IMG/VR virus record: IMGVR_UViG_3300047567_000058
Location: 16,405-80,404 of that record
Source of the DNA: a virus
Taxonomy: Duplodnaviria; Heunggongvirae; Uroviricota; Caudoviricetes
Reading direction: 5' to 3' (one strand)
DNA: 64,000 nt
The notes under the pieces are model-generated. The model ran no database searches, had not been told where the DNA came from, and saw nothing but the letters and a program-made list of their open reading frames with translations. The position numbers and the translations under genes were made by a program. Below, piece after piece: positions 1 through 64,000 of this stretch (positions within the stretch are counted from its first letter, which is position 1; each line of letters begins with the position of its first letter).

Positions 1-1
1 A

Positions 2-148
2 ATCGAGACCCAGGATCGAGAGATCAAAGACAGCCTCAAGACCATTTCGACCCAAGCCCCGGCTGCCGAGCCTACGCAGATTCAGAGCCAAGACGACGCC
101 AAATCTCAGCCTCAAGCTCCGGCGACTCCGTCGGCATTAGGATTCTGA
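2..148 (+). CDS. 3' end of an upstream gene (partial, hypothetical); open frame runs from the window edge to TGA at 146-148
   Basis: Frame open from position 2; protein-like translation (IETQDREIKDSLK...PSALGF*). No start codon in the window. Confidence 0.3.
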   Translation: METQDREIKDSLKTISTQAPAAEPTQIQSQDDAKSQPQAPATPSALGF

Positions 149-149
149 T

Positions 150-353
150 ATGCCGGGAATGGACATCGTCTGGGTCTTATGCGACTTCGTGTATGGGCTG
201 ATCGGCGTAGCCTCGGCCGTGCTGATACCATACAACGTTCTTTACTGGCACGACACATACATGCTGGTAGCGTGCATTCTGCTCGTGCTATGCGGAATCT
301 GGTTCGTGATATCCGCGATTAAGACGATCCGAGACGATCTTCGTAAAAAATAA
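150..353 (+). CDS. small membrane protein (67 aa, two predicted TM helices)
   Basis: From the ORF track. ATG follows the upstream stop directly. Two hydrophobic stretches. The stop is embedded in the A-rich element and is followed by a hairpin. Confidence 0.5.
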   Translation: MPGMDIVWVLCDFVYGLIGVASAVLIPYNVLYWHDTYMLVACILLVLCGIWFVISAIKTIRDDLRKK

Positions 354-390
354 AAAAAAAGACCTGACTTGTTGTCAGGCCTTTCTTTTG
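346..390. terminator. bidirectional intrinsic terminator: A-run, GC hairpin (about 363-379), T-rich tail
   Basis: The gacctgac...gtcaggc stem is flanked by A9 on one side and tttcttttg on the other. It closes the convergent genes 150..353 (+) and 391..969 (-). Confidence 0.55.
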
Positions 391-969
391 CTACTTCTTT
401 AAGGCAGCGTTGCGGCCAACCGCGAACTTGGCTGCGATATCGGCAGCCGTTGGCTGGTACCCGATGTCGCGATGAGAAGCGGTTTGCTGCTTAGGCTTCG
501 GCTCAGGCTGCGGAATGGCTGACGGCTCCTCAGGGGAAACCCCAGAGACGATGATCGTCGCCGATTCCATCGCGGCCTTAGACGGAGCCGAAATCGCCGC
601 GATAAGCTTTTCGTAAGCGCTGTTCGTCGCGTTTGCTAAAACCTTCGCCGAATCATCCGGCGAAGATTTTTTTGTTTTTGCGATGTACGAAAATTTCGCA
701 TCGCAGAAATCTTTGTAGGAGATGACATCTCTGACAATCATGGCGGCCATGAATTCTTTGGCTGCTTTCATTGTCGAGATGACAACGAAAGCTCTGTCCT
801 GATTAGGGACAAAGTTGTGCGGCTCATAAACGACGTACAGATCAAAATTTTCGTTGTCTCTGATCAAAGACAACTCATTGTGGAATCTGTCCACGATGTA
901 GCCGATTTTATCGGCTTGGTGATGTGCGACCAATTCTCTGATCGCTGCGACATTTTTTGAAACAAGCAT
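391..969 (-). CDS. hypothetical protein (about 192 aa)
   Basis: ORF-track frame. Start chosen at the second ATG (M25 of the track ORF), 9 nt after the RBS aaaggagg. The translation is protein-like; no recognisable domain. Confidence 0.5.
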   Translation of the reverse strand: MLVSKNVAAIRELVAHHQADKIGYIVDRFHNELSLIRDNENFDLYVVYEPHNFVPNQDRAFVVISTMKAAKEFMAAMIVRDVISYKDFCDAKFSYIAKTKKSSPDDSAKVLANATNSAYEKLIAAISAPSKAAMESATIIVSGVSPEEPSAIPQPEPKPKQQTASHRDIGYQPTAADIAAKFAVGRNAALKK

Positions 970-1047
970 ATGCATATGCCTCCTTTGTTTCATAAGAATC
1001 ATATATCCTTGATCCTGGCTAAAATACGGGATCCTCAACAATCAATT

Positions 1048-1731
1048 ATGTCAGATCTAAAGATATTGCGTGAGAAATCAGCCAACGAATTGAAGCGGCA
1101 GGCGAACGTCATAATCGGCGTTGCCGCATTCGTAATGTTCATCGTTGCGACGTTCTTGTTTTTCATAGCGATCGCTTCGCATTCTGAGCAGCCGCTGCTG
1201 ATAGCCGGGGCCGTCGTGCTGTTCCTTATAGCGTCAGGCATGATCGTCATGATGATCATAAACAGGCGCGCCGAGGACAAGATAAAGAACAGATTCATGT
1301 CCGAGGTATACGGAGTGGCCAGTTCGAAGGCTACCGAGATAGACGATGTCAGCCCCGAGCAGTTCTCAATAGTGTGCGCGATGATGTTCATCAAGTGCGG
1401 ATACAGAGTTAAGCTTGGGAGCCCTGACTCAATGGAAGGCGCTTCCATAATAGTCAAGAAGCGCGGCATCAGGAGAACAAGGGTGCGCTGCGAATTGGCT
1501 ATAGGGAGAATCAGCCCTGATCTGATAAAGCAATTCGCCATATCAAAGAGATTCCATAGGCATTCAGATCTGATGATCATAACCAATGGGTATTTGATGA
1601 AGCCTTCCAGAGAGCTTGCCGAGCAATATGGAATTAAGGTTATTGAAAGGGATAAGCTTCAGAAAATACTGAAGTCGGCTTCTCTTAAGCCGCTTCCGAG
1701 CAATTCGAAGATTGCAAGAACAGGAAAATAA
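1048..1731 (+). CDS. membrane-anchored protein with a C-terminal Mrr-like restriction-endonuclease (PD-(D/E)xK) domain
   Basis: N-terminal TM helices (VIIGVAAFVMFIVATFLFFIAI; LLIAGAVVLFLIASGMIVMMII). The C-terminal region (FSIVCAMMFIKCGYRV...SMEGASIIVKKRG...RCELAIG...ITNGYL) resembles Mrr_cat. Start taken at the internal ATG at 1048, because the track start at 970 would overlap the divergent gene. Confidence 0.45.
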   Translation: MSDLKILREKSANELKRQANVIIGVAAFVMFIVATFLFFIAIASHSEQPLLIAGAVVLFLIASGMIVMMIINRRAEDKIKNRFMSEVYGVASSKATEIDDVSPEQFSIVCAMMFIKCGYRVKLGSPDSMEGASIIVKKRGIRRTRVRCELAIGRISPDLIKQFAISKRFHRHSDLMIITNGYLMKPSRELAEQYGIKVIERDKLQKILKSASLKPLPSNSKIARTGK

Positions 1732-1756
1732 TAATATAATCTAAGTGGGATTTGCT

Positions 1757-2089
1757 ATGATTATTGACAAAAATGGCAACGAGGCTAAATGCGGATACGA
1801 CGCTTTCTCAGAGGGGCATCGCCATGCTACCAAGGAAGAGCGCGAAACGGTTTTTGAAAAGCGCGTCAAATACCGCGGGTACAACATAGACGTGTTCTGC
1901 GACGATAATGGCCAGCAGGAATATTGGTATTTCAAAGGCAGCGATTATTCCGGAGGATCGTTCAATCCTTGCTGGGAAGAAGAGCTCGAATATACCGTTG
2001 ACGAATGGCTTAAGAATCACAAGAAAGAAGCGCTTGCGCATCCTAAGACGATCAATTCTAAAGGAAGCCGTATTCGCCGGTGGAAATAA
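1757..2089 (+). CDS. hypothetical protein (110 aa)
   Basis: ORF-track frame, ATG at 1757. The stop lies inside the A-rich element. Confidence 0.4.
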   Translation: MIIDKNGNEAKCGYDAFSEGHRHATKEERETVFEKRVKYRGYNIDVFCDDNGQQEYWYFKGSDYSGGSFNPCWEEELEYTVDEWLKNHKKEALAHPKTINSKGSRIRRWK

Positions 2090-2125
2090 AAAAAAGATCG
2101 GGTGGTCGTCACTCGGTCTTTTCTT
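2082..2125. terminator. A-rich element plus hairpin between convergent genes; on the minus strand it reads hairpin followed by a T-run
   Basis: ggaaataaaaaaaag followed by gatcgggtgg...cactcggtc (hairpin with G-U pairs). Confidence 0.45.
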
Positions 2126-2648
2126 TAGCGAGATCCTCAAGCTCGGAGTCATTGGCTCCGTTTTTGAAAGCCTCAAGAACAACGGCCTGATACTTAGTCT
2201 GGCAGTCGAATACCTTATCGACTATCCAGCCATGGGCGCGGTCTCTGTGATAGAGGATTGCGGTATCCTTCAGCGTCTTGAAGTCAAGGCGTCTGTCGAA
2301 TGGGCCTCCTTTGCGAACGAACGGATTGCTTGGGAGCCTAACCTCGCCGTCGATCTTGCTGCCATTGACTAAGATAGCCGCTTTGGCAAGCTCGATGACC
2401 GCTTGGTCGAAGTAGTGCCGCTTGGCAAGGCGAGGATGCCCTGCGAGCTCCGGGAATATGGCCTCGATGAAGCTTTCTCCTGAGGCCGTTGGGAATCTTC
2501 CGACCAGCTCATGTATGGTGTCTTCGGTGTCAACGAATTCGTTCTTTGCGGTGGATGCCGTTTTGTAGACGACATAATAATCGTATTCGTCGTCTCCGCA
2601 GAATCCGACGATGCGATTTCGTGATGCTTTGATACAGTGAATCAGCAT
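2109..2648 (-). CDS. hypothetical protein (179 aa)
   Basis: ORF track; protein-like composition; function not recognised. Confidence 0.5.
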   Translation of the reverse strand: MLIHCIKASRNRIVGFCGDDEYDYYVVYKTASTAKNEFVDTEDTIHELVGRFPTASGESFIEAIFPELAGHPRLAKRHYFDQAVIELAKAAILVNGSKIDGEVRLPSNPFVRKGGPFDRRLDFKTLKDTAILYHRDRAHGWIVDKVFDCQTKYQAVVLEAFKNGANDSELEDLAKEKTE

Positions 2649-2745
2649 ATGCTAATCCTTCTTTCTCAGAGAAATGATATATCTGCCAATCTGCTAATCA
2701 GCGTTTTCCCCAAGTGAATTTGCAAGCAAGTAACAACCAATTATC

Positions 2746-5277
2746 ATGAAAACACACCAAAATGCAAAGATCGTCGACAGCCGTTCGCAGGGGCTTACGT
2801 CTGAGAAAGCCGCTCAGCTTAAGTCAGATGGATTGGCAAACGTCACCAACAAGAAATGCTCGAAGTCCTATTGGGATATCATCAGGGACAGCGTGTTCAC
2901 ATTCTTCAACGCGTTGCTTGCCGGCATAGCCATATGCTTCCTCGTGTTCGGGGTGGATGACTGGTCGAAATACGGATTCTGCATCAATCTTGTCCTCAAT
3001 ACGGCAATCGGAATCATCCAGGAAATCAGGTCAAAGAAAGCCGTAGAGAAGCTGTCGATAGTGTGCTCATCTAAGGCATCTGTTCGCAGAGACGGGAAGG
3101 AAATAAAAATAAATTCCGACGACATCGTTTTGGGAGACGTCGTCATTCTGAGATCTGGCGATCAGATCCCTGTCGACGGAGACGTCATCGACGGAAGCGC
3201 CGAAGCCAATGAGTCGCTTCTCACCGGAGAGGCCGACGCCATAAAGAAGGAATCCGGGGCTAAGGTTCTTGCCGGGTCGTTCATCATTTCGGGGTCATGC
3301 TCCATCGTGGCTACGGCCGTGGGGCAATCGACTTACGCGTCCGGCATCCAAAACAAAGCCAAGGAATTCAAGAGAGCCAAGTCTGAGCTGATGACCACGA
3401 TCATGTGGCTGCTCAAGGTTCTGGCGTGCATCATCGTCCCGCTCGGATTCGCCCTGGGGCTTAAGCTTTGGCTTACCAACGGGATGCCGGCGGCGTACAC
3501 GACTTCGTTTGAGTCCGACGTCATAATCCCGACAGGGACCATGATGGTCGGCATGATTCCTTCAGGGATGATTCTCCTTACGTCCATAGCGCTTGCCGTC
3601 GGAATAATCAAATTAGCGTCGAAGAAAGCGCTCGTTCAGGACATGTATTCCATCGAGATGCTGGCCAGGGTAGACACCGTCGCGTTCGACAAGACGGGAA
3701 CCCTTACGGACGGGCATATGAAGGTTGATTCCATAATCAGCCTCAGCCGAAAGGTCAAAGACAATCAGCTCGTCGATCTTCTGTCATCTTTCATCGGCTC
3801 ATTCAAGACGAGCAACGCGACGTCAGCCGCTCTGATAGCTCAGTTCGGATCCGTAGGGTCGATGACGGCTCAGGAAGTGCTTGAGTTCTCCAGCGACAGG
3901 AAGACGTCTTCTGCCGGGATGCCTGACGGATTCATTTACGTTTTGGGAGCGCCGGAATATATCACCGGGGATTCTATCATACTTTCAGAATACGCGAAGC
4001 TGGCTTCCAGAGGGCTTCGGGTCGTCTTGTTCGCAAGGCGCCATGGAAGCCTGCAGCCGCAAGGAGAGGACAGATCGGCTGACATCGATCCGCTGGCTCT
4101 CATAGTGCTTAGGGATGGCGTCAGGCCAGCGGTCATCAGCACGATGAAATGGTTCAAAGACAATTCCGTCAGCGTCAAGATCATCTCTGGCGACAATCCA
4201 TCAACCGTGTCGCAGATCGCCAAAGAAGCCGGAGTCCCAGATTGGGACAAGGCGGTTTCTATGGAGGGGATCCGAGATGAGGATATCCCTCAGATGGCGG
4301 CGGATTTCAATGTGTTTGGGCGCGTTAGCCCGGAGCAGAAGGCTAAGATCATCAAGGCTCTTCAGAAGCAAGGCCATAAAGTGGCGTATGCCGGAGACGG
4401 GGTCAATGACGTCATATCTCTGAAGACAGCGGATTGCTCGGTCGCCATGGCCGGAGGGGCGGATGCCGCCAAAGCGGTTTCCAACATCGTTCTCATCGAT
4501 TCTAATTTCGATGATCTTCCGGCTGCTATAGGCGAAGGGCGCAGAGTCGTCAACAACATAACCAGGACTTCAACTTTGTTCCTGATGAAGACTTTCTCGA
4601 TGATGCTTCTTGGGATAATGACGCTGTGCGGATTATTTTATTATTTCCCTCTCGAGATGGAAAATCTTGCCTTGATGGAGACATTCGTCATCGGGATCGC
4701 CTCGTTCTTCCTGTCGGTCGAGCCTTGCCAGGAAAGGCTTTCAGGATCATTCAAACGCAATATCATGGTGCGAGCGATACCGGCCGCGTTGCTGCTTGCC
4801 GGGTCGGTTCTTGTTGGAAAGATATGGCTTTCGGGCGGGCAGACATGGAGCATAGTCGCTCCGACGATGAAAGACAAAACTCTGATCTGCATGCTTTATT
4901 CGATAGCGTCGTTCATGGTTCTGTTCCGCATAAGCGTTCCTATGAACGGATATAGGTCCGGAGTGTTCATCGGCAACATGGCTGGGGCCGTGATATACTC
5001 GATGTTCCTTCCTCTCAGCGCGTTTGGCGGATGCTCTACCAGCCTTTTCAAAATCGCATCCGATGGCGTAATGCATTTATGGGTTATAAAAATAGATGGC
5101 GCGTACTATGACGCGTTCTCAAAGATATTCGATCTCGGAGGAACGCTTAGCGCATTATCCAGCGGGGATTGGCTGATGATTTTGATCAGCGTTCTGGCGA
5201 TGCCTGTCGTGTACTTCACTATGGATAATCTGTTCTCAAGGATTCCGGAAAAACAAAAATATTCACATTCGAAGTGA
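2746..5277 (+). CDS. P-type cation-transporting ATPase (P2/P3-type, Mg2+/Ca2+-like), 843 aa
   Basis: Phosphorylation motif DKTGTLT (AFDKTGTLTDG). Actuator-domain motif TGEA. Hinge motif GDGVNDVISLKTAD. Multiple TM segments. Full length and uninterrupted. Confidence 0.85.
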   Translation: MKTHQNAKIVDSRSQGLTSEKAAQLKSDGLANVTNKKCSKSYWDIIRDSVFTFFNALLAGIAICFLVFGVDDWSKYGFCINLVLNTAIGIIQEIRSKKAVEKLSIVCSSKASVRRDGKEIKINSDDIVLGDVVILRSGDQIPVDGDVIDGSAEANESLLTGEADAIKKESGAKVLAGSFIISGSCSIVATAVGQSTYASGIQNKAKEFKRAKSELMTTIMWLLKVLACIIVPLGFALGLKLWLTNGMPAAYTTSFESDVIIPTGTMMVGMIPSGMILLTSIALAVGIIKLASKKALVQDMYSIEMLARVDTVAFDKTGTLTDGHMKVDSIISLSRKVKDNQLVDLLSSFIGSFKTSNATSAALIAQFGSVGSMTAQEVLEFSSDRKTSSAGMPDGFIYVLGAPEYITGDSIILSEYAKLASRGLRVVLFARRHGSLQPQGEDRSADIDPLALIVLRDGVRPAVISTMKWFKDNSVSVKIISGDNPSTVSQIAKEAGVPDWDKAVSMEGIRDEDIPQMAADFNVFGRVSPEQKAKIIKALQKQGHKVAYAGDGVNDVISLKTADCSVAMAGGADAAKAVSNIVLIDSNFDDLPAAIGEGRRVVNNITRTSTLFLMKTFSMMLLGIMTLCGLFYYFPLEMENLALMETFVIGIASFFLSVEPCQERLSGSFKRNIMVRAIPAALLLAGSVLVGKIWLSGGQTWSIVAPTMKDKTLICMLYSIASFMVLFRISVPMNGYRSGVFIGNMAGAVIYSMFLPLSAFGGCSTSLFKIASDGVMHLWVIKIDGAYYDAFSKIFDLGGTLSALSSGDWLMILISVLAMPVVYFTMDNLFSRIPEKQKYSHSK

Positions 5278-5314
5278 TGTATGATACAATTCGTATGCGG
5301 AGGAGAAAGGAATT

Positions 5315-6142
5315 GTGAATCTTACCGTCGGTAGCTCAATGTTGTCATCAACCAATTACGAAGTGAAACTAATAGATTCTATCAAATCGTCTTTTTCTGG
5401 GGCGTTGACAGGGCTTCAGCTGTGCGACAGCGATGAAGGGACTGCCGATCCTGAGGATGAGACGGTCGAAGCTATATACGCATACTCTGGCAAAGGATGC
5501 CCGATTAGTTCATCGTCTAAGATCAGGGTTCTTGTCATGTCAAGGAAAGCCGATCCGAAAAGCGCTGCGTCAAAGACCTTAGGAAAGGATTACCAATATC
5601 TTGGATTCTGCGCCTGCGACGATTCGTCAGTATCCGTTTCGGATATCAGCGAGTTCCTCAACGGAAAAGCAAGCGCCATAATGTCGAACGACACCCCCAA
5701 TGGAAAATGGACTCTCTTGGTCAGCGACCGTTTAAAGAAAGATCTTGGGCTGCTGGTAAGCATCACGCAGACCTGGGAATATGACGCGTTGGCCAAAGAT
5801 TATCGCATCAATATGACGATAGGCGCGGACTTATGCCTTAATTACGATGACACGGAGGCTACTCCTTCCGTGTCCTACAGCGGATTATCGAAGAAGCCTA
5901 GAAAATACAGCGACAATTGCATTTCGTCAGATGAGCTTATCGATGACATCAATGCCTTGGGAAGTTTGGCGTATGTCATAAAAGGAAGCACGACGACCAC
6001 CGGAAGCATTTACATCGACGATGGGCTTAAATCAAACGGATATACGGTCGGAGGCATCGCGTTCAAGCAAAGAAGCTATGACGTGAAGATACCAGTCAAG
6101 TCTAAGGACTTCGTTATCGGAGACGATAACGACCCCCGCTGA
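5315..6142 (+). CDS. hypothetical protein (275 aa), GTG start after RBS ggaggagaaagg
   Basis: ORF track; Ser/Thr-rich, possibly secreted or structural. Confidence 0.45.
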   Translation: MNLTVGSSMLSSTNYEVKLIDSIKSSFSGALTGLQLCDSDEGTADPEDETVEAIYAYSGKGCPISSSSKIRVLVMSRKADPKSAASKTLGKDYQYLGFCACDDSSVSVSDISEFLNGKASAIMSNDTPNGKWTLLVSDRLKKDLGLLVSITQTWEYDALAKDYRINMTIGADLCLNYDDTEATPSVSYSGLSKKPRKYSDNCISSDELIDDINALGSLAYVIKGSTTTTGSIYIDDGLKSNGYTVGGIAFKQRSYDVKIPVKSKDFVIGDDNDPR

Positions 6143-6149
6143 AATAGGC

Positions 6150-6254
6150 ATGGACGTCGAAGATGTCGTAAAAGAGCTTATAGATGCGGGAGTTGTCGAT
6201 GCCGATGAGCTACGAGCTAAAGTGTCTTCGGCGATTTTAAACAAAATTGTTTGA
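6150..6254 (+). CDS. possible small acidic protein (34 aa, MDVEDVVKELIDAGVVDADELRAKVSSAILNKIV)
   Basis: ATG lies 8 nt after the upstream stop. Weak RBS. Shorter than the ORF-track cutoff. Confidence 0.2.
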   Translation: MDVEDVVKELIDAGVVDADELRAKVSSAILNKIV

Positions 6255-6260
6255 TTTCAC

Positions 6261-6288
6261 TTGACACTTCTAAAATAGCTATTATAAT
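6261..6288 (+). promoter_or_regulatory. sigma70-type promoter with consensus TTGACA, a 16-nt spacer and TATAAT
   Basis: ttgacacttctaaaatagctattataat read directly; both hexamers match the consensus exactly. Confidence 0.55.
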
Positions 6289-6295
6289 CATACTT

Positions 6296-6550
6296 GCATC
6301 TCGGGGAAACCTAAGAAGCTGCCCAAGTGCTCGATCGGCACGTTTGAAGGGCTCCGATCTCCGGCCGTCGGAAAAGAAACGGGCGGTGTCTATCCGGCGA
6401 GATTCGATTCCGTTCCCAATGATCGCAAGATCACGGAACGCGCGCGTCTCAGATGGAAAGGTAAGGGCTCGCTAAGGTAGTCCCACGGAAGCCAGAAATG
6501 GCAAAGACCTTGGCTAAGAGAATAACCCGTAAGGGTTATTTTTTTTATTT
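6296..6550 (+). ncRNA. candidate structured non-coding RNA or cis-regulatory leader (about 250 nt) between the promoter and an intrinsic terminator
   Basis: No credible ORF (the track ORF 6251..6475 is Arg/Ser-rich nonsense). GC-rich stretches that can pair. Ends in hairpin aacccgtaagggtt followed by T8. Confidence 0.35.
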
Positions 6551-6564
6551 CCCGCTAAGGCGGG
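6524..6564 (+). terminator. intrinsic terminator (aacccgtaagggtt, T8, ATTTCCC) followed by a second small hairpin cccgctaaggcggg
   Basis: Perfect 5-bp stem with GNRA-like loop, T-run, then the recurrent ATTTCC motif. Confidence 0.6.
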
Positions 6565-6575
6565 AACAACTGATT

Positions 6576-6893
6576 ATGATCGTACTAAATGAAAACCAGG
6601 CATACGCCGTTCTAAAAGATCTCGGGTTCGACCAGGAAAGATGGACCCCGGAAGAATATCTCATCAATGAGGGAATCTCATATGAGTGCGGATATTACGA
6701 CGGCAAATTCCAATATCGCTTCGGCGGAGACACCGAGCACTACATCGCCGAGAGCTGCGTCAACGTGGGAATAAAGCCATATGCCGATCAAGGCATTCTC
6801 AACGAAAGCTCAGATGATGACAATCCGATCAAGGCGAAGCTCAAAGCCATCATGGCCGCAAGGGCTGCCAAGAAGCCATCCGTTGCTAAGTAA
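6576..6893 (+). CDS. hypothetical protein (105 aa)
   Basis: Internal ATG (M27 of track ORF 6498..6893) downstream of the terminator; the upstream part of the track ORF overlaps the terminator. Confidence 0.5.
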   Translation: MIVLNENQAYAVLKDLGFDQERWTPEEYLINEGISYECGYYDGKFQYRFGGDTEHYIAESCVNVGIKPYADQGILNESSDDDNPIKAKLKAIMAARAAKKPSVAK

Positions 6894-6924
6894 GGCCGAT
6901 CTTAGAAGATTGGCCTTTTCTTTG
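6894..6924 (+). terminator. intrinsic terminator (ggccgatcttagaagattggcc followed by ttttcttt)
   Basis: Inverted repeat directly after the stop codon, followed by a T-run. Confidence 0.55.
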
Positions 6925-6951
6925 CTTGGCTTACGGTGTACAATAATCGCG

Positions 6952-7581
6952 ATGAGATACAAATCAATCATAGCAGGGCTCTTCTACTCAAAAACTCCTA
7001 ACGATCGGACTACGTTTGCGTTCGATCCTTTTGACATGAGCGACGGCATCTGCGTCAATTCAAGATATGGATATGACTCAATCGATGGGGACAACGTCGA
7101 TATCAAGGACGTCGATGATCTGGTGGCAAACGGGGAGATAATCCCGGTCTCAAGAAAGCTGGATGCCCCGAGGCGAGTTCGCAAGCCTTGGTATTACATA
7201 ATAATAAATAAATCCTACATCGATGATGTCGAAGCGACGTTCATCATCACCAAGAAAGTTCATCACCACGGAGAATATGATTATGCCGTCGAAACGCTCC
7301 TGGTGTTCAAGCAAGTCAAGAAAAAATCAGATCATGCCAAGATCAGAGTGCTGTCTGGGACGTCAAAGAGCAATAATTCGCCGTCAAACGCGATTCATAT
7401 GTGCGGGACGTATATGCGATATGGCGACGTCGATGCCTATCAGAAAGCCAATGGAGACCCCGTTCAAGATCTGACGTACATCATCACTGAGCAGCTCAAA
7501 GAATTGGCTCCGGTTCTCCAAGGCAAGACGATAGACGTCAAATCAGCAATCGAGAGCGCAATGATGGATATGCGCGTATGA
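6952..7581 (+). CDS. hypothetical protein (209 aa)
   Basis: Internal ATG (M58 of the track ORF) after the upstream terminator. Contains one in-frame AT-rich element (IIINKSYI). Confidence 0.5.
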   Translation: MRYKSIIAGLFYSKTPNDRTTFAFDPFDMSDGICVNSRYGYDSIDGDNVDIKDVDDLVANGEIIPVSRKLDAPRRVRKPWYYIIINKSYIDDVEATFIITKKVHHHGEYDYAVETLLVFKQVKKKSDHAKIRVLSGTSKSNNSPSNAIHMCGTYMRYGDVDAYQKANGDPVQDLTYIITEQLKELAPVLQGKTIDVKSAIESAMMDMRV

Positions 7582-7597
7582 AAGAAAGGACTTGAAT

Positions 7598-8005
7598 ATG
7601 CCAAATGATTATTACGAAGATCCCAGATACGCGATCGTCGTGACTCAGATCGATGTCTATATCTTAAAAAGCATCGACGAGATAAACGCCAGACTGGACA
7701 ATCTAGAAGCCAATCTTTCGATGCTGTGCAATAGGGTGCAGAATGATTTCATAAAGATCACCGATGGCGGATACGTCCAAGACAAGGATTTCTTTGAGGA
7801 TGGGTCATTCAGAGACATATATCCCAACCAGGTTAATTACGTCGACGGGCATCCTACAAAAGCCATAGTTCAGACTGAGTATTCAAATCGCGTCAACGCA
7901 TATGGGCTTTCTTCATTGAAGGACATGACTTCTGATATTAGTAGCCTTAAATCGCAAGTTTACGGCATTCAATGCCTGATGGCTTCGCGGGAAACAAAAA
8001 AATAA
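7598..8005 (+). CDS. hypothetical protein (135 aa)
   Basis: ATG at 7598 preceded by gaaagga. Followed by a terminator. Confidence 0.5.
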   Translation: MPNDYYEDPRYAIVVTQIDVYILKSIDEINARLDNLEANLSMLCNRVQNDFIKITDGGYVQDKDFFEDGSFRDIYPNQVNYVDGHPTKAIVQTEYSNRVNAYGLSSLKDMTSDISSLKSQVYGIQCLMASRETKK

Positions 8006-8032
8006 AGCCAGACTAACTGTCTGGCTTTTTTA
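8006..8032 (+). terminator. intrinsic terminator (agccagactaactgtctggct followed by T6)
   Basis: Perfect 7-bp stem and T-run immediately after the stop codon. Confidence 0.7.
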
Positions 8033-8765
8033 GTGCCGTACGAGATACGATATCGAAACTCTGACCTGAGGCGCCTGCGGGGACTTGCACGCCGTTCTCA
8101 AGTTTGGAAATCTTGAATATTCCGTGTTGAGAGAGTTCCAAAAGCAAGTCCCAGGCGAGGCGCCTGAGGGAAGAAGCGAACATGCGCTTCAGGCATTTGA
8201 ACTGCTGAGAGCCTCAGCGATTTACTACGACACAGACTTAATTGTGTATCTCAAGCATGCTTTCACATGACAGCGTATCCCGATCGGGCCCGCGTGTGAA
8301 CTCCTCCACGAAACAGAAATAGTTGCTTGGCTATGTCTGTAGAGCGGGGAGTTCTTCGCGGGCCGGACGGGATATCGCTATTTGGTCTGAAGCTTATCTG
8401 TTGACGCCTGGGGATCCGGATATTTAACGAGGCGTCTGTGCCCGACGTCAAAGATCCGGATCGCATGGTCGTCATCAGATAGCGTAAGGCTTTAAGCGAT
8501 AGCTTATAGTACAACCGAGGATGCCCCGGTATTTTCCATGCTTGTGCAAAAGGCATACGATAATTGAAAGACAGATGCGTCCCAGTCCAGAGGCTGTTGT
8601 GTTTGAATCGGCGTTCGCTCCGTGCGCAAAACGCCGGTTCAAGCCGAAAGCTTCTGGATTTGGGAAAGCGTCATGTTTGAGAATCATATCGCGCAATCGC
8701 AGGAATCCTGCGCAAAACTATGCCTTATTATTTCTAGACGATGCGCCTTTAATAATTAGAAATGA

Positions 8766-8834
8766 ATCCTGATCATGAATTCAACCGTTTAGCCACAGCA
8801 TGTGACTTAACGGTCTGAAGCTCATGATCAGGAT
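8766..8834. repeat. long inverted repeat (13-bp perfect arms atcctgatcatga / tcatgatcaggat plus inner imperfect pairing) inside a region that lacks ORFs
   Basis: Read directly from the sequence; a roughly 69-nt hairpin. Confidence 0.6.
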
Positions 8835-9228
8835 CTCAGTTCAAAGAGCCTATGGACTTAGCGCTGTGGTGAAGCAGAGATGCAAGAGCTACATGGCAGC
8901 GGTGATCCAGGCATCCATGCCTGGATCCCCGCTGCGCACGAGCTCTAGCAGATCTGCTTGGCGGATGCACCGGATGAACTCATCTTCAGAAGTGCCTGCA
9001 CTTCTGAGATGAAGATCACCGGTGCCATGTAAGCCAGTCAGCGCGGTGCGACGCTCGCAAACGATCTGAATCTACAGCTTGCTGGATATCTTACGCCAGT
9101 CGAAGACGACCTAAGCAAGATATCCGCAAGCGGGATTCAGAGAATGCGAGCCTATCGCAAGTCCATAAAAACAGCAGTCTAAACAGTAGCCGAAAGATGC
9201 TTTCGGTGATCCGCATCGTTGGATAATG

Positions 9229-9579
9229 TCAGCTGACGCTCTTAAGAGCAGGATCTGAATATCCGTCAGAGCTTGAAGGCTTATTGTTTGAGTCTTCAGG
9301 CAATTTGACGGCAGAATCATACATGGTGATGCATCTCTTGCTCGTCTTGAAGAAGACGTAGATCCATCCCTTGTAGTACTTGACTATCTTGCCTTGCTTA
9401 TCTGACTTTCTTTTGACAAAGTCAGCAGTCGGGCCCGGCGGAAGCTCGTACCAGAGCTTTCCGTTATTTCGCGCCTCGGCGATCAGACGATTGGCCTGTT
9501 CGTTATCTCTAACGCCCATCCTCTCATCCGTTCGCTTGATCGCGTGCAGAGTATTATCGTGGTGATGTCTCATTCGCAT
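9229..9579 (-). CDS. hypothetical protein (116 aa)
   Basis: ORF track; protein-like (…GKLWYELPPGPTADFVKRK…); no domain recognised. Confidence 0.4.
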   Translation of the reverse strand: MRMRHHHDNTLHAIKRTDERMGVRDNEQANRLIAEARNNGKLWYELPPGPTADFVKRKSDKQGKIVKYYKGWIYVFFKTSKRCITMYDSAVKLPEDSNNKPSSSDGYSDPALKSVS

Positions 9580-9586
9580 TATGGCA

Positions 9587-9888
9587 TCACTTCTTTTCAG
9601 ACTCGCCTTTAGACGGCAGAGTTTTTCCGATGCTGTCTGACAGTTTCTGCAGCGACTGCTGACAGTCTTTGATCATAATGTCTTTGTATTTGCTTGGCGT
9701 ATTCTCATCGAGCGCAACTGAAAGCATATCCGAGCATATCTTAAGAACGCTGAGGATGCTCTTGGAGTATTCTTCCGGTCCGCTTTTGACAGAATGTAAA
9801 ACTTTGCGTATTGCTCAAGCATTAGATGCTGGCTGTCGATTGTGGCTTCCAGCTCATGGATCTTCTTGTCTTTGTCGTAATCTGACAC
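9587..9888 (-). CDS. hypothetical protein, GTG start after RBS aaaggag; the reading frame changes by -1 at an A4 run near 9784-9787
   Basis: N-terminal MSDYDKDKKIHELEATIDSQHLMLEQYAKFYILSK runs in one frame. Protein-like ...PEEYSKSILSVLKICSDMLSVALDENTPSKYKDIMIKDCQQSLQKLSDSIGKTLPSKGESEKK* continues in the adjacent frame. Confidence 0.35.
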
Positions 9889-10450
9889 TTTTATTTACTC
9901 CTTTCTGAAAAAAGGCAAAGCACGGATTAGATCAGTGCCCTTTCTTTCAACAAGATCATATATCCGCTATCTTGCATTTGACTAGACGGAAGCCGTATGG
10001 TAAAGTCTTATTGCAGGGATTGCTTGGCTAGGGTTTGATTTCTAGCGGGCTGACTTGCCGGCCGTGAACCTAAGACTTCTGGCATACGGCGGCCGTTAAA
10101 ACATGCGCTATACACGAAGGTAGCTTGCATGCTGCACAAATAGTCCAACTGCGTGATTCACGCCAGTGGCTGCGCTAAGTTGTCAAATTAGCATAGGATT
10201 TGTAGCATGCCTGATCATGCGCACAATGAGATCAGAGATCTAACGGGTATGGCCGAACTCTGAATCAGTCCGTATCAAACCGCTTTGCTTACGACAACTG
10301 CATAACAACGAGCCAGAAGCTGTATCCTATGCTGAATCCCCGGTCGTGAGCTGCATTCGTGCGGCATGGGGATCTTTTTTTTATTTTCCCCTGCTGGCAA
10401 AGGGGCCTCGAACAATAGATTATTGCAGACTAATTTGAGGCATCAAGATA

Positions 10451-13400
10451 ATGTTCGTATCACCGAGTAAGATGAAGTTGGATCGTATCCTTCTAGGGCG
10501 CACGATCAATTTCGACACAGAGAGAAAGATGTACGGAAATCTTGTGGTTCTGGCCACGGATTCTTATGACGACATAGCTTCGGTGATGACTCAATATGCT
10601 GTTTAGGCCTCAGCAGCTTTACTGCATGTACACGCCTCGTGTGGTCCGCCCTTTAAACAGAAAGATCGTTCGCGAGGATCAAGCTGCCGTTTATGCCTCG
10701 CTCAGAGACAAAAGCTCCGGTAGATTAAAAATTGGAAAGCCATTTGTCACATCGTATGCCGAGAAAAATCTGGTGTACGATATGATTCCTGATTTCAAAG
10801 AAACCCTTGCTCTTCGTGAAAACAAGCAGGGATTTGCAAGGTATATCGCGATGAAGGACTTCCTGGAAGAGTTCCTTCCTGAAGCTGTTTCCTCAGTAGG
10901 ATATCAGAAGAATTATTTGATTTTCCCTATTTGCGACTATTCTGACAAACTCGGATCAGTCGCCAAAATGGGATTGTTTGACACAAGCGTTGAAGGACGT
11001 GACCCCTATGTCATTATTCCTTCTTACGCTCAGAAAAGGCCTTGCCGATATGTCCGTCTATAAGATGTTCGACAGGATCATCTTCTATAATCCTAACAAC
11101 GAGGCTGTCGTGGTCATGGATCCGTCAGATCCGACTCTTGAGAAATCGATCAACGACTATCTCCTTAAGATATCGCGTCTCAATAACGCGAATATGGGAG
11201 AGGCCCTAGAAGGAGATGACGTCGATTCCGATGGATCTGATGAGGCTGATGACTCCGACAAGAGCGACGAAGCGAAGGAAAAAATAAAAAATTTCGTATT
11301 CACGTCAGTCTCTAAGTCACTTAAGATCAGAGCTCCTGAGACATTTGACGCCGCCACCAAAGACGAAGGAGACATCGCGGCTGTCGTCGATAAGAAGATC
11401 GACGGATATCTTTCCAAGAAAGAGAATGCCGGAAAGTCCTATGACGATCTAAAGACAACGATCGAAGCGGATCCCGATGTGAAAGCGGCTGCCATTAAGT
11501 ACGTCGAGACCAAGAAGAGCAACAGCCAAAAGCTCAATCAGCTTGCCAAGGGCCTTGAGAAAGAGGCCAAAGTCATAGATGATTTCGAAAAATCGTCTGC
11601 ATCCGATAAAGAAGAGCCGGAAGACAAATCGAAGCAAACTGCCGGAACCGCTGTAAAGCCATCGGTTCTGTCGGCTCTGAAATCCGCGGCGGCTGCGAAA
11701 TATGCCGCTAAAGACGATGATGAAAGCAAGGCTTCTCCTATAGCCGTCGATGCCGAGTCTCTCCTCGATGACAAGGAAATAGACGTCGATGTCGCCAACT
11801 TCGACAGCCGCGTTAGGCATAGCTCATTGATGGCGCTTGACGAAGACTATAACACCAAGCAGGCCAAGAAAGACCTGATGAGCATCCTCACCCATTTCTC
11901 AAACTCGCAGTTCCTTCCGATCGCGATGGACAGAATCAACATCGTTGACTCGAGCGATGACTTCAATAAGAAGATGACCCTTACGGCTCATTACAAAGCT
12001 GACGACGGATCGTCGCTTGGATTCACGCTCGACATCCCTGAGGTGATCGATGGCAGATTCATCTTCATCAACGGAAACAAGATGTTCATTCGAGAAGCAG
12101 CTTCTCCGTCTTCCTATCGTCAAGACCAAGCCAAACGTCGTCGAGATCTCGACATCATACAGCAAGATCACGGTTGAACGCACCAATGAGAAGGTTTCGC
12201 GCAGAAACGTCCGTCTTCTGAAGATGATCAAAACCGCCGAGCCTTCTGCCAAGGGATGGACTGTCCTTTGGGGAGACAATTCTGTCCATAACGACAGATA
12301 CGTCAGCGATTTCGAATATGAAGAGCTAGCGTCTAGCATCTCTTCGATTGACGCCCCGAGATACGATATCGACCTCGATCGTCAGCGCATCATGAGCAAG
12401 ATATCCGCGATGGACTTCCCAGACGGATTCTTCAAAGACGATTCGATGGACACCCCTATAGCGATCGAGAAGAACTCATCCAACGTCATTCACATCAAGC
12501 CTGACGGAGCTGTCTATCTGGCCATTCCGACTAAAGACGGAGGATCTATCGCGTCTGACAACAAAGCTGCCGATTGCATCCAGGCATTCGTTCTGGCTGC
12601 ATTGGGGCTGCAGAATGCGGATATCCCGTCTATCGGAAAGAGCTTCGTCTATTCGAGAGCCAAGATGATCGAGCAGTTCTATCCGATCTTCTCTCTGTGC
12701 GGATTCATGGAAGGAATCACCAGCGTTTTGAGAAGATACGGAGTCAAATACACGCTTTCAGACAAGCGCGACAGAACGCTTCTTTCCAATTACGTCGAGA
12801 TCCGTTTCAGGGATAAATATTTTTATTTCCTGGACAATCTCAAGAACACGATGCTTCTTAACGTCCTTCGCTTGATGGAGACCGACCAATACGACTTCAG
12901 AGACTTTGACACTGAGGATCCGTATGTCAATTTCTTCGTCAATGTCCTTGGCTACAACTCGTATGCCAGAAACACCATCAAGCTTCATCTGTCGGCGATG
13001 GTCGATCCCTATTACCTACGACGTTCAGAAAGATCTTAAGCAGCCTACGGATATCGTCGGGATGCTCTTATTCGCCAACACGCTTCTGACGACCAATACC
13101 CTGCCGATCGCTAAACGACGCCAAGAAACTACCGCATCAGAGGAAACGAAGAGATATACGCTGTTCTGTACAAAGTCCTTGCCGACGCATACAAGAACTA
13201 TCAGAACGGCCGCCTTAATGGGCACAGAGGAGGGCTTGATCTTCCTAAGAACGCCCTCATCAAGGCCCTGACCAACCAGGTAAACGTCAATCCGGCAAGC
13301 GTATTGAACCCGGTGCTTGAGCTTGAAAGCCTTTCAAACTGCACGCAAAGGATTCAACGGCGTCAACCTGGACAAGGCGTACACCATGAAGATGCGCGCT

Positions 13401-14792
13401 TATGATCCTAGCATGATCGGATTCCTGTCAGGAAACGACACTCAGTTCGGCGGAACGGCCGGAATGAGCCGATCGATTTCATATGATCCTAAGATCTCGA
13501 CGATCCGCGGATACATCCCAGACGTCGATAAGAGCAGTCTGTCGGCTACGAACATCCTAAGCCCTGCCGAGATGCTGGCATCGTTCGTGTCGGCTCAGTC
13601 GGATGCGCCTCGCTCAGCGATGCAGATTTCGCAGACTAAGCACACGATGCCCGTCGTCAAAGCCCATAAGCAGCTTGTCGGATCAGGAATAAATAAGACG
13701 ATGGCGTTCATGATATCCGATGACTTCTGCTTCAAAGCCAAGAAGAACGGAGTAATCAAGACAATCGACACCAATAAGCACATCGCCATTCTGGCATATG
13801 ACGATGGGACGAACGACGCGATCGATCTCGGCGACGTTCTCGTTAAGAACTCGAACAGCGGATTCTTCATCAAAGAGCACTTCCTCATCAAATACAGCCA
13901 AGGCGAGAGATTCAATAAAGGCGACGTCATTGCCTACAACCCGTCTTATTTCAGCGGAAAGGGAAAGGACATCGATTATATGCCTGGAACGCTTGCCAAG
14001 GTTGCGCTTGCCGCATCGGATGGCGCGTTTGAGGACTCGACGATGGTCGATGAGACTCTGTCAAACGAATGCGCGTCTTACTTCACGATGATGACATCTG
14101 TGGCGCTTGGCCCCAATGCGACGATCTACAGCACGGTTCATGCCGGAGACAAGGTTGAATCTGAGGATACCCTTCTGGAATACTCCAAGAGCTATCTCGA
14201 TCCATCGACTGCCGAATACATGAACAACATGAAAGATGTCTTGGGCGCCAATGCCGTGAACGAGATATCACGCGATAAGATCCTTTCTAGATACTCCGGA
14301 AGCGTCGTTTCTGTGAAGGTGTATTACAATATGCCTTTGGCTGAGCTCAGCCCGACCCTCAGAAAGCTCATATCGGAATACAAAGGCATCCAGCTTGACA
14401 GATCTGAGTTCCTCACCAAATACAACGTCCCTCATGGCGGAAGCGTGCATATAGACACGACCAACCAGATGGGAACCGACAGCTCAGGAAAGTCCAAGGT
14501 CAACGGAAGCCAGTATCAAGGCGTTCTCATCGAATACTACGTTGAGATACTCGACCCGATCGGCCCTGGAGACAAGATCACTTACACGAGCGCTCTCAAG
14601 GGAGTCGTGTCTAAGGTGTTTGCCGCAGGAGAATCTCCTACGTCGGAATATCATAGCGAGCTTCCATGCAACGCAGTATGCACTCCTACAGGAATATTAG
14701 GACGCATGACATCTGACTTCTTCTCATACCTCTACTCGAACAAAGTACTCGTTGAGCTAGGGCGGATGATAAAAGCCATCTGGGACTACTGA
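10451..14792 (+). CDS. homologue of multisubunit RNA polymerase beta subunit (RpoB-like, about 1440 aa), broken into at least 7 frame segments by single-base indels
   Basis: GRFIFINGNKMFI...QLLRLPIV matches the beta motif GTFIINGxERVIVSQLHRSPGV. SDAPRSAMQISQTKHTMPV matches NMQRQAVPL. PGDKITYTSALKGVVSKV matches the GDKxAGRHGNKGVVSK active-site region. Segments: 10451-10606, 10596-11063, 10978-12177, 12050-13039, about 13040-13112, about 13115-13330, 13317-14792. Confidence 0.65.
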
Positions 14793-14803
14793 CACTAAAA
14801 AGA

Positions 14804-14840
14804 CCGGCGCTCAATCGCCGGCCTTTATTTTATTTTTTCC
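14804..14840 (+). terminator. intrinsic terminator (ccggcg-ctcaat-cgccgg, then cctttattttattttttcc)
   Basis: 6-bp GC stem plus a T-rich tail carrying the ATTTTCC motif, directly after the rpoB-like stop. Confidence 0.65.
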
Positions 14841-15243
14841 ACAGGTACACGGCGCTTCCAGCTCCGTATATGGACGGATAGCCTTTGTACTCTTCGTACT
14901 TTGACGGGTCTCTGTCGATGACCCTTCCGTCTGGGAGGATCACCCATTTGTTTGGCTTTGTCACGCCGACGAGATTCATTCCGATGGCTTTGTATCCTTT
15001 GCCGTCGAACATATTGAGGTCGCAGTATGACAGCACGGACTCCGGGCTGTTGTCTTTGACGAAATGCGAGAACAGCCTGGACACGCCTCCGACGACGAGG
15101 TTATTCGATCCTGGGCATCCTCTGATGATCTCCCATTGGGCCAGATGGCTGTATCTTGGCTTTCCGAAGCTCATCAGCTGAAGAAGCTCTCCTGATTTGG
15201 AGAACAGCCCATAAGTGATTTTGGCATAGACATATCCTTGCAT
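14830..15243 (-). CDS. GIY-YIG homing endonuclease-like protein (137 aa)
   Basis: GYVYAKITYGLF (GIY...YIG), RYSHL (Arg), AQWEII (Glu) and GSNN (Asn) at canonical spacing. Start at M11 of the track ORF. Confidence 0.5.
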   Translation of the reverse strand: MQGYVYAKITYGLFSKSGELLQLMSFGKPRYSHLAQWEIIRGCPGSNNLVVGGVSRLFSHFVKDNSPESVLSYCDLNMFDGKGYKAIGMNLVGVTKPNKWVILPDGRVIDRDPSKYEEYKGYPSIYGAGSAVYLWKK

Positions 15244-15367
15244 GTGGTTGCTCTCGCAGAATGGCCTGCTCACGCTTTCCGGGATCGTCTTGATGACGCA
15301 GTCTCTCGCATATACGCGATTGAAGTTAAGGCCTAAGAACAGTTTTACGACTGAGATGATTATCGGC

Positions 15368-16330
15368 TTAAGGGACGGGATTCTCCCATTGGAATTCGTA
15401 GATGTGAATCAGATGGATTCCGTTCTTCTCGGCATCGAGGACTTTGCGCTGATGATACTCTTTGTCATCCTTCTTGAGATCGGAATGCCAATACGTCCCG
15501 TTGTATTCGATCCCAAGATGCCTGTCTGGGACGTAGATGTCTATCTCGCGCCCATCGCCAAGAAGATCGCGTCTGTTGCGATCGACTTTGAATCCGAGCG
15601 ACTCTATCAGATCGGCTATTTCCTTCTCGGCGAAAGACGTTTCCTTGTCGCAGTCAAGCAGATCGAACAAGCCGTACTTGTGGATCATTATGAAGAATCC
15701 GGTTCTTGACTCGTATCCGAGCTCGTCCATGAGATGCTTGCTGGTGCGGTCTGATTGCGATTCTATGAAAGCGGACATCGCTTCCTTTGATTGCGTGGCT
15801 GATTTGCCGATGTCTGTGAGATCTCTCGACTGAATGACAGGCGTTCCGTATTTGGCGTCGCTCGTCTTGGAGATTTTATTTTTTATTTCCGGAGACGCCA
15901 GGACGCATGCCGATCCGTACTTCTCCAGGTTCGTCTTGTTGGCTTTGGCCTTTATGACTTTGTTCATCATCGGCATGGCATAGCCATATCTGACTAGATT
16001 GGTCTTCTTGCGCTTAGCGACGACTTCCTTGTTCTTGTTGGGGGAGCTGAAGCCGTATCTCTCGACGTTGGTTTTGGCGGATTTGTCCTGGATCGATTTC
16101 AGCCTAAAGACGTTGTCGACGCCGTACTTGGCTTTGACAGCTTCCTTGCTTCTGGCGATCCTCTCGTCTTCGGAGATGGGTTTGAGATATTCCTTAAGCC
16201 CGTATTTGGCGCTGATGGTGCGCATGGATTGCTTTGAGAATCCGTAATGCGCCATCACGTCTGTCCTGGTGGCTGAGTTTTCAGTTATCCATCGGATCAT
16301 CTCGTCTTTGTCTGGCCATGTCTTTCGCAT
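15368..16330 (-). CDS. free-standing homing-endonuclease-like protein: N-terminal tandem KYG/RYG repeats plus a C-terminal DUF559-type PD-(D/E)xK nuclease domain
   Basis: Five repeats (AKYGVDNVF, NVERYGFSSP, NLVRYGYAMP, NLEKYGSACV, DAKYGTPVIQ). C-terminal EIDIYVPDRHLGIEYNGTYWHSD...LIHIYEF. ATG at M4 with RBS aggag. Confidence 0.5.
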   Translation of the reverse strand: MRKTWPDKDEMIRWITENSATRTDVMAHYGFSKQSMRTISAKYGLKEYLKPISEDERIARSKEAVKAKYGVDNVFRLKSIQDKSAKTNVERYGFSSPNKNKEVVAKRKKTNLVRYGYAMPMMNKVIKAKANKTNLEKYGSACVLASPEIKNKISKTSDAKYGTPVIQSRDLTDIGKSATQSKEAMSAFIESQSDRTSKHLMDELGYESRTGFFIMIHKYGLFDLLDCDKETSFAEKEIADLIESLGFKVDRNRRDLLGDGREIDIYVPDRHLGIEYNGTYWHSDLKKDDKEYHQRKVLDAEKNGIHLIHIYEFQWENPVP

Positions 16331-16411
16331 GATTATCACTCCTACAGGAATATGATACGCCTGCGACGGCGCATAAGCAAAGAAAACAGATCTGTCTTCA
16401 GACCTGTTTTG

Positions 16412-16888
16412 CTAGTGGGATTCTTGTTCTTCAGGAGGCTTAGGGAACTGCTGATCTACATAATCTTCATGCCCTGATTTTATGTATTTGACAGCTTGAC
16501 TGGCCTGGATTCCGCTTAGCCAAGGATAATGCAAGGCAACGGTTGTCTGAATGGCCTCATCGTCTTTGGATTGTTCGTCTTGCGCTGCGGCAGCTTTCCG
16601 CTTAGCTTCGGCAATAGCTATTTGCTTAGCTTTGTACTCTTGCATTTGCTTAACTCTTTTGGCATGCTCGATCTTAGCGCGCTCTGTATCGGTCATGAAC
16701 AGATTTTCAATCAATGAGTTAGGTTTGGCTTCCGCGATAACGCTTTCTTCGATGTCGAATCCATCGCCTGATTCGGTATAAGGAATCCCTTCTTCGCAAA
16801 GGATGTCTGCCGCTGTCATTGAATAGACGTCATAGGCTGTGTTTTGCTCAGCCGCTTCAAGAATGGCTTTCTCGGTTATATGGACCAT
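16412..16888 (-). CDS. hypothetical protein (158 aa)
   Basis: ORF track. Confidence 0.5.
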   Translation of the reverse strand: MVHITEKAILEAAEQNTAYDVYSMTAADILCEEGIPYTESGDGFDIEESVIAEAKPNSLIENLFMTDTERAKIEHAKRVKQMQEYKAKQIAIAEAKRKAAAAQDEQSKDDEAIQTTVALHYPWLSGIQASQAVKYIKSGHEDYVDQQFPKPPEEQESH

Positions 16889-16917
16889 ATAATCATTTGT
16901 TCCGGTTCGCGTCTCTC

Positions 16918-16953
16918 GGGAAAAAATAAAAAAGATCCGTGATTTGCGGATCT
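16918..16953 (-). terminator. intrinsic terminator: hairpin agatccg-tgatttg-cggatct then T6AT7CCC on the minus strand
   Basis: Perfect 7-bp stem; the T-run is the recurrent element. Confidence 0.7.
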
Positions 16954-16965
16954 TTATGGCGTCTA

Positions 16966-17448
16966 TCAGGCTTGGTTGCCGCTATTGTGGCCGCCGCCAT
17001 TCGTCTGATTTGGCATTCCCCAATCGTCATCGTCGTCTGGGAATCCATCGGCGTCTGAATCTCCGTCATCGTCGTCATCTTTGTCATCATCGTCTTTTCC
17101 GCCGTCTCCAGAGGATCCTTTGCTGACGACTTTCTTGATCATCAGCAGATCTGATGCGCTGGTGATGTCGGTGATGAATGACGGAGCCGCCACCCAATGG
17201 GCTCCCATGACGGCCACTCCGGCCCAATACAGCGCCGGAACCTGCCATGCGTTGACCCAGATGGCGATCCCGAATCCGAGGATGACTCCGGTCCAAGCCA
17301 GAAGGAACGACAATCCGACGATCCCTTTGATAAGGAATCTGGCCCCGTACATAGCCGCGGTGTCAGAGATTATGCCCCAAGGCAGCTTGATCGAATTAGA
17401 CTGATCGTCTCCGTCATCGTCTGAGTTGCTTCCTAAATTGAAATCCAT
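16966..17448 (-). CDS. membrane protein (2-3 TM) with acidic Asp-rich termini
   Basis: ORF track; hydrophobic core; RBS gaaagga. Confidence 0.5.
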   Translation of the reverse strand: MDFNLGSNSDDDGDDQSNSIKLPWGIISDTAAMYGARFLIKGIVGLSFLLAWTGVILGFGIAIWVNAWQVPALYWAGVAVMGAHWVAAPSFITDITSASDLLMIKKVVSKGSSGDGGKDDDDKDDDDDGDSDADGFPDDDDDWGMPNQTNGGGHNSGNQA

Positions 17449-17459
17449 GGATGTCCTTT

Positions 17460-17780
17460 CTAATCCGAAACGGGTTCGCTGGCGCGCCTGGAGATCTCTG
17501 AGTCGATCTCCGTCTTCTTGCTGATGATGTACTTGCGGTCTTCCGGCGTCGTGACGACTCTGTAGAACGCATCGAGCTCTTTGCCTAAGCGGCTGAGCAT
17601 CGACGTCGGCGTGTTGGTGAGCTTCGACAGATCGCGCTCGACGTGGTATTTGGAATCCCAGACCTTGCCTTGCTCGGTCTTGTGGGCCAGGAATTCGCGA
17701 ACCTCTGACGTGTCATGGAGTTTCTTCATGACGACTTTCTGGGAATCCTCCATGATCTCCCATTTGCTTTTGTGTTCCAT
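17460..17780 (-). CDS. hypothetical protein (106 aa)
   Basis: ORF track. Confidence 0.45.
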   Translation of the reverse strand: MEHKSKWEIMEDSQKVVMKKLHDTSEVREFLAHKTEQGKVWDSKYHVERDLSKLTNTPTSMLSRLGKELDAFYRVVTTPEDRKYIISKKTEIDSEISRRASEPVSD

Positions 17781-18893
17781 CTACGCTTGCTCTCCTTTCA
17801 TGAGCATCTCGAAGTTCACCGGGAAGTCCGGGAACGCCTTCGAGTTTATATCCATATACAGCCGTTTGTCAATAGGGGCTTTCTTGGAGCATCCTATCAA
17901 GAGCTCGGCTATCGGCTCTTCGTTTATCAGCATGATATGCCTTCCTCCGATGATCTCGTAGGCCTTTGACACGTCATTGATATGGGAAATAATTTTATTT
18001 TCCACGGAGGACGATCCTCTCAGGAACTCAGGCTTGATCGGGAAGTCGACGTGATCCGCGTCCGTGATAGACTCGGATGAGATCAGCTTCTCGACGATCT
18101 TCGACGCCCCCGACAGTCCTACCCCTGGGATTGGCTTAAGCGAGCATCTTTCGTCTCCGGCTATGGCCAAAATCGTTTGGATCATATGATAGGACATCCC
18201 GATCGATTTGCCCAAATAGTCGCTTCCTAGGAAATTCTCAAGGGCGCTTGATTCGTCAGACAGCTTCGATAGCTGGCCTTTGGCTGACAGAACGCATACG
18301 CGAGGCCCGATCATCGTCAGCATCGCTTCGTCGTTGCTCAGGATGATGTCGAGGTCTGACGGCTGCGATTTGGAGGTGATGTATCTTGCGACGGCGTATT
18401 CGTCGAAATTGCTGGTGTCGATGAAATAGCAATGCGGGACTCTGTCGCACACCATCTTGATCGCCGCGGCGCATCTGATCACGATTCCTGGGCGGATGGA
18501 ATCGGCTTCGGTTCCGTAGATGTACTTGGTGTAGTATTCGCTTTTGTAAGTGGGGACGTCTTTTAGGATCCTTTTGCAAGTGCTTGTGCTGTACAGAAGG
18601 TATGCCGTCGTGTATTTTCCGTACTCCTTGAAAATGAAGTTTCGGTAATGGCCGACGACGTTGATGATCTCCGACGATATGGATTGGACGGCCATCGCGG
18701 CGTTGATGCTTTGGATGTCGTCATATCCGCTTCCCTTTCTGAAGGCTTTGCGGAATAGCTGCTTGACGTCGATGATGAGATTGACGTTCTTCGAGAACGT
18801 CACATCGGTTAATTTCGGTCCCAGTATCTTGCCAAGGGCCTGGTAGTTTGGCCTGGCCTCGAAGATGCCGTCTCCGTAAGTTCCTTCGCTCAT
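17781..18893 (-). CDS. 5'-3' exonuclease / flap endonuclease (FEN, T4 RNase H-like)
   Basis: PIN-like N-terminal region (NVNLIIDVKQLFRKAF) and H3TH-like IPGVGLSGASKIVEKLI. Confidence 0.55.
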   Translation of the reverse strand: MSEGTYGDGIFEARPNYQALGKILGPKLTDVTFSKNVNLIIDVKQLFRKAFRKGSGYDDIQSINAAMAVQSISSEIINVVGHYRNFIFKEYGKYTTAYLLYSTSTCKRILKDVPTYKSEYYTKYIYGTEADSIRPGIVIRCAAAIKMVCDRVPHCYFIDTSNFDEYAVARYITSKSQPSDLDIILSNDEAMLTMIGPRVCVLSAKGQLSKLSDESSALENFLGSDYLGKSIGMSYHMIQTILAIAGDERCSLKPIPGVGLSGASKIVEKLISSESITDADHVDFPIKPEFLRGSSSVENKIISHINDVSKAYEIIGGRHIMLINEEPIAELLIGCSKKAPIDKRLYMDINSKAFPDFPVNFEMLMKGEQA

Positions 18894-19516
18894 CTGTCAT
18901 GGCCTTTCCAGGATCCGTCGGCTTTGACGACATGATCCTTATACCATTCGTCATGGAAGTCTTCGCGTCTGCTCTTGATGCCTAAGCGATCAAGCTCGTC
19001 CACGAATGTATGGATGTCGACTGGCTTATAGTCTGTGAGAGCGACGTTGACGTTGTAATAATGAGGGAGATTCAGCTTGCTGCTGTGCAAATGGCCATGG
19101 ACGTTGATTTCATACGGATTGTCGAGGGCGTCTCTTACCGGGAAGTGAGAGAGGACGATATGCCCCTTTCCCTCTGGGCAGAAGTACGGCCCTTGCATGG
19201 CTCTGTCGAATCCCATGGATATGGCGGCGCTGACCGTGAACTTGTCATGGTTTCCGAAAATGAGGATCTTATGCCCGTTGAGGCGATGGATGAGCTCGCG
19301 GAGCTTATCGATGCTCCCGAATCCGACGTCGCCGAGAATATAGCACTTATCGTTCTCTCCGACGGTTTCGTTGTATAGACGGATGATCGTCTCGTTATGA
19401 TCGTTTATGTCTTTGAACCCAGATCGCTCATAGCTGAGAATGTTGTTGTGATTGAAGTGAAAGTCCGAAGTTACGAATGTTTTTGAGTTATCCATGATAG
19501 AATACCTGCTTTCCAC
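18890..19516 (-). CDS. calcineurin-like metallophosphoesterase (208 aa)
   Basis: Motifs DxH...GDVGFG...GNHD...GHLH. Confidence 0.7.
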   Translation of the reverse strand: MESRYSIMDNSKTFVTSDFHFNHNNILSYERSGFKDINDHNETIIRLYNETVGENDKCYILGDVGFGSIDKLRELIHRLNGHKILIFGNHDKFTVSAAISMGFDRAMQGPYFCPEGKGHIVLSHFPVRDALDNPYEINVHGHLHSSKLNLPHYYNVNVALTDYKPVDIHTFVDELDRLGIKSRREDFHDEWYKDHVVKADGSWKGHDR

Positions 19517-19552
19517 GTAAAAATTATATCACAAGCTCTCTGCAAAGCAATC

Positions 19553-21340
19553 CTATTTTCTAGAGTTGTACTGATATTCCCGCAGATCCGCAGCCAATTT
19601 GACGTTTTTGTCGATGTTGCAGATCTTGCGGAGGTCGGGAGATGGGATGCCGTCATCCCCGTCTGAGATGGAGATCACCGCATCGATCTTGACTTTGGAG
19701 CAGAGATTGTTGTAATAGATCTCCGAGATGTATTTGTACAGCTCCTTGTCGTAGCATTTGATTTTGAGGCTAGGCGCCGAATCGAGCGTGAACGTCCTCG
19801 ATCTGCGGTCGAATCCTCCGCTGACGATATTGCCTTCGGTGTACAGCTCAGGGAATTTGAATCCCTTGCCATACGGGGCGAAGTCGAGATAGGCTTTCAT
19901 GGCTTCCGATCCGGTGGACATGGACACGACCGTTTCCTCGGATTTCGGGAGATTGACGGAAAGCATTGCCCTGATTGCGGCCGTTCTGAAAGCCGGGACT
20001 TTTTGCTTGGGCACGGATCCGCCAAGCGCTTCGCTGTGGCCTCCGAATTCCATGTTGAGCTCAGGATGGTCTTTGGACAGATCCATCAGGAAATCGTATA
20101 GAGGGAATCCGTTGATGCTTCGTCCGGAAAATTTTATTTTTCCCGTATGGCCGTCGTCGATTCCGACGAGGGCGGGCTTGCCTTCGTCCTCGGCTATCTG
20201 CGACGCGACGAGGCCGGCCATCCCGGAATAGTTCATCGTGTCGGATCCTGGGAGGACGACGATCGCGATCTTGTCTCCGTTCGGATGGTATTGCTTCAGC
20301 AGATCCTTCTTGCATTGCTTGCGGAGGTTGTTGATCTCGACGTATTTTGATCCGAGATCCTCGGATGGCTCGTTTCCGTCGAGTATCTTGACGATGTCTG
20401 ACACCAGCTTGGTCGGGTCTCCGAGGATGCGGTTGACCGCATTGACGACCGGGATCAGCGAGAACTGCAGACCAGACACGGTGTATCTGCGAAGGATCCC
20501 GCTGTCTGACGGGAAGCGGTAGTATCCCATCATCCTGGCCAGTCTGTTCGAGAACGTCTTCGGATCGTTCTCTTCTGAGTTGAGGTAATCCAGGGCGGCT
20601 TTGACGAGGATTCTGTTCTCGCCGATCATCTGCATCGAGTCCGACATCACGGTTATGGCTGCCATCGCGGCCATGTCTTTCAGCTGCGAATCAGCGAATC
20701 CTTTGTCAAGGAGAAGCTGGCGGCATAGCTTGAACGCCGCGGTAGCTCCGCTGATCTCGGTGAATTTTGATCCGTCGCAGAAAGGGTCGCAGACGAGATC
20801 GGCCGGGATCGGTCCTTGCGAGATATGGTGGTCGGTTACGATCGCTATCGCGTCATGCTCCTTGGCGAAGGCGATCTCGTCTTTGCAGGTTATTCCATTG
20901 TCCACGGTGATGATCGCGTTGGCCCCTTTGGAAAGGGCTTCGGTGACGTGCTTTACGGACATGCCGTATCCGTCGACGAATCTGTTCGGGGTTATGAAAT
21001 CGCATTTGATTCCGGCCAATCTCAGTGATTTGGCCACGATGGCGGTCGCCATGATTCCGTCGCAGTCGTAATCCCCGATCACGCAGAAATGGCGCGATTT
21101 GTTCTTGAGGACCATGTCCGAGAAATCATGCTGGCCAGGCATAGGCTCCATGATCTTCATCCATTCTTCTAGCTCGTAATGCATCTTGGTGTCTGGTAGG
21201 GACGAGAAAAAGGAATCAGCCGTGATCCCGTTCATGCTCATTAGGGCCGATGCGTATGCCCCAAGTCCGTCGATCTTAGGAAAGTCTGAAGGATTCTTGA
21301 TTTGCATTTTGATTGCGTAAGAATCAATGTCGCTATTCAT
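19553..21340 (-). CDS. recJ: RecJ-like single-strand DNA exonuclease (DHH/DHHA1 family), 595 aa
   Basis: CVIGDYDCDGIMA, ITVDNGI, VTDHH motifs. C-terminal DHHA1-like GGH. Confidence 0.7.
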   Translation of the reverse strand: MNSDIDSYAIKMQIKNPSDFPKIDGLGAYASALMSMNGITADSFFSSLPDTKMHYELEEWMKIMEPMPGQHDFSDMVLKNKSRHFCVIGDYDCDGIMATAIVAKSLRLAGIKCDFITPNRFVDGYGMSVKHVTEALSKGANAIITVDNGITCKDEIAFAKEHDAIAIVTDHHISQGPIPADLVCDPFCDGSKFTEISGATAAFKLCRQLLLDKGFADSQLKDMAAMAAITVMSDSMQMIGENRILVKAALDYLNSEENDPKTFSNRLARMMGYYRFPSDSGILRRYTVSGLQFSLIPVVNAVNRILGDPTKLVSDIVKILDGNEPSEDLGSKYVEINNLRKQCKKDLLKQYHPNGDKIAIVVLPGSDTMNYSGMAGLVASQIAEDEGKPALVGIDDGHTGKIKFSGRSINGFPLYDFLMDLSKDHPELNMEFGGHSEALGGSVPKQKVPAFRTAAIRAMLSVNLPKSEETVVSMSTGSEAMKAYLDFAPYGKGFKFPELYTEGNIVSGGFDRRSRTFTLDSAPSLKIKCYDKELYKYISEIYYNNLCSKVKIDAVISISDGDDGIPSPDLRKICNIDKNVKLAADLREYQYNSRK

Positions 21341-21392
21341 ATTTGCGTTTTTCTTACGACATAAGGATACATCTTGCCGATGCCCCGTTCAA

Positions 21393-21430
21393 GGAAAATA
21401 AAAAAAAGATCCCCGGATTGCCGAGGATCT
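21393..21430 (-). terminator. intrinsic terminator: hairpin agatcctcggcaatccggggatct then T8ATTTTCC (minus strand)
   Basis: Perfect stem; canonical U-tract. Confidence 0.75.
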
Positions 21431-21445
21431 TAGGCGAGGCTTCGA

Positions 21446-22189
21446 TCAGAGATACTTCTGAAGGACGCTGATCGAGCGCTGATATTGAAGCAGCTCAGCC
21501 GTGCTGAGGCCGGGATGCTTCTCGAGGTAGACGCTCTTGCGGTACGTCCCGTACTTGGTGAGATGCGCCAGGGTCTTGATATCGACTTTGGCGTACTTGA
21601 TGTAGTTGAAGATCGTCTTGTAGGAGTAGATCTCCTTGCCGGCGTCCTTGCCGCTCTTGATCGTGCGATAGCCATAGATGCGCCCGCTGACAGACAGCGT
21701 TCTGATCATGGTGTACAGCTGCGAATAGCAGAGATTGTGCTTCTCGATGAACGGGCGGAGATGGATTCCGGTGAAGAGCCATTCGCGCATGATCTCCCTC
21801 GCTTCGCTGATGGTGAGCTTCCGCACTTTGTAATACGGGGCGTTGATGACCTTGCCGGTCAGATTAGTGACGTGCTTGACCGGATCAAGCAATTTGGTCC
21901 TGCGGCGGTCGATCATGCCGTATTGGAAGAAGTTGTTGACGGCGCGTTTGCGCATCTTGCTGTCGGCGTAGTCGTAGATGCCGGTGGCTTTTGCCGCTCT
22001 GCGGATGAGCTCGTCGGTGACGTGCTTCTCTTTAGAGTCGACGATGGCGACCACCATCTTGAGGAGATAGATCTCTTTGTTGGATTCATATTCGTCCTTT
22101 GTCGGGATTTGAGGCAGCGCGTTGATCTTTGAGACGACGCTTGCCGGTAAGTTGGTGCTTCCGATGTTGTCGATTTGCATAGGATTCAT
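21446..22189 (-). CDS. hypothetical protein (247 aa)
   Basis: ORF track; RBS aaaggag. Confidence 0.5.
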   Translation of the reverse strand: MNPMQIDNIGSTNLPASVVSKINALPQIPTKDEYESNKEIYLLKMVVAIVDSKEKHVTDELIRRAAKATGIYDYADSKMRKRAVNNFFQYGMIDRRRTKLLDPVKHVTNLTGKVINAPYYKVRKLTISEAREIMREWLFTGIHLRPFIEKHNLCYSQLYTMIRTLSVSGRIYGYRTIKSGKDAGKEIYSYKTIFNYIKYAKVDIKTLAHLTKYGTYRKSVYLEKHPGLSTAELLQYQRSISVLQKYL

Positions 22190-22249
22190 TGCTCCTTTCT
22201 TATGCTACTGAAATGATATCACCGTCTATTCTAAAAGAAAAGACAAATA

Positions 22250-22903
22250 TCACACTTTTCTCTGCAGGCTGTCCGAGTCCAGCTCAGCCTGGTCGGCGTT
22301 CGTGCTGATGCCGCATTTGATCATCAGAGACATCACGTCGGAAATCGGCTCTTTGAGAATGTATACGACTTTTTCGGATCCGCCGTTTCCGGAGATGATG
22401 ATGCTGCCTTCAGTGGCCATTTTCATCATTGCCTGGTCATCTACCGGGGATACGGTGGGCGATCCGCCTCCCAGCATGCTGGCAAGACGGCTGCACGCCG
22501 AATTCCTGTATGACGACGTGGTATATGACCAGTTTTGCGATTGGTTGTATGCCGTTTGATAGTTCTCTATCTTAGACTGGTAATCGCGAATTTCGTTTGC
22601 TTTGAAAATGAGAGCCGGCTCGATGCTGACGATGCTGTCCGTGTTGATGGCGACTTTGCCTATGGACACCTGCAATTGCTTGGATGACGTGCCGGACATG
22701 GATGAGCGGTCATGCGCGTGCATGACGCCGAATCCGTCGGCTGAGTTAATCTCAACCATGCATGGAAGCATCGAAGAATCCATGTCATCGGTTCCTCCAT
22801 ATGACCCATTAAGATTGCATGAGCACAGCTTTGAAATGCGCTCGTTGGTTCGTTGCACGTCAGCCATCGTTCTGATGGCGAGAGGATTGAAGTAAAAGAG
22901 CAT
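22250..22903 (-). CDS. hypothetical protein (217 aa)
   Basis: Start at M14 of the track ORF, after RBS agaaagaaggga. Confidence 0.45.
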   Translation of the reverse strand: MLFYFNPLAIRTMADVQRTNERISKLCSCNLNGSYGGTDDMDSSMLPCMVEINSADGFGVMHAHDRSSMSGTSSKQLQVSIGKVAINTDSIVSIEPALIFKANEIRDYQSKIENYQTAYNQSQNWSYTTSSYRNSACSRLASMLGGGSPTVSPVDDQAMMKMATEGSIIISGNGGSEKVVYILKEPISDVMSLMIKCGISTNADQAELDSDSLQRKV

Positions 22904-23035
22904 GTTGTCCCTTCTTTCTACGGGAATACGATACAATGGCAAAGGCCCGTTTTCAAGGAAAATAAAAAAATAAATCCAAGAATCGCCAATCCAGCAACAA
23001 TTGATTATCAGTATTTACAAGAGGATTACGGCAAT

Positions 23036-23984
23036 ATGGTCACACTCAGCGAAGACGCATTGAAGAGTTACATGATGAGCGAGGGGCTTGACCCATCGTT
23101 CTTAACCGTCGAAGATTACCTTCTGATGGAAGGGGTCTCTTTCAGCAAGCAGTTCAATCAGGCCAACGGCGCCAGCGCATACACGCTTGACGAATCGAAG
23201 GGAAACGGCAAAGCCATCGCGCTCGGAATCGCCGGGGCAGGACTTGCGGCAACGGGACTCGTCGGCGGAGCCGTCAACAACGTCAAGGCCAAGGACGAAT
23301 ACGTCAATAGAACCGAGACGTCAAACGTCGGCCGTCAGCTTGAGAAAGGCGAGACGAAGCCTTCCGACATCAAATCAGACGACGGAACCAAGACCCGCCG
23401 TATTCACCAATCCTGTCACCAAGGGAACCGTCAGGTCCGTCATGGATTCAGATCTTACAACGACGAGATCCAACGATTACGGCCAAACCACGTACACGGT
23501 TCCTATCGCTGGGACCAAGAGCGACAACCCGTATTCCACCGAGACGCAGCTCACCAACGTGAAGGCCATCGTCAAAAACGCGCAGAATGAGCTTGACGCG
23601 GCCGAGAAAGCCAAAGAGGAAGAGCATAAGAAGATCGGCACGCCTGATACCTCCGACGAGAAGATCGCATATGTCGACAAAAACGTTGAGAACGCATCAA
23701 GCAAGCTCGACAAAGCCAACAAATGGATGTATGGCGAGAGGCCGGACGGAACCGCCGGGACCGAGAAGGACAATGACGGGATGAACGGCTTGTACACCAC
23801 CGTCAAGAACATCAGCTCGACCGGATACGGCAAAGAGACCAAGGCGAAGTATGACACCAAGAACGCGATCGGCCATACGATGGAAGTCGGAGGGGCCGTC
23901 GCCGGGCTTGGTCTTGGGGCAGCCGCGGCCGTCGCGAAAGCGAGAGCCAACAAGCGAAAGAAGCAGATATCCGATCTCAAATAA
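23036..23984 (+). CDS. hypothetical Gly/Ala-rich, probably membrane-associated protein; one frame change (+1, extra C in accc) near 23394
   Basis: ATG at 23036 after RBS gagga. The N-terminal part reads in the frame of track ORF 22853..23590 and the C-terminal part in the frame of 23187..23984; both parts are protein-like. Confidence 0.4.
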
Positions 23985-23992
23985 CCATTGAA

Positions 23993-24019
23993 AAGAGCCA
24001 TCCTCGACGGATGGCTCTT
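23993..24019. terminator. bidirectional hairpin terminator (aagagccat-cctcgacgg-atggctctt)
   Basis: Perfect 9-bp inverted repeat between convergent genes. Confidence 0.65.
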
Positions 24020-24022
24020 CTT

Positions 24023-24154
24023 TCAGTCTTTCTGGACTTCGGGGTCCGGGCTCATCGCCAGATCCATGGCGTCCTCGAATTCCTGCGGGTCGATCGTGGG
24101 ATCCTGAGATTCCGCTTCCTGGCCCATCGACTTCAGCTTGTCTTGGTCGTTCAT
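24023..24154 (-). CDS. possible small acidic protein (43 aa); its ATG overlaps the nrdD stop (ATGA)
   Basis: MNDQDKLKSMGQEAESQDPTIDPQEFEDAMDLAMSPDPEVQKD*. Confidence 0.2.
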   Translation of the reverse strand: MNDQDKLKSMGQEAESQDPTIDPQEFEDAMDLAMSPDPEVQKD

Positions 24155-27100
24155 AATCGATTCCTCACGCGTTGGAGCGCGATTTTATCCATCCGGCGAT
24201 CTCCGAGGCGTTTCTGTAGACGTCGAAACGAGGCCCCATCCGGGACGATCATCGTCGGGGCGGCGGTGATGCCGAACGCGTTGACCTGGTCGAGATGCGT
24301 CGACGCGTCGATGTTGTCGTACTTGATCCCGGCTTTGTCGAGCAGCATCTTCGCCATCTTGCAGTTCGGGCACGTCGGGTTGGTGAACAGCATCAGATGA
24401 TCGACTTTGGGCGCCTCGGCGGAAATATTTTTATTTTCCAGGGAGCAGGCGTTGCATCCGTCATGGACTTCCTCTTTCGAGGAATCGTATTCCTTGCGGT
24501 CATGGAACTCCTGCATCTTGCCGGCGTTCCAGTTCTTGAGCGGGCGGTAGTATCCGGTGATGCGGCTGTAGACCTCGGTCTCCTTGCCGCAGATCGGGCA
24601 CTTCCATTTCTCGCCGACGATGTAGCCGTGGTCGGGGCAGATGGAATAGGTCGGCGACATGGTGAAGTACGGCAGCTTGTAGTTCTCCGCGATCTTGCGG
24701 ACGAGCCTCATGCACGAATGCCAGTCGGGCAGACGCTGCCCGAGGAAGGCGTGGAAGACGGTACCGGAGGTGTATAGGGTCTGGAAGCGGTCCTCGACGT
24801 CAAGCGCGCTGAACATGTCGTCGGTGTATCCGACGGGGAGGTGCGAGCTGTTGGTGTAGTAAGGCGTCTCGCCGGATTTGCCGGCGGTGATGATGTCGGG
24901 ATACATTTCCTTGTCGTGCTTGGCGAGGCGGAAGCAGTTGTGCACCAGCACCGCGTCGTCAACGCCGCCGCTGATGAAGAAGTTGTGGTTGCCTTCGACT
25001 TCGAGATCGTAGACGTCTTCCCTCTCGGTGAGGTATTCGATCTTGACGATCTGATGGTTTGGAAGCAGGCCGGCATGCTTCAGGCGCGATTTGACGAGCG
25101 AGTAAGTGTAAGGCTCTCCGAGCTCTTTGGCGATTTCGCCGATGCTCTTGTTTTCCTTCCACTTGGCGATTATGGCGTCAGTCGAGCATTCAGGCATGTA
25201 TCTCGAATACTGCTCGAAGCTCTTTTTCTTATTCCCTTCAGACATCTTTCTGCGGGTGTCTTCGGATGCCATGTTCTCAAGGAACTTAGGATACCATTCG
25301 TCTTTGGTTTCCCTCTTCGTCTCGGAAATAAGCTCTTTTGATTTTTCGGTGTGATGCTTGCCGAAGAATGGGTTGGCGGAGCCGTCTACGCATCTTACAA
25401 AATTACGGCCTTCGTCATGCTCATGCAGCCGGCGGTGATCGGCATCCGACATTATCTCAAGGTTGTCTTTGGCGTTGTTGGTCTTGTCGAAATCCTTATG
25501 ATGGACTACGAATCCGTCTGGGATCTTGCCATAGTAATATTCAGCTAGAAGACGATGCATCGGGAAAGATCCTTTATTTTTGCCAAGTACGCATTCGACA
25601 TTGCGATACGTTTCTCCATATGCTTTAGAATTCTTAGTATAAACATGGCACGCGAATAATCTGTCTCCGACTTTTAAGGATCCGGCTTCGACGTAATCGA
25701 TCCAGCATTTGCGACTGGGACCGCATCCGGTGACGAACCGCTTCGCCATCTTATGGTTAGGCGTGACTTTGACGCTGTCGCCCATTGGAGAAGGTGATCT
25801 TCATCACTTCGGCGTCTTTCTTCGTCTTCCAGCAGTCGACGAGCTTCTTGAACTCGACTGAGTTGGTTTCGGCGTTGAATGACATGATGCCGATATTTTT
25901 ATTTTTATCGGCGATGATATCGTTGACGGTCATACGGCCTTTATCAGTCCAAACATTGGTGTCTCCTGAAACGCACGTTGACTCCGCCGGCGTCGCTTCA
26001 AGGTTGAAAAGTGTCGATGGATACTGGACTTGGTAGTCAGATAGCCGGTTGCGCATGTGATTGAGGACCTCGACGGTGAAGTCCTGGGCGTCCTTGTGCG
26101 TGAGGTCGTCTTTCAGCCATTTGGCGTTGAGACAGGCTTCGTTCATGCCGACGAGGCCGATCGTCGAGAAATGGTTCTTGAACGCGGTTTCGCCCAGATA
26201 GCGCTTGGTGTACGGATAGAGGCCACGGTTATAGAGGTCGGTGATTGTTCTTGCGCTTGATCTCAAGCGAGCGGGCGGCGATGTCCATCATGTGGTCGAG
26301 CCGGGCGTAGAAGTCGTCTTTGTCGGCGGCGAGGTAGCCGATGCGCGGCATGTTGATGGTGACGACGCCCGATACTGCCAGTGGATTCTCCGGCTCCGAA
26401 GAACCCGCCGTTGCGCTTGCGCAGTTCGCGAAGATCGAGGCGAAGACGACAGTTGTGAGTCATGAGACCTGATGCCAAAGCGAAAACATGATCGTCGCTG
26501 TCTATCTCCAAGCAGTAAAGAAAATCACTTGATGCGTCATTGGTTTTCTCTATCGACACTATCTTGTAATAATTGTAGGAATCGTCTTGATCGAAAAGCT
26601 CGCCATAGCGCTCGCGATCCGGGAAGTCAATTCTGTAATTCGGCTTGTCGGATAAGCGACTTTCTCTGTTGTCGACGTAGTTTGACAAAGCTTTGTGCCC
26701 CATGGATGCCAAAAGTTTCATCACATCGTTTTTCATCGTTTCCGATGAAGTGTATATCCTCTTTTTCTCCTTCGACCCATCGCTGGCTCTCAAACCCGAT
26801 ATGAATCCTTCTTTGAATTCGTTCGAAGCATTGAAACAACGATTGGAAAGCTTCTTCGTCAAAGCATCGCCATCGATGTATTCCGACACAATGGCGAACG
26901 GGTTCTTATCGACTCTGACATATTCCACTTTTTCGGAAACCGTCGTTTTCACCGGATAGCCTACTCTGTTCCAGAAAGCCGTGAGGCGCGAAACCGTGTC
27001 TTGATCGACATCGACATTAAGAGAATAAACAACTGCTCCTTCGTCGTGACTTCCGTCTCCTGCGTAAGCACCTATCGCAAAACCGAGGTCGGAATCACCG

Positions 27101-29969
27101 AGCCTTTCCGTCTCAATCGGGGTCTTGTTGAAAGGAAGCCAGTCGCCGACTTCGAGATCGCTCGCTTTCAACGTTCCTCTATCCTTTGTCGGCTGAAGAT
27201 GGTTTTCGCCCATTTTGACGGTCGTTCCGTTCGAAAGGACGATTTTGAAAACCGGTGTCATCGGCATCTGAACCGGATGGCCTGACACCCATTTATGCCC
27301 ATTCCAGAAAAGATAGTTCGTTTTCTTGAGATTGTATCCATCATAAAGAGTTCCTATCTTTCTGACGACGATTCCATCACGCGAGTTTTTGACGAGAATC
27401 TCGGTGTCTGACGTCAAAGGGCACATACTCCTGCAATCTTGAGGATTCATCGAACTATTTATGTAGTTTGAGAAATACGGGATGCCGTATTTGGCCGCCA
27501 TCTCAAACAGCAAACGGTTGTTCTCGGTATCGGACCAGTCGAAGCCTTTGGTGATGGAGTAAGTCGGAATCGGGTATTGGAAGCCGCGCCCATTGGCATC
27601 GCCTTCGATCATCGTTTCGATGAAGGCCTTGTTGACCATGTCGGCTTCTTTTCTGGCATTCGCCATACGTGAAGTCCTGCATCTTGCCTCCGACAACGGC
27701 AGGCAGGTTCTTCAGATCGTCAGGAACGACCCAGTCGAGCGTGACGTTCGTGAATGGCGCTTGGCATTGTCCTGAAATGAAAACGCATCCGTTCTTTCTG
27801 AAAATGGCTGTTCCGGCGTCGTCGTTCGGACACCATACAAGACCGTCATATTGAATGGCTTCCCTATGTTTTGGCTGGATGTTTTTGACGTCATGAACGC
27901 GGACGTAGTTCGCTTTACTCGTCTTTTTCTTGAAACTCAAAAATCCGGCTCTCAATGCTATTTCTTGAAGCCTGTCCGCTATTTCGTCATTGTCGTACTG
28001 AAGTTTGAATTTTTCGAAATCTCCGTCGAAACTCGACCACGTTCTAAGGAACAGCTCCGATTGCCTTCTGCTCATTTTGACGAACTTGTCATCAATGGCT
28101 TTTTTGGTTCCGCCAACGAGTTCGAAAATCTTTCTTGCTGAGTCACCGAAGAAGACGTATTTATTTACTGGAGTATCAAACCCGCCTTTTACTTCGCAAA
28201 GCGAAAAAGCTAGAGAAAGCGAATTTGCCACATTTGCGATGTCGGCGTTTCCTGGCCTTTTCGGAGATTTGTATATCGTTATTTTGTGAATCGATCCGTT
28301 TCTTACGTCTATGCTTCCATCGGTATAGACCATCGCCGCCAGTTTTATCTCGTCATCGCTCAGCCCGCATTCAGGCAAATCGTTGCCCGAAAAAGATGCT
28401 GGGAGGTAATAAGAAGTCTTGACACTGAAAATGTCAGACGAATGTTTGATTTCGTATTCGTTCAAATTGAATTTTTTGACAAGAATACGGTGCTCAGGTG
28501 TGACGGTTTGCTCGTATCCGGCTCCAAGATAGCGGTGCATCTCGCCTTTGTACGGTTTCACGACGACTTCGTTGACCTTTTTGGTCGTCAGCGTCCCATT
28601 GTCCCAAACGTAAATGTCATCGCCTTTTTTAAGCTGATCGTATTTCTTCCATCCACCGGTCGACAGCACTTCGGTGTCCGTGTCGACACAGCCCCATCTG
28701 GACGGGGTGTTGACACCGAAGATGAAGCTCTGAATGGCTTGCTTAACTTCTTTGTATGACAGATTGTCCTTCTTGACGAACGGGGCCAGGTACGTGTCAA
28801 AGCTCGAGAACGCCTGAGCACCCGACCATTCATTTTGTAGGCAATTTCTCGCACAGATACTGGTGTCTGATGATTCCGAATCGGTTACGAAGAATGCGTG
28901 AAAATCGTTATGGACGGTTCCGCAATAAACATCGGATGTCTGATTGATAATTCTCTTAGATACGATTTTCATACACTCTCCGGTGTCTTTGCAAGTGAAT
29001 TTGTACACGTACATAACCTTTGAGTTGTATTGAAGGACGTCGTCGTCTTCGGTTAAATCCTGCGCCTCAACCCATCCACGGTTAAGCGTATAGAATTTAT
29101 GGTCAAGAGTGCATTTGATCTTATGGCCGTCTTCGGTCGTGAGCTCAATGAGCTGACTAACGGTTCTCGTCTTATGCAAGTTATCCATCTTCGACGCGAC
29201 GTATTTGCCGGTGTTGGGATCGAATGACCTGACCATGAATTCTGTCTTTCCTGAATCGAGCATCTCGCGGATGCTGTGATTAGTCCCATCGGCGAACACG
29301 ATTCTGGTATCGTCGGTGAAGCAGCCCAAGAAATTGACCATCTGGTTGCAGAGAGTCGAAAGATGGCTAGCCGGGGTAGACGCGATCTTGCCCGGGACTC
29401 CGCCGAGGCCTTCGTTGATCAACTGCTTGAGCGACCAGCCTGCGCAATAACCGTTCAATAAGCTAAGGTCATGCAGGTGAAGATCCGCGTTTCTGTGCGC
29501 GTCGGCGATTTCCTTGTCGTAGATGTCGTTGAGCCAATAGTTGGCAGTGACCGCTCCGTTGTTCGAGAGCACGAGCCCTCCGAGCGAGAAGTTGACGGTT
29601 GCGTTTTCCTTGACGCGCCAGTCGTTCTGGCCGAGGTAGTCGTCGACGAGCTTCCCGTAGTTCAGCCCGTTTCTCATCTGGGCGTGCTTCTCGCGGTATC
29701 TGGCGTATGCCAAAGCGGTCTGCTTGTGGCCCGTGTCGATGAGCGCGAGCTCGACCCCGTCCTGGATGTCTTCGATCCCGACGGAATTATTTTTTTATTT
29801 TCCCGGAGAACTCGTCCAGGGCCTTCTCGGCGACGATGCTGGCGTTCTTCTCGCCTTCCGCGTCATGGGTCTCCTGGCAGGCGCGCGCAATGGCGCGTTC
29901 GATCTTCTTGATATCGAAATCCTCGACGCTATCGTCTCTTTTGACTACTTTCAGCTCGGCTGTTTCCAT
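24151..29969 (-). CDS. nrdD: anaerobic (class III) ribonucleoside-triphosphate reductase NrdD with N-terminal ATP cone, four inteins and a fused C-terminal glutaredoxin-like domain
   Basis: ATP cone (VVKRDDSVEDFDIKKIERAI). NrdD core blocks (LYNRGLYPYTKRYLG, NHFSTIGLVGMNEA, TGSIGVVTINMPRIG). Glycyl-radical C-terminus RITGYYRP with a CPICG zinc ribbon, then a CPNC thioredoxin-fold domain. The reading frame passes through track ORFs 29787-29969, 27503-29713, 26263-27696, about 26270-26370, 25757-26266 and 24151-25785. Confidence 0.85.
24937..25975 (-). mobile_element. nrdD intein 4: about 330 aa with an HNH homing endonuclease
   Basis: Starts CVSGDTNVWTD. Block B is GDSVKVTPNH. HNH motif HHKDFDKTNNAKDNLEIMSDADHRRLH. 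Block F is DVYDLEVEGNHNFFISGG. Ends AVLVHN, followed by Cys. Confidence 0.6.
26452..27423 (-). mobile_element. nrdD intein 3: about 324 aa with a LAGLIDADG homing endonuclease
   Basis: Starts CPLTSDTEILV. GFAIGAYAGDGSH and EGFISGLRASDGS match LAGLIDADG. Block F is FLYCLEIDSDDHVFALASG. Ends LMTHN, followed by Cys. Confidence 0.6.
27767..28690 (-). mobile_element. nrdD intein 2: about 308 aa with a LAGLIDADG-type homing-endonuclease domain
   Basis: Starts CVDTDTEVL. LAAMVYTDGSI and LRAGFLSF match LAGLIDADG. Ends ...NGCVFISGQ (C-terminal Gln), followed by Cys. Confidence 0.5.
28844..29323 (-). mobile_element. nrdD intein 1: mini-intein of about 160 aa with no endonuclease domain
   Basis: Starts CFTDDTRIVFADG. 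Block F is DVYCGTVHNDFHAFFV. Ends ...SICARN, followed by extein Cys. Confidence 0.55.
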
Positions 29970-30269
29970 GTGGTGTTAACCTTCCTCTAAAAAAATGGTG
30001 TAATGCTTTGTTCGGGGCCGGATCGGTTTATATCCAAGACGGTTTCTTCTTCGAGAATCGTCCTCTTATGCGAAAAAAAATATTTTCCAGAAGCCCTTCC
30101 CAAAAAAAGAAACGCATGCATGATATTGTCATTCAGGCGCTCCTTTCTTTTGCGCGGACTCATCATAAACCACGGCGGGGAGATAGTCAAGAAAACGATT
30201 GGCGGATATGACCGTACCAACCGCTTCTTCACCGCTTTGGCTTAGACGACAATGGCGCATGAGAAGATA

Positions 30270-30737
30270 TTAGTCCTCCGGTTGCATCTCCCAGTCAGAG
30301 CCGCTTAGCACGTACGACACCGACTTCCCTGATTTGCCTCCGGAGATCTTCAGCGATTTGACGCATGCGTTCGTGCCTGGCAGATCTGCCAGATCGGACG
30401 CTGTGTCGCAGGCATCCTGCCAGTCGTACGCCATCACGCTGAGGACGGTGTAATACGCGTACTCTCGCAGCGTGACTTTGTATCGGCCGTTTCCGACGTC
30501 CTTGCAGGATATGACGTTCCATCCGTCGCTCTCGGTCCCGCACTCCCACGCCCAAGCGTCGTTGCTGTCGTGGAATTTGCCGGAATCGTCGGGGAACGGA
30601 TCGAGCTTGTCCTTCTTCTTGAGCGCGGCCTTGATGGCCGACTTCGCCTCGCTGGCGCTCAATGCCGGCACAACCGCTTCCAGCGTGAGCAGGCACCGGT
30701 ATGAGACGTCATAGTCAGTCAATGCTTTTCTGGGCAT
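30270..30737 (-). CDS. hypothetical protein (155 aa)
   Basis: ATG at M13 of the track ORF with RBS aggagg. The AT-rich element lies directly upstream. Confidence 0.45.
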   Translation of the reverse strand: MPRKALTDYDVSYRCLLTLEAVVPALSASEAKSAIKAALKKKDKLDPFPDDSGKFHDSNDAWAWECGTESDGWNVISCKDVGNGRYKVTLREYAYYTVLSVMAYDWQDACDTASDLADLPGTNACVKSLKISGGKSGKSVSYVLSGSDWEMQPED

Positions 30738-30766
30738 GTTGTGTCCTCCTGGAATAATTTTATTTT

Positions 30767-31009
30767 TCACCAAGGGACGACATGGAAGTCATCCCTCAGC
30801 GGATCGAGCGGGATCGATGACCCGTCGTTCCACAGAACGGCCAGGCTCCCGTCGTCGTTGACGAAGCTGATCGTCCCGTCGAATCCGCTCGGTATCATCC
30901 GGCCGGGGCCGTTTGACACCATCCGATCGCAGATGACGTGCTGGCCTTTTCTGTAAACGCCCCGGAGCATGCTTACGTAATACTCCGGGACGAATCCTTC
31001 GGAAGGCAT
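30767..31009 (-). CDS. hypothetical small protein (80 aa)
   Basis: ORF track. Confidence 0.4.
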   Translation of the reverse strand: MPSEGFVPEYYVSMLRGVYRKGQHVICDRMVSNGPGRMIPSGFDGTISFVNDDGSLAVLWNDGSSIPLDPLRDDFHVVPW

Positions 31010-31329
31010 CAGCTGTCAGCCGTGGCGGCTGACTTGTACGTCGTCCCGCAATGCGGGCAGGTCTCGTGGAACAGCAGGACCTGCGTCGGGCTGACGAGAT
31101 AAACGTCGTCCTCGGTGACGATCTTGATAACGACGCTGTCGTGATACCCGAGCATCGAGTAAGACACGATGTTGACGTCGTTCCTTCCGCTCTTGAGCGG
31201 CTCGTAGAAATGGGCGCCATATACCGCCGGGTAGTCCCAATTGGCGGTATTGGCGTTTCCATCGGTGCATCCGGCTAATGCCAGCGCCATCGGCAGCAGG
31301 ATCGCCGCCATTAAGATGCGCTTGCGCAT
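31009..31329 (-). CDS. lipoprotein (signal peptide with lipobox LALAGC)
   Basis: N-terminal MRKRILMAAILLPMALALAGC. Confidence 0.6.
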   Translation of the reverse strand: MRKRILMAAILLPMALALAGCTDGNANTANWDYPAVYGAHFYEPLKSGRNDVNIVSYSMLGYHDSVVIKIVTEDDVYLVSPTQVLLFHETCPHCGTTYKSAATADS

Positions 31330-31331
31330 GA

Positions 31332-32639
31332 TCAGGCTCCTGCCGAGCTGGAGCTGGTGCTCGAAGAGCTCGACGCTCCGTTGGCGAGAAGCGATCCGAT
31401 GAGGGCGCTGAGCTGATCGGAGGTGAGAACTTCCGGGAGCTTGCCGTCCCAGGTATCATAGAAGATGATGCCAAGGATAAGATTGGCGCACTTGGAATAA
31501 GTGAGCGTCTCCTTGGACGATTCGACCGGCTTGAACGATGTGACGTAGCCGTCCTTGTCGACGACGATGTCGGCGTCGGCCACTCCGTTGACGGAGCAGT
31601 ACAGCCGGTTGATCATCGACTCAACGGATTTGATGTAAGCCGCGGAAGCGTCTCCTGCGGCCTTGCCTTTGACGGTGGTCGCATAGGCGTCTGCGTCGGC
31701 GAGCGTTCTCTGGACGGCGGCGTCTGACGCGGCTTTGATGCCGGCGGCCTGGGCCTCTTCCTGAGCGATCTCGATCTGCTTCTTCGCCTCGGCTTCCTTC
31801 TTCAGGATCGCCTCGATCTCGGATCCGGCGTCGATGTCGTCAAGCGACGCATTGGTGACGGTGACGTAGTATTGCTCTTTCATGGCGACGATGAATTTCG
31901 TCTGGAATTGGGAGTTGGCGTCGTTGAACTTCGTCGAAAGAAGCTCGAAGATGGTGTATTGGGGCGTGACTTCCTTCATCACGTTCTTGATGATCGACTT
32001 GATCGCGTCCTCCGGCATCTTGCTCGCTTGCGTGATGCGATAGAACGACTGGGCGTTGTCTTTGGTGATGTGATAGATCAGGCTGATCTCAAGGCTGGCG
32101 TATTGGCCATCCATCGTCTGGCAGGTTAGGCTGTCGTTCTTCGTCTCGTTGCTCTCGAGATGAACGACGACGTTGGTGGTTGGGATCGTCGTGACGTGCT
32201 GGAAGATAGACTTGGAATGGAATCCTTCGCCATAAGTCCAGTCCTGGATGCCTCCGTTCAGCTCATCGTAAACGATGCCGACCTCATTCGGGCCGACCTT
32301 GGTGAACGAATTGCAGAGCGGGATGATCCCGATGAGTAGCCAGACGAACGCGAGGCCGAAATATTTTTTATTTCCCTTCGGGGCGTTCTTCTTGGCGGCG
32401 GCGGAATTCTTGTATCCTTTGTAGAACTTGACGAAATCGGCTGTGTATTTGTTGCCGTATGTCTTGATGGGATTGCCGGGATAGACCTTGGCGTATTCCT
32501 CTTCGGCCATGGACACGAGCGTGTTGCCGCTGGAATCCTCGGCGTCTTCTTTAGAACGATTGTACAGATAAATGGCTGCGATCAGCCCGGCGACCAATAA
32601 CAGGACGCCGAACACGATCGTGCAGATCAATGCTGTCAT
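31332..32639 (-). CDS. SPFH/band-7 (HflK/C-, stomatin-like) membrane protein, 435 aa
   Basis: Two N-terminal TM segments. SPFH core VGPNEVGIVYDELNGGIQDW...VVVHLESNETKNDSLTCQTMDGQYASLEISLIYHI. Coiled-coil/Ala-rich C-terminus. Confidence 0.6.
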   Translation of the reverse strand: MTALICTIVFGVLLLVAGLIAAIYLYNRSKEDAEDSSGNTLVSMAEEEYAKVYPGNPIKTYGNKYTADFVKFYKGYKNSAAAKKNAPKGNKKYFGLAFVWLLIGIIPLCNSFTKVGPNEVGIVYDELNGGIQDWTYGEGFHSKSIFQHVTTIPTTNVVVHLESNETKNDSLTCQTMDGQYASLEISLIYHITKDNAQSFYRITQASKMPEDAIKSIIKNVMKEVTPQYTIFELLSTKFNDANSQFQTKFIVAMKEQYYVTVTNASLDDIDAGSEIEAILKKEAEAKKQIEIAQEEAQAAGIKAASDAAVQRTLADADAYATTVKGKAAGDASAAYIKSVESMINRLYCSVNGVADADIVVDKDGYVTSFKPVESSKETLTYSKCANLILGIIFYDTWDGKLPEVLTSDQLSALIGSLLANGASSSSSTSSSSAGA

Positions 32640-32716
32640 AATTTTAAACTCCTTTGAGCCAATGGCTCATTCGGCTGACTCGCCGTTGCGGGCCCAGCCA
32701 TCGTTGTCTTCTTTCA

Positions 32717-33178
32717 TCAATCGACGTTGACGATTAATGCGTACATCTTTCCATTGCGTGGATCAGAGAAATAGAATTCGGATCCAGCGCAATAGGCCAT
32801 ATAGGTGTATTCGTCCATGTTGGCTTTCGATGCCGCCGACATGTCAAGTACGCAGACATCAACGCAATTGTCTCCGCCGCTGGTGTGCTCGCATTCGATG
32901 CACATGTTTTCGCCAAATTGAACTTTGCCCTCGTTTCCTTCGTCATAAAGGCTGCCATAAGTAGTAGGATTGGCAAGGCAGTCATCTATGAATCCGGTTA
33001 GAGTCTTGTTTCCATCGACTACGGTGAATGCTTCCTTGGAGCTGCATCCTGACGAATTCATGATTTTATCGACGATGTCTTGCATGGCTACGCTTGGATC
33101 GTGATAGTACTTTCCGTTTATTGCGAAACTGGTTCCATCGCGCAAAGTAACAGCATTGCTTGATTTGCTGATATTCAC
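32717..33178 (-). CDS. hypothetical Cys-rich protein (153 aa)
   Basis: ORF track. Confidence 0.45.
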   Translation of the reverse strand: MNISKSSNAVTLRDGTSFAINGKYYHDPSVAMQDIVDKIMNSSGCSSKEAFTVVDGNKTLTGFIDDCLANPTTYGSLYDEGNEGKVQFGENMCIECEHTSGGDNCVDVCVLDMSAASKANMDEYTYMAYCAGSEFYFSDPRNGKMYALIVNVD

Positions 33179-33196
33179 AAGTTGCTCCTATTCACT

Positions 33197-33235
33197 GGAA
33201 AATAAAATCCGCTGAGATGATTGGTCTCAGCGGAT
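33197..33235 (-). terminator. intrinsic terminator: hairpin atccgctgaga-ccaatcat-ctcagcggat then TTTATTTTCC (minus strand)
   Basis: Perfect 11-bp stem. Confidence 0.75.
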
Positions 33236-33241
33236 CTTTTA

Positions 33242-34486
33242 TCAGATGATGAACCACTCCGCCATATGCTCGGAGAGATTCCCGAAATCGACTTGGGCCA
33301 CGATCGCCCCAGACGGGGTCATCGCGATCGGGGCGTCTTTGACGAACGACAGGCAGTACGCGTCTTTGAACGTGCCGATCCATGCTTTGAGAGCGCGCAT
33401 ATTCGTGCTCGAGAAATGCTCTGTCGGCGTGACGGCGAAGTCATAGTCTCCGTCGGCCACTCCGTCTGAGCTGCCATTGCCGATGAGGAAACGCTGGGCA
33501 TCCTTGCTGCCGTTGCTGGCGATCGATCCTACGCGGATCATGTCGCTGTCAAGGCTCGAGGAGACCATGAGCGCCTGCGGATCGCCGAACTCGCTGACGA
33601 AAGTTCTGCCGTAAATATTCGGGGTTTCGCGCACGGCGAGATTGAGCTCGGCCGCCATTCTCTCAGGATCGGAAACGACGCAGACCCACTTCTCTTCGTT
33701 GGCGTCTTGGTCGCATTGGATGCTGACGAAGGCACCAGGGGTGCTGTCATAGGTCATGAGGCTGTTTCCGTCGTCGCTGACGTCGAACGTGTTGCCGAAC
33801 GACGGGATGTACATATGGGCGTCGCCGTCCTTGATGTACAGAGCGAAATAGGCCTCGGTGTTCGTTTCGTCTTTGCTGTCGGACGCCATGATGAGCACGA
33901 AGCAATCGGTGTGAAGGATCGGCGTGGCGATGTCATAATCGTCGATGATGCTGCGCGCGTTCTTCAGGCCATGGGTGTCTTTGACGCTCTTGAGAGCGAC
34001 CGAAAGCTTCTCGGGCGAATCCTTGGTCGGGAGGCTTACCCCGCAATATTGCGAGAGCATCCCGAGGACGTCGTCATATCGGTCGCAATGGACGTAATCG
34101 ATGGCGTCTAGATTAAGGCAGGCGATCGAAAGGCTCGGGACGCCGAGCTTGTCTTTCGCTTCCTGGACGTCTCCGAGGGCGGCTTCCGTCTTCGAAAGAT
34201 CGCTGCTGGAGAATCTGATCGGGAACGAATCGATCGGCCCGCGGTTGTCCAAAAGAGCTTCGAAGATCGGATTGTGATCCGGGATGTCGATCTTGCCGCT
34301 TTGCTCAGCCTGGGACTCAGCCAAGGACTGAACCGGATCGTCGCTGAGAGCGGCTTTCTTCAAGGCTTCTTGATCTCCGGCGAGCTTATCGATCTTCTTC
34401 GATGTCTCATCATCGTCGGATGACTTGCTGTCGTCATCCTTGGTTTTGATGTTCTTGAAATTGATTCCGTTGACTTTGATTGGCAT
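33242..34486 (-). CDS. hypothetical protein (414 aa)
   Basis: ATG (MPIKV) after RBS ggaaggagg; M7 of the track ORF. Confidence 0.5.
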   Translation of the reverse strand: MPIKVNGINFKNIKTKDDDSKSSDDDETSKKIDKLAGDQEALKKAALSDDPVQSLAESQAEQSGKIDIPDHNPIFEALLDNRGPIDSFPIRFSSSDLSKTEAALGDVQEAKDKLGVPSLSIACLNLDAIDYVHCDRYDDVLGMLSQYCGVSLPTKDSPEKLSVALKSVKDTHGLKNARSIIDDYDIATPILHTDCFVLIMASDSKDETNTEAYFALYIKDGDAHMYIPSFGNTFDVSDDGNSLMTYDSTPGAFVSIQCDQDANEEKWVCVVSDPERMAAELNLAVRETPNIYGRTFVSEFGDPQALMVSSSLDSDMIRVGSIASNGSKDAQRFLIGNGSSDGVADGDYDFAVTPTEHFSSTNMRALKAWIGTFKDAYCLSFVKDAPIAMTPSGAIVAQVDFGNLSEHMAEWFII

Positions 34487-34544
34487 AATAGTGCCTCCTT
34501 CCATAAGCCCGGGACCGGAATGGCCCGATCCCGGATTTATTTAT

Positions 34545-35234
34545 TTATTTCCCAGACTGCTTGGCTTTGCGCTCGGCATTCTGGACGTATCGCTTGCGGA
34601 GCTTAGACACGTCGTCGCTGTTGAAGACGAGCGGCTTGCCATACTCCATGACCGCGTCGGCCAAACCGTATTTGACGGTCTCTTCGGCGGACATGTTGTT
34701 GTCGCGCTGGGTGTCGGCGTTGATCTGCTCATAGGTCTTGCCGGAGTTGTCCGCCAAGAGATTGAGGCATGCGTCATTGAGCATGTGCATCATCTTCTGG
34801 CTGGCATCGGCGTCGAGGACGGTCTCCATTTCGTTCTGATGATACGTGCGGCCCTGATGGATCAGGACGAACCCGTGTTTCTGAACGAGCCGGTAATCGC
34901 CGCTCGAGAAGATGACCGCCGCCATCGAGGCGCAGAAGCCTTTGCAGACCGTGATGATCGGCGCTTGGATCTCCATCATCTGATCGACGATGGCGAGCCC
35001 TGCCGTGATATCGCCTCCGCCCGACATGATGTCGAGCTCGATAGGCTTCTTTGGATCTTTCTTGCTGAGGTTCTTGAGCTCCGCGATGACGAGGCTGGCG
35101 GATTGCTCCGACACCTCGCCGTAAAGCAGAACAACACGATCCTTATACAAGGAAGTCGCGATAGAATCTTGGAATGTGACGGCCTGCTGTTCAGGCTCGT
35201 ATCCTTCCATAACTGGCTTTGACATAACGATCAC
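34545..35234 (-). CDS. clpP: ClpP-family serine protease subunit
   Basis: Catalytic Ser in CKGFCASMAAVIF, His in VLIHQG, GGGDITAGLAIVDQM. Stop overlaps the upstream gene by 4 nt. Confidence 0.75.
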   Translation of the reverse strand: MIVMSKPVMEGYEPEQQAVTFQDSIATSLYKDRVVLLYGEVSEQSASLVIAELKNLSKKDPKKPIELDIMSGGGDITAGLAIVDQMMEIQAPIITVCKGFCASMAAVIFSSGDYRLVQKHGFVLIHQGRTYHQNEMETVLDADASQKMMHMLNDACLNLLADNSGKTYEQINADTQRDNNMSAEETVKYGLADAVMEYGKPLVFNSDDVSKLRKRYVQNAERKAKQSGK

Positions 35235-37525
35235 TTACCTTTCTTGGCCGTGGCTTTGGACGCCGTGGCCAGCTTAGACGCCGCGAAGAGCTTAGCCGTT
35301 TCGGAGATCTGGCGCTCATATGCGGTCTGGATCTGGCTGCGAACAGCCTCGTCAAGCCCGCGGGCTCCTTTGTTCTCGATGTCGGCAGCGACCTTGATCG
35401 CGTCGATGTCTTCTTTGGTGAAGGCCACTTTGACCTTGCCTCCGGAGAGCGTCTCATACATCTCATGGTATCTCTTGATCAGCGAGTCGAACACGCGATC
35501 GTCAAGACGGTTGAAGATGACCACTTTGTTGATTCTCGCCTTGAACTCAGGCGGGAAGTACTTGGTGATCGCCATCTCAGCGTCGTGCTTGTCGTCCATG
35601 ACCTTGATCTCGCCCATGCCGCTCGTATTGGTCGATTCTGAATCGTATCCGAGGTTTGTCGTGAACACGATGATGGCGTTGCGGAACGAAACCTCGTCGC
35701 CATGAGAGTCATTCACGATGCCGTCGTCGAGCATGCTGAGCAAGGTCTTGAGCACTTTCGGATGCGCCTTCTCGATCTCATCGAAGAGAACGAGCGAGCA
35801 CGGATTGCGCTTGATGCTTGCGAGCAGGCCGGTGTCGTCATCATAGCCGACATAGCCAGGAGCGGAGCCGATGAGCTTGTTGTAGCTGATCTCATCCGCG
35901 TATTCGCCCATGCTCAGTTTGATGAGCGCATCGGACTTGCCGAAATAGTTCTTCGCGATGATGCGGGCGGATTCGGTTTTGCCGACTCCGGTCGGTCCGG
36001 CGAAGAGCATCGAGAGCATCGGCTTCTCAGGATTGTACAAACCAAGATCGATCGTTCTGAGAGACCAGGCGATCTGATTGATCGCTTCGTCTTGCCCGAG
36101 CAGCTTCTCATGCAGCGCTTTCTCGGTCTCGGTGGCATTGTCCTTCGAGACGTGGATTCCGTATTGCTGCGTGATGGCGTCGACCAAATCGTCTTTGGTG
36201 ACGTTCTTGTCTGCCGGATGAGTGACCTTCGCATAAGAATAAGCGAGGTCCATCATGTCGATCGACTTATCAGGATTTGCTTTGTTGAGCGAGTATTTCT
36301 TCGACAATGTCGCGATCTCGCTGACGATGTCGTCGGAGAGCGTCATGCCATAGAATTTGTCTTTGTCGCCGCGGATGCCAAGCAGGATGGTCTTGGTGTC
36401 TTCGTCAGACGGCTCTTTCACATGGATCTCGCGAAGCCGGCGGGAGAACCCGCTGTCCTTGGAGAAGTATTTGTGGAAATCGCTGTCGGTGATCGTCATG
36501 ATCATTGACACGCTTCCATCGGAAAGATACGGCTTGATGATGCTGATGATCGGAGATCCCATCTCTGCGATGGTGAACAGATACTGAGCCTCATCGACGA
36601 ACAAGATCGAATTATGGTCTGCGGCCGCGGCATCGAGAACGACGCCAAGGCGGCCTTCGATCATGCCGGGATAGGTTCCGCCAGCGGAGATCTTATCGAG
36701 ATTGAGACGATAGATATGCTTGACGTTGATGGCGGAAGGGGCTTTGCCAGCATTGATGCGCTGAGCCAAGTCATACACCGCCTCGGTCTTTCCGACGCCG
36801 GCCATGCCAGTGAGCACGACGCTGCGTTTGTTCTTTCCGATCAGGCCGACCGAGATCGACTTGATGAGATCGTCTCCGCCGACGATCGAATGCGGACAAT
36901 CGGCTACGAGAGCGTTGATGTCGGTGAGGAAATCGGTTTTCTCGCAGATATCAGCGATTCCTTGATTGCTCGATTTGGTCTCGGCGTCGGGCTTGAACAT
37001 CTCGATGAATTCATCGTACATGCTCTGGACTTTCTCCGGCCGCTTCGTATCGGTGAAAGCCTTGATGAAGATCTTTCTGAGATTGAACGGAGCTTTGTCG
37101 CTGTCGGCGAAGAGCTGGATCATGAGATTCGGAACCCCAAGCGTTCGGCTCTCTTTGATCGCTTGGCGCTGAAGCTTTGAGACAATGGTCTGGATATCGT
37201 TGTCAGAGCTCATCTCAGGATCGGTGCTTGGATCGATGATATGGCACTTCGGATAGATGCTGAACATCGCCGTGGCGAAAGCGAGATCCGACATTCCGTA
37301 CTTGGAAAGGATCGCTTGCATTTTGCCGAACAGATCGCTGTATTTGTCTCCGGATCCGGAGTGCTTGTTTAAGAAAGCCATGACTCCAAGATAAAGATGC
37401 TGAGTGCCGATCGTGGTATGGCCATAATCGCACGCGAACTTCACCATGAATTCGTTGAAGATGCTGTTGACATCGTCATCGATCGGAGAGGTCATGATGC
37501 TATCGTTATTGTCTTTTTTATTCAT
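35231..37525 (-). CDS. Clp/Hsp100-family AAA+ ATPase (ClpA/ClpC/ClpB-like, two AAA modules, N-terminal Clp_N-like region), 764 aa
   Basis: AAA-1: GKNKRSVVLTGMAGVGKT and ILFVDEAQ. AAA-2: LFAGPTGVGKTE and LVLFDEIEKAHP. Translationally coupled to clpP. Confidence 0.8.
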   Translation of the reverse strand: MNKKDNNDSIMTSPIDDDVNSIFNEFMVKFACDYGHTTIGTQHLYLGVMAFLNKHSGSGDKYSDLFGKMQAILSKYGMSDLAFATAMFSIYPKCHIIDPSTDPEMSSDNDIQTIVSKLQRQAIKESRTLGVPNLMIQLFADSDKAPFNLRKIFIKAFTDTKRPEKVQSMYDEFIEMFKPDAETKSSNQGIADICEKTDFLTDINALVADCPHSIVGGDDLIKSISVGLIGKNKRSVVLTGMAGVGKTEAVYDLAQRINAGKAPSAINVKHIYRLNLDKISAGGTYPGMIEGRLGVVLDAAAADHNSILFVDEAQYLFTIAEMGSPIISIIKPYLSDGSVSMIMTITDSDFHKYFSKDSGFSRRLREIHVKEPSDEDTKTILLGIRGDKDKFYGMTLSDDIVSEIATLSKKYSLNKANPDKSIDMMDLAYSYAKVTHPADKNVTKDDLVDAITQQYGIHVSKDNATETEKALHEKLLGQDEAINQIAWSLRTIDLGLYNPEKPMLSMLFAGPTGVGKTESARIIAKNYFGKSDALIKLSMGEYADEISYNKLIGSAPGYVGYDDDTGLLASIKRNPCSLVLFDEIEKAHPKVLKTLLSMLDDGIVNDSHGDEVSFRNAIIVFTTNLGYDSESTNTSGMGEIKVMDDKHDAEMAITKYFPPEFKARINKVVIFNRLDDRVFDSLIKRYHEMYETLSGGKVKVAFTKEDIDAIKVAADIENKGARGLDEAVRSQIQTAYERQISETAKLFAASKLATASKATAKKGK

Positions 37526-37552
37526 AAAGATTGTGCCGTCCTTTCAGGTGGC

Positions 37553-38005
37553 TCAGATGCCGTCGTCTCCATCGAAATTGCCAAGATGGAAATTGGCTGT
37601 GTCATCTTGATTCTGCTGAGCTGCCGCTTTGGCTTCGTCTTCCTGGGCTTTCTTTTCAGCCTCGGTGATCTCGGCGTCGGTGAGCGCATGCATCCTCTGG
37701 ATGATATCGTTGAGTTTGGCATCCGCCGCATCGGCGGTCAGTTCATTGCCATCCTCGTCTGTGGCCGATCCGTTCTCAATGTCGCATACCCCGGTGGCCA
37801 ATGCCCCGAGGTCAGAGATTCTCACGGCGATCTTCCCGTATTCGGAAGTCAGGCCCTGAGACTGAGCGTATTTCATCAAGTCTCCAGTTAATTCGGACAT
37901 CTTTCCGGCGATGGCGACTTTAGCGTCGGTGATCTTTTGCTCGAAGTTTCCATTGTTGTCTGGAAGCTCGTAATCCTTCGATTTGTCAGATGGTGCGAAT
38001 GGCAT
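37553..38005 (-). CDS. hypothetical acidic protein (150 aa)
   Basis: ORF track; RBS aaaggagg. Confidence 0.45.
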   Translation of the reverse strand: MPFAPSDKSKDYELPDNNGNFEQKITDAKVAIAGKMSELTGDLMKYAQSQGLTSEYGKIAVRISDLGALATGVCDIENGSATDEDGNELTADAADAKLNDIIQRMHALTDAEITEAEKKAQEDEAKAAAQQNQDDTANFHLGNFDGDDGI

Positions 38006-38018
38006 AATTGTGCCTCCT

Positions 38019-38183
38019 TTAGTCTTTTATTTTTTCGACAAGCGGATCATCATCGACGACATCGTTGGATTCTGCATGAGCCAGGTCATCGTTCGTAACC
38101 AGGTTTTTTGCTTGACTGGGGTTGTTCGCACGCACATAAACTGTTTTTGTCTGTGTGTAATATGTAATTGCGTACATTGGCAT
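38019..38183 (-). CDS. small protein (54 aa, MPMYAITYYTQTKTVYVRANNPSQAKNLVTNDDLAHAESNDVVDDDPLVEKIKD)
   Basis: Strong RBS aggagg 9 nt upstream of the ATG. Preceded by the conserved leader hairpin. Its stop TAA overlaps the RBS of the next gene. Confidence 0.45.
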   Translation of the reverse strand: MPMYAITYYTQTKTVYVRANNPSQAKNLVTNDDLAHAESNDVVDDDPLVEKIKD

Positions 38184-38190
38184 TGCTATC

Positions 38191-38233
38191 GCCTCCTTTC
38201 CGATGGAACTATCGTTTCACCTAAATCTTATCG
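38191..38233 (-). promoter_or_regulatory. conserved 5'-leader hairpin element, copy 1 (aggtgaaac-gata-gttccatc followed by ggaaaggagg)
   Basis: One of three near-identical roughly 35-nt elements placed immediately 5' of the SD of consecutive genes. Confidence 0.5.
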
Positions 38234-38832
38234 TAATCGTCATGACCTCGGTCGATTGCCTTAACTAATTTGGCATCGATTTCCTGTACCTCCTTTGTGA
38301 TTTCGTTATCAGCGATGCTCTTGCTGATGGCCGCAAGCGGTTTATGTTTCAGATTGGCGAGTTTGACCCGTTGGATTTTCAGGCCGAACCCACACCCATC
38401 GCCGAACATGACGCTGGCTTTATCTTTTGTCAAAAGGACACGATACAGGTCGTCGCAGTTTTGGATGACATCGGTCTTGTCGGGCGTCAGCAGGCCGCCA
38501 TCGACATCGCAGTATCCGTCAGCTTTCGCGATGAAGACCAAACGCAACGCGCGCTTAGCCAGTTCTTCAGTCGTGAAAACAACGGAATCGGTAAAGCAAC
38601 TCGGGCCGTTGAAATTATCGGTGTCGGCCCAGTCTTTCATGATGAGTTTGTAGCCATAGCCAGGGATAAAATCCCTGAATTTCAGGCCGACGGCTTTGGC
38701 CCATTTCAGATCGGGCGGATTGCCTGCATCGATTTGGAACTTTTCGTTGGCAGATTCCATCTTTTGGCTAAGTTGCTCAAGCGCTTCGGAATCATCTTCG
38801 GCATTGACTGTGGCAGTAATTGTGATTTTCAT
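38221..38832 (-). CDS. hypothetical protein (203 aa); N-terminal 45 aa are paralogous to small gene 38838..39008
   Basis: MKITITATVNAEDDSEALEQLSQKMESANEKFQ aligns with MKYTLTITINAKDKEEVADKLANKIEIANSEFQ. ATG at M22 of the track ORF. Confidence 0.5.
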   Translation of the reverse strand: MKITITATVNAEDDSEALEQLSQKMESANEKFQIDAGNPPDLKWAKAVGLKFRDFIPGYGYKLIMKDWADTDNFNGPSCFTDSVVFTTEELAKRALRLVFIAKADGYCDVDGGLLTPDKTDVIQNCDDLYRVLLTKDKASVMFGDGCGFGLKIQRVKLANLKHKPLAAISKSIADNEITKEVQEIDAKLVKAIDRGHDDYDKI

Positions 38833-38837
38833 AAAAT

Positions 38838-39008
38838 CTATTTGCCCTCCTTGGCATGACGACGCGCAAAATGGAAACCGGCTCTGTGTAGCCATTCTGA
38901 ATCGGGTAACTGGAACTCAGAGTTGGCGATTTCAATTTTGTTCGCTAATTTATCGGCAACCTCCTCCTTGTCTTTGGCGTTGATAGTAATAGTTAAGGTA
39001 TATTTCAT
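38838..39008 (-). CDS. small protein (56 aa), paralogue of the N-terminus of 38221..38832
   Basis: RBS ggaaagga, preceded by the conserved leader hairpin. Its C-terminal codons (aaggagggcaaatag) form the RBS of the next gene. Confidence 0.45.
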   Translation of the reverse strand: MKYTLTITINAKDKEEVADKLANKIEIANSEFQLPDSEWLHRAGFHFARRHAKEGK

Positions 39009-39015
39009 AAATTTT

Positions 39016-39050
39016 TCCTTTCCGATGAAACTATCGTTCCATCTAAATTA
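39016..39050 (-). promoter_or_regulatory. conserved 5'-leader hairpin element, copy 2 (agatggaac-gata-gtttcatc followed by ggaaagga)
   Basis: Same element as copy 1. Confidence 0.5.
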
Positions 39051-39227
39051 AAGCTGTTCGTATTTGTGTCTGATACAATAGTCTTGAATACGATTGAAAT
39101 CTTCTTCAGAGACTGTTGCTTTGATTGCATTGACGTAAGCATTAACGACACTCGGTTCGTTTGAATATCCATAGCCTTCGTAATCGACAAGGAACGACAT
39201 GTCCTCGTAGATATAGACGACGATCAT
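39048..39227 (-). CDS. small protein (59 aa)
   Basis: Internal ATG (M29 of the track ORF) after RBS aaaggagg. Confidence 0.4.
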   Translation of the reverse strand: MIVVYIYEDMSFLVDYEGYGYSNEPSVVNAYVNAIKATVSEEDFNRIQDYCIRHKYEQL

Positions 39228-39228
39228 A

Positions 39229-39582
39229 CTATTTGCCTCCTTTCTTTTTCGGCTCTTTGGTGACCATATCGACTTCTTCCCCATTAACGAAACGCACAGG
39301 GAAGACGTCATATTTCAGATCGCTATGTGAGTCGGGGTTATAGACGCCCACGATGGCGATTCCGGTGAGTCCTTTCTCAAGCGCCGCCGCCTGATAGTCA
39401 TCCGTCAGGATATAGCATGGTTTGAATCCTTCCTTGCGAAAGTAAATGACAGCGTTGATTACTCCGTCGTCAATGACCTCATTTTCGACTTCGGCGTCTT
39501 GCGCGTAGAAATCGAATCCATGATAGCCATTTGCCATGTTCGCGGTTTGCGCAAGCAGGTATTCGATGCATTTTCTATCCAT
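39229..39582 (-). CDS. hypothetical protein (117 aa)
   Basis: ORF track; preceded by the conserved leader hairpin and RBS ggaaagga. Confidence 0.45.
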   Translation of the reverse strand: MDRKCIEYLLAQTANMANGYHGFDFYAQDAEVENEVIDDGVINAVIYFRKEGFKPCYILTDDYQAAALEKGLTGIAIVGVYNPDSHSDLKYDVFPVRFVNGEEVDMVTKEPKKKGGK

Positions 39583-39589
39583 AAGTTTT

Positions 39590-39625
39590 TTCCTTTCCGA
39601 TGAAACTATCGTTCCATCTTATTGA
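39590..39625 (-). promoter_or_regulatory. conserved 5'-leader hairpin element, copy 3
   Basis: Same element as copies 1 and 2. Confidence 0.5.
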
Positions 39626-39840
39626 TCATCGTAATCACGATAACCTTCTCCCATCTCTTTCCAAAATTCCTTGGTCTTTGACGGAGAACACTCTTTAGCG
39701 GATTCGAACTCCATATCGTTTTCTTCGTAGTCGGGCCCATTATAATGGTCGGAAGCGTCTCCGTCGTTGCCGTCGATGAAATCGCCATCATTGGCTTTCT
39801 TTTTAGCAGACGGAGGCCGTCCAGGAAACGGCAAAGGCCT

Positions 39841-41532
39841 TTAATAGCCTCTGCTGTTCCCGTGGATGCTCTTCCATTCAGGATTCGGATCGGATGACAT
39901 CGACAGAACTTGGCCGTACGGATTCTTAACCGAGAGATTGTCGGAATCATCCAGAACGACCCAGATGTTCTTAGAGGTCTTCGGCTTGTCGATCTCGTCG
40001 TCGCCAAAGCCATCGGTGAAGTAGATGAGCAGCGCGTCTTGAAGGCGGCCGCATCTCGGATCGTCGAACCATTTCGGGTCGGAGTATTCGTCTTTGACGC
40101 CGTTGATCCATCTGATGACCGGCATGTAGCTGGTTCCGCCGCGCCCGCTGACTTCCTTATGGATGTCGCCGGGCTTCTTCATCGTGTAGATGGCGCCGAT
40201 GGCGGCATCGCATTCGATGACGATGATCTCGGATTCATAGCTCTTGCACAAAAGGGCGATCTCGTTGAGGAAGTATGAGATTGCTTCGTCAGAGACAGAC
40301 CCTGATGTGTCGATGGCCACGATGATCTTGATCTTGTACTTCGGAAGGCGTCCAGGCAAGTCTGGGCGATAAGGCTGCCGGCGATTGAGCCGCATTCTCG
40401 TCGCTCTGTACGGAACCGGAAGGGTCCCGAGCATGTTCTTGATGATCTTCCACAGAGAGGTTCTTGGCTTCTTGAGGAGATCCTCGATCGACGCGACCAT
40501 ATCGGCTGGCATGAGACCTCTGAGACGAGACGACGAATCATTGTCTTGCTCAAGGTACTTCTCCCATGCGGTCTTGACGCTGTCTGAGATGTTGTTCTTG
40601 ACGAGGTCGGGATCGCCTTGGGTTTCCCACTGATGAGTAGGATGCCCGTTCGAGTTTCCTGGGGCTGAGATCCCATTGGGATCGCCCTGATCTTGGCCTT
40701 GGCCTTGACCGGAGTCGCTTTGTCCCTGTCCTTGGCCCTGACCTTGTCCTTGGCCTTGCCCGGGTTTCTGCTGATTTTGGCCAGGCTTCTGAGGCTTGCG
40801 ATGAGAATGATAGAAATCGTAATAGTATTTGAGGTCGGATTCCTTCTGAGCGGTGTACCCGACTTCATGCTCCATATCGGACTTCGTATAGTACCCTTTC
40901 GGGATCGAAAGCCCGCTGCCGGAAGTCGGATCCATCTTCGCCTTGAGCGAAAGATCGTGGATCAGCATCTCGGAGATGGACGCGCTTGAGGCTTTCTCAA
41001 GCTCATTGTGGACGCCTTGGTCATTGGCGCGGTTGATGTTGAGATAGTCGAGAGGATGCTGCATCGTGATCTTCGTCAGTTCGGCGACGATCAGCGTGCG
41101 GGCTTCCTTGATCGTGTAGTTGATGATGTAAAACGGATTGATCTTGAGCTTCATGATGACGTTGGACACGTCGATGTCGACGAAGCCTTGCTGGCTGAGG
41201 TCGAACTTCATATCCATGTTCATCAAAAGGATGCCGAAGTAGCAATCTTCTGAGACGACAAGCGACGCCTTGATCCAGTCATAGACCGGAAGGAACGTGT
41301 CCTCGATGACGGGGATGAACGACTTGTCGATGTCGAATTTCTGCGGGCTGGCTTCGTCGTTTAGCTGCTGGCTCGCCATGACTCCTGGCGTCGAGGCCGC
41401 TATCTTAGCCACCATCGCAGCTGCAGACTGATCGCCGTCTTCGGATGGATGAGGCTTCATTGCAGCCCGGATCGCTTCTTGGCAATCTCGGTATTTCTCG
41501 GCTACCTGAGCCGAGGTTAAATCTGATGACAT
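39841..41532 (-). CDS. vWA-domain protein (CobT/NorD-like partner of the MoxR ATPase), with a (QG)n low-complexity linker
   Basis: C-terminal vWA with MIDAS (VAIDTSGSVSD). QKPGQGQGQGQGQGQGQSDSGQGQGQDQG repeat. Start at M7 of the track ORF with RBS gaaaggg. Confidence 0.6.
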   Translation of the reverse strand: MSSDLTSAQVAEKYRDCQEAIRAAMKPHPSEDGDQSAAAMVAKIAASTPGVMASQQLNDEASPQKFDIDKSFIPVIEDTFLPVYDWIKASLVVSEDCYFGILLMNMDMKFDLSQQGFVDIDVSNVIMKLKINPFYIINYTIKEARTLIVAELTKITMQHPLDYLNINRANDQGVHNELEKASSASISEMLIHDLSLKAKMDPTSGSGLSIPKGYYTKSDMEHEVGYTAQKESDLKYYYDFYHSHRKPQKPGQNQQKPGQGQGQGQGQGQGQSDSGQGQGQDQGDPNGISAPGNSNGHPTHQWETQGDPDLVKNNISDSVKTAWEKYLEQDNDSSSRLRGLMPADMVASIEDLLKKPRTSLWKIIKNMLGTLPVPYRATRMRLNRRQPYRPDLPGRLPKYKIKIIVAIDTSGSVSDEAISYFLNEIALLCKSYESEIIVIECDAAIGAIYTMKKPGDIHKEVSGRGGTSYMPVIRWINGVKDEYSDPKWFDDPRCGRLQDALLIYFTDGFGDDEIDKPKTSKNIWVVLDDSDNLSVKNPYGQVLSMSSDPNPEWKSIHGNSRGY

Positions 41533-41600
41533 TTCTGATACCCTTTCCAAATCGGGGCGCCCTCAGGATTGTTGGTCCTGGGGGCATTCGGCGATTTTAT

Positions 41601-43169
41601 TTATTTTTTCGGATTGGTCATCGCGTCGAGCTTGTCGATGCTTTCGCAGGACGAGTTGACGCCGTTGATCAACGCCGAAGCGAGCCGCGCGCACTTGCCG
41701 TCGTCGAGCTCGTGGCGGAGATCGCGGCCTTCAGCGGTGTGCTTGCCACGGACGTAGCGATAGAGGTCAACCTCATTCGCGCGGTCGAGGGACTTGACGA
41801 ATTGGATGAACTGGCCGTCGGCGCCCAAGACATTGTCGAAGAATTTCGGATTTGCCTTGCGGGCTGCGAACCAAGCATCGTAGTTGTCTGCGATGTAGTT
41901 GACGATGCTGCGGCTCATGATCGTCTTCGCCATGAAGCGCATCTGAGAGAGCTTCATCATGGTCGATTTGTCGATCTCTTTGCTGGCGCCGGTGAGAACC
42001 TCGTTCGGATTGATGCGGGAGCTCTTATCTTGCAAGCACTTGAGAATCGAGTTGCCGGCGGTGGTGCCGATCTTGCCGAGGATCATGGTCTCGATATCGG
42101 CGTCGAGGCTTTCCTTCTCTTCCTTCGTGAAGAGATTGCTGGACTTGACCAGATCGTATCCGCTGATGATGTTCGAGCAGATTTCGTGAGACCGTGGAGA
42201 CGGATCCATGTTCTCGGTATCTTCGGTGCCGGCGTCTTTGACGCAGAACACCGTGTTGTTGTCGTTCTTGGAAAGGCCGGAGTTGGCCGCGGTGAGCGCC
42301 TGGAGATATTCCAGGTTCATGCCATGGTCAAGCGCCCACTGGCACCATTTCTCGAAGTCGGGGTTGACCTTGATCTTCATGAAACGGTCGAGCTGCGCAG
42401 GGTCCATCTGGTTGACGGAGAAGCTCGAGTTCTGAGAGCTCGGGTTCTGGGCGGCGATGATGGAGACCCACCACGGGAATTCGTAGCCGTTGACCTCGCG
42501 GTTGAGGATGACGTTCATCAGCTCCTTCATGGTCTCTTGAGGAGTGCGGTTGATTTCATCGAAGAACAGAATCACCGGCTTGATGTCTCCGGATTCGATG
42601 AGCTCGCGCTTGACTTCAGGAAGGAGATCCTCGCCGAACTGATGCTTATTCTGATCGCCTTTGACGGCAGCTTCTTCATTGGTCCATTTGCTGACCACTT
42701 GATAGACGTGCCCTTTCGTATCGAAAACAACGGTGTCTCCGGCATGCGCGATGACCTTGGTAGTATCTTTGCCATCGGGGCCTTTGAAAGTATCTGTGAT
42801 GTCTTTTTCGATAATGCGAACGCGGCCGCCGAGGAAGCCTTCTTTGGTGGCGTGAGAATAGATCTCGTCTTGGAGCTTCATGACCGAATAAGTGACGTGA
42901 TACGGAACGAATTTGAATTTGTCTTCATTGGTTACCGGATCGTGATAAGCAAGCGGAAGGCCGGTGATCTCGCCGTCCTTGAGGGTGCCGCCTTCAATGG
43001 TGAATCCGAATCCACCCATTTCCTTGGCGGCTCCAGAGCAGATCTGCGATTTGCCGATGCCCTGAGCTCCTGAGATCAGCGGTGTGATCGCTAATCCTTT
43101 GTGTCCGTCAACTATGTTGAGATAGCTGGCGATTTTGGCGATTCGTTTCGCCTGTTCAATGTTTGCCAT
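41601..43169 (-). CDS. MoxR-family AAA+ ATPase (CobS-like)
   Basis: Walker A GAQGIGKS, Walker B ILFFDEINR, sensor IIAAQNP. Confidence 0.65.
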   Translation of the reverse strand: MANIEQAKRIAKIASYLNIVDGHKGLAITPLISGAQGIGKSQICSGAAKEMGGFGFTIEGGTLKDGEITGLPLAYHDPVTNEDKFKFVPYHVTYSVMKLQDEIYSHATKEGFLGGRVRIIEKDITDTFKGPDGKDTTKVIAHAGDTVVFDTKGHVYQVVSKWTNEEAAVKGDQNKHQFGEDLLPEVKRELIESGDIKPVILFFDEINRTPQETMKELMNVILNREVNGYEFPWWVSIIAAQNPSSQNSSFSVNQMDPAQLDRFMKIKVNPDFEKWCQWALDHGMNLEYLQALTAANSGLSKNDNNTVFCVKDAGTEDTENMDPSPRSHEICSNIISGYDLVKSSNLFTKEEKESLDADIETMILGKIGTTAGNSILKCLQDKSSRINPNEVLTGASKEIDKSTMMKLSQMRFMAKTIMSRSIVNYIADNYDAWFAARKANPKFFDNVLGADGQFIQFVKSLDRANEVDLYRYVRGKHTAEGRDLRHELDDGKCARLASALINGVNSSCESIDKLDAMTNPKK

Positions 43170-43266
43170 ACATGGCCTCCTTCATTGGCATAAAAAGAAG
43201 CTCCGATTTAAAGGAACCTCTTCTCAATGCATACAAATCATATATCCCGATAACGGAATTTGCTGT

Positions 43267-44070
43267 TTACAGTACGATGCCGTTGTCTGCCGATGGCGCC
43301 GGATCCTCAAGGAACACTCGTATCTTATCCTTTGGATCCGATTCCCTTATGGTCTGGACTGCGTCTGCGAATGGCTCGAAATTGTTGTCGTATACCTTGA
43401 CGTAATTGAACGATGACTGTTTTATGGCGGCATCTTCAAGTTTTTCATATGCGATGTCCCTCAGGCGATAATGCATGTTATCGGCTGCTTTCACGTTGAT
43501 GATCATATTGAGCGAGGATATGTAGAAGTCCGGTATGTGCAGATGGCTCTTTCCCTCGTCGTCCGTGTAGGGGAACGTCATAGGGGCAGGCGCCATCACG
43601 TCCTCTGGATTGTCCCATCCCATGTAGAGATCGAGGAACTCCAGGAACTTTCTCTCATATGAGCCGGTGTACGTCGTACGCGTCTTTCCATCGCTCCAAA
43701 GGTATTGGCCTGATATCCCTCTGTCGGCGAGCATCTCCTTTTGATGGTCGATGTCGTTGAGAAGATTGTCTTTGCCGAACGCCTTTATCATATTCTGGCG
43801 GAAGTATTCGCGATATTGCTTGCGCTCTTCGTCGTCGGCGAATCTCTCGTATCTGCATGAATTGACGTTGAACTTCGTCGGCTTTCCGCTCATGACGGAT
43901 CTGCCTGTCGCTTTGGTGATGGGATATCCGTTGTTCCAATTGAACCACACCTGGCATGCCGGCAGCCCGCAAAGGTCGTCGTGATGCTCTTTCTCCATGT
44001 GGTCATAGATCGCGTCTTTGAGGACGTATTTCTTGGAGCAGAACGGGCATTTGAATGTTTTTTTACTCAT
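43267..44070 (-). CDS. protein with an N-terminal C2H2-like zinc finger and a C-terminal nuclease-like region (possible homing-endonuclease relative)
   Basis: CPFCSKKY...HMEKEHH; C-terminal IPDFYI...INVK resembles a degenerate PD-(D/E)xK. Confidence 0.3.
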   Translation of the reverse strand: MSKKTFKCPFCSKKYVLKDAIYDHMEKEHHDDLCGLPACQVWFNWNNGYPITKATGRSVMSGKPTKFNVNSCRYERFADDEERKQYREYFRQNMIKAFGKDNLLNDIDHQKEMLADRGISGQYLWSDGKTRTTYTGSYERKFLEFLDLYMGWDNPEDVMAPAPMTFPYTDDEGKSHLHIPDFYISSLNMIINVKAADNMHYRLRDIAYEKLEDAAIKQSSFNYVKVYDNNFEPFADAVQTIRESDPKDKIRVFLEDPAPSADNGIVL

Positions 44071-44129
44071 CGCTTAAGCCTCCGACGTCATAATTCATTG
44101 TTGAAGAATTTGTGAAGGAATCGAATGTT

Positions 44130-44444
44130 TTAGGATCGATTTGATTTGATGTCGAAGAGCAGCTTGTCTTTGAGCCTGGGATTGAGCAAGGCCTTTCCGG
44201 TCCTGATCATCGCCTGGCGCAAGGCTCGCTTCTTCGACTCATCGTCGGTCACAGGCTCGAAGTCATGGACTCCTTCGCCGATGCCGAAGATGACGAACGA
44301 CGTCGCTTTGAGATTGGCCCACCAGAATCCGGTGTCGGTGTCTTTCGACAGAGAGAAATCAGACTCGAGGATGCCATTCTCCTTCGCCGCTTTGAGGCAG
44401 GCTTTGTCTGCCTTGTCTTCAGCGGAATTATTTTTATTTTCCAT
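44130..44444 (-). CDS. hypothetical protein (104 aa); the AT-rich element encodes its first codons (MENKNNS)
   Basis: ORF track; RBS aggagg. Confidence 0.45.
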   Translation of the reverse strand: MENKNNSAEDKADKACLKAAKENGILESDFSLSKDTDTGFWWANLKATSFVIFGIGEGVHDFEPVTDDESKKRALRQAMIRTGKALLNPRLKDKLLFDIKSNRS

Positions 44445-44453
44445 GGCGGCCTC

Positions 44454-45230
44454 CTAAATGATGTTGGCGATCAGCGGAAGTATCGCCTCGTTGAAGTTGG
44501 CTGACACATCGAGGTCTGGAAGATCGTCGTCCGATATCTCATCGGCTTCGTATCTCCCGAATGAGAACTTGCCGTCGATCAGGCTTCGGTAAGTCTCTTT
44601 GTCCAAGCTCTTCGACAGATAATCCCTACGATAATCGACGAGGACTTTGAACATCCGGTCATGCTCAAGCATCTCTGCTTGGCCGAGCATCCGCCCAATG
44701 TCCTTTATGATATGATCTTTCTGCCGCTCTCGGGCGTCTTCTGAAACGCCTTTTATCTCGACGCTTCGGCTGGCCGCCGAGTAGTATGCCTCGAACGGCT
44801 GATGGCCCAATCTCATGTAAGTCGAGTAGGTACTCTTGGGCCTGAACACGAACACGCCGTCTCCGAACACGGAGACCGTAGGATACTTGTTGATGACGAA
44901 GATAGCGTCTTTCTTGATCGATAGTATGTCTCGTGACGTTAATCCGTTGGCCTCGGCGAATTCCTTTCGGACTTCGGCCAGGCCATCGAGTATCGCTTTC
45001 GACAGCTCAGGATTTCTGATTATCTTCTTGCCGATGGAAACGACTCGGTCCTCTTTGCTCATGGCTTTGAGGGAGTCGATCTCCGTTTGGCTAAGCAGAT
45101 GCTTATGCTCAAGCACGGAAAGGCCGGCTGAATGGATATCCCATTCGGTTATCGTCGCATTCTTGATGTAGCTGATGTCAGGATCGAGATAAGTCGTCCT
45201 GGCTACGATTGCTTCTGTCTGGGTGTCCAT
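44454..45230 (-). CDS. hypothetical protein (258 aa)
   Basis: ATG at M17 of the track ORF with RBS aaagga. Confidence 0.45.
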   Translation of the reverse strand: MDTQTEAIVARTTYLDPDISYIKNATITEWDIHSAGLSVLEHKHLLSQTEIDSLKAMSKEDRVVSIGKKIIRNPELSKAILDGLAEVRKEFAEANGLTSRDILSIKKDAIFVINKYPTVSVFGDGVFVFRPKSTYSTYMRLGHQPFEAYYSAASRSVEIKGVSEDARERQKDHIIKDIGRMLGQAEMLEHDRMFKVLVDYRRDYLSKSLDKETYRSLIDGKFSFGRYEADEISDDDLPDLDVSANFNEAILPLIANII

Positions 45231-45279
45231 GCCGATCGCTTCCTTTCTAACTATAGGACACGTATCGCCCGTTCGCAAG

Positions 45280-46107
45280 TCATTTCACGCCGATGGCGTC
45301 TTTGGCGAGCCGATCGCAGATCTCATTGAAGTTGTCCTCGTCGTGGCCTTTGATCCATCTGAACAGGAACACGTCTCCTTTGCGGTCGTCGATCATCGAC
45401 TCCACGCTTTTGATTAGGTCGGCATTGGTTATTTTGGAGCCGGAGTATCCTCTGTATCCATTGGATTTCCAATTGTCGATCCATTCGCGGAACGCGCCGA
45501 TGGCGTATGCCGAGTCTGACGCGATGATCTGTATCGTGTGGGCGTCGGAGTTTTTGACGCATGACCCGATCGCGGTAAGCTCCCCGACGTTGTTGGTGCC
45601 TCCTTTGATGGACCCGCTGAAAGCGTTGTAGCATTTCGGAAGCCCGGAGAACGATTCGATCATCGGCGAATCGGATTCGTTTGGATCATACAAAGTCACC
45701 GACGCGAATCCGGCGGCTGGCTTCTTAGAGCTTGAGCTTCCGTCGCAGTAGCTCATGCCGATATCTTTTGAATCAATGACCGCCAACGGATAGACCTTGA
45801 TGTGATCCTGGTCCAATTTCTCCGTATTGTCAGCGAATGCTTTGGCGATGGAATCGGAAATCGTGTTAAGCATGTAATCTGGAACCGTTGATGGAATCGC
45901 ATGATCGGCTACTATCGCATTCACGTAGTCGCTTACAGGGTCGGATGCGTTTTCGTCGCATTTGGATAAAACGAACTCATAGCTGGCTTCGCCGGTCATC
46001 CGGTCTTTGGTCTTCTTGGCATAGGGAAGATTTTTGACTATGCATTCATCGGTTATTCGCATTGAGGCCCATCCGAATGTTTTGATGTTAAACAAAACGA
46101 ATTTCAC
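45280..46107 (-). CDS. rnhA: ribonuclease H1 (RnhA-like) with an N-terminal extension
   Basis: GGTNNVGELTAIGSCV, IASDSAYAIGAF, WIKGHDEDNFNEICDRLAK (DEDD residues). Confidence 0.7.
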   Translation of the reverse strand: MKFVLFNIKTFGWASMRITDECIVKNLPYAKKTKDRMTGEASYEFVLSKCDENASDPVSDYVNAIVADHAIPSTVPDYMLNTISDSIAKAFADNTEKLDQDHIKVYPLAVIDSKDIGMSYCDGSSSSKKPAAGFASVTLYDPNESDSPMIESFSGLPKCYNAFSGSIKGGTNNVGELTAIGSCVKNSDAHTIQIIASDSAYAIGAFREWIDNWKSNGYRGYSGSKITNADLIKSVESMIDDRKGDVFLFRWIKGHDEDNFNEICDRLAKDAIGVK

Positions 46108-46196
46108 AAATTGTCGCTTCCTTTCTCATAAGAAGTATATATCGTCCGGCGGCAAAGCGAAAGAAAAGCCGTCGGATCTTTTCCGGCGGCTTTAGG

Positions 46197-47873
46197 CTAT
46201 CTGACTGTCTTGCGATAGGCCATGTCGATCTTCATCTTGAGCCTGGCTATCTCTTTGGGGTCGGCGTCAGGGTTTCTGAATGCCCGCCTAAGCGCTCGGA
46301 CCATGCTGGCTGCTGTGGTATCGGACATCAGCTGCTCGGCTTTGGCTTGGGTGTCAGGGTCGCCGTCGTCATCTCCTCCGACCAGATAATTGAGGACTTT
46401 CCCAGACGTTCCGCTGAAAGCCAGGCCTGAGTTCGTGTCATTGCTTATTGCTTTGGCCGCGAGCTCCTTTTGCTTGGTGTCGAACGGGACGATGCTCTTC
46501 TCTTGAGCCAATCTCACGGGAGACGGAGACATCTTGTGCGTGAATCTAAGATCTGGCGCGAATTCATAATCCTCGGCCATGGCGGCGGCTCCGATCGGGG
46601 CTCCTGTCGATGGATCCGAAGGCTCGGATTGGTCGGCGTCGTATTTGCTTAGCTTGTCATTGATTCTGTCTATTTTGGCTTGGGCTTCGGCGATGCGTTT
46701 GCGAAGCTGATATCTCGCGACGACGTGGCCTGGGCCGATGTCATCGTATTTTGCCTGATATTCGTCGATGCGCTTCGTGAGGCTGTCTATTTGCGACTTG
46801 TAGTATTCGACTTTCTTTCGGCTGAACGATATGCCTTCATCGATCATCTGGCTTAGATTGGTTTCGGGATCAGACGTTTCTTTGATCGATATGCGCTTTG
46901 AATCAAGATCGGTAAGCTCTTGGCTGATCTGATCGATCTCAGAACGAAGGAATTCGATCTTATCTTCGAGAGACCTAGCTTTGCCTGGATGGCTGTCTCC
47001 CAAGATGGAAAGCTCACTTTCAAGCTTTGTGAGCTGGGTGTTGAGATCGACTTGCTTCTGCTTGAGGGCGGAAGACTTCTTGTCGATGTGGCTTTTTTTT
47101 ATTTTTCCGATCAGCGCGGACAGCGGGCCTTCTTCAAGATAAGAAAGCTCCTCATCTATCTCGTCGAGCTCTTCGTTGATCGACGTCTCGAATGCTGACG
47201 GATCCATTTCAAGGCTGCCGTTGATCGGCTTAGACGCAGCTTCTATCCTGGAGATCTTGTCATCTATGATCTGCTTGCTCTTCGTTATCTGATCGATCTG
47301 CTTATTCGTATGATCCTTGATGTTCTCTTCGCGCTTATCGAGGGCCTCTTTGTTCGACTTGAGCATCAGGATGGACTTCTGGGCCGCTTGGGTTTCCGGA
47401 TTGCTTCGCGCGGATGCTTTCACCGATTGCTGAGCCTGATCAGGAAGAGTCGCTTCGGCCGGAGCGACGTTCTCGGATTCTCTAAGAATGGAATCGGCGA
47501 TGTCTTTAAGAGATATTCCTTCAAGCGGGTCTTCCGATTCTTTCTTAACGTTGGCGACGGCATCCTTCTGATCGTTGAATGAGCTGGTGCGTTTGGCATC
47601 AAGCTCCATTATCTTCGCTTTCATTGCGGATATGGCCGCTTGCATCTGAGCCTTATCGGCAGGATTTTGAGCGGATGACATCGCCACTTCGAGTCTGGCA
47701 AGCTCGGCCTTGGCCCTTTTGTAATCCTCGACTGCGTTGGAGTGGGATTTCTTCTTGACTTCGGCTCTGGTCTGGGAGATGCTCTCAGCTCCGAATCCGG
47801 CTGATTCGATGAGCATTATGGTCTCCTCTGTATTAAGGACGTCTTCTATCATTTTGCGTGTTTCTTCGGTCAT
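46197..47873 (-). CDS. coiled-coil protein (558 aa)
   Basis: Heptad-rich, Glu/Lys/Leu-rich. Start at M52 of the track ORF (MTEETRKM). Confidence 0.45.
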   Translation of the reverse strand: MTEETRKMIEDVLNTEETIMLIESAGFGAESISQTRAEVKKKSHSNAVEDYKRAKAELARLEVAMSSAQNPADKAQMQAAISAMKAKIMELDAKRTSSFNDQKDAVANVKKESEDPLEGISLKDIADSILRESENVAPAEATLPDQAQQSVKASARSNPETQAAQKSILMLKSNKEALDKREENIKDHTNKQIDQITKSKQIIDDKISRIEAASKPINGSLEMDPSAFETSINEELDEIDEELSYLEEGPLSALIGKIKKSHIDKKSSALKQKQVDLNTQLTKLESELSILGDSHPGKARSLEDKIEFLRSEIDQISQELTDLDSKRISIKETSDPETNLSQMIDEGISFSRKKVEYYKSQIDSLTKRIDEYQAKYDDIGPGHVVARYQLRKRIAEAQAKIDRINDKLSKYDADQSEPSDPSTGAPIGAAAMAEDYEFAPDLRFTHKMSPSPVRLAQEKSIVPFDTKQKELAAKAISNDTNSGLAFSGTSGKVLNYLVGGDDDGDPDTQAKAEQLMSDTTAASMVRALRRAFRNPDADPKEIARLKMKIDMAYRKTVR

Positions 47874-47903
47874 AATCAATTGTTCGGGACGCCGGACGCC
47901 GCC

Positions 47904-47940
47904 GGGAAATAAAAAAAAGAACCCGAATCGGATCGGGTTC
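47904..47940 (-). terminator. intrinsic terminator: hairpin gaacccgatccgattcgggttc then T8ATTTCCC (minus strand)
   Basis: Perfect 8-bp stem. Confidence 0.75.
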
Positions 47941-48103
47941 ATTTGAGATTTAGTTTTCTCGGATCGTCTTTCGACACCTCGAATCCTGAGCATCCGAATA
48001 ATCCAAGGATGTTTAGATTGGCGCAAACGTGATGCACGAAGCCAGCATCCTTGGTAGAGCTAGAGTATAGATTAAGTTTGTCGTTGCTCTTTGTTGATGG
48101 CAT
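47939..48103 (-). CDS. small protein (54 aa)
   Basis: ATG at M13 of the track ORF after strong RBS ggaaggag. Confidence 0.4.
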   Translation of the reverse strand: MPSTKSNDKLNLYSSSTKDAGFVHHVCANLNILGLFGCSGFEVSKDDPRKLNLK

Positions 48104-48177
48104 AGGAATCAACTCCTTCCGCCGTTTGGCGGGATTCATCAGCCCCGGGAAGATGCTGTCTTCCCGGCGCTTGCTGA

Positions 48178-48714
48178 TCAGTGCTGGCCGCCTTGCTGCT
48201 TGCGTTGCTGAAAACGCTGCTCAGCGGCTTCGTACTTCTTTTCCAAGAAGTCATAGGCATACTTCTTGAAGATGTCCTCAGCGGACATGCCGCAGATAGA
48301 CGCCGGATCGACTTCGATCCGCTCCGGGCGGCCATGGTCGTCTCCGACGTAGATCTGAAGGATAACAACAAGTTCGCCGCTGCTATAGCGAACCTCGCCA
48401 GTCTTCGGATCGGTATAACGGAATTGGAATGTCGTCGTTCCATTCCCGTTGGCCAAAGGATCCACCTTGAAGATGTCCTTGGCCGCGACCGGAAGGACTT
48501 CGGTGGTCCCGGTCTTGCGCGAAACGAATTTCTTGGCATAGCTGGCTGTGATGATGATCGCGTGAGTCGTGAACTCATGCGCGTCGCTGCCGTTGTAGCT
48601 GATGATCTTTCTGAAGATCAAAGCCTCGGAATCAGCTAAAAGCTGATTGAACAGCTCGGTTGAGCTGCTGAAAGGCTTCCTTTCGAATTCATAGTTGTTA
48701 ACGATTTGAATCAT
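48178..48714 (-). CDS. hypothetical protein (178 aa)
   Basis: ATG at M25 of the track ORF with RBS aaggagg. Confidence 0.5.
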   Translation of the reverse strand: MIQIVNNYEFERKPFSSSTELFNQLLADSEALIFRKIISYNGSDAHEFTTHAIIITASYAKKFVSRKTGTTEVLPVAAKDIFKVDPLANGNGTTTFQFRYTDPKTGEVRYSSGELVVILQIYVGDDHGRPERIEVDPASICGMSAEDIFKKYAYDFLEKKYEAAEQRFQQRKQQGGQH

Positions 48715-48848
48715 ATTGCGCCTCCTTGTGCAATGCTCTTTCTGTTGGCAGGCGAGCAACCCCGGAGATGGACTGGCATAGACCAAGCATCCGATCCATC
48801 TTCTTCATTCAAATCATATATTTCCTTATCCTCTTGAAATACGGAGCC

Positions 48849-48905
48849 GGGGAAATAAAAAAATAAACCCCAGAAGCATAGGCGTTTGACCTAAGCTTCT
48901 GGAGT
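48849..48905 (-). terminator. intrinsic terminator: hairpin ccagaagc-ttaggtcaaacgcctat-gcttctgg then GGTTTATTTTTTTATTTCCCC (minus strand)
   Basis: 8-bp stem; follows the Rsr-like gene and the left structured element. Confidence 0.6.
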
Positions 48906-48908
48906 AAC

Positions 48909-48971
48909 AAGGCCCATCTGCTGACGCAGAGGTAAATGTGCAATTTAATGGTTGATTGCTGTATGGGCCTT
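48909..48971. other. structured element L: 9-bp stem AAGGCCCAT/ATGGGCCTT enclosing about 45 nt with an internal ctgc-tgac-gcag hairpin; paralogue of element R
   Basis: Read directly; lies immediately 3' of the Rsr-like stop codon. Confidence 0.5.
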
Positions 48972-48978
48972 TAAACGG

Positions 48979-56906: not shown

Positions 56907-58942
56907 TTACCGGCCTCCGCTTTTCTTGCCGCGATGATCGAGGCGACTTTCTTGATGTTGTCGTCGACGGACGGAAGGAACATGTACTTCTCTCCGAGGC
57001 GGCACCAGTTCTGGCTTTCGATCTCGTCTGACAGCGTCGGGCCCAAGTCGCTGGTCTCGGCGAAGCTTCCTTTGTCGTCGGACAGAATGTCGCTGTCGTC
57101 TTCGGATGTGTCATCCGAAGCGGCCGATTCATCCTCTCCTGGAACGGAAACGTCGTCGATCTGGCCGGCTCCGTCGTCTTTCTCGCTGAGCTTGAACAAG
57201 CCGCTGTATCCATACTTCTTCTTGAGATTGGACTTGATCGCGTCATCGACGAGGATGAACTTTCCGATCTCGGTGCTGGAATCAAGATTGAGCGTGCGAA
57301 GGATCGAAGGGTACAGAGATGAGAGGTCTTGGTCGCAGACGTTCTCGAACACGCGGTTCGATCTCTTGCCGCTTGGCATCATCATGCCAACAGGCTCATT
57401 GAGGTTAGGATCGGAGACGAGCGCGCCGTATTTGTCGGCGTGATTGATCTGGGCGGTGTATGCCGGATCGCTGTCCACGATAGGGGACACATCGCGATAG
57501 TCGGTGTCGTAGACCTTGCCATAATCGCCATAATCGGCATTCTTGTTGCCGCTCATGATGAATCCGTTCTCGATGGAATACTTGTTGATGAAGTTCGGCA
57601 GCGAGATGGACTTTGAGAATACCTTTTCCTTGCGGGTGTTGGTAATCTCGGAAAGCGTCTGAAGAAGATCGATATCGAGAGTCTTGTCTTCGATCATGAG
57701 AAGAAGCAAGGCGTCGTGCATGTTGTAGTTCGTGAATTTGCGGAAGTTCTTCCAAGGAAGATTCTTGACGGTTTCGCCTGGGGCGAACGGGAGCTTCTCT
57801 TTCTTCAACTCGAAGTTGGCGATCGCGTCTAGTCTATAGCTATCGCGTTTTCCTTCGCTGAAGTGAATGACCGCATAATAAAGCATCTGGTCTTCCCAGT
57901 TGATGCCATCAAGCACCATGAAGTTATCAAGCCGAGACCCGATCTTCTTGGTTTCGTTCTTTTGGTAGAAAGCCCGAGGAGAGATCCAGACATCGGTGAC
58001 TCCGTCGGCCGCTTTCTGATGCGCGTATTTTGAGTCACAGACCATCTCAAGCATCATTTGATCAGCAGTAACTCCTGCCGGGCGTTCGACTTTGCGATAA
58101 AGATATCTGAGCCGATTGATCAAAGTGATGATATCGAAGTTGCAGTTCCAGCCAAGGACGTAATCTGGATCTATTTCGTGGATTTTCTTGAAGAACGCCT
58201 CAATCGTATTGAGCTCTCCTTCGCACATTATGACGTTGACATCAAGCTTCAAATTGTCTTCTTTGAAAATTTGGTCCGCCATGTCTTTCTGAAATCCCTG
58301 CAGATCTCCAGCGAATTCCTCAAGAGATTTGTTAAGAGGATTATGATTGACAAACGTGTAGATCTTTTTGAATTTGCCATCAATAAGGGTGATGACGTTG
58401 ACCGGGCATGGCGCGACGTCTTCGTCTGGGAAACCTGAGAATCCGTTATCGCGGAATCCGTTCGGCATGAGATCTACCTCGATATCGAAATAGCATTTGT
58501 GAAGTTTATAGTTTGGATCTGGATCATACTCATTTTGGAACTTGGCGATGTATCTGTCGCTGAGATCCATATCCGCTCCATAGATCCACGGATGCTTGAA
58601 GATGTTGTGCATGTCATAAGAGTAGATGCCTTTGGTGGTGGCTACCGCTTCATAGAAACCGAGCGCGTTGGTTTTCGAAGCGATGTCTCTTAGAAGAAGA
58701 TCGCTGTAAACCTTAACTTCCTGGACCTTATAGTTCTCGATGTACATCGGAGGCTTGATCGCCTCTGGGGATTCCTTGTCCTTGATGATGTAATACGATA
58801 CCTCTGGCCGGTCATAAAACAACGTCTTCTTGACGCCGTTCTCATCCCGATAGATCAAAAGAATCGTGTCATATTCGGCTCCAGACGAAGACTTTCGTCT
58901 GCCTTTAAACGACTTGATCAGAGTGCCTATCTTCTTGCCCAT
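56903..58942 (-). CDS. family-B DNA polymerase, N-terminal part: 3'-5' exonuclease domain plus polymerase motif A; ends in an acidic tail before motifs B and C
   Basis: Exo I KCYFDIEVD. Exo II YVLGWNCNFDIITLINRL. Exo III YNMHDALLL. Motif A DLSSLYPSIL. No KxxxNSxYG or YGDTDS downstream. Confidence 0.75.
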   Translation of the reverse strand: MGKKIGTLIKSFKGRRKSSSGAEYDTILLIYRDENGVKKTLFYDRPEVSYYIIKDKESPEAIKPPMYIENYKVQEVKVYSDLLLRDIASKTNALGFYEAVATTKGIYSYDMHNIFKHPWIYGADMDLSDRYIAKFQNEYDPDPNYKLHKCYFDIEVDLMPNGFRDNGFSGFPDEDVAPCPVNVITLIDGKFKKIYTFVNHNPLNKSLEEFAGDLQGFQKDMADQIFKEDNLKLDVNVIMCEGELNTIEAFFKKIHEIDPDYVLGWNCNFDIITLINRLRYLYRKVERPAGVTADQMMLEMVCDSKYAHQKAADGVTDVWISPRAFYQKNETKKIGSRLDNFMVLDGINWEDQMLYYAVIHFSEGKRDSYRLDAIANFELKKEKLPFAPGETVKNLPWKNFRKFTNYNMHDALLLLMIEDKTLDIDLLQTLSEITNTRKEKVFSKSISLPNFINKYSIENGFIMSGNKNADYGDYGKVYDTDYRDVSPIVDSDPAYTAQINHADKYGALVSDPNLNEPVGMMMPSGKRSNRVFENVCDQDLSSLYPSILRTLNLDSSTEIGKFILVDDAIKSNLKKKYGYSGLFKLSEKDDGAGQIDDVSVPGEDESAASDDTSEDDSDILSDDKGSFAETSDLGPTLSDEIESQNWCRLGEKYMFLPSVDDNIKKVASIIAARKAEAGK

Positions 58943-59005
58943 ACGATCTCCTTCTTTACGGATACAATTCTACGTGAAGCTTTCCCGGTTGTCAATGCCG
59001 CGCTT

Positions 59006-59047
59006 GGAAAAAATAAAAAAAAGCGGCGTCTCAGAACGGAACGTCGC
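59006..59047 (-). terminator. AT-rich element plus hairpin (agcggcgtctc...gaacgtcgct) terminator
   Basis: GGAAAAAATAAAAAAAA followed by an imperfect stem of about 8 bp. Confidence 0.5.
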
Positions 59048-60092
59048 TTTCGGATGATTGCTTTTCCTCAGGGGCATCGGCCTTTGCTTCGGCCGGAGCC
59101 TCCTGGGCCGGATGCATTCTGATCAATCTGTTCTCATCCTGTCCGAGCATCTTGATCGGGCTCGTCGACTCACCGTACGAAACGGTTTGCGCCATAGCCG
59201 TGACGCAAGCGTCTTCGGTGGCATCGATGTCGTCTGATTTGTAGACGATCACAGCTTCCATCGTAGCCGGGACGGCCGCCGCGCCTTTCTCTCTCGTGCC
59301 GTGATGCGACGCGATGATATGGGCTAGCTGCCTGATGGTAAGGTCATCGAACGAAAGGCCAAGCTTGTTGGCTTCGTCTTCAAGCATCATCTCGCCGATG
59401 ACGGTATGCCCAAGAAGGGTTCCGTACTCATCGACGTACGTGCCGTCTTGCTGATATTCCTTCAGCTTTCCGATGTCGTGGATAAGCGCCCCGGTGATGA
59501 GGATGCTCTTGTCGATATTCTGATAGTTGTAGTTGGCGGAGATCTTCATGGCAGTCATGCAGACGCCGAGGGAGTGATACGCCAATCCTCCGATAGCTGC
59601 GTGATGGTTGCGCTTTGCCGCCGGCCATGCCCAGAAATCCTTGCTGCTGAAAATAAGGTCATTTAGAATGGCCAGGCAAGTGGGATCCGTGACGTTTTTG
59701 TCGACGATTTCCTTGACGAATTTCATCGTGACGTCTCCTTGCGGATATGCTGGCTTGGCTTTGCGCTTAGACGCGACTCCGGAGTCTTTGGCTTTGGCGC
59801 CTTTGATTTCGGGGTAGTTGTTGTATGACGCCGGAATGCCGGTGACGACGAACACGTTGGAGCTGTTCTCGGAAGCCTTGATGAGCGCGATGGTATCGGC
59901 GTCCCAGCTGGATACGCTGATGTCATCTCCGGTGGCTTCGAGCTTGATGATGAAATGCATCGGATGGTTGTCGTTGTTGTCTTTTGGGACAGAGACGACC
60001 CTTGAGATTGAGCCTTCGATCTGAACGGAGGATTTCTCTCCTGCGTTGATCGCGGCTTGAAGCTCCTTTGCCGATGCGATGATTTTGTCCAT
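59031..60092 (-). CDS. OB-fold plus HD-domain phosphohydrolase (YhaM-like 3'-5' exonuclease family)
   Basis: HD motifs HHAAIGGLAYHS, LITGALIHDIGK, HIIASHHG. N-terminal OB-like region. Confidence 0.6.
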   Translation of the reverse strand: MDKIIASAKELQAAINAGEKSSVQIEGSISRVVSVPKDNNDNHPMHFIIKLEATGDDISVSSWDADTIALIKASENSSNVFVVTGIPASYNNYPEIKGAKAKDSGVASKRKAKPAYPQGDVTMKFVKEIVDKNVTDPTCLAILNDLIFSSKDFWAWPAAKRNHHAAIGGLAYHSLGVCMTAMKISANYNYQNIDKSILITGALIHDIGKLKEYQQDGTYVDEYGTLLGHTVIGEMMLEDEANKLGLSFDDLTIRQLAHIIASHHGTREKGAAAVPATMEAVIVYKSDDIDATEDACVTAMAQTVSYGESTSPIKMLGQDENRLIRMHPAQEAPAEAKADAPEEKQSSESDVPF

Positions 60093-60145
60093 ATTATTGT
60101 CCTTTCTAAAAATTAGCCTGGGCCATCTCTGGCTCAGGCTTGATA

Positions 60146-60607
60146 TTACTTCTTATCGAGGCGCTTGTCAATCGCGGCGTCGGCTGTTTCTCCATTGGCG
60201 GCTTGAGGGACGATCCCGTTTGGCCCTATGGAGTTCATGACGGCGTTTGCCGAATTAAGATCAGCGACCTGAGCCTTGTAAAGGTTCCTTGCGATGGAAA
60301 TGAGCGCGGACTCGTTGTCTCCTCCGCCTGTGACGGTGGCTTTGACTGCGTAGTCCATGACGGTCTTATGGATCTCGAACCGATCCTCAAGCAACGTCGC
60401 CTTCATCGTTTCCAATGCGATGGCGTTCTTGTAATGGTCGGTGAGATAATGCTCGCCTCCTCTTGATCCGGCGCCTTGCATCAAACCGATTCGTCCATCG
60501 ATGCCCTTCTTGTAGAGCTCGATATCGGAAATGGTCGAGTTTATGGCGTCTAAATCGTCTTTGAAGTAATCTTCGAATTGCTTAGTTTCTGGTGTTGGTG
60601 CAGCCAT
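60146..60607 (-). CDS. hypothetical protein (153 aa)
   Basis: ATG at M8 of the track ORF with RBS ggaggg. Confidence 0.45.
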   Translation of the reverse strand: MAAPTPETKQFEDYFKDDLDAINSTISDIELYKKGIDGRIGLMQGAGSRGGEHYLTDHYKNAIALETMKATLLEDRFEIHKTVMDYAVKATVTGGGDNESALISIARNLYKAQVADLNSANAVMNSIGPNGIVPQAANGETADAAIDKRLDKK

Positions 60608-60657
60608 TGGACACGTCCCTCCGATCAATAATACGTTGTTCGGAGGGGCGTTTTTGG

Positions 60658-63003
60658 CTAGATTGACAGATTGAGGGATATTGACGCGTCCATATACTCG
60701 AGATTATGCTTGAACTCAACCGCTTCCGGAGATGATTGATCTGAGAAGTAGTATTTGAAAAGCCCTTCGAAATATGTCTGCGAGAACTGATTTCGCAAAG
60801 CCGGAGTAAAGGAGACCTCTCCGCGATAATATTCGTTAGCAGAAGCTCGCTTAACGGAATTAGCGATAGCCGCTGTTTGGCGATAAGTAACGGCGGAGTC
60901 GTTGTTGATGTTGGCGACGATGATTCCGAGCGCGGTCATTAATGGGAGATCAGGATCGCCATCGATCTGGCTGAATGCCGTGTCGTAATGCGGATTTGAG
61001 ATATCGCTCTTCAGTTGATCGCTGATAGTCCTGGCTGCTTGCTCGAATGCAGCGCGTCCACTATAGACGCAACCAGGAAGAGCCCCGGATACGAATAGCA
61101 CCATTGGAAGATAGGTCTTCTGGGCGGCGGCCATTTCCAGCAATTTGTTAGAAGCGGCCTTTCCGCACATGGCGACAAGCCTAGTGATAGGCTGAATGTG
61201 ATAATAATCGAAGCGTTGACCGTTTATGGACGATTCTTCGATCTTCGAATAGATGATGTCGTAATACTGATCGGAGATTATCCCGCTGTCGTAGCATGAC
61301 CCGACTATGGCCGCCAGAGATTCTCTGTCGGCGTCGGTCATGTCGAGATTGGAGATGTCATAGACGCTTGCTCTAGGATCATCGTCGTTTGGAGTTACGC
61401 ATTTATTGATGAACACGTCATAGAAATCGTTCATTATGACATTTGCGGCATTGAGATGCTTTCCGTTAAGCTGCCAATTAGACGCAAAGACGCCGAATCC
61501 TCGTATCATCGCGTCGAATATCATTCGGCACGACGCTTTCTTGTTGGCGTTTGGACTGAATTTGGCGAACCGCTTCACGACTGACATGAAAGATGCCGAT
61601 GATCTGTCGCTGTTTCCAGGGTCGTAAGGAAGGGCTCCTTTGTCTGTGGCGAACATATTCCATAGACCAGGATATTGGATCATCTCCTCAGGATCTGTGC
61701 ACGATATCGTTCCGATGATGTATTCATGGGCCAAAGAAGCCTTCATGATATATGTCGGATCTCCTTCGCATGCGCTGTAGTCTATCGCGATGGCTGAGAT
61801 TAGTTTGTTGTTATTATTGCTCGGGCATACGACATAGCTGGCTCTGGCGTTGAATTTTGACATGGCGGATTCAAGGCTGCGATAGCCTTTTACCGATGAG
61901 AAGAAGTCATTGGCGCCAGGCATGCCTTTGTAGTGTTTAGCCCGGGTTGCCTTGGAGATGTTCTCTTCGGTGCTGACTCCGGAAGCCTTCGAGTATTTGT
62001 AAACCGTGTTGATGGCGGCTTCAAGCTTAGGAACGAGAATCTGCTCTCGGACGTTGAGAACTTCTGACGCAAGTCTGCCTTTCGTCAGAGTAGGATGCTC
62101 GCACTTGGCGATGATGTCCGCAAGCGCCGAAACCTGAGAAAAATCTGTGAATTTGAGATCGAATATCTCCGCATATACCGGTATGGCTTTCTTTACGCAT
62201 GCCTTCGGATCTGACGACACGAATGCCATTTTGCTGGCGTCGTCGATGTTGGGATTGACTAAAATCAGCTCGCGGTTGATGCGGATCTTATTGGCGGCGT
62301 TGACGGAGACGACGTCATAGGTCATCCCAGCCGGGCATTGGAACAGCCCTATTCCATCCGGGTCTTCTTTGAACGAAGCCTTGAGGATTCCTTCGGACTT
62401 ATTCACGAATTTGATGATTCGGCTGATATCGGTGTCGTACATGATCTCGCAATCAAGATAGTATTGGAATAGGTTGCACGGCGAAAACGGGATCCCTGCG
62501 AAAGACGCATCGGAGTCCATTAGATTTCCGCTTGAAACGAAAAACGAATCTGGCGCTTTGAGAAGAAGCGTGACGACGTCGCCTATCCTAGAAGTCTCGA
62601 ATTTGAAGATCTTGTTAAGCATCTGAAATACGTTTGACGCGTTATCGCCGAACCAGGAATATTTGTTTTCCCTGACGATGCTTGAAAGGATCACTTTTGC
62701 GATGTCTACGCTGAGCTTCGAATCGACGTCGACATAGCAGTTTCTGTACAATCCAAGCATGCCGCTGATGAAGTTTATCTTAGTAGGATTGGTGTAGTTA
62801 TACGAATCGTATGTTCTTAGGTTAGTGATACCTTCGACGATTTTCTGAGTTTCCGGATCAACCAGAACGCTGAGAGGCAATCCGGCTAATATGCAGAACA
62901 GCGCTTGGCCGTATACGACGCCTTCTCTTGTTGAAAGGCTTACAGTCGCAAGCTCGCGAAGATTATCTATGGCTTTCTCTCGGTCGAATGGTTTGTCATA
63001 CAT
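60658..63003 (-). CDS. large hypothetical protein (781 aa)
   Basis: ORF track; uninterrupted; no recognisable motif. Confidence 0.5.
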   Translation of the reverse strand: MYDKPFDREKAIDNLRELATVSLSTREGVVYGQALFCILAGLPLSVLVDPETQKIVEGITNLRTYDSYNYTNPTKINFISGMLGLYRNCYVDVDSKLSVDIAKVILSSIVRENKYSWFGDNASNVFQMLNKIFKFETSRIGDVVTLLLKAPDSFFVSSGNLMDSDASFAGIPFSPCNLFQYYLDCEIMYDTDISRIIKFVNKSEGILKASFKEDPDGIGLFQCPAGMTYDVVSVNAANKIRINRELILVNPNIDDASKMAFVSSDPKACVKKAIPVYAEIFDLKFTDFSQVSALADIIAKCEHPTLTKGRLASEVLNVREQILVPKLEAAINTVYKYSKASGVSTEENISKATRAKHYKGMPGANDFFSSVKGYRSLESAMSKFNARASYVVCPSNNNNKLISAIAIDYSACEGDPTYIMKASLAHEYIIGTISCTDPEEMIQYPGLWNMFATDKGALPYDPGNSDRSSASFMSVVKRFAKFSPNANKKASCRMIFDAMIRGFGVFASNWQLNGKHLNAANVIMNDFYDVFINKCVTPNDDDPRASVYDISNLDMTDADRESLAAIVGSCYDSGIISDQYYDIIYSKIEESSINGQRFDYYHIQPITRLVAMCGKAASNKLLEMAAAQKTYLPMVLFVSGALPGCVYSGRAAFEQAARTISDQLKSDISNPHYDTAFSQIDGDPDLPLMTALGIIVANINNDSAVTYRQTAAIANSVKRASANEYYRGEVSFTPALRNQFSQTYFEGLFKYYFSDQSSPEAVEFKHNLEYMDASISLNLSI

Positions 63004-63028
63004 AATGTGTTGTGTTTCTTTCCTTGAA

Positions 63029-63083
63029 GGAAAATAAAAAATAATCCCCTGAGGGAATGCCTTTCGGCATCCTCTCAGAGGGT
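63029..63083 (-). terminator. AT-rich element plus a long imperfect hairpin overlapping the sbcC-like stop codon
   Basis: GGAAAATAAAAAATAAT followed by cccctgagggaatgcc-tttc-ggcatcctctcagaggg. Confidence 0.5.
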
Positions 63084-64000
63084 TTCTGAATCGAACACGA
63101 TTCTCTTATTGGCGAAGAACTCGCTGTCTCGGTCGACATGGGACCCAGGAAGCAGGATCATGTCCATGCTCTCCGAATCGAACGCGTCGTTATGCGAGAT
63201 GACGAACACCTGCTCGATGCTCATCTTTGAGATCTGCGATTTGAGGATCGAGATGAATGACCTTCGGTTCTCTGAATCCAGAGGGCCGTCGATCTCATCC
63301 AGGCATACGGAATTAAACCGCCCAAGGCTCTGCTCGATTAGGGCAAGGCTGATGGACACGGTGGTCATGGCGATCTCGCCTTGCGATGCCAAGGTGATGT
63401 CGTCTTTCATGTTGGTTCCGGTCTGGACTTTGATGAAGAAGTCTTTGTCGGTCGGAGCGAAGATGATCTTGAACTTGCCGTTGTATGCCAGATCGAGCAA
63501 TTCGTTGGCGATCTTCTCGGTTTGCCCGAGATACGCTTGGACGAACAGCAATGGGATGCCTTTGCGCGGATCGAGCGATTCGCGGATGGCCTTCTGATCG
63601 GCATAGACGGTTTTTACCGACGCGAGCTCTTTGTCGAGCGCGTCGATGTTCGTGATCGCGGCTTCGGCGTTTCGCATGCTTTCCTGAAGCCGCGTTTTGG
63701 TGCCATTGGCATTGCTGAGCCCGGCGTTTACCGTGACCAGTTCAGCGTCATTGGCGGTCTTCATCGACAGCTTGTTGTTGTAATCATCGACGATAGCCTT
63801 AAGCTTAGTCGCTTCAGCATTCAATCCGTTGGACTCAGTCTTGCTCTTGATGTATTCCTCGGTTTCCTTGAGGGCAGCCTCTTGGGATGCCTTTTGCTTA
63901 TCGAGGCTCAGGATGGCTTCTACGGCGGCGGCGAGCTTTTTGTTCTCGGCGGCTTCCATATCGGTCTTCGTCGATGCTTCGGAATTGAAATATTGCCGGT
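63075..64000 (-). CDS. sbcC: SbcC/Rad50-like ATPase, C-terminal part (gene continues beyond the window end)
   Basis: ABC signature QGEIAMTTVSISLALIEQSL, Walker B CLDEIDGPLD, D-loop; long coiled coil upstream. Confidence 0.65.
   Translation of the reverse strand, partial: RQYFNSEASTKTDMEAAENKKLAAAVEAILSLDKQKASQEAALKETEEYIKSKTESNGLNAEATKLKAIVDDYNNKLSMKTANDAELVTVNAGLSNANGTKTRLQESMRNAEAAITNIDALDKELASVKTVYADQKAIRESLDPRKGIPLLFVQAYLGQTEKIANELLDLAYNGKFKIIFAPTDKDFFIKVQTGTNMKDDITLASQGEIAMTTVSISLALIEQSLGRFNSVCLDEIDGPLDSENRRSFISILKSQISKMSIEQVFVISHNDAFDSESMDMILLPGSHVDRDSEFFANKRIVFDSETL

Follow-up and report, generated by a model that had tools for sequence, protein, structure and literature searches.

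What is one short element doing in front of three small phage genes, wedged each time between one gene's stop codon and the next gene's start? In the window (the whole 64-kb stretch of DNA analysed), GRTGRAAC-GATA-GTTYCATC-GGAAAGGA occurs exactly three times, always between a stop codon and the following start codon. The 28-nt motif GRTGRAACGATAGTTYCATCGGAAAGGA likewise has three window matches, all on the minus strand (39591-39618, 39016-39043, and 38194-38221), and occurs in 0 of 100 dinucleotide-preserving shuffles, i.e., three copies versus none expected. This confirms the shared leader that a sequence-only reading of this DNA had described before the genes starting at 38183, 39008, and 39582. 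Copies 1 and 2 are 100% identical across 33 nt, with copy 3 at 79%. That reading had also proposed a search for more copies; in the window plus ~10 kb past each end (~80 kb in total) no further copy was found, leaving only the three. A covariance model run unfiltered across all 64 kb again recovered only these window copies (55-62 bits), the next match (16.7 bits) being the reverse strand of the three copies themselves.

The junctions are compact: the stop-to-start gap is only 35-40 nt, the start codon lies 9-13 nt after GGAAAG, and the spacing from GGAAAGGA to the start codon, read from the sequence, is 7-10 nt in the window copies. The invariant 3' flank of the element is this phage's normal Shine-Dalgarno (SD) sequence, with the GAAAGGA flank forming the SD of at least 8 other window genes. 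The features of the locus, from upstream to downstream, are as follows.

38036..39795, minus strand: accessory insertion of ~1.76 kb, its extent given relative to the empty-site strain L031
39619..39807, minus strand: 5'-truncated remnant of a 93-aa cassette gene, at the left side of the insertion
39591..39621, minus strand: HP1, comprising the stop codon TAA (39621-39619) that ends the truncated 93-aa remnant, then hairpin and SD flank
39618-39599, minus strand: HP1 hairpin, GATGGAAC-GATA-GTTTCATC, with the SD flank GGAAAGGA at 39598-39591 and the gene A ATG at 39582
39229..39582, minus strand: gene A, 117 aa, an ORFan with the C-terminus ...KKKGGK*, the codons of which hold the gene B SD
39048..39227, minus strand: gene B, 59 aa, with relatives L008_6816 (58%) and L007_11963 (41%)
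39016..39048, minus strand: HP2, directly 3' of the gene B stop codon TAA (39050-39048) and identical to HP1 over 33 nt
39043-39024, minus strand: HP2 hairpin, with the SD flank at 39023-39016 and the gene C ATG at 39008
38838..39008, minus strand: gene C, 56 aa, short and paralogous to the gene D N-terminal domain
38221..38832, minus strand: gene D, 203 aa, with its ATG at 38832
38192..38223, minus strand: HP3, in which the gene D stop codon TAG (38223-38221) shares the first stem base
38221-38202, minus strand: HP3 hairpin, GGTGAAAC-GATA-GTTCCATC, with an A.C mismatch at pair 5
38201-38192, minus strand: extended SD of HP3, GGAAAGGAGG, with the gene E ATG at 38183
38019..38183, minus strand: gene E, 54 aa, the stop codon TAA of which overlaps the gene F SD
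37553..38005, minus strand: gene F, 150 aa, a conserved backbone gene outside the insertion

Contrary to the initial description, the three genes that follow the element are not consecutive; each hairpin instead heads a gene pair (A+B, C+D, and E+F). Two stop codons had moreover been placed inside the SD of the next gene, which holds for E->F (gacTAAAGGAGG) only, whereas at C->D the SD (AAGGAGGG) lies within the last codons of C (C-terminus ...AKEGK*) and the stop codon falls between SD and ATG. A third coupled junction, A->B (AAAGGAGGCAAATAGtATG), is of this C->D type and had been passed over. The proposed paralogy between the 56-aa C protein and the N-terminus of the 203-aa D protein was borne out, with 21/52 identical residues (E = 1e-11). 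The D family itself is very small, comprising 9-11 clusters in 1.8-5.8 billion proteins and just 9 representatives in a full-library HMMER profile search, with up to three D paralogues in one other contig (L007). Gene A has no Pfam, PHROG, or PADLOC match. Gene E is polymorphic, carrying the nonsense allele E38* in four samples, and BLASTP finds no resemblance between its product and the 93-aa protein (E = 36) despite a similar-looking N-terminal pattern. As for the 93-aa remnant, its sequence matches the C-terminal 62 aa of the intact genes (L007 9378-9659 and L009 989-1270) at 100%, and its "71-aa ORF" has a TTG start only and no SD. The likeness to early or anti-defence gene arrays holds insofar as this is a small, accessory, hypervariable array of ORFans; no cassette protein has a profile match to a known defence or anti-defence family. 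Structure prediction, which had been suggested for the small proteins, was run for gene D and yielded no fold assignment.

The genomic context, in which the array is a mobile accessory insertion bounded by the element, is new relative to the sequence-only reading. The genome that carries this insertion, at least 219 kb in size, is that of an AR9/PBS1-like jumbo phage with its own RNA polymerases; SD usage and the nearest cultured relatives point to a Firmicutes host. Among near-identical strains of this one phage the array is present, absent, or differently composed: (i) strain L031 has an identical F protein and flanks of 98-99% identity around an empty site, while (ii) strain L038 carries a different array (HP-95aa-D-HP-E). 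(iii) In the more distant relatives L002 and L006, the gene F homologue stands alone between the VWA and ClpB-like genes, with F being 45% identical to this lone gene. Conservation in related phages had been named as decisive for the element, and here the outcome is split: backbone relatives and a same-phage strain lack it because the whole array is absent from them, yet it is conserved wherever the cassettes occur. The left junction of the insertion follows ...ggacggcctccgtctg; on the right, the insertion ends in the A-rich/SD stretch immediately 5' of gene F, within the gene F SD. The left end sits inside the 93-aa gene and away from the hairpin, forming an illegitimate junction, an observation that counts against the explanation we favour below. 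With its empty site, two alternative arrays, truncated entry-point gene, and shared cassettes, each linked to a single short junction element, the locus is a natural record of cassette exchange.

That exchange can be followed into other contigs. Cassettes common to L007, L008, L009, L018, and L021 share 80-99.5% nucleotide identity with the window, the rest of which is unmatched there, and they are again bounded by the element in these other genomic contexts. Window positions 39807-39591 match L009 at 99.5%, and the match stops exactly after GGAAAGGA; the L021 homology block begins at the HP2 5' edge, that of L018 within HP2, and that of L038 at the AAGGAGGGCAAATA junction. A second SD-containing breakpoint junction is AAAGGAGG(G)CAAATAG. 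As the homology blocks start and stop in the hairpin/SD or in AAAGGAGG(G)CAAATAG, these conserved junctions are the joining points of the cassettes. One upstream gene plus hairpin is seen with varied downstream genes (93aa/HP/95aa, 93aa/HP/E, and 93aa-remnant/HP/A), and the genes behind the element belong to at least eight unrelated protein families (A, C, D, E, 93aa, 95aa, 72aa, and 124aa). The elements are, in other words, cassette boundaries in a mobile, recombining array, a point that the earlier reading had missed.

What, then, has been preserved in the element itself? Copies 1 and 2 fold into an 8-bp stem with one G.U pair and a GAUA loop (-9.6 kcal/mol; folding z-scores of -2.9 and -1.9), the stem abutting GGAAAGGA directly with zero spacer. 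For these two copies, the 8-bp GAUA hairpin abutting the SD stands as originally described; it does not for copy 3, where the A.C mismatch at pair 5 leaves a stem of 4+3 pairs no more stable than shuffles (z-score of 0.01). The element is an imperfect palindrome, and HP3 corresponds to HP1 with its arms swapped. The HP3 variant is fixed in every strain of this phage seen, and a weakened stem maintained in this manner counts against the explanation favoured below.

Further copies at other loci give 22 element matches, comprising 16 distinct 40-nt sequences and nine distinct hairpins, all 22 in the same orientation and with the same placement relative to stop codon, SD, and ATG. The nine hairpin variants retain the 8-bp stem, two compensatory pair changes being found among them: pair 8 alternates between C-G, U-A, and U.G, and pair 7 between A-U and G-C; 98.3% of pair cells are paired. 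The element 5' of gene C displays three different compensated stems at three loci. Compensatory changes maintain the stem, and selection for a hairpin in single-stranded nucleic acid is therefore likely, albeit with covariation confined to 2/8 pairs (5 cells) among related sequences. The loop varies (GAUA, GACA, AACA, AAAC, and AAUC), with position 2 alone invariant, while the stem sequence is largely kept (GATGRAAY/RTTTCATC) and the CATC|GGAAAG junction is almost invariant. Folding of the sense strand gives five wobbles and two mismatches, and that of the antisense strand the converse, a strand preference of 5:2 that is not significant. In L007, the element upstream of gene C is conserved at 21/28 positions, below the adjacent gene; its sequence conservation is therefore not uniformly high.

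These data bear on the account according to which the element is functionless and represents leftovers of a tandem duplication of gene plus leader, or else hitch-hiking intergenic DNA. Duplication does occur here, as evidenced by the C/D paralogues and by the three D paralogues in L007, and the 33-nt identity of copies 1 and 2 is what recent copying or gene conversion would leave. A leftover would not be expected to precede at least eight unrelated protein families, to retain its stem via compensatory substitutions, or to hold an invariant position versus stop codon and SD in 22/22 copies; moreover, the single L018 copy that lacks the GGAAAG flank is also the one no longer beside a start codon. 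We consider absence of function very unlikely.

Instead, we favour, at a probability of roughly 60%, a portable stop-hairpin-SD junction that both expresses each cassette and supplies the homology through which cassettes are shuffled. The order of the junction is upstream stop codon, 8-bp hairpin, and consensus SD (GGAAAGGA), heading one or a few small accessory genes. On a polycistronic mRNA, the hairpin would fold just 5' of the ribosome-binding site and would serve as a context-independent expression signal, keeping the SD and AUG unpaired from upstream coding sequence. A hairpin that had become 5'-proximal after processing may, together with a bound ribosome, also shield downstream cistrons. 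At the DNA level, ~30-40 bp of near-identity would provide a substrate for homologous recombination, either within a genome or between co-infecting phages, and recombination between copies would yield the insertions, deletions, and swaps observed. Folding predictions give an SD-AUG opening cost of 3.13 kcal/mol for the native junction, 4.26 when the 5' arm is shuffled, and 3.58 when the hairpin is deleted, the native cost being below the 5'-arm-shuffled value in 13/14 contexts; the predicted insulation effect is thus modest, being small and inconsistent versus plain deletion of the hairpin.

The sequence-only reading had offered a different role for the same hairpin, namely as a RegA-like repressor or RNase target, i.e., an mRNA operator bound by a trans-acting translational repressor or an endoribonuclease. 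Several properties would suit such a site: the stem is largely conserved in sequence as well as in pairing, CATC|GGAAAG is almost invariant, the zero spacer between stem and SD is ideal for steric occlusion, the helix is maintained by compensatory changes, and a C/D-family gene is present in every element-bearing locus. However, the GGAAAG flank is accounted for by its SD function, and the C/D association is biased because all of the other loci were found via C/D homologues. Known hairpin operators are usually recognised through their loop, yet five different tetraloops occur here with only position 2 held constant. RegA binds unstructured AU-rich sites at the start codon, a target feature that a structured hairpin upstream of the SD does not provide, and RNase III requires about 20 bp, making the present stem too short for an RNase III site. 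There are only three sites in ~80 kb, the cassette proteins showed no RNA-binding or nuclease domain, and no candidate for a cognate repressor or binding protein emerged among the proteins screened, which are some of those encoded in part of the genome of at least 219 kb. With nothing specific to recommend it, the RegA-like operator is a possible function that we nonetheless regard as unlikely.

A related notion is that the hairpin plus GGAAAG forms the recognition site of dedicated, cassette-borne machinery, with the C/D-family protein, encoded at every element-bearing locus, as one candidate, in a phage-borne integron-like or self-regulating system. To this we attach a low probability. ORFan cassettes would then be captured or excised site-specifically, or processed as RNA, as opposed to being passively shuffled by homologous recombination.

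Might the element act instead as double-stranded or extruded DNA, whether as a promoter or operator for a phage or host factor or as a site for a dedicated recombinase or nuclease that moves cassettes in integron-like fashion? The imperfect palindrome with interchangeable half-sites (HP3 being HP1 with its arms exchanged), the non-significant 5:2 strand preference, the position exactly at cassette boundaries, and the AR9/PBS1-like phage background with its own RNA polymerases would all be compatible with this. Nevertheless, changes in one arm are compensated on the other, which a protein-read palindrome does not need, and the element is strictly co-oriented with the genes, fixed relative to SD and ATG, and absent from the remainder of the ~80 kb. 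No integrase or recombinase adjoins any array, and one end of the insertion lies away from the element. An integron attC site, considered on account of the AAC...GTT core, was rejected since attC sites are far longer than the element, which is far too short, has no L/R box layout, and has no integrase nearby. Neither does the element fit known promoters: across 37400-40000, a sigma-70-type scan yields no minus-strand promoter, the most -10-like hexamer, GATAGT, lacks a -35 at a distance of 16-18 bp and varies with the loop variants, and the AR9 consensus sequences (early, AAATATATATTAT-6N-G; late, AACA-6N-TA/G; PMC5312081) match in neither form. We thus deem a DNA-level site decidedly unlikely.

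Two further candidates were set aside. An intrinsic terminator is disfavoured by a stem with 3/8 G-C pairs followed by CGGAAAGGA, with no U-run on either strand, and the element is absent from the terminator scan. A mini-ORF re-initiation relay (ATG-AAA/GAA-CGA-TAG) fails in that an in-frame stop is missing from GACA-loop copies and ATG is replaced by ACG in one copy.

A last alternative is that the element imitates the repeat of a host CRISPR array, as a solitary repeat unit or RNA anti-CRISPR between genes, and would titrate Cas6-type or Cascade proteins. Class-1 CRISPR repeats are laid out as a 5' flank, a stem-loop, and an 8-nt 3' tail, and the element has a short 5' flank, a ~20-nt stem-loop, and an 8-nt 3' tail ending in GAAAG (~32 nt in total); moreover, Racr elements occur in phages near anti-defence genes (PMC10651486). 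Against this, the motif has no exact-pattern match in GTDB genomes (185,579 bacterial and archaeal species, one genome apiece) and 0 matches in scans of IMG/VR and the JGI metagenome set; all of these collections are evidently without element-bearing contigs. No promoter lies immediately upstream, SD function accounts for the whole of the 3' tail, and three copies in one array are not solitary. A CRISPR mimic therefore strikes us as extremely improbable. Other searches were equally negative: megablast of window 36000-42000 against GenBank phages and tblastn of gene D against phages gave no match, protein-guided IMG/VR searches with the VWA protein and the D-family profile returned no relatives, and Rfam 15 gave 0 matches at the gathering threshold for the window and 0 at E<=1 for 37400-40000. 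No tRNA or tmRNA is present.

Small accessory genes enter and leave phage genomes, and pass between them, by processes that are poorly understood, most acutely in uncultured jumbo phages, and many such genes turn out to have host-takeover or anti-defence functions. If the portable stop-hairpin-SD junction is correct, the "mobile regulatory cassette" principle would reach beyond T4-like phages, with the promoter being dispensable; the motif would provide a search handle for hypervariable accessory arrays in metagenomic phage genomes, and Firmicutes-type systems would gain a candidate insulator of natural origin for their ribosome-binding sites.

Small hairpins at or beside the ribosome-binding site of a phage gene are shared with the T4 RegA/gp43 and MS2/PP7 operators. 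In phage translational operators, the bound protein would block initiation. RegA sites differ in being unstructured, and the gp43 and coat-protein operators require particular bases in a loop or bulge, while the present element has a variable loop. RNA anti-CRISPRs, or solitary repeat units (Camara-Wilpert et al. 2023, PMC10651486), are similarly ~30-nt hairpin elements in phage intergenic DNA near accessory genes; the present element has no promoter of its own, occurs in three copies, and lies within a coding operon, doubling as a ribosome-binding site.

In Firmicutes, the STAB-SD of cry3A is a 5' mRNA stabiliser in which a strong SD acts as a barrier to RNase J1 (PMC4113751), and in saePQRS structure-guided RNase Y processing stabilises the downstream part of the operon (PMC5449607). 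The element shares with these a GAAAGGAGG-type SD complementary to the 16S 3' end and a structured element in an operon intergenic region, and by analogy may offer a plausible route to differing cistron levels from one transcript. However, the RNase Y guide structure is 24 bp versus the 8-bp stem here, and the STAB-SD does not itself start translation, whereas the SD of the element does.

The SAS/ESAS sequences of Cluster K mycobacteriophages (Pope et al. 2011, PMC3203893) are closer in layout: a conserved SD-containing sequence lies a few bases 5' of the ATG in some of the non-structural genes, which belong to different families; an inverted repeat often adjoins it on the 5' side, and the upstream stop codon may lie in the motif. 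A translation-initiation role was suspected for them (PMC3203893). Their 13-bp consensus, GGGATAGGAGCCC, located 3-7 bp upstream of the start, is unrelated to the GGAAAGGA(GG) found here, and the ESAS arms are 17 bp with 4-13 bp spacers, whereas the 8-bp arms here covary. For ESAS, departures between the arms disfavour RNA pairing, and the authors preferred a DNA-binding site (PMC3203893). Furthermore, SAS/ESAS copies number 11-19 across the non-structural half of the genome, versus three clustered in ~80 kb here, and a role in cassette exchange is not described there.

The PeSL (promoter-early stem-loop) mobile regulatory cassettes of T4-like phages (Arbiol et al. 2010, PMC2839356; Comeau et al. 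2014, PMC4122927) differ from the junction described here in several respects. The element has no sigma-70-like -35/-10 and no AT-rich UP region, and the promoter that defines a PeSL is therefore missing. PeSLs are further characterised by a stem-loop that serves as transcription terminator or attenuator and by mini-circles arising from recombination between copies. The stem of the present element is 8 bp, A/U-rich, and nearly fixed in sequence, with no G/C tract or U-run, making a terminator role unlikely. It resides in an AR9/PBS1-like jumbo phage and not in a T4-like one, with three clustered copies per genome region as opposed to about 50 per PeSL-bearing genome. In both systems, however, a repeated intergenic motif extends from the upstream stop codon via a stem-loop to the downstream SD and start, sits in front of ORFans in a hypervariable region, and bounds insertions, deletions, and replacements between close relatives (here L031 and L038, and L009, L018, and L021), with a dual role proposed as expression signal and as homology for modular shuffling. 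By analogy, the element would thus resemble a PeSL mobile regulatory cassette, albeit a promoterless one.

In an uncultured jumbo phage, the hairpin and Shine-Dalgarno (SD) element is the junction of a cassette array that is exchanged horizontally and is polymorphic for presence or absence, a main significance that differs from the sequence-only reading's proposal of a repressor or RNase target. The feature itself was rightly spotted, and is real and non-random: as claimed, the same leader precedes three genes, with motif GRTGRAACGATAGTTYCATCGGAAAGGA at exactly three sites in 64 kb and at none in 100 shuffles.

Features of the array in minus-strand order (window coordinates), with the second junction type
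39619-39834, minus: 71-aa ORF with TTG as sole start, followed by hairpin copy 1
39229-39582, minus: gene A, 117 aa, after hairpin copy 1
39048-39227, minus: gene B, 59 aa, between gene A and hairpin copy 2
38838-39008, minus: gene C, 56 aa, after hairpin copy 2
38221-38832, minus: gene D, 203 aa, between gene C and hairpin copy 3
38019-38183, minus: gene E, 54 aa, after hairpin copy 3
37553-38005, minus: gene F, 150 aa, after gene E and before the ClpB-like ATPase gene
39225-39243 and 38830-38852, minus; contigs L008 ~6800-6816 and L009 ~2630-2643: SD-in-coding junction, ...K-G/E-G-K-stop, AAAGGAGG(G)CAAATAG

The three leader-bearing genes had been described as consecutive; the leader is indeed shared, but each hairpin heads a gene pair. 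Likewise, a stop codon inside the next gene's SD, claimed for two cases, holds only for E to F, whereas at C to D the SD sits within the last codons, as it does at the overlooked A to B junction. The K(G/E)GK-stop ending is common to the unrelated proteins A, C, L008_6596 and L009_2312, forming a second recurrent junction type in which the codons of AAAGGAGG(G)CAAATAG serve the following gene as its SD, 1-5 nt ahead of its ATG.

The paralogy noticed between the 56-aa product and the N-terminus of the 203-aa protein was borne out (C against the first ~50 residues of D, 40% identity, E = 1e-11). Pfam, PHROGs and PADLOC gave no match to any cassette protein, and the AlphaFold model of D was of low confidence and yielded no fold assignment. 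Two proteins matched by the D-family profile, P0133 (789 aa) and P0135 (970 aa), each carry 6-9 tandem PSDTNWASSAGFHFDSSGAL repeats that match a motif in the N-terminal domain of C/D, PDSEWLHRAGFHF / PPDLKWAKAVGLKF; this motif may be a structural repeat that was acquired from a fibre-like protein or donated to one.

The window's proteins recur identically on contigs of 136.8 and 219.2 kb, which makes the source an uncultured jumbo phage with a genome of 219 kb or more; it has no close match among GenBank phages. The window codes for a multisubunit RNA polymerase beta-like protein that is split (nearest cultured relatives, at 34-40% identity: Listeria LPJP1, Staphylococcus S6, Yersinia phiR1-37 and Bacillus PBS1/AR9), for a family-B DNA polymerase and an intein-bearing NrdD, and for a block running from MoxR and VWA to ClpB and ClpP. 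This last module (35231-43169, minus; MoxR-type AAA ATPase, VWA (DUF2201), F, ClpB-like double-AAA ATPase, ClpP protease) is common to the distant relatives L002 and L006 and may form a unit by which the phage remodels and degrades proteins. Elsewhere lie a DUF2828/DUF7788 protein labelled "RNA-binding" by PHROGs (48979-50604) and nrdD (anaerobic ribonucleotide reductase; 24151-29970, minus), with two inteins and an HNH domain; JGI gives one 1932-aa product, the window several overlapping ORFs. A homopolymer at 29796 has one A more than in a near-identical contig, which might reflect either a sequencing error or a frameshift.

Around the VWA homologues closest to the window's own (59% and 38% identity), the order is MoxR, VWA, one small gene, ClpB, ClpP, and the lone small gene is an F homologue (45% identity); the window's F protein is encoded identically by 23 contigs. 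In strain L031, the flanks are 98-99% identical, yet the VWA stop runs straight into F, and this empty site defines the insertion as window 38036-39795. Strains L032, L033, L036 and L037 carry a window-like array, while L038 carries another (hairpin, 95-aa gene, D, hairpin, E). The "71-aa ORF" corresponds to the 3' portion of a 93-aa gene that L007 and L009 carry intact (62 aa at 100% identity), so the left junction is illegitimate and lies within that gene; the right end falls in an A-rich/SD stretch ahead of F. The last codons of D (...RGHDDYDKI*) resemble those of the 93-aa gene (...EGYRDYDDQ*; 19 nt, 79%; 38230-38248 and 39628-39646), and hence the repeat upstream of copies 1 and 3 reaches ~25 nt into coding sequence that is otherwise unrelated. 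The window differs from a 99.98% identical contig by just three substitutions in 20.6 kb, two of them in the 165-nt gene E (38019-38183, minus), i.e., T7A and the nonsense change E38*, with the truncated allele in four different samples (L030, L033, L036, L037). This pattern suggests relaxed or diversifying selection on E, e.g., escape from a host defence sensing it.

D homologues are very rare: six clusters by word-indexed search of 5.8 billion proteins, 11 with a profile, and nine by exhaustive HMMER over 1.84 billion representatives. The contigs bearing them (L007/L010, L008, L009, L018-L021) have only the cassettes in common with the window, at 80-99.5% nucleotide identity, and hold one to four element copies each. 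At least eight unrelated gene families are preceded by the element (A, C, D, E, and 93-, 95-, 72- and 124-aa genes), and an identical upstream gene plus hairpin is found joined to differing downstream genes at different loci. The 99.5% block shared with L009 ends exactly after GGAAAGGA; blocks begin at the 5' edge of copy 2 in L021, within copy 2 in L018, and exactly at the AAGGAGGGCAAATA junction (K(G/E)GK-stop type) in L038. The element is shown to bound mobile cassette units in a hypervariable array, with unit joins falling in it.

Copies 1 and 2 are without any difference over 33 nt, and the 8-bp hairpin with a GAUA tetraloop described earlier applies to both (one G.U, -9.6 kcal/mol) but not to copy 3, where an A.C mismatch leaves a predicted stability no better than that of shuffled sequence. 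No Rfam family matched the element. Mimicry of a CRISPR repeat is a very improbable reading. Among 16 distinct 40-nt sequences, representing nine distinct hairpins, 98.3% of pair cells stay paired; the covariation score was reached by only 1 of 500 shuffles, a measure that related sequences inflate, as the tool warns. The closing pair varies as C-G, U-A or U.G and pair 7 as A-U or G-C, and upstream of gene C three loci have three differently compensated stems; a neutral duplication remnant seems improbable. The sense strand folds with five wobbles and two mismatches, the antisense with two and five. We give little credence to a site acting at the DNA level, whether as promoter, operator or recombinase target. 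Scans of the element region led us to reject a sigma-70-type promoter and an intrinsic terminator, and the AR9 early/late promoter consensus (PMC5312081) was not matched.

The loop is unconserved (GAUA, GACA, AACA, AAAC, AAUC). Position is invariable, with the upstream stop codon directly before and GGAAAG(G/A)A directly after, GGAAAG lying 9-13 nt from the AUG in all copies. The GAAAGGA flank is the phage's usual SD, preceding at least eight other window genes, and GAAAGGAGG is complementary to the 3' end of a Firmicutes-type 16S rRNA. Towards the whole-genome search for more copies proposed earlier, a covariance model was run over the window, 10 kb past each end and the related contigs, and it added no copy; the element is therefore not a regulatory signal used genome-wide. 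A role as operator for a trans-acting repressor or RNase is doubtful, if the least so of the alternatives. One L018 copy, GATGAAATAACAATTTCATC (~1385-1404), lacks the GGAAAG flank. After it come a different hairpin-plus-T-run and another SD, the next gene being ~60 nt away, and the junction seems decayed or recombined. In L002, a 59%-identity relative, unrelated hairpins also lie right against the SD: GGGGAAATA-AAA-TATTTCCCC|GGAAGGAGG (8668-8708) ahead of the ClpB-like gene, and an 8-bp stem with a bulge (8176-8210) ahead of the F homologue. Placing a hairpin right against the SD may therefore be a general trait of intergenic regions in this phage group.

We favor, at a probability of about 0.6, a composite explanation: cassette boundary, portable expression signal and recombination homology. 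As RNA, the hairpin would screen the ribosome-binding site from any upstream sequence; the computed SD-AUG opening cost (native 3.13 kcal/mol; 5' arm shuffled, 4.26; hairpin deleted, 3.58) lends modest support to such shielding. After processing, hairpin and bound ribosome may give a stable 5' end, much as in STAB-SD (PMC4113751) and in RNase Y processing guided by structure (PMC5449607). As DNA, the element would offer general recombination ~30-40 bp of homology.

The SAS/ESAS motifs of Cluster K mycobacteriophages, whose function is unknown, likewise place an inverted repeat ahead of a conserved start-associated sequence that contains the SD (PMC3203893), but differ in sequence, size and copy number and are without covariation. 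The nearest known parallel is the PeSL cassette of T4-like phages, which shares the layout of upstream stop, stem-loop, SD and start, sits in hyperplastic regions ahead of ORFans, and takes part in modular shuffling (PMC2839356). Its defining sigma-70 promoter was looked for here and is absent, so the element is not a PeSL; by analogy, it would work like a promoter-less one.
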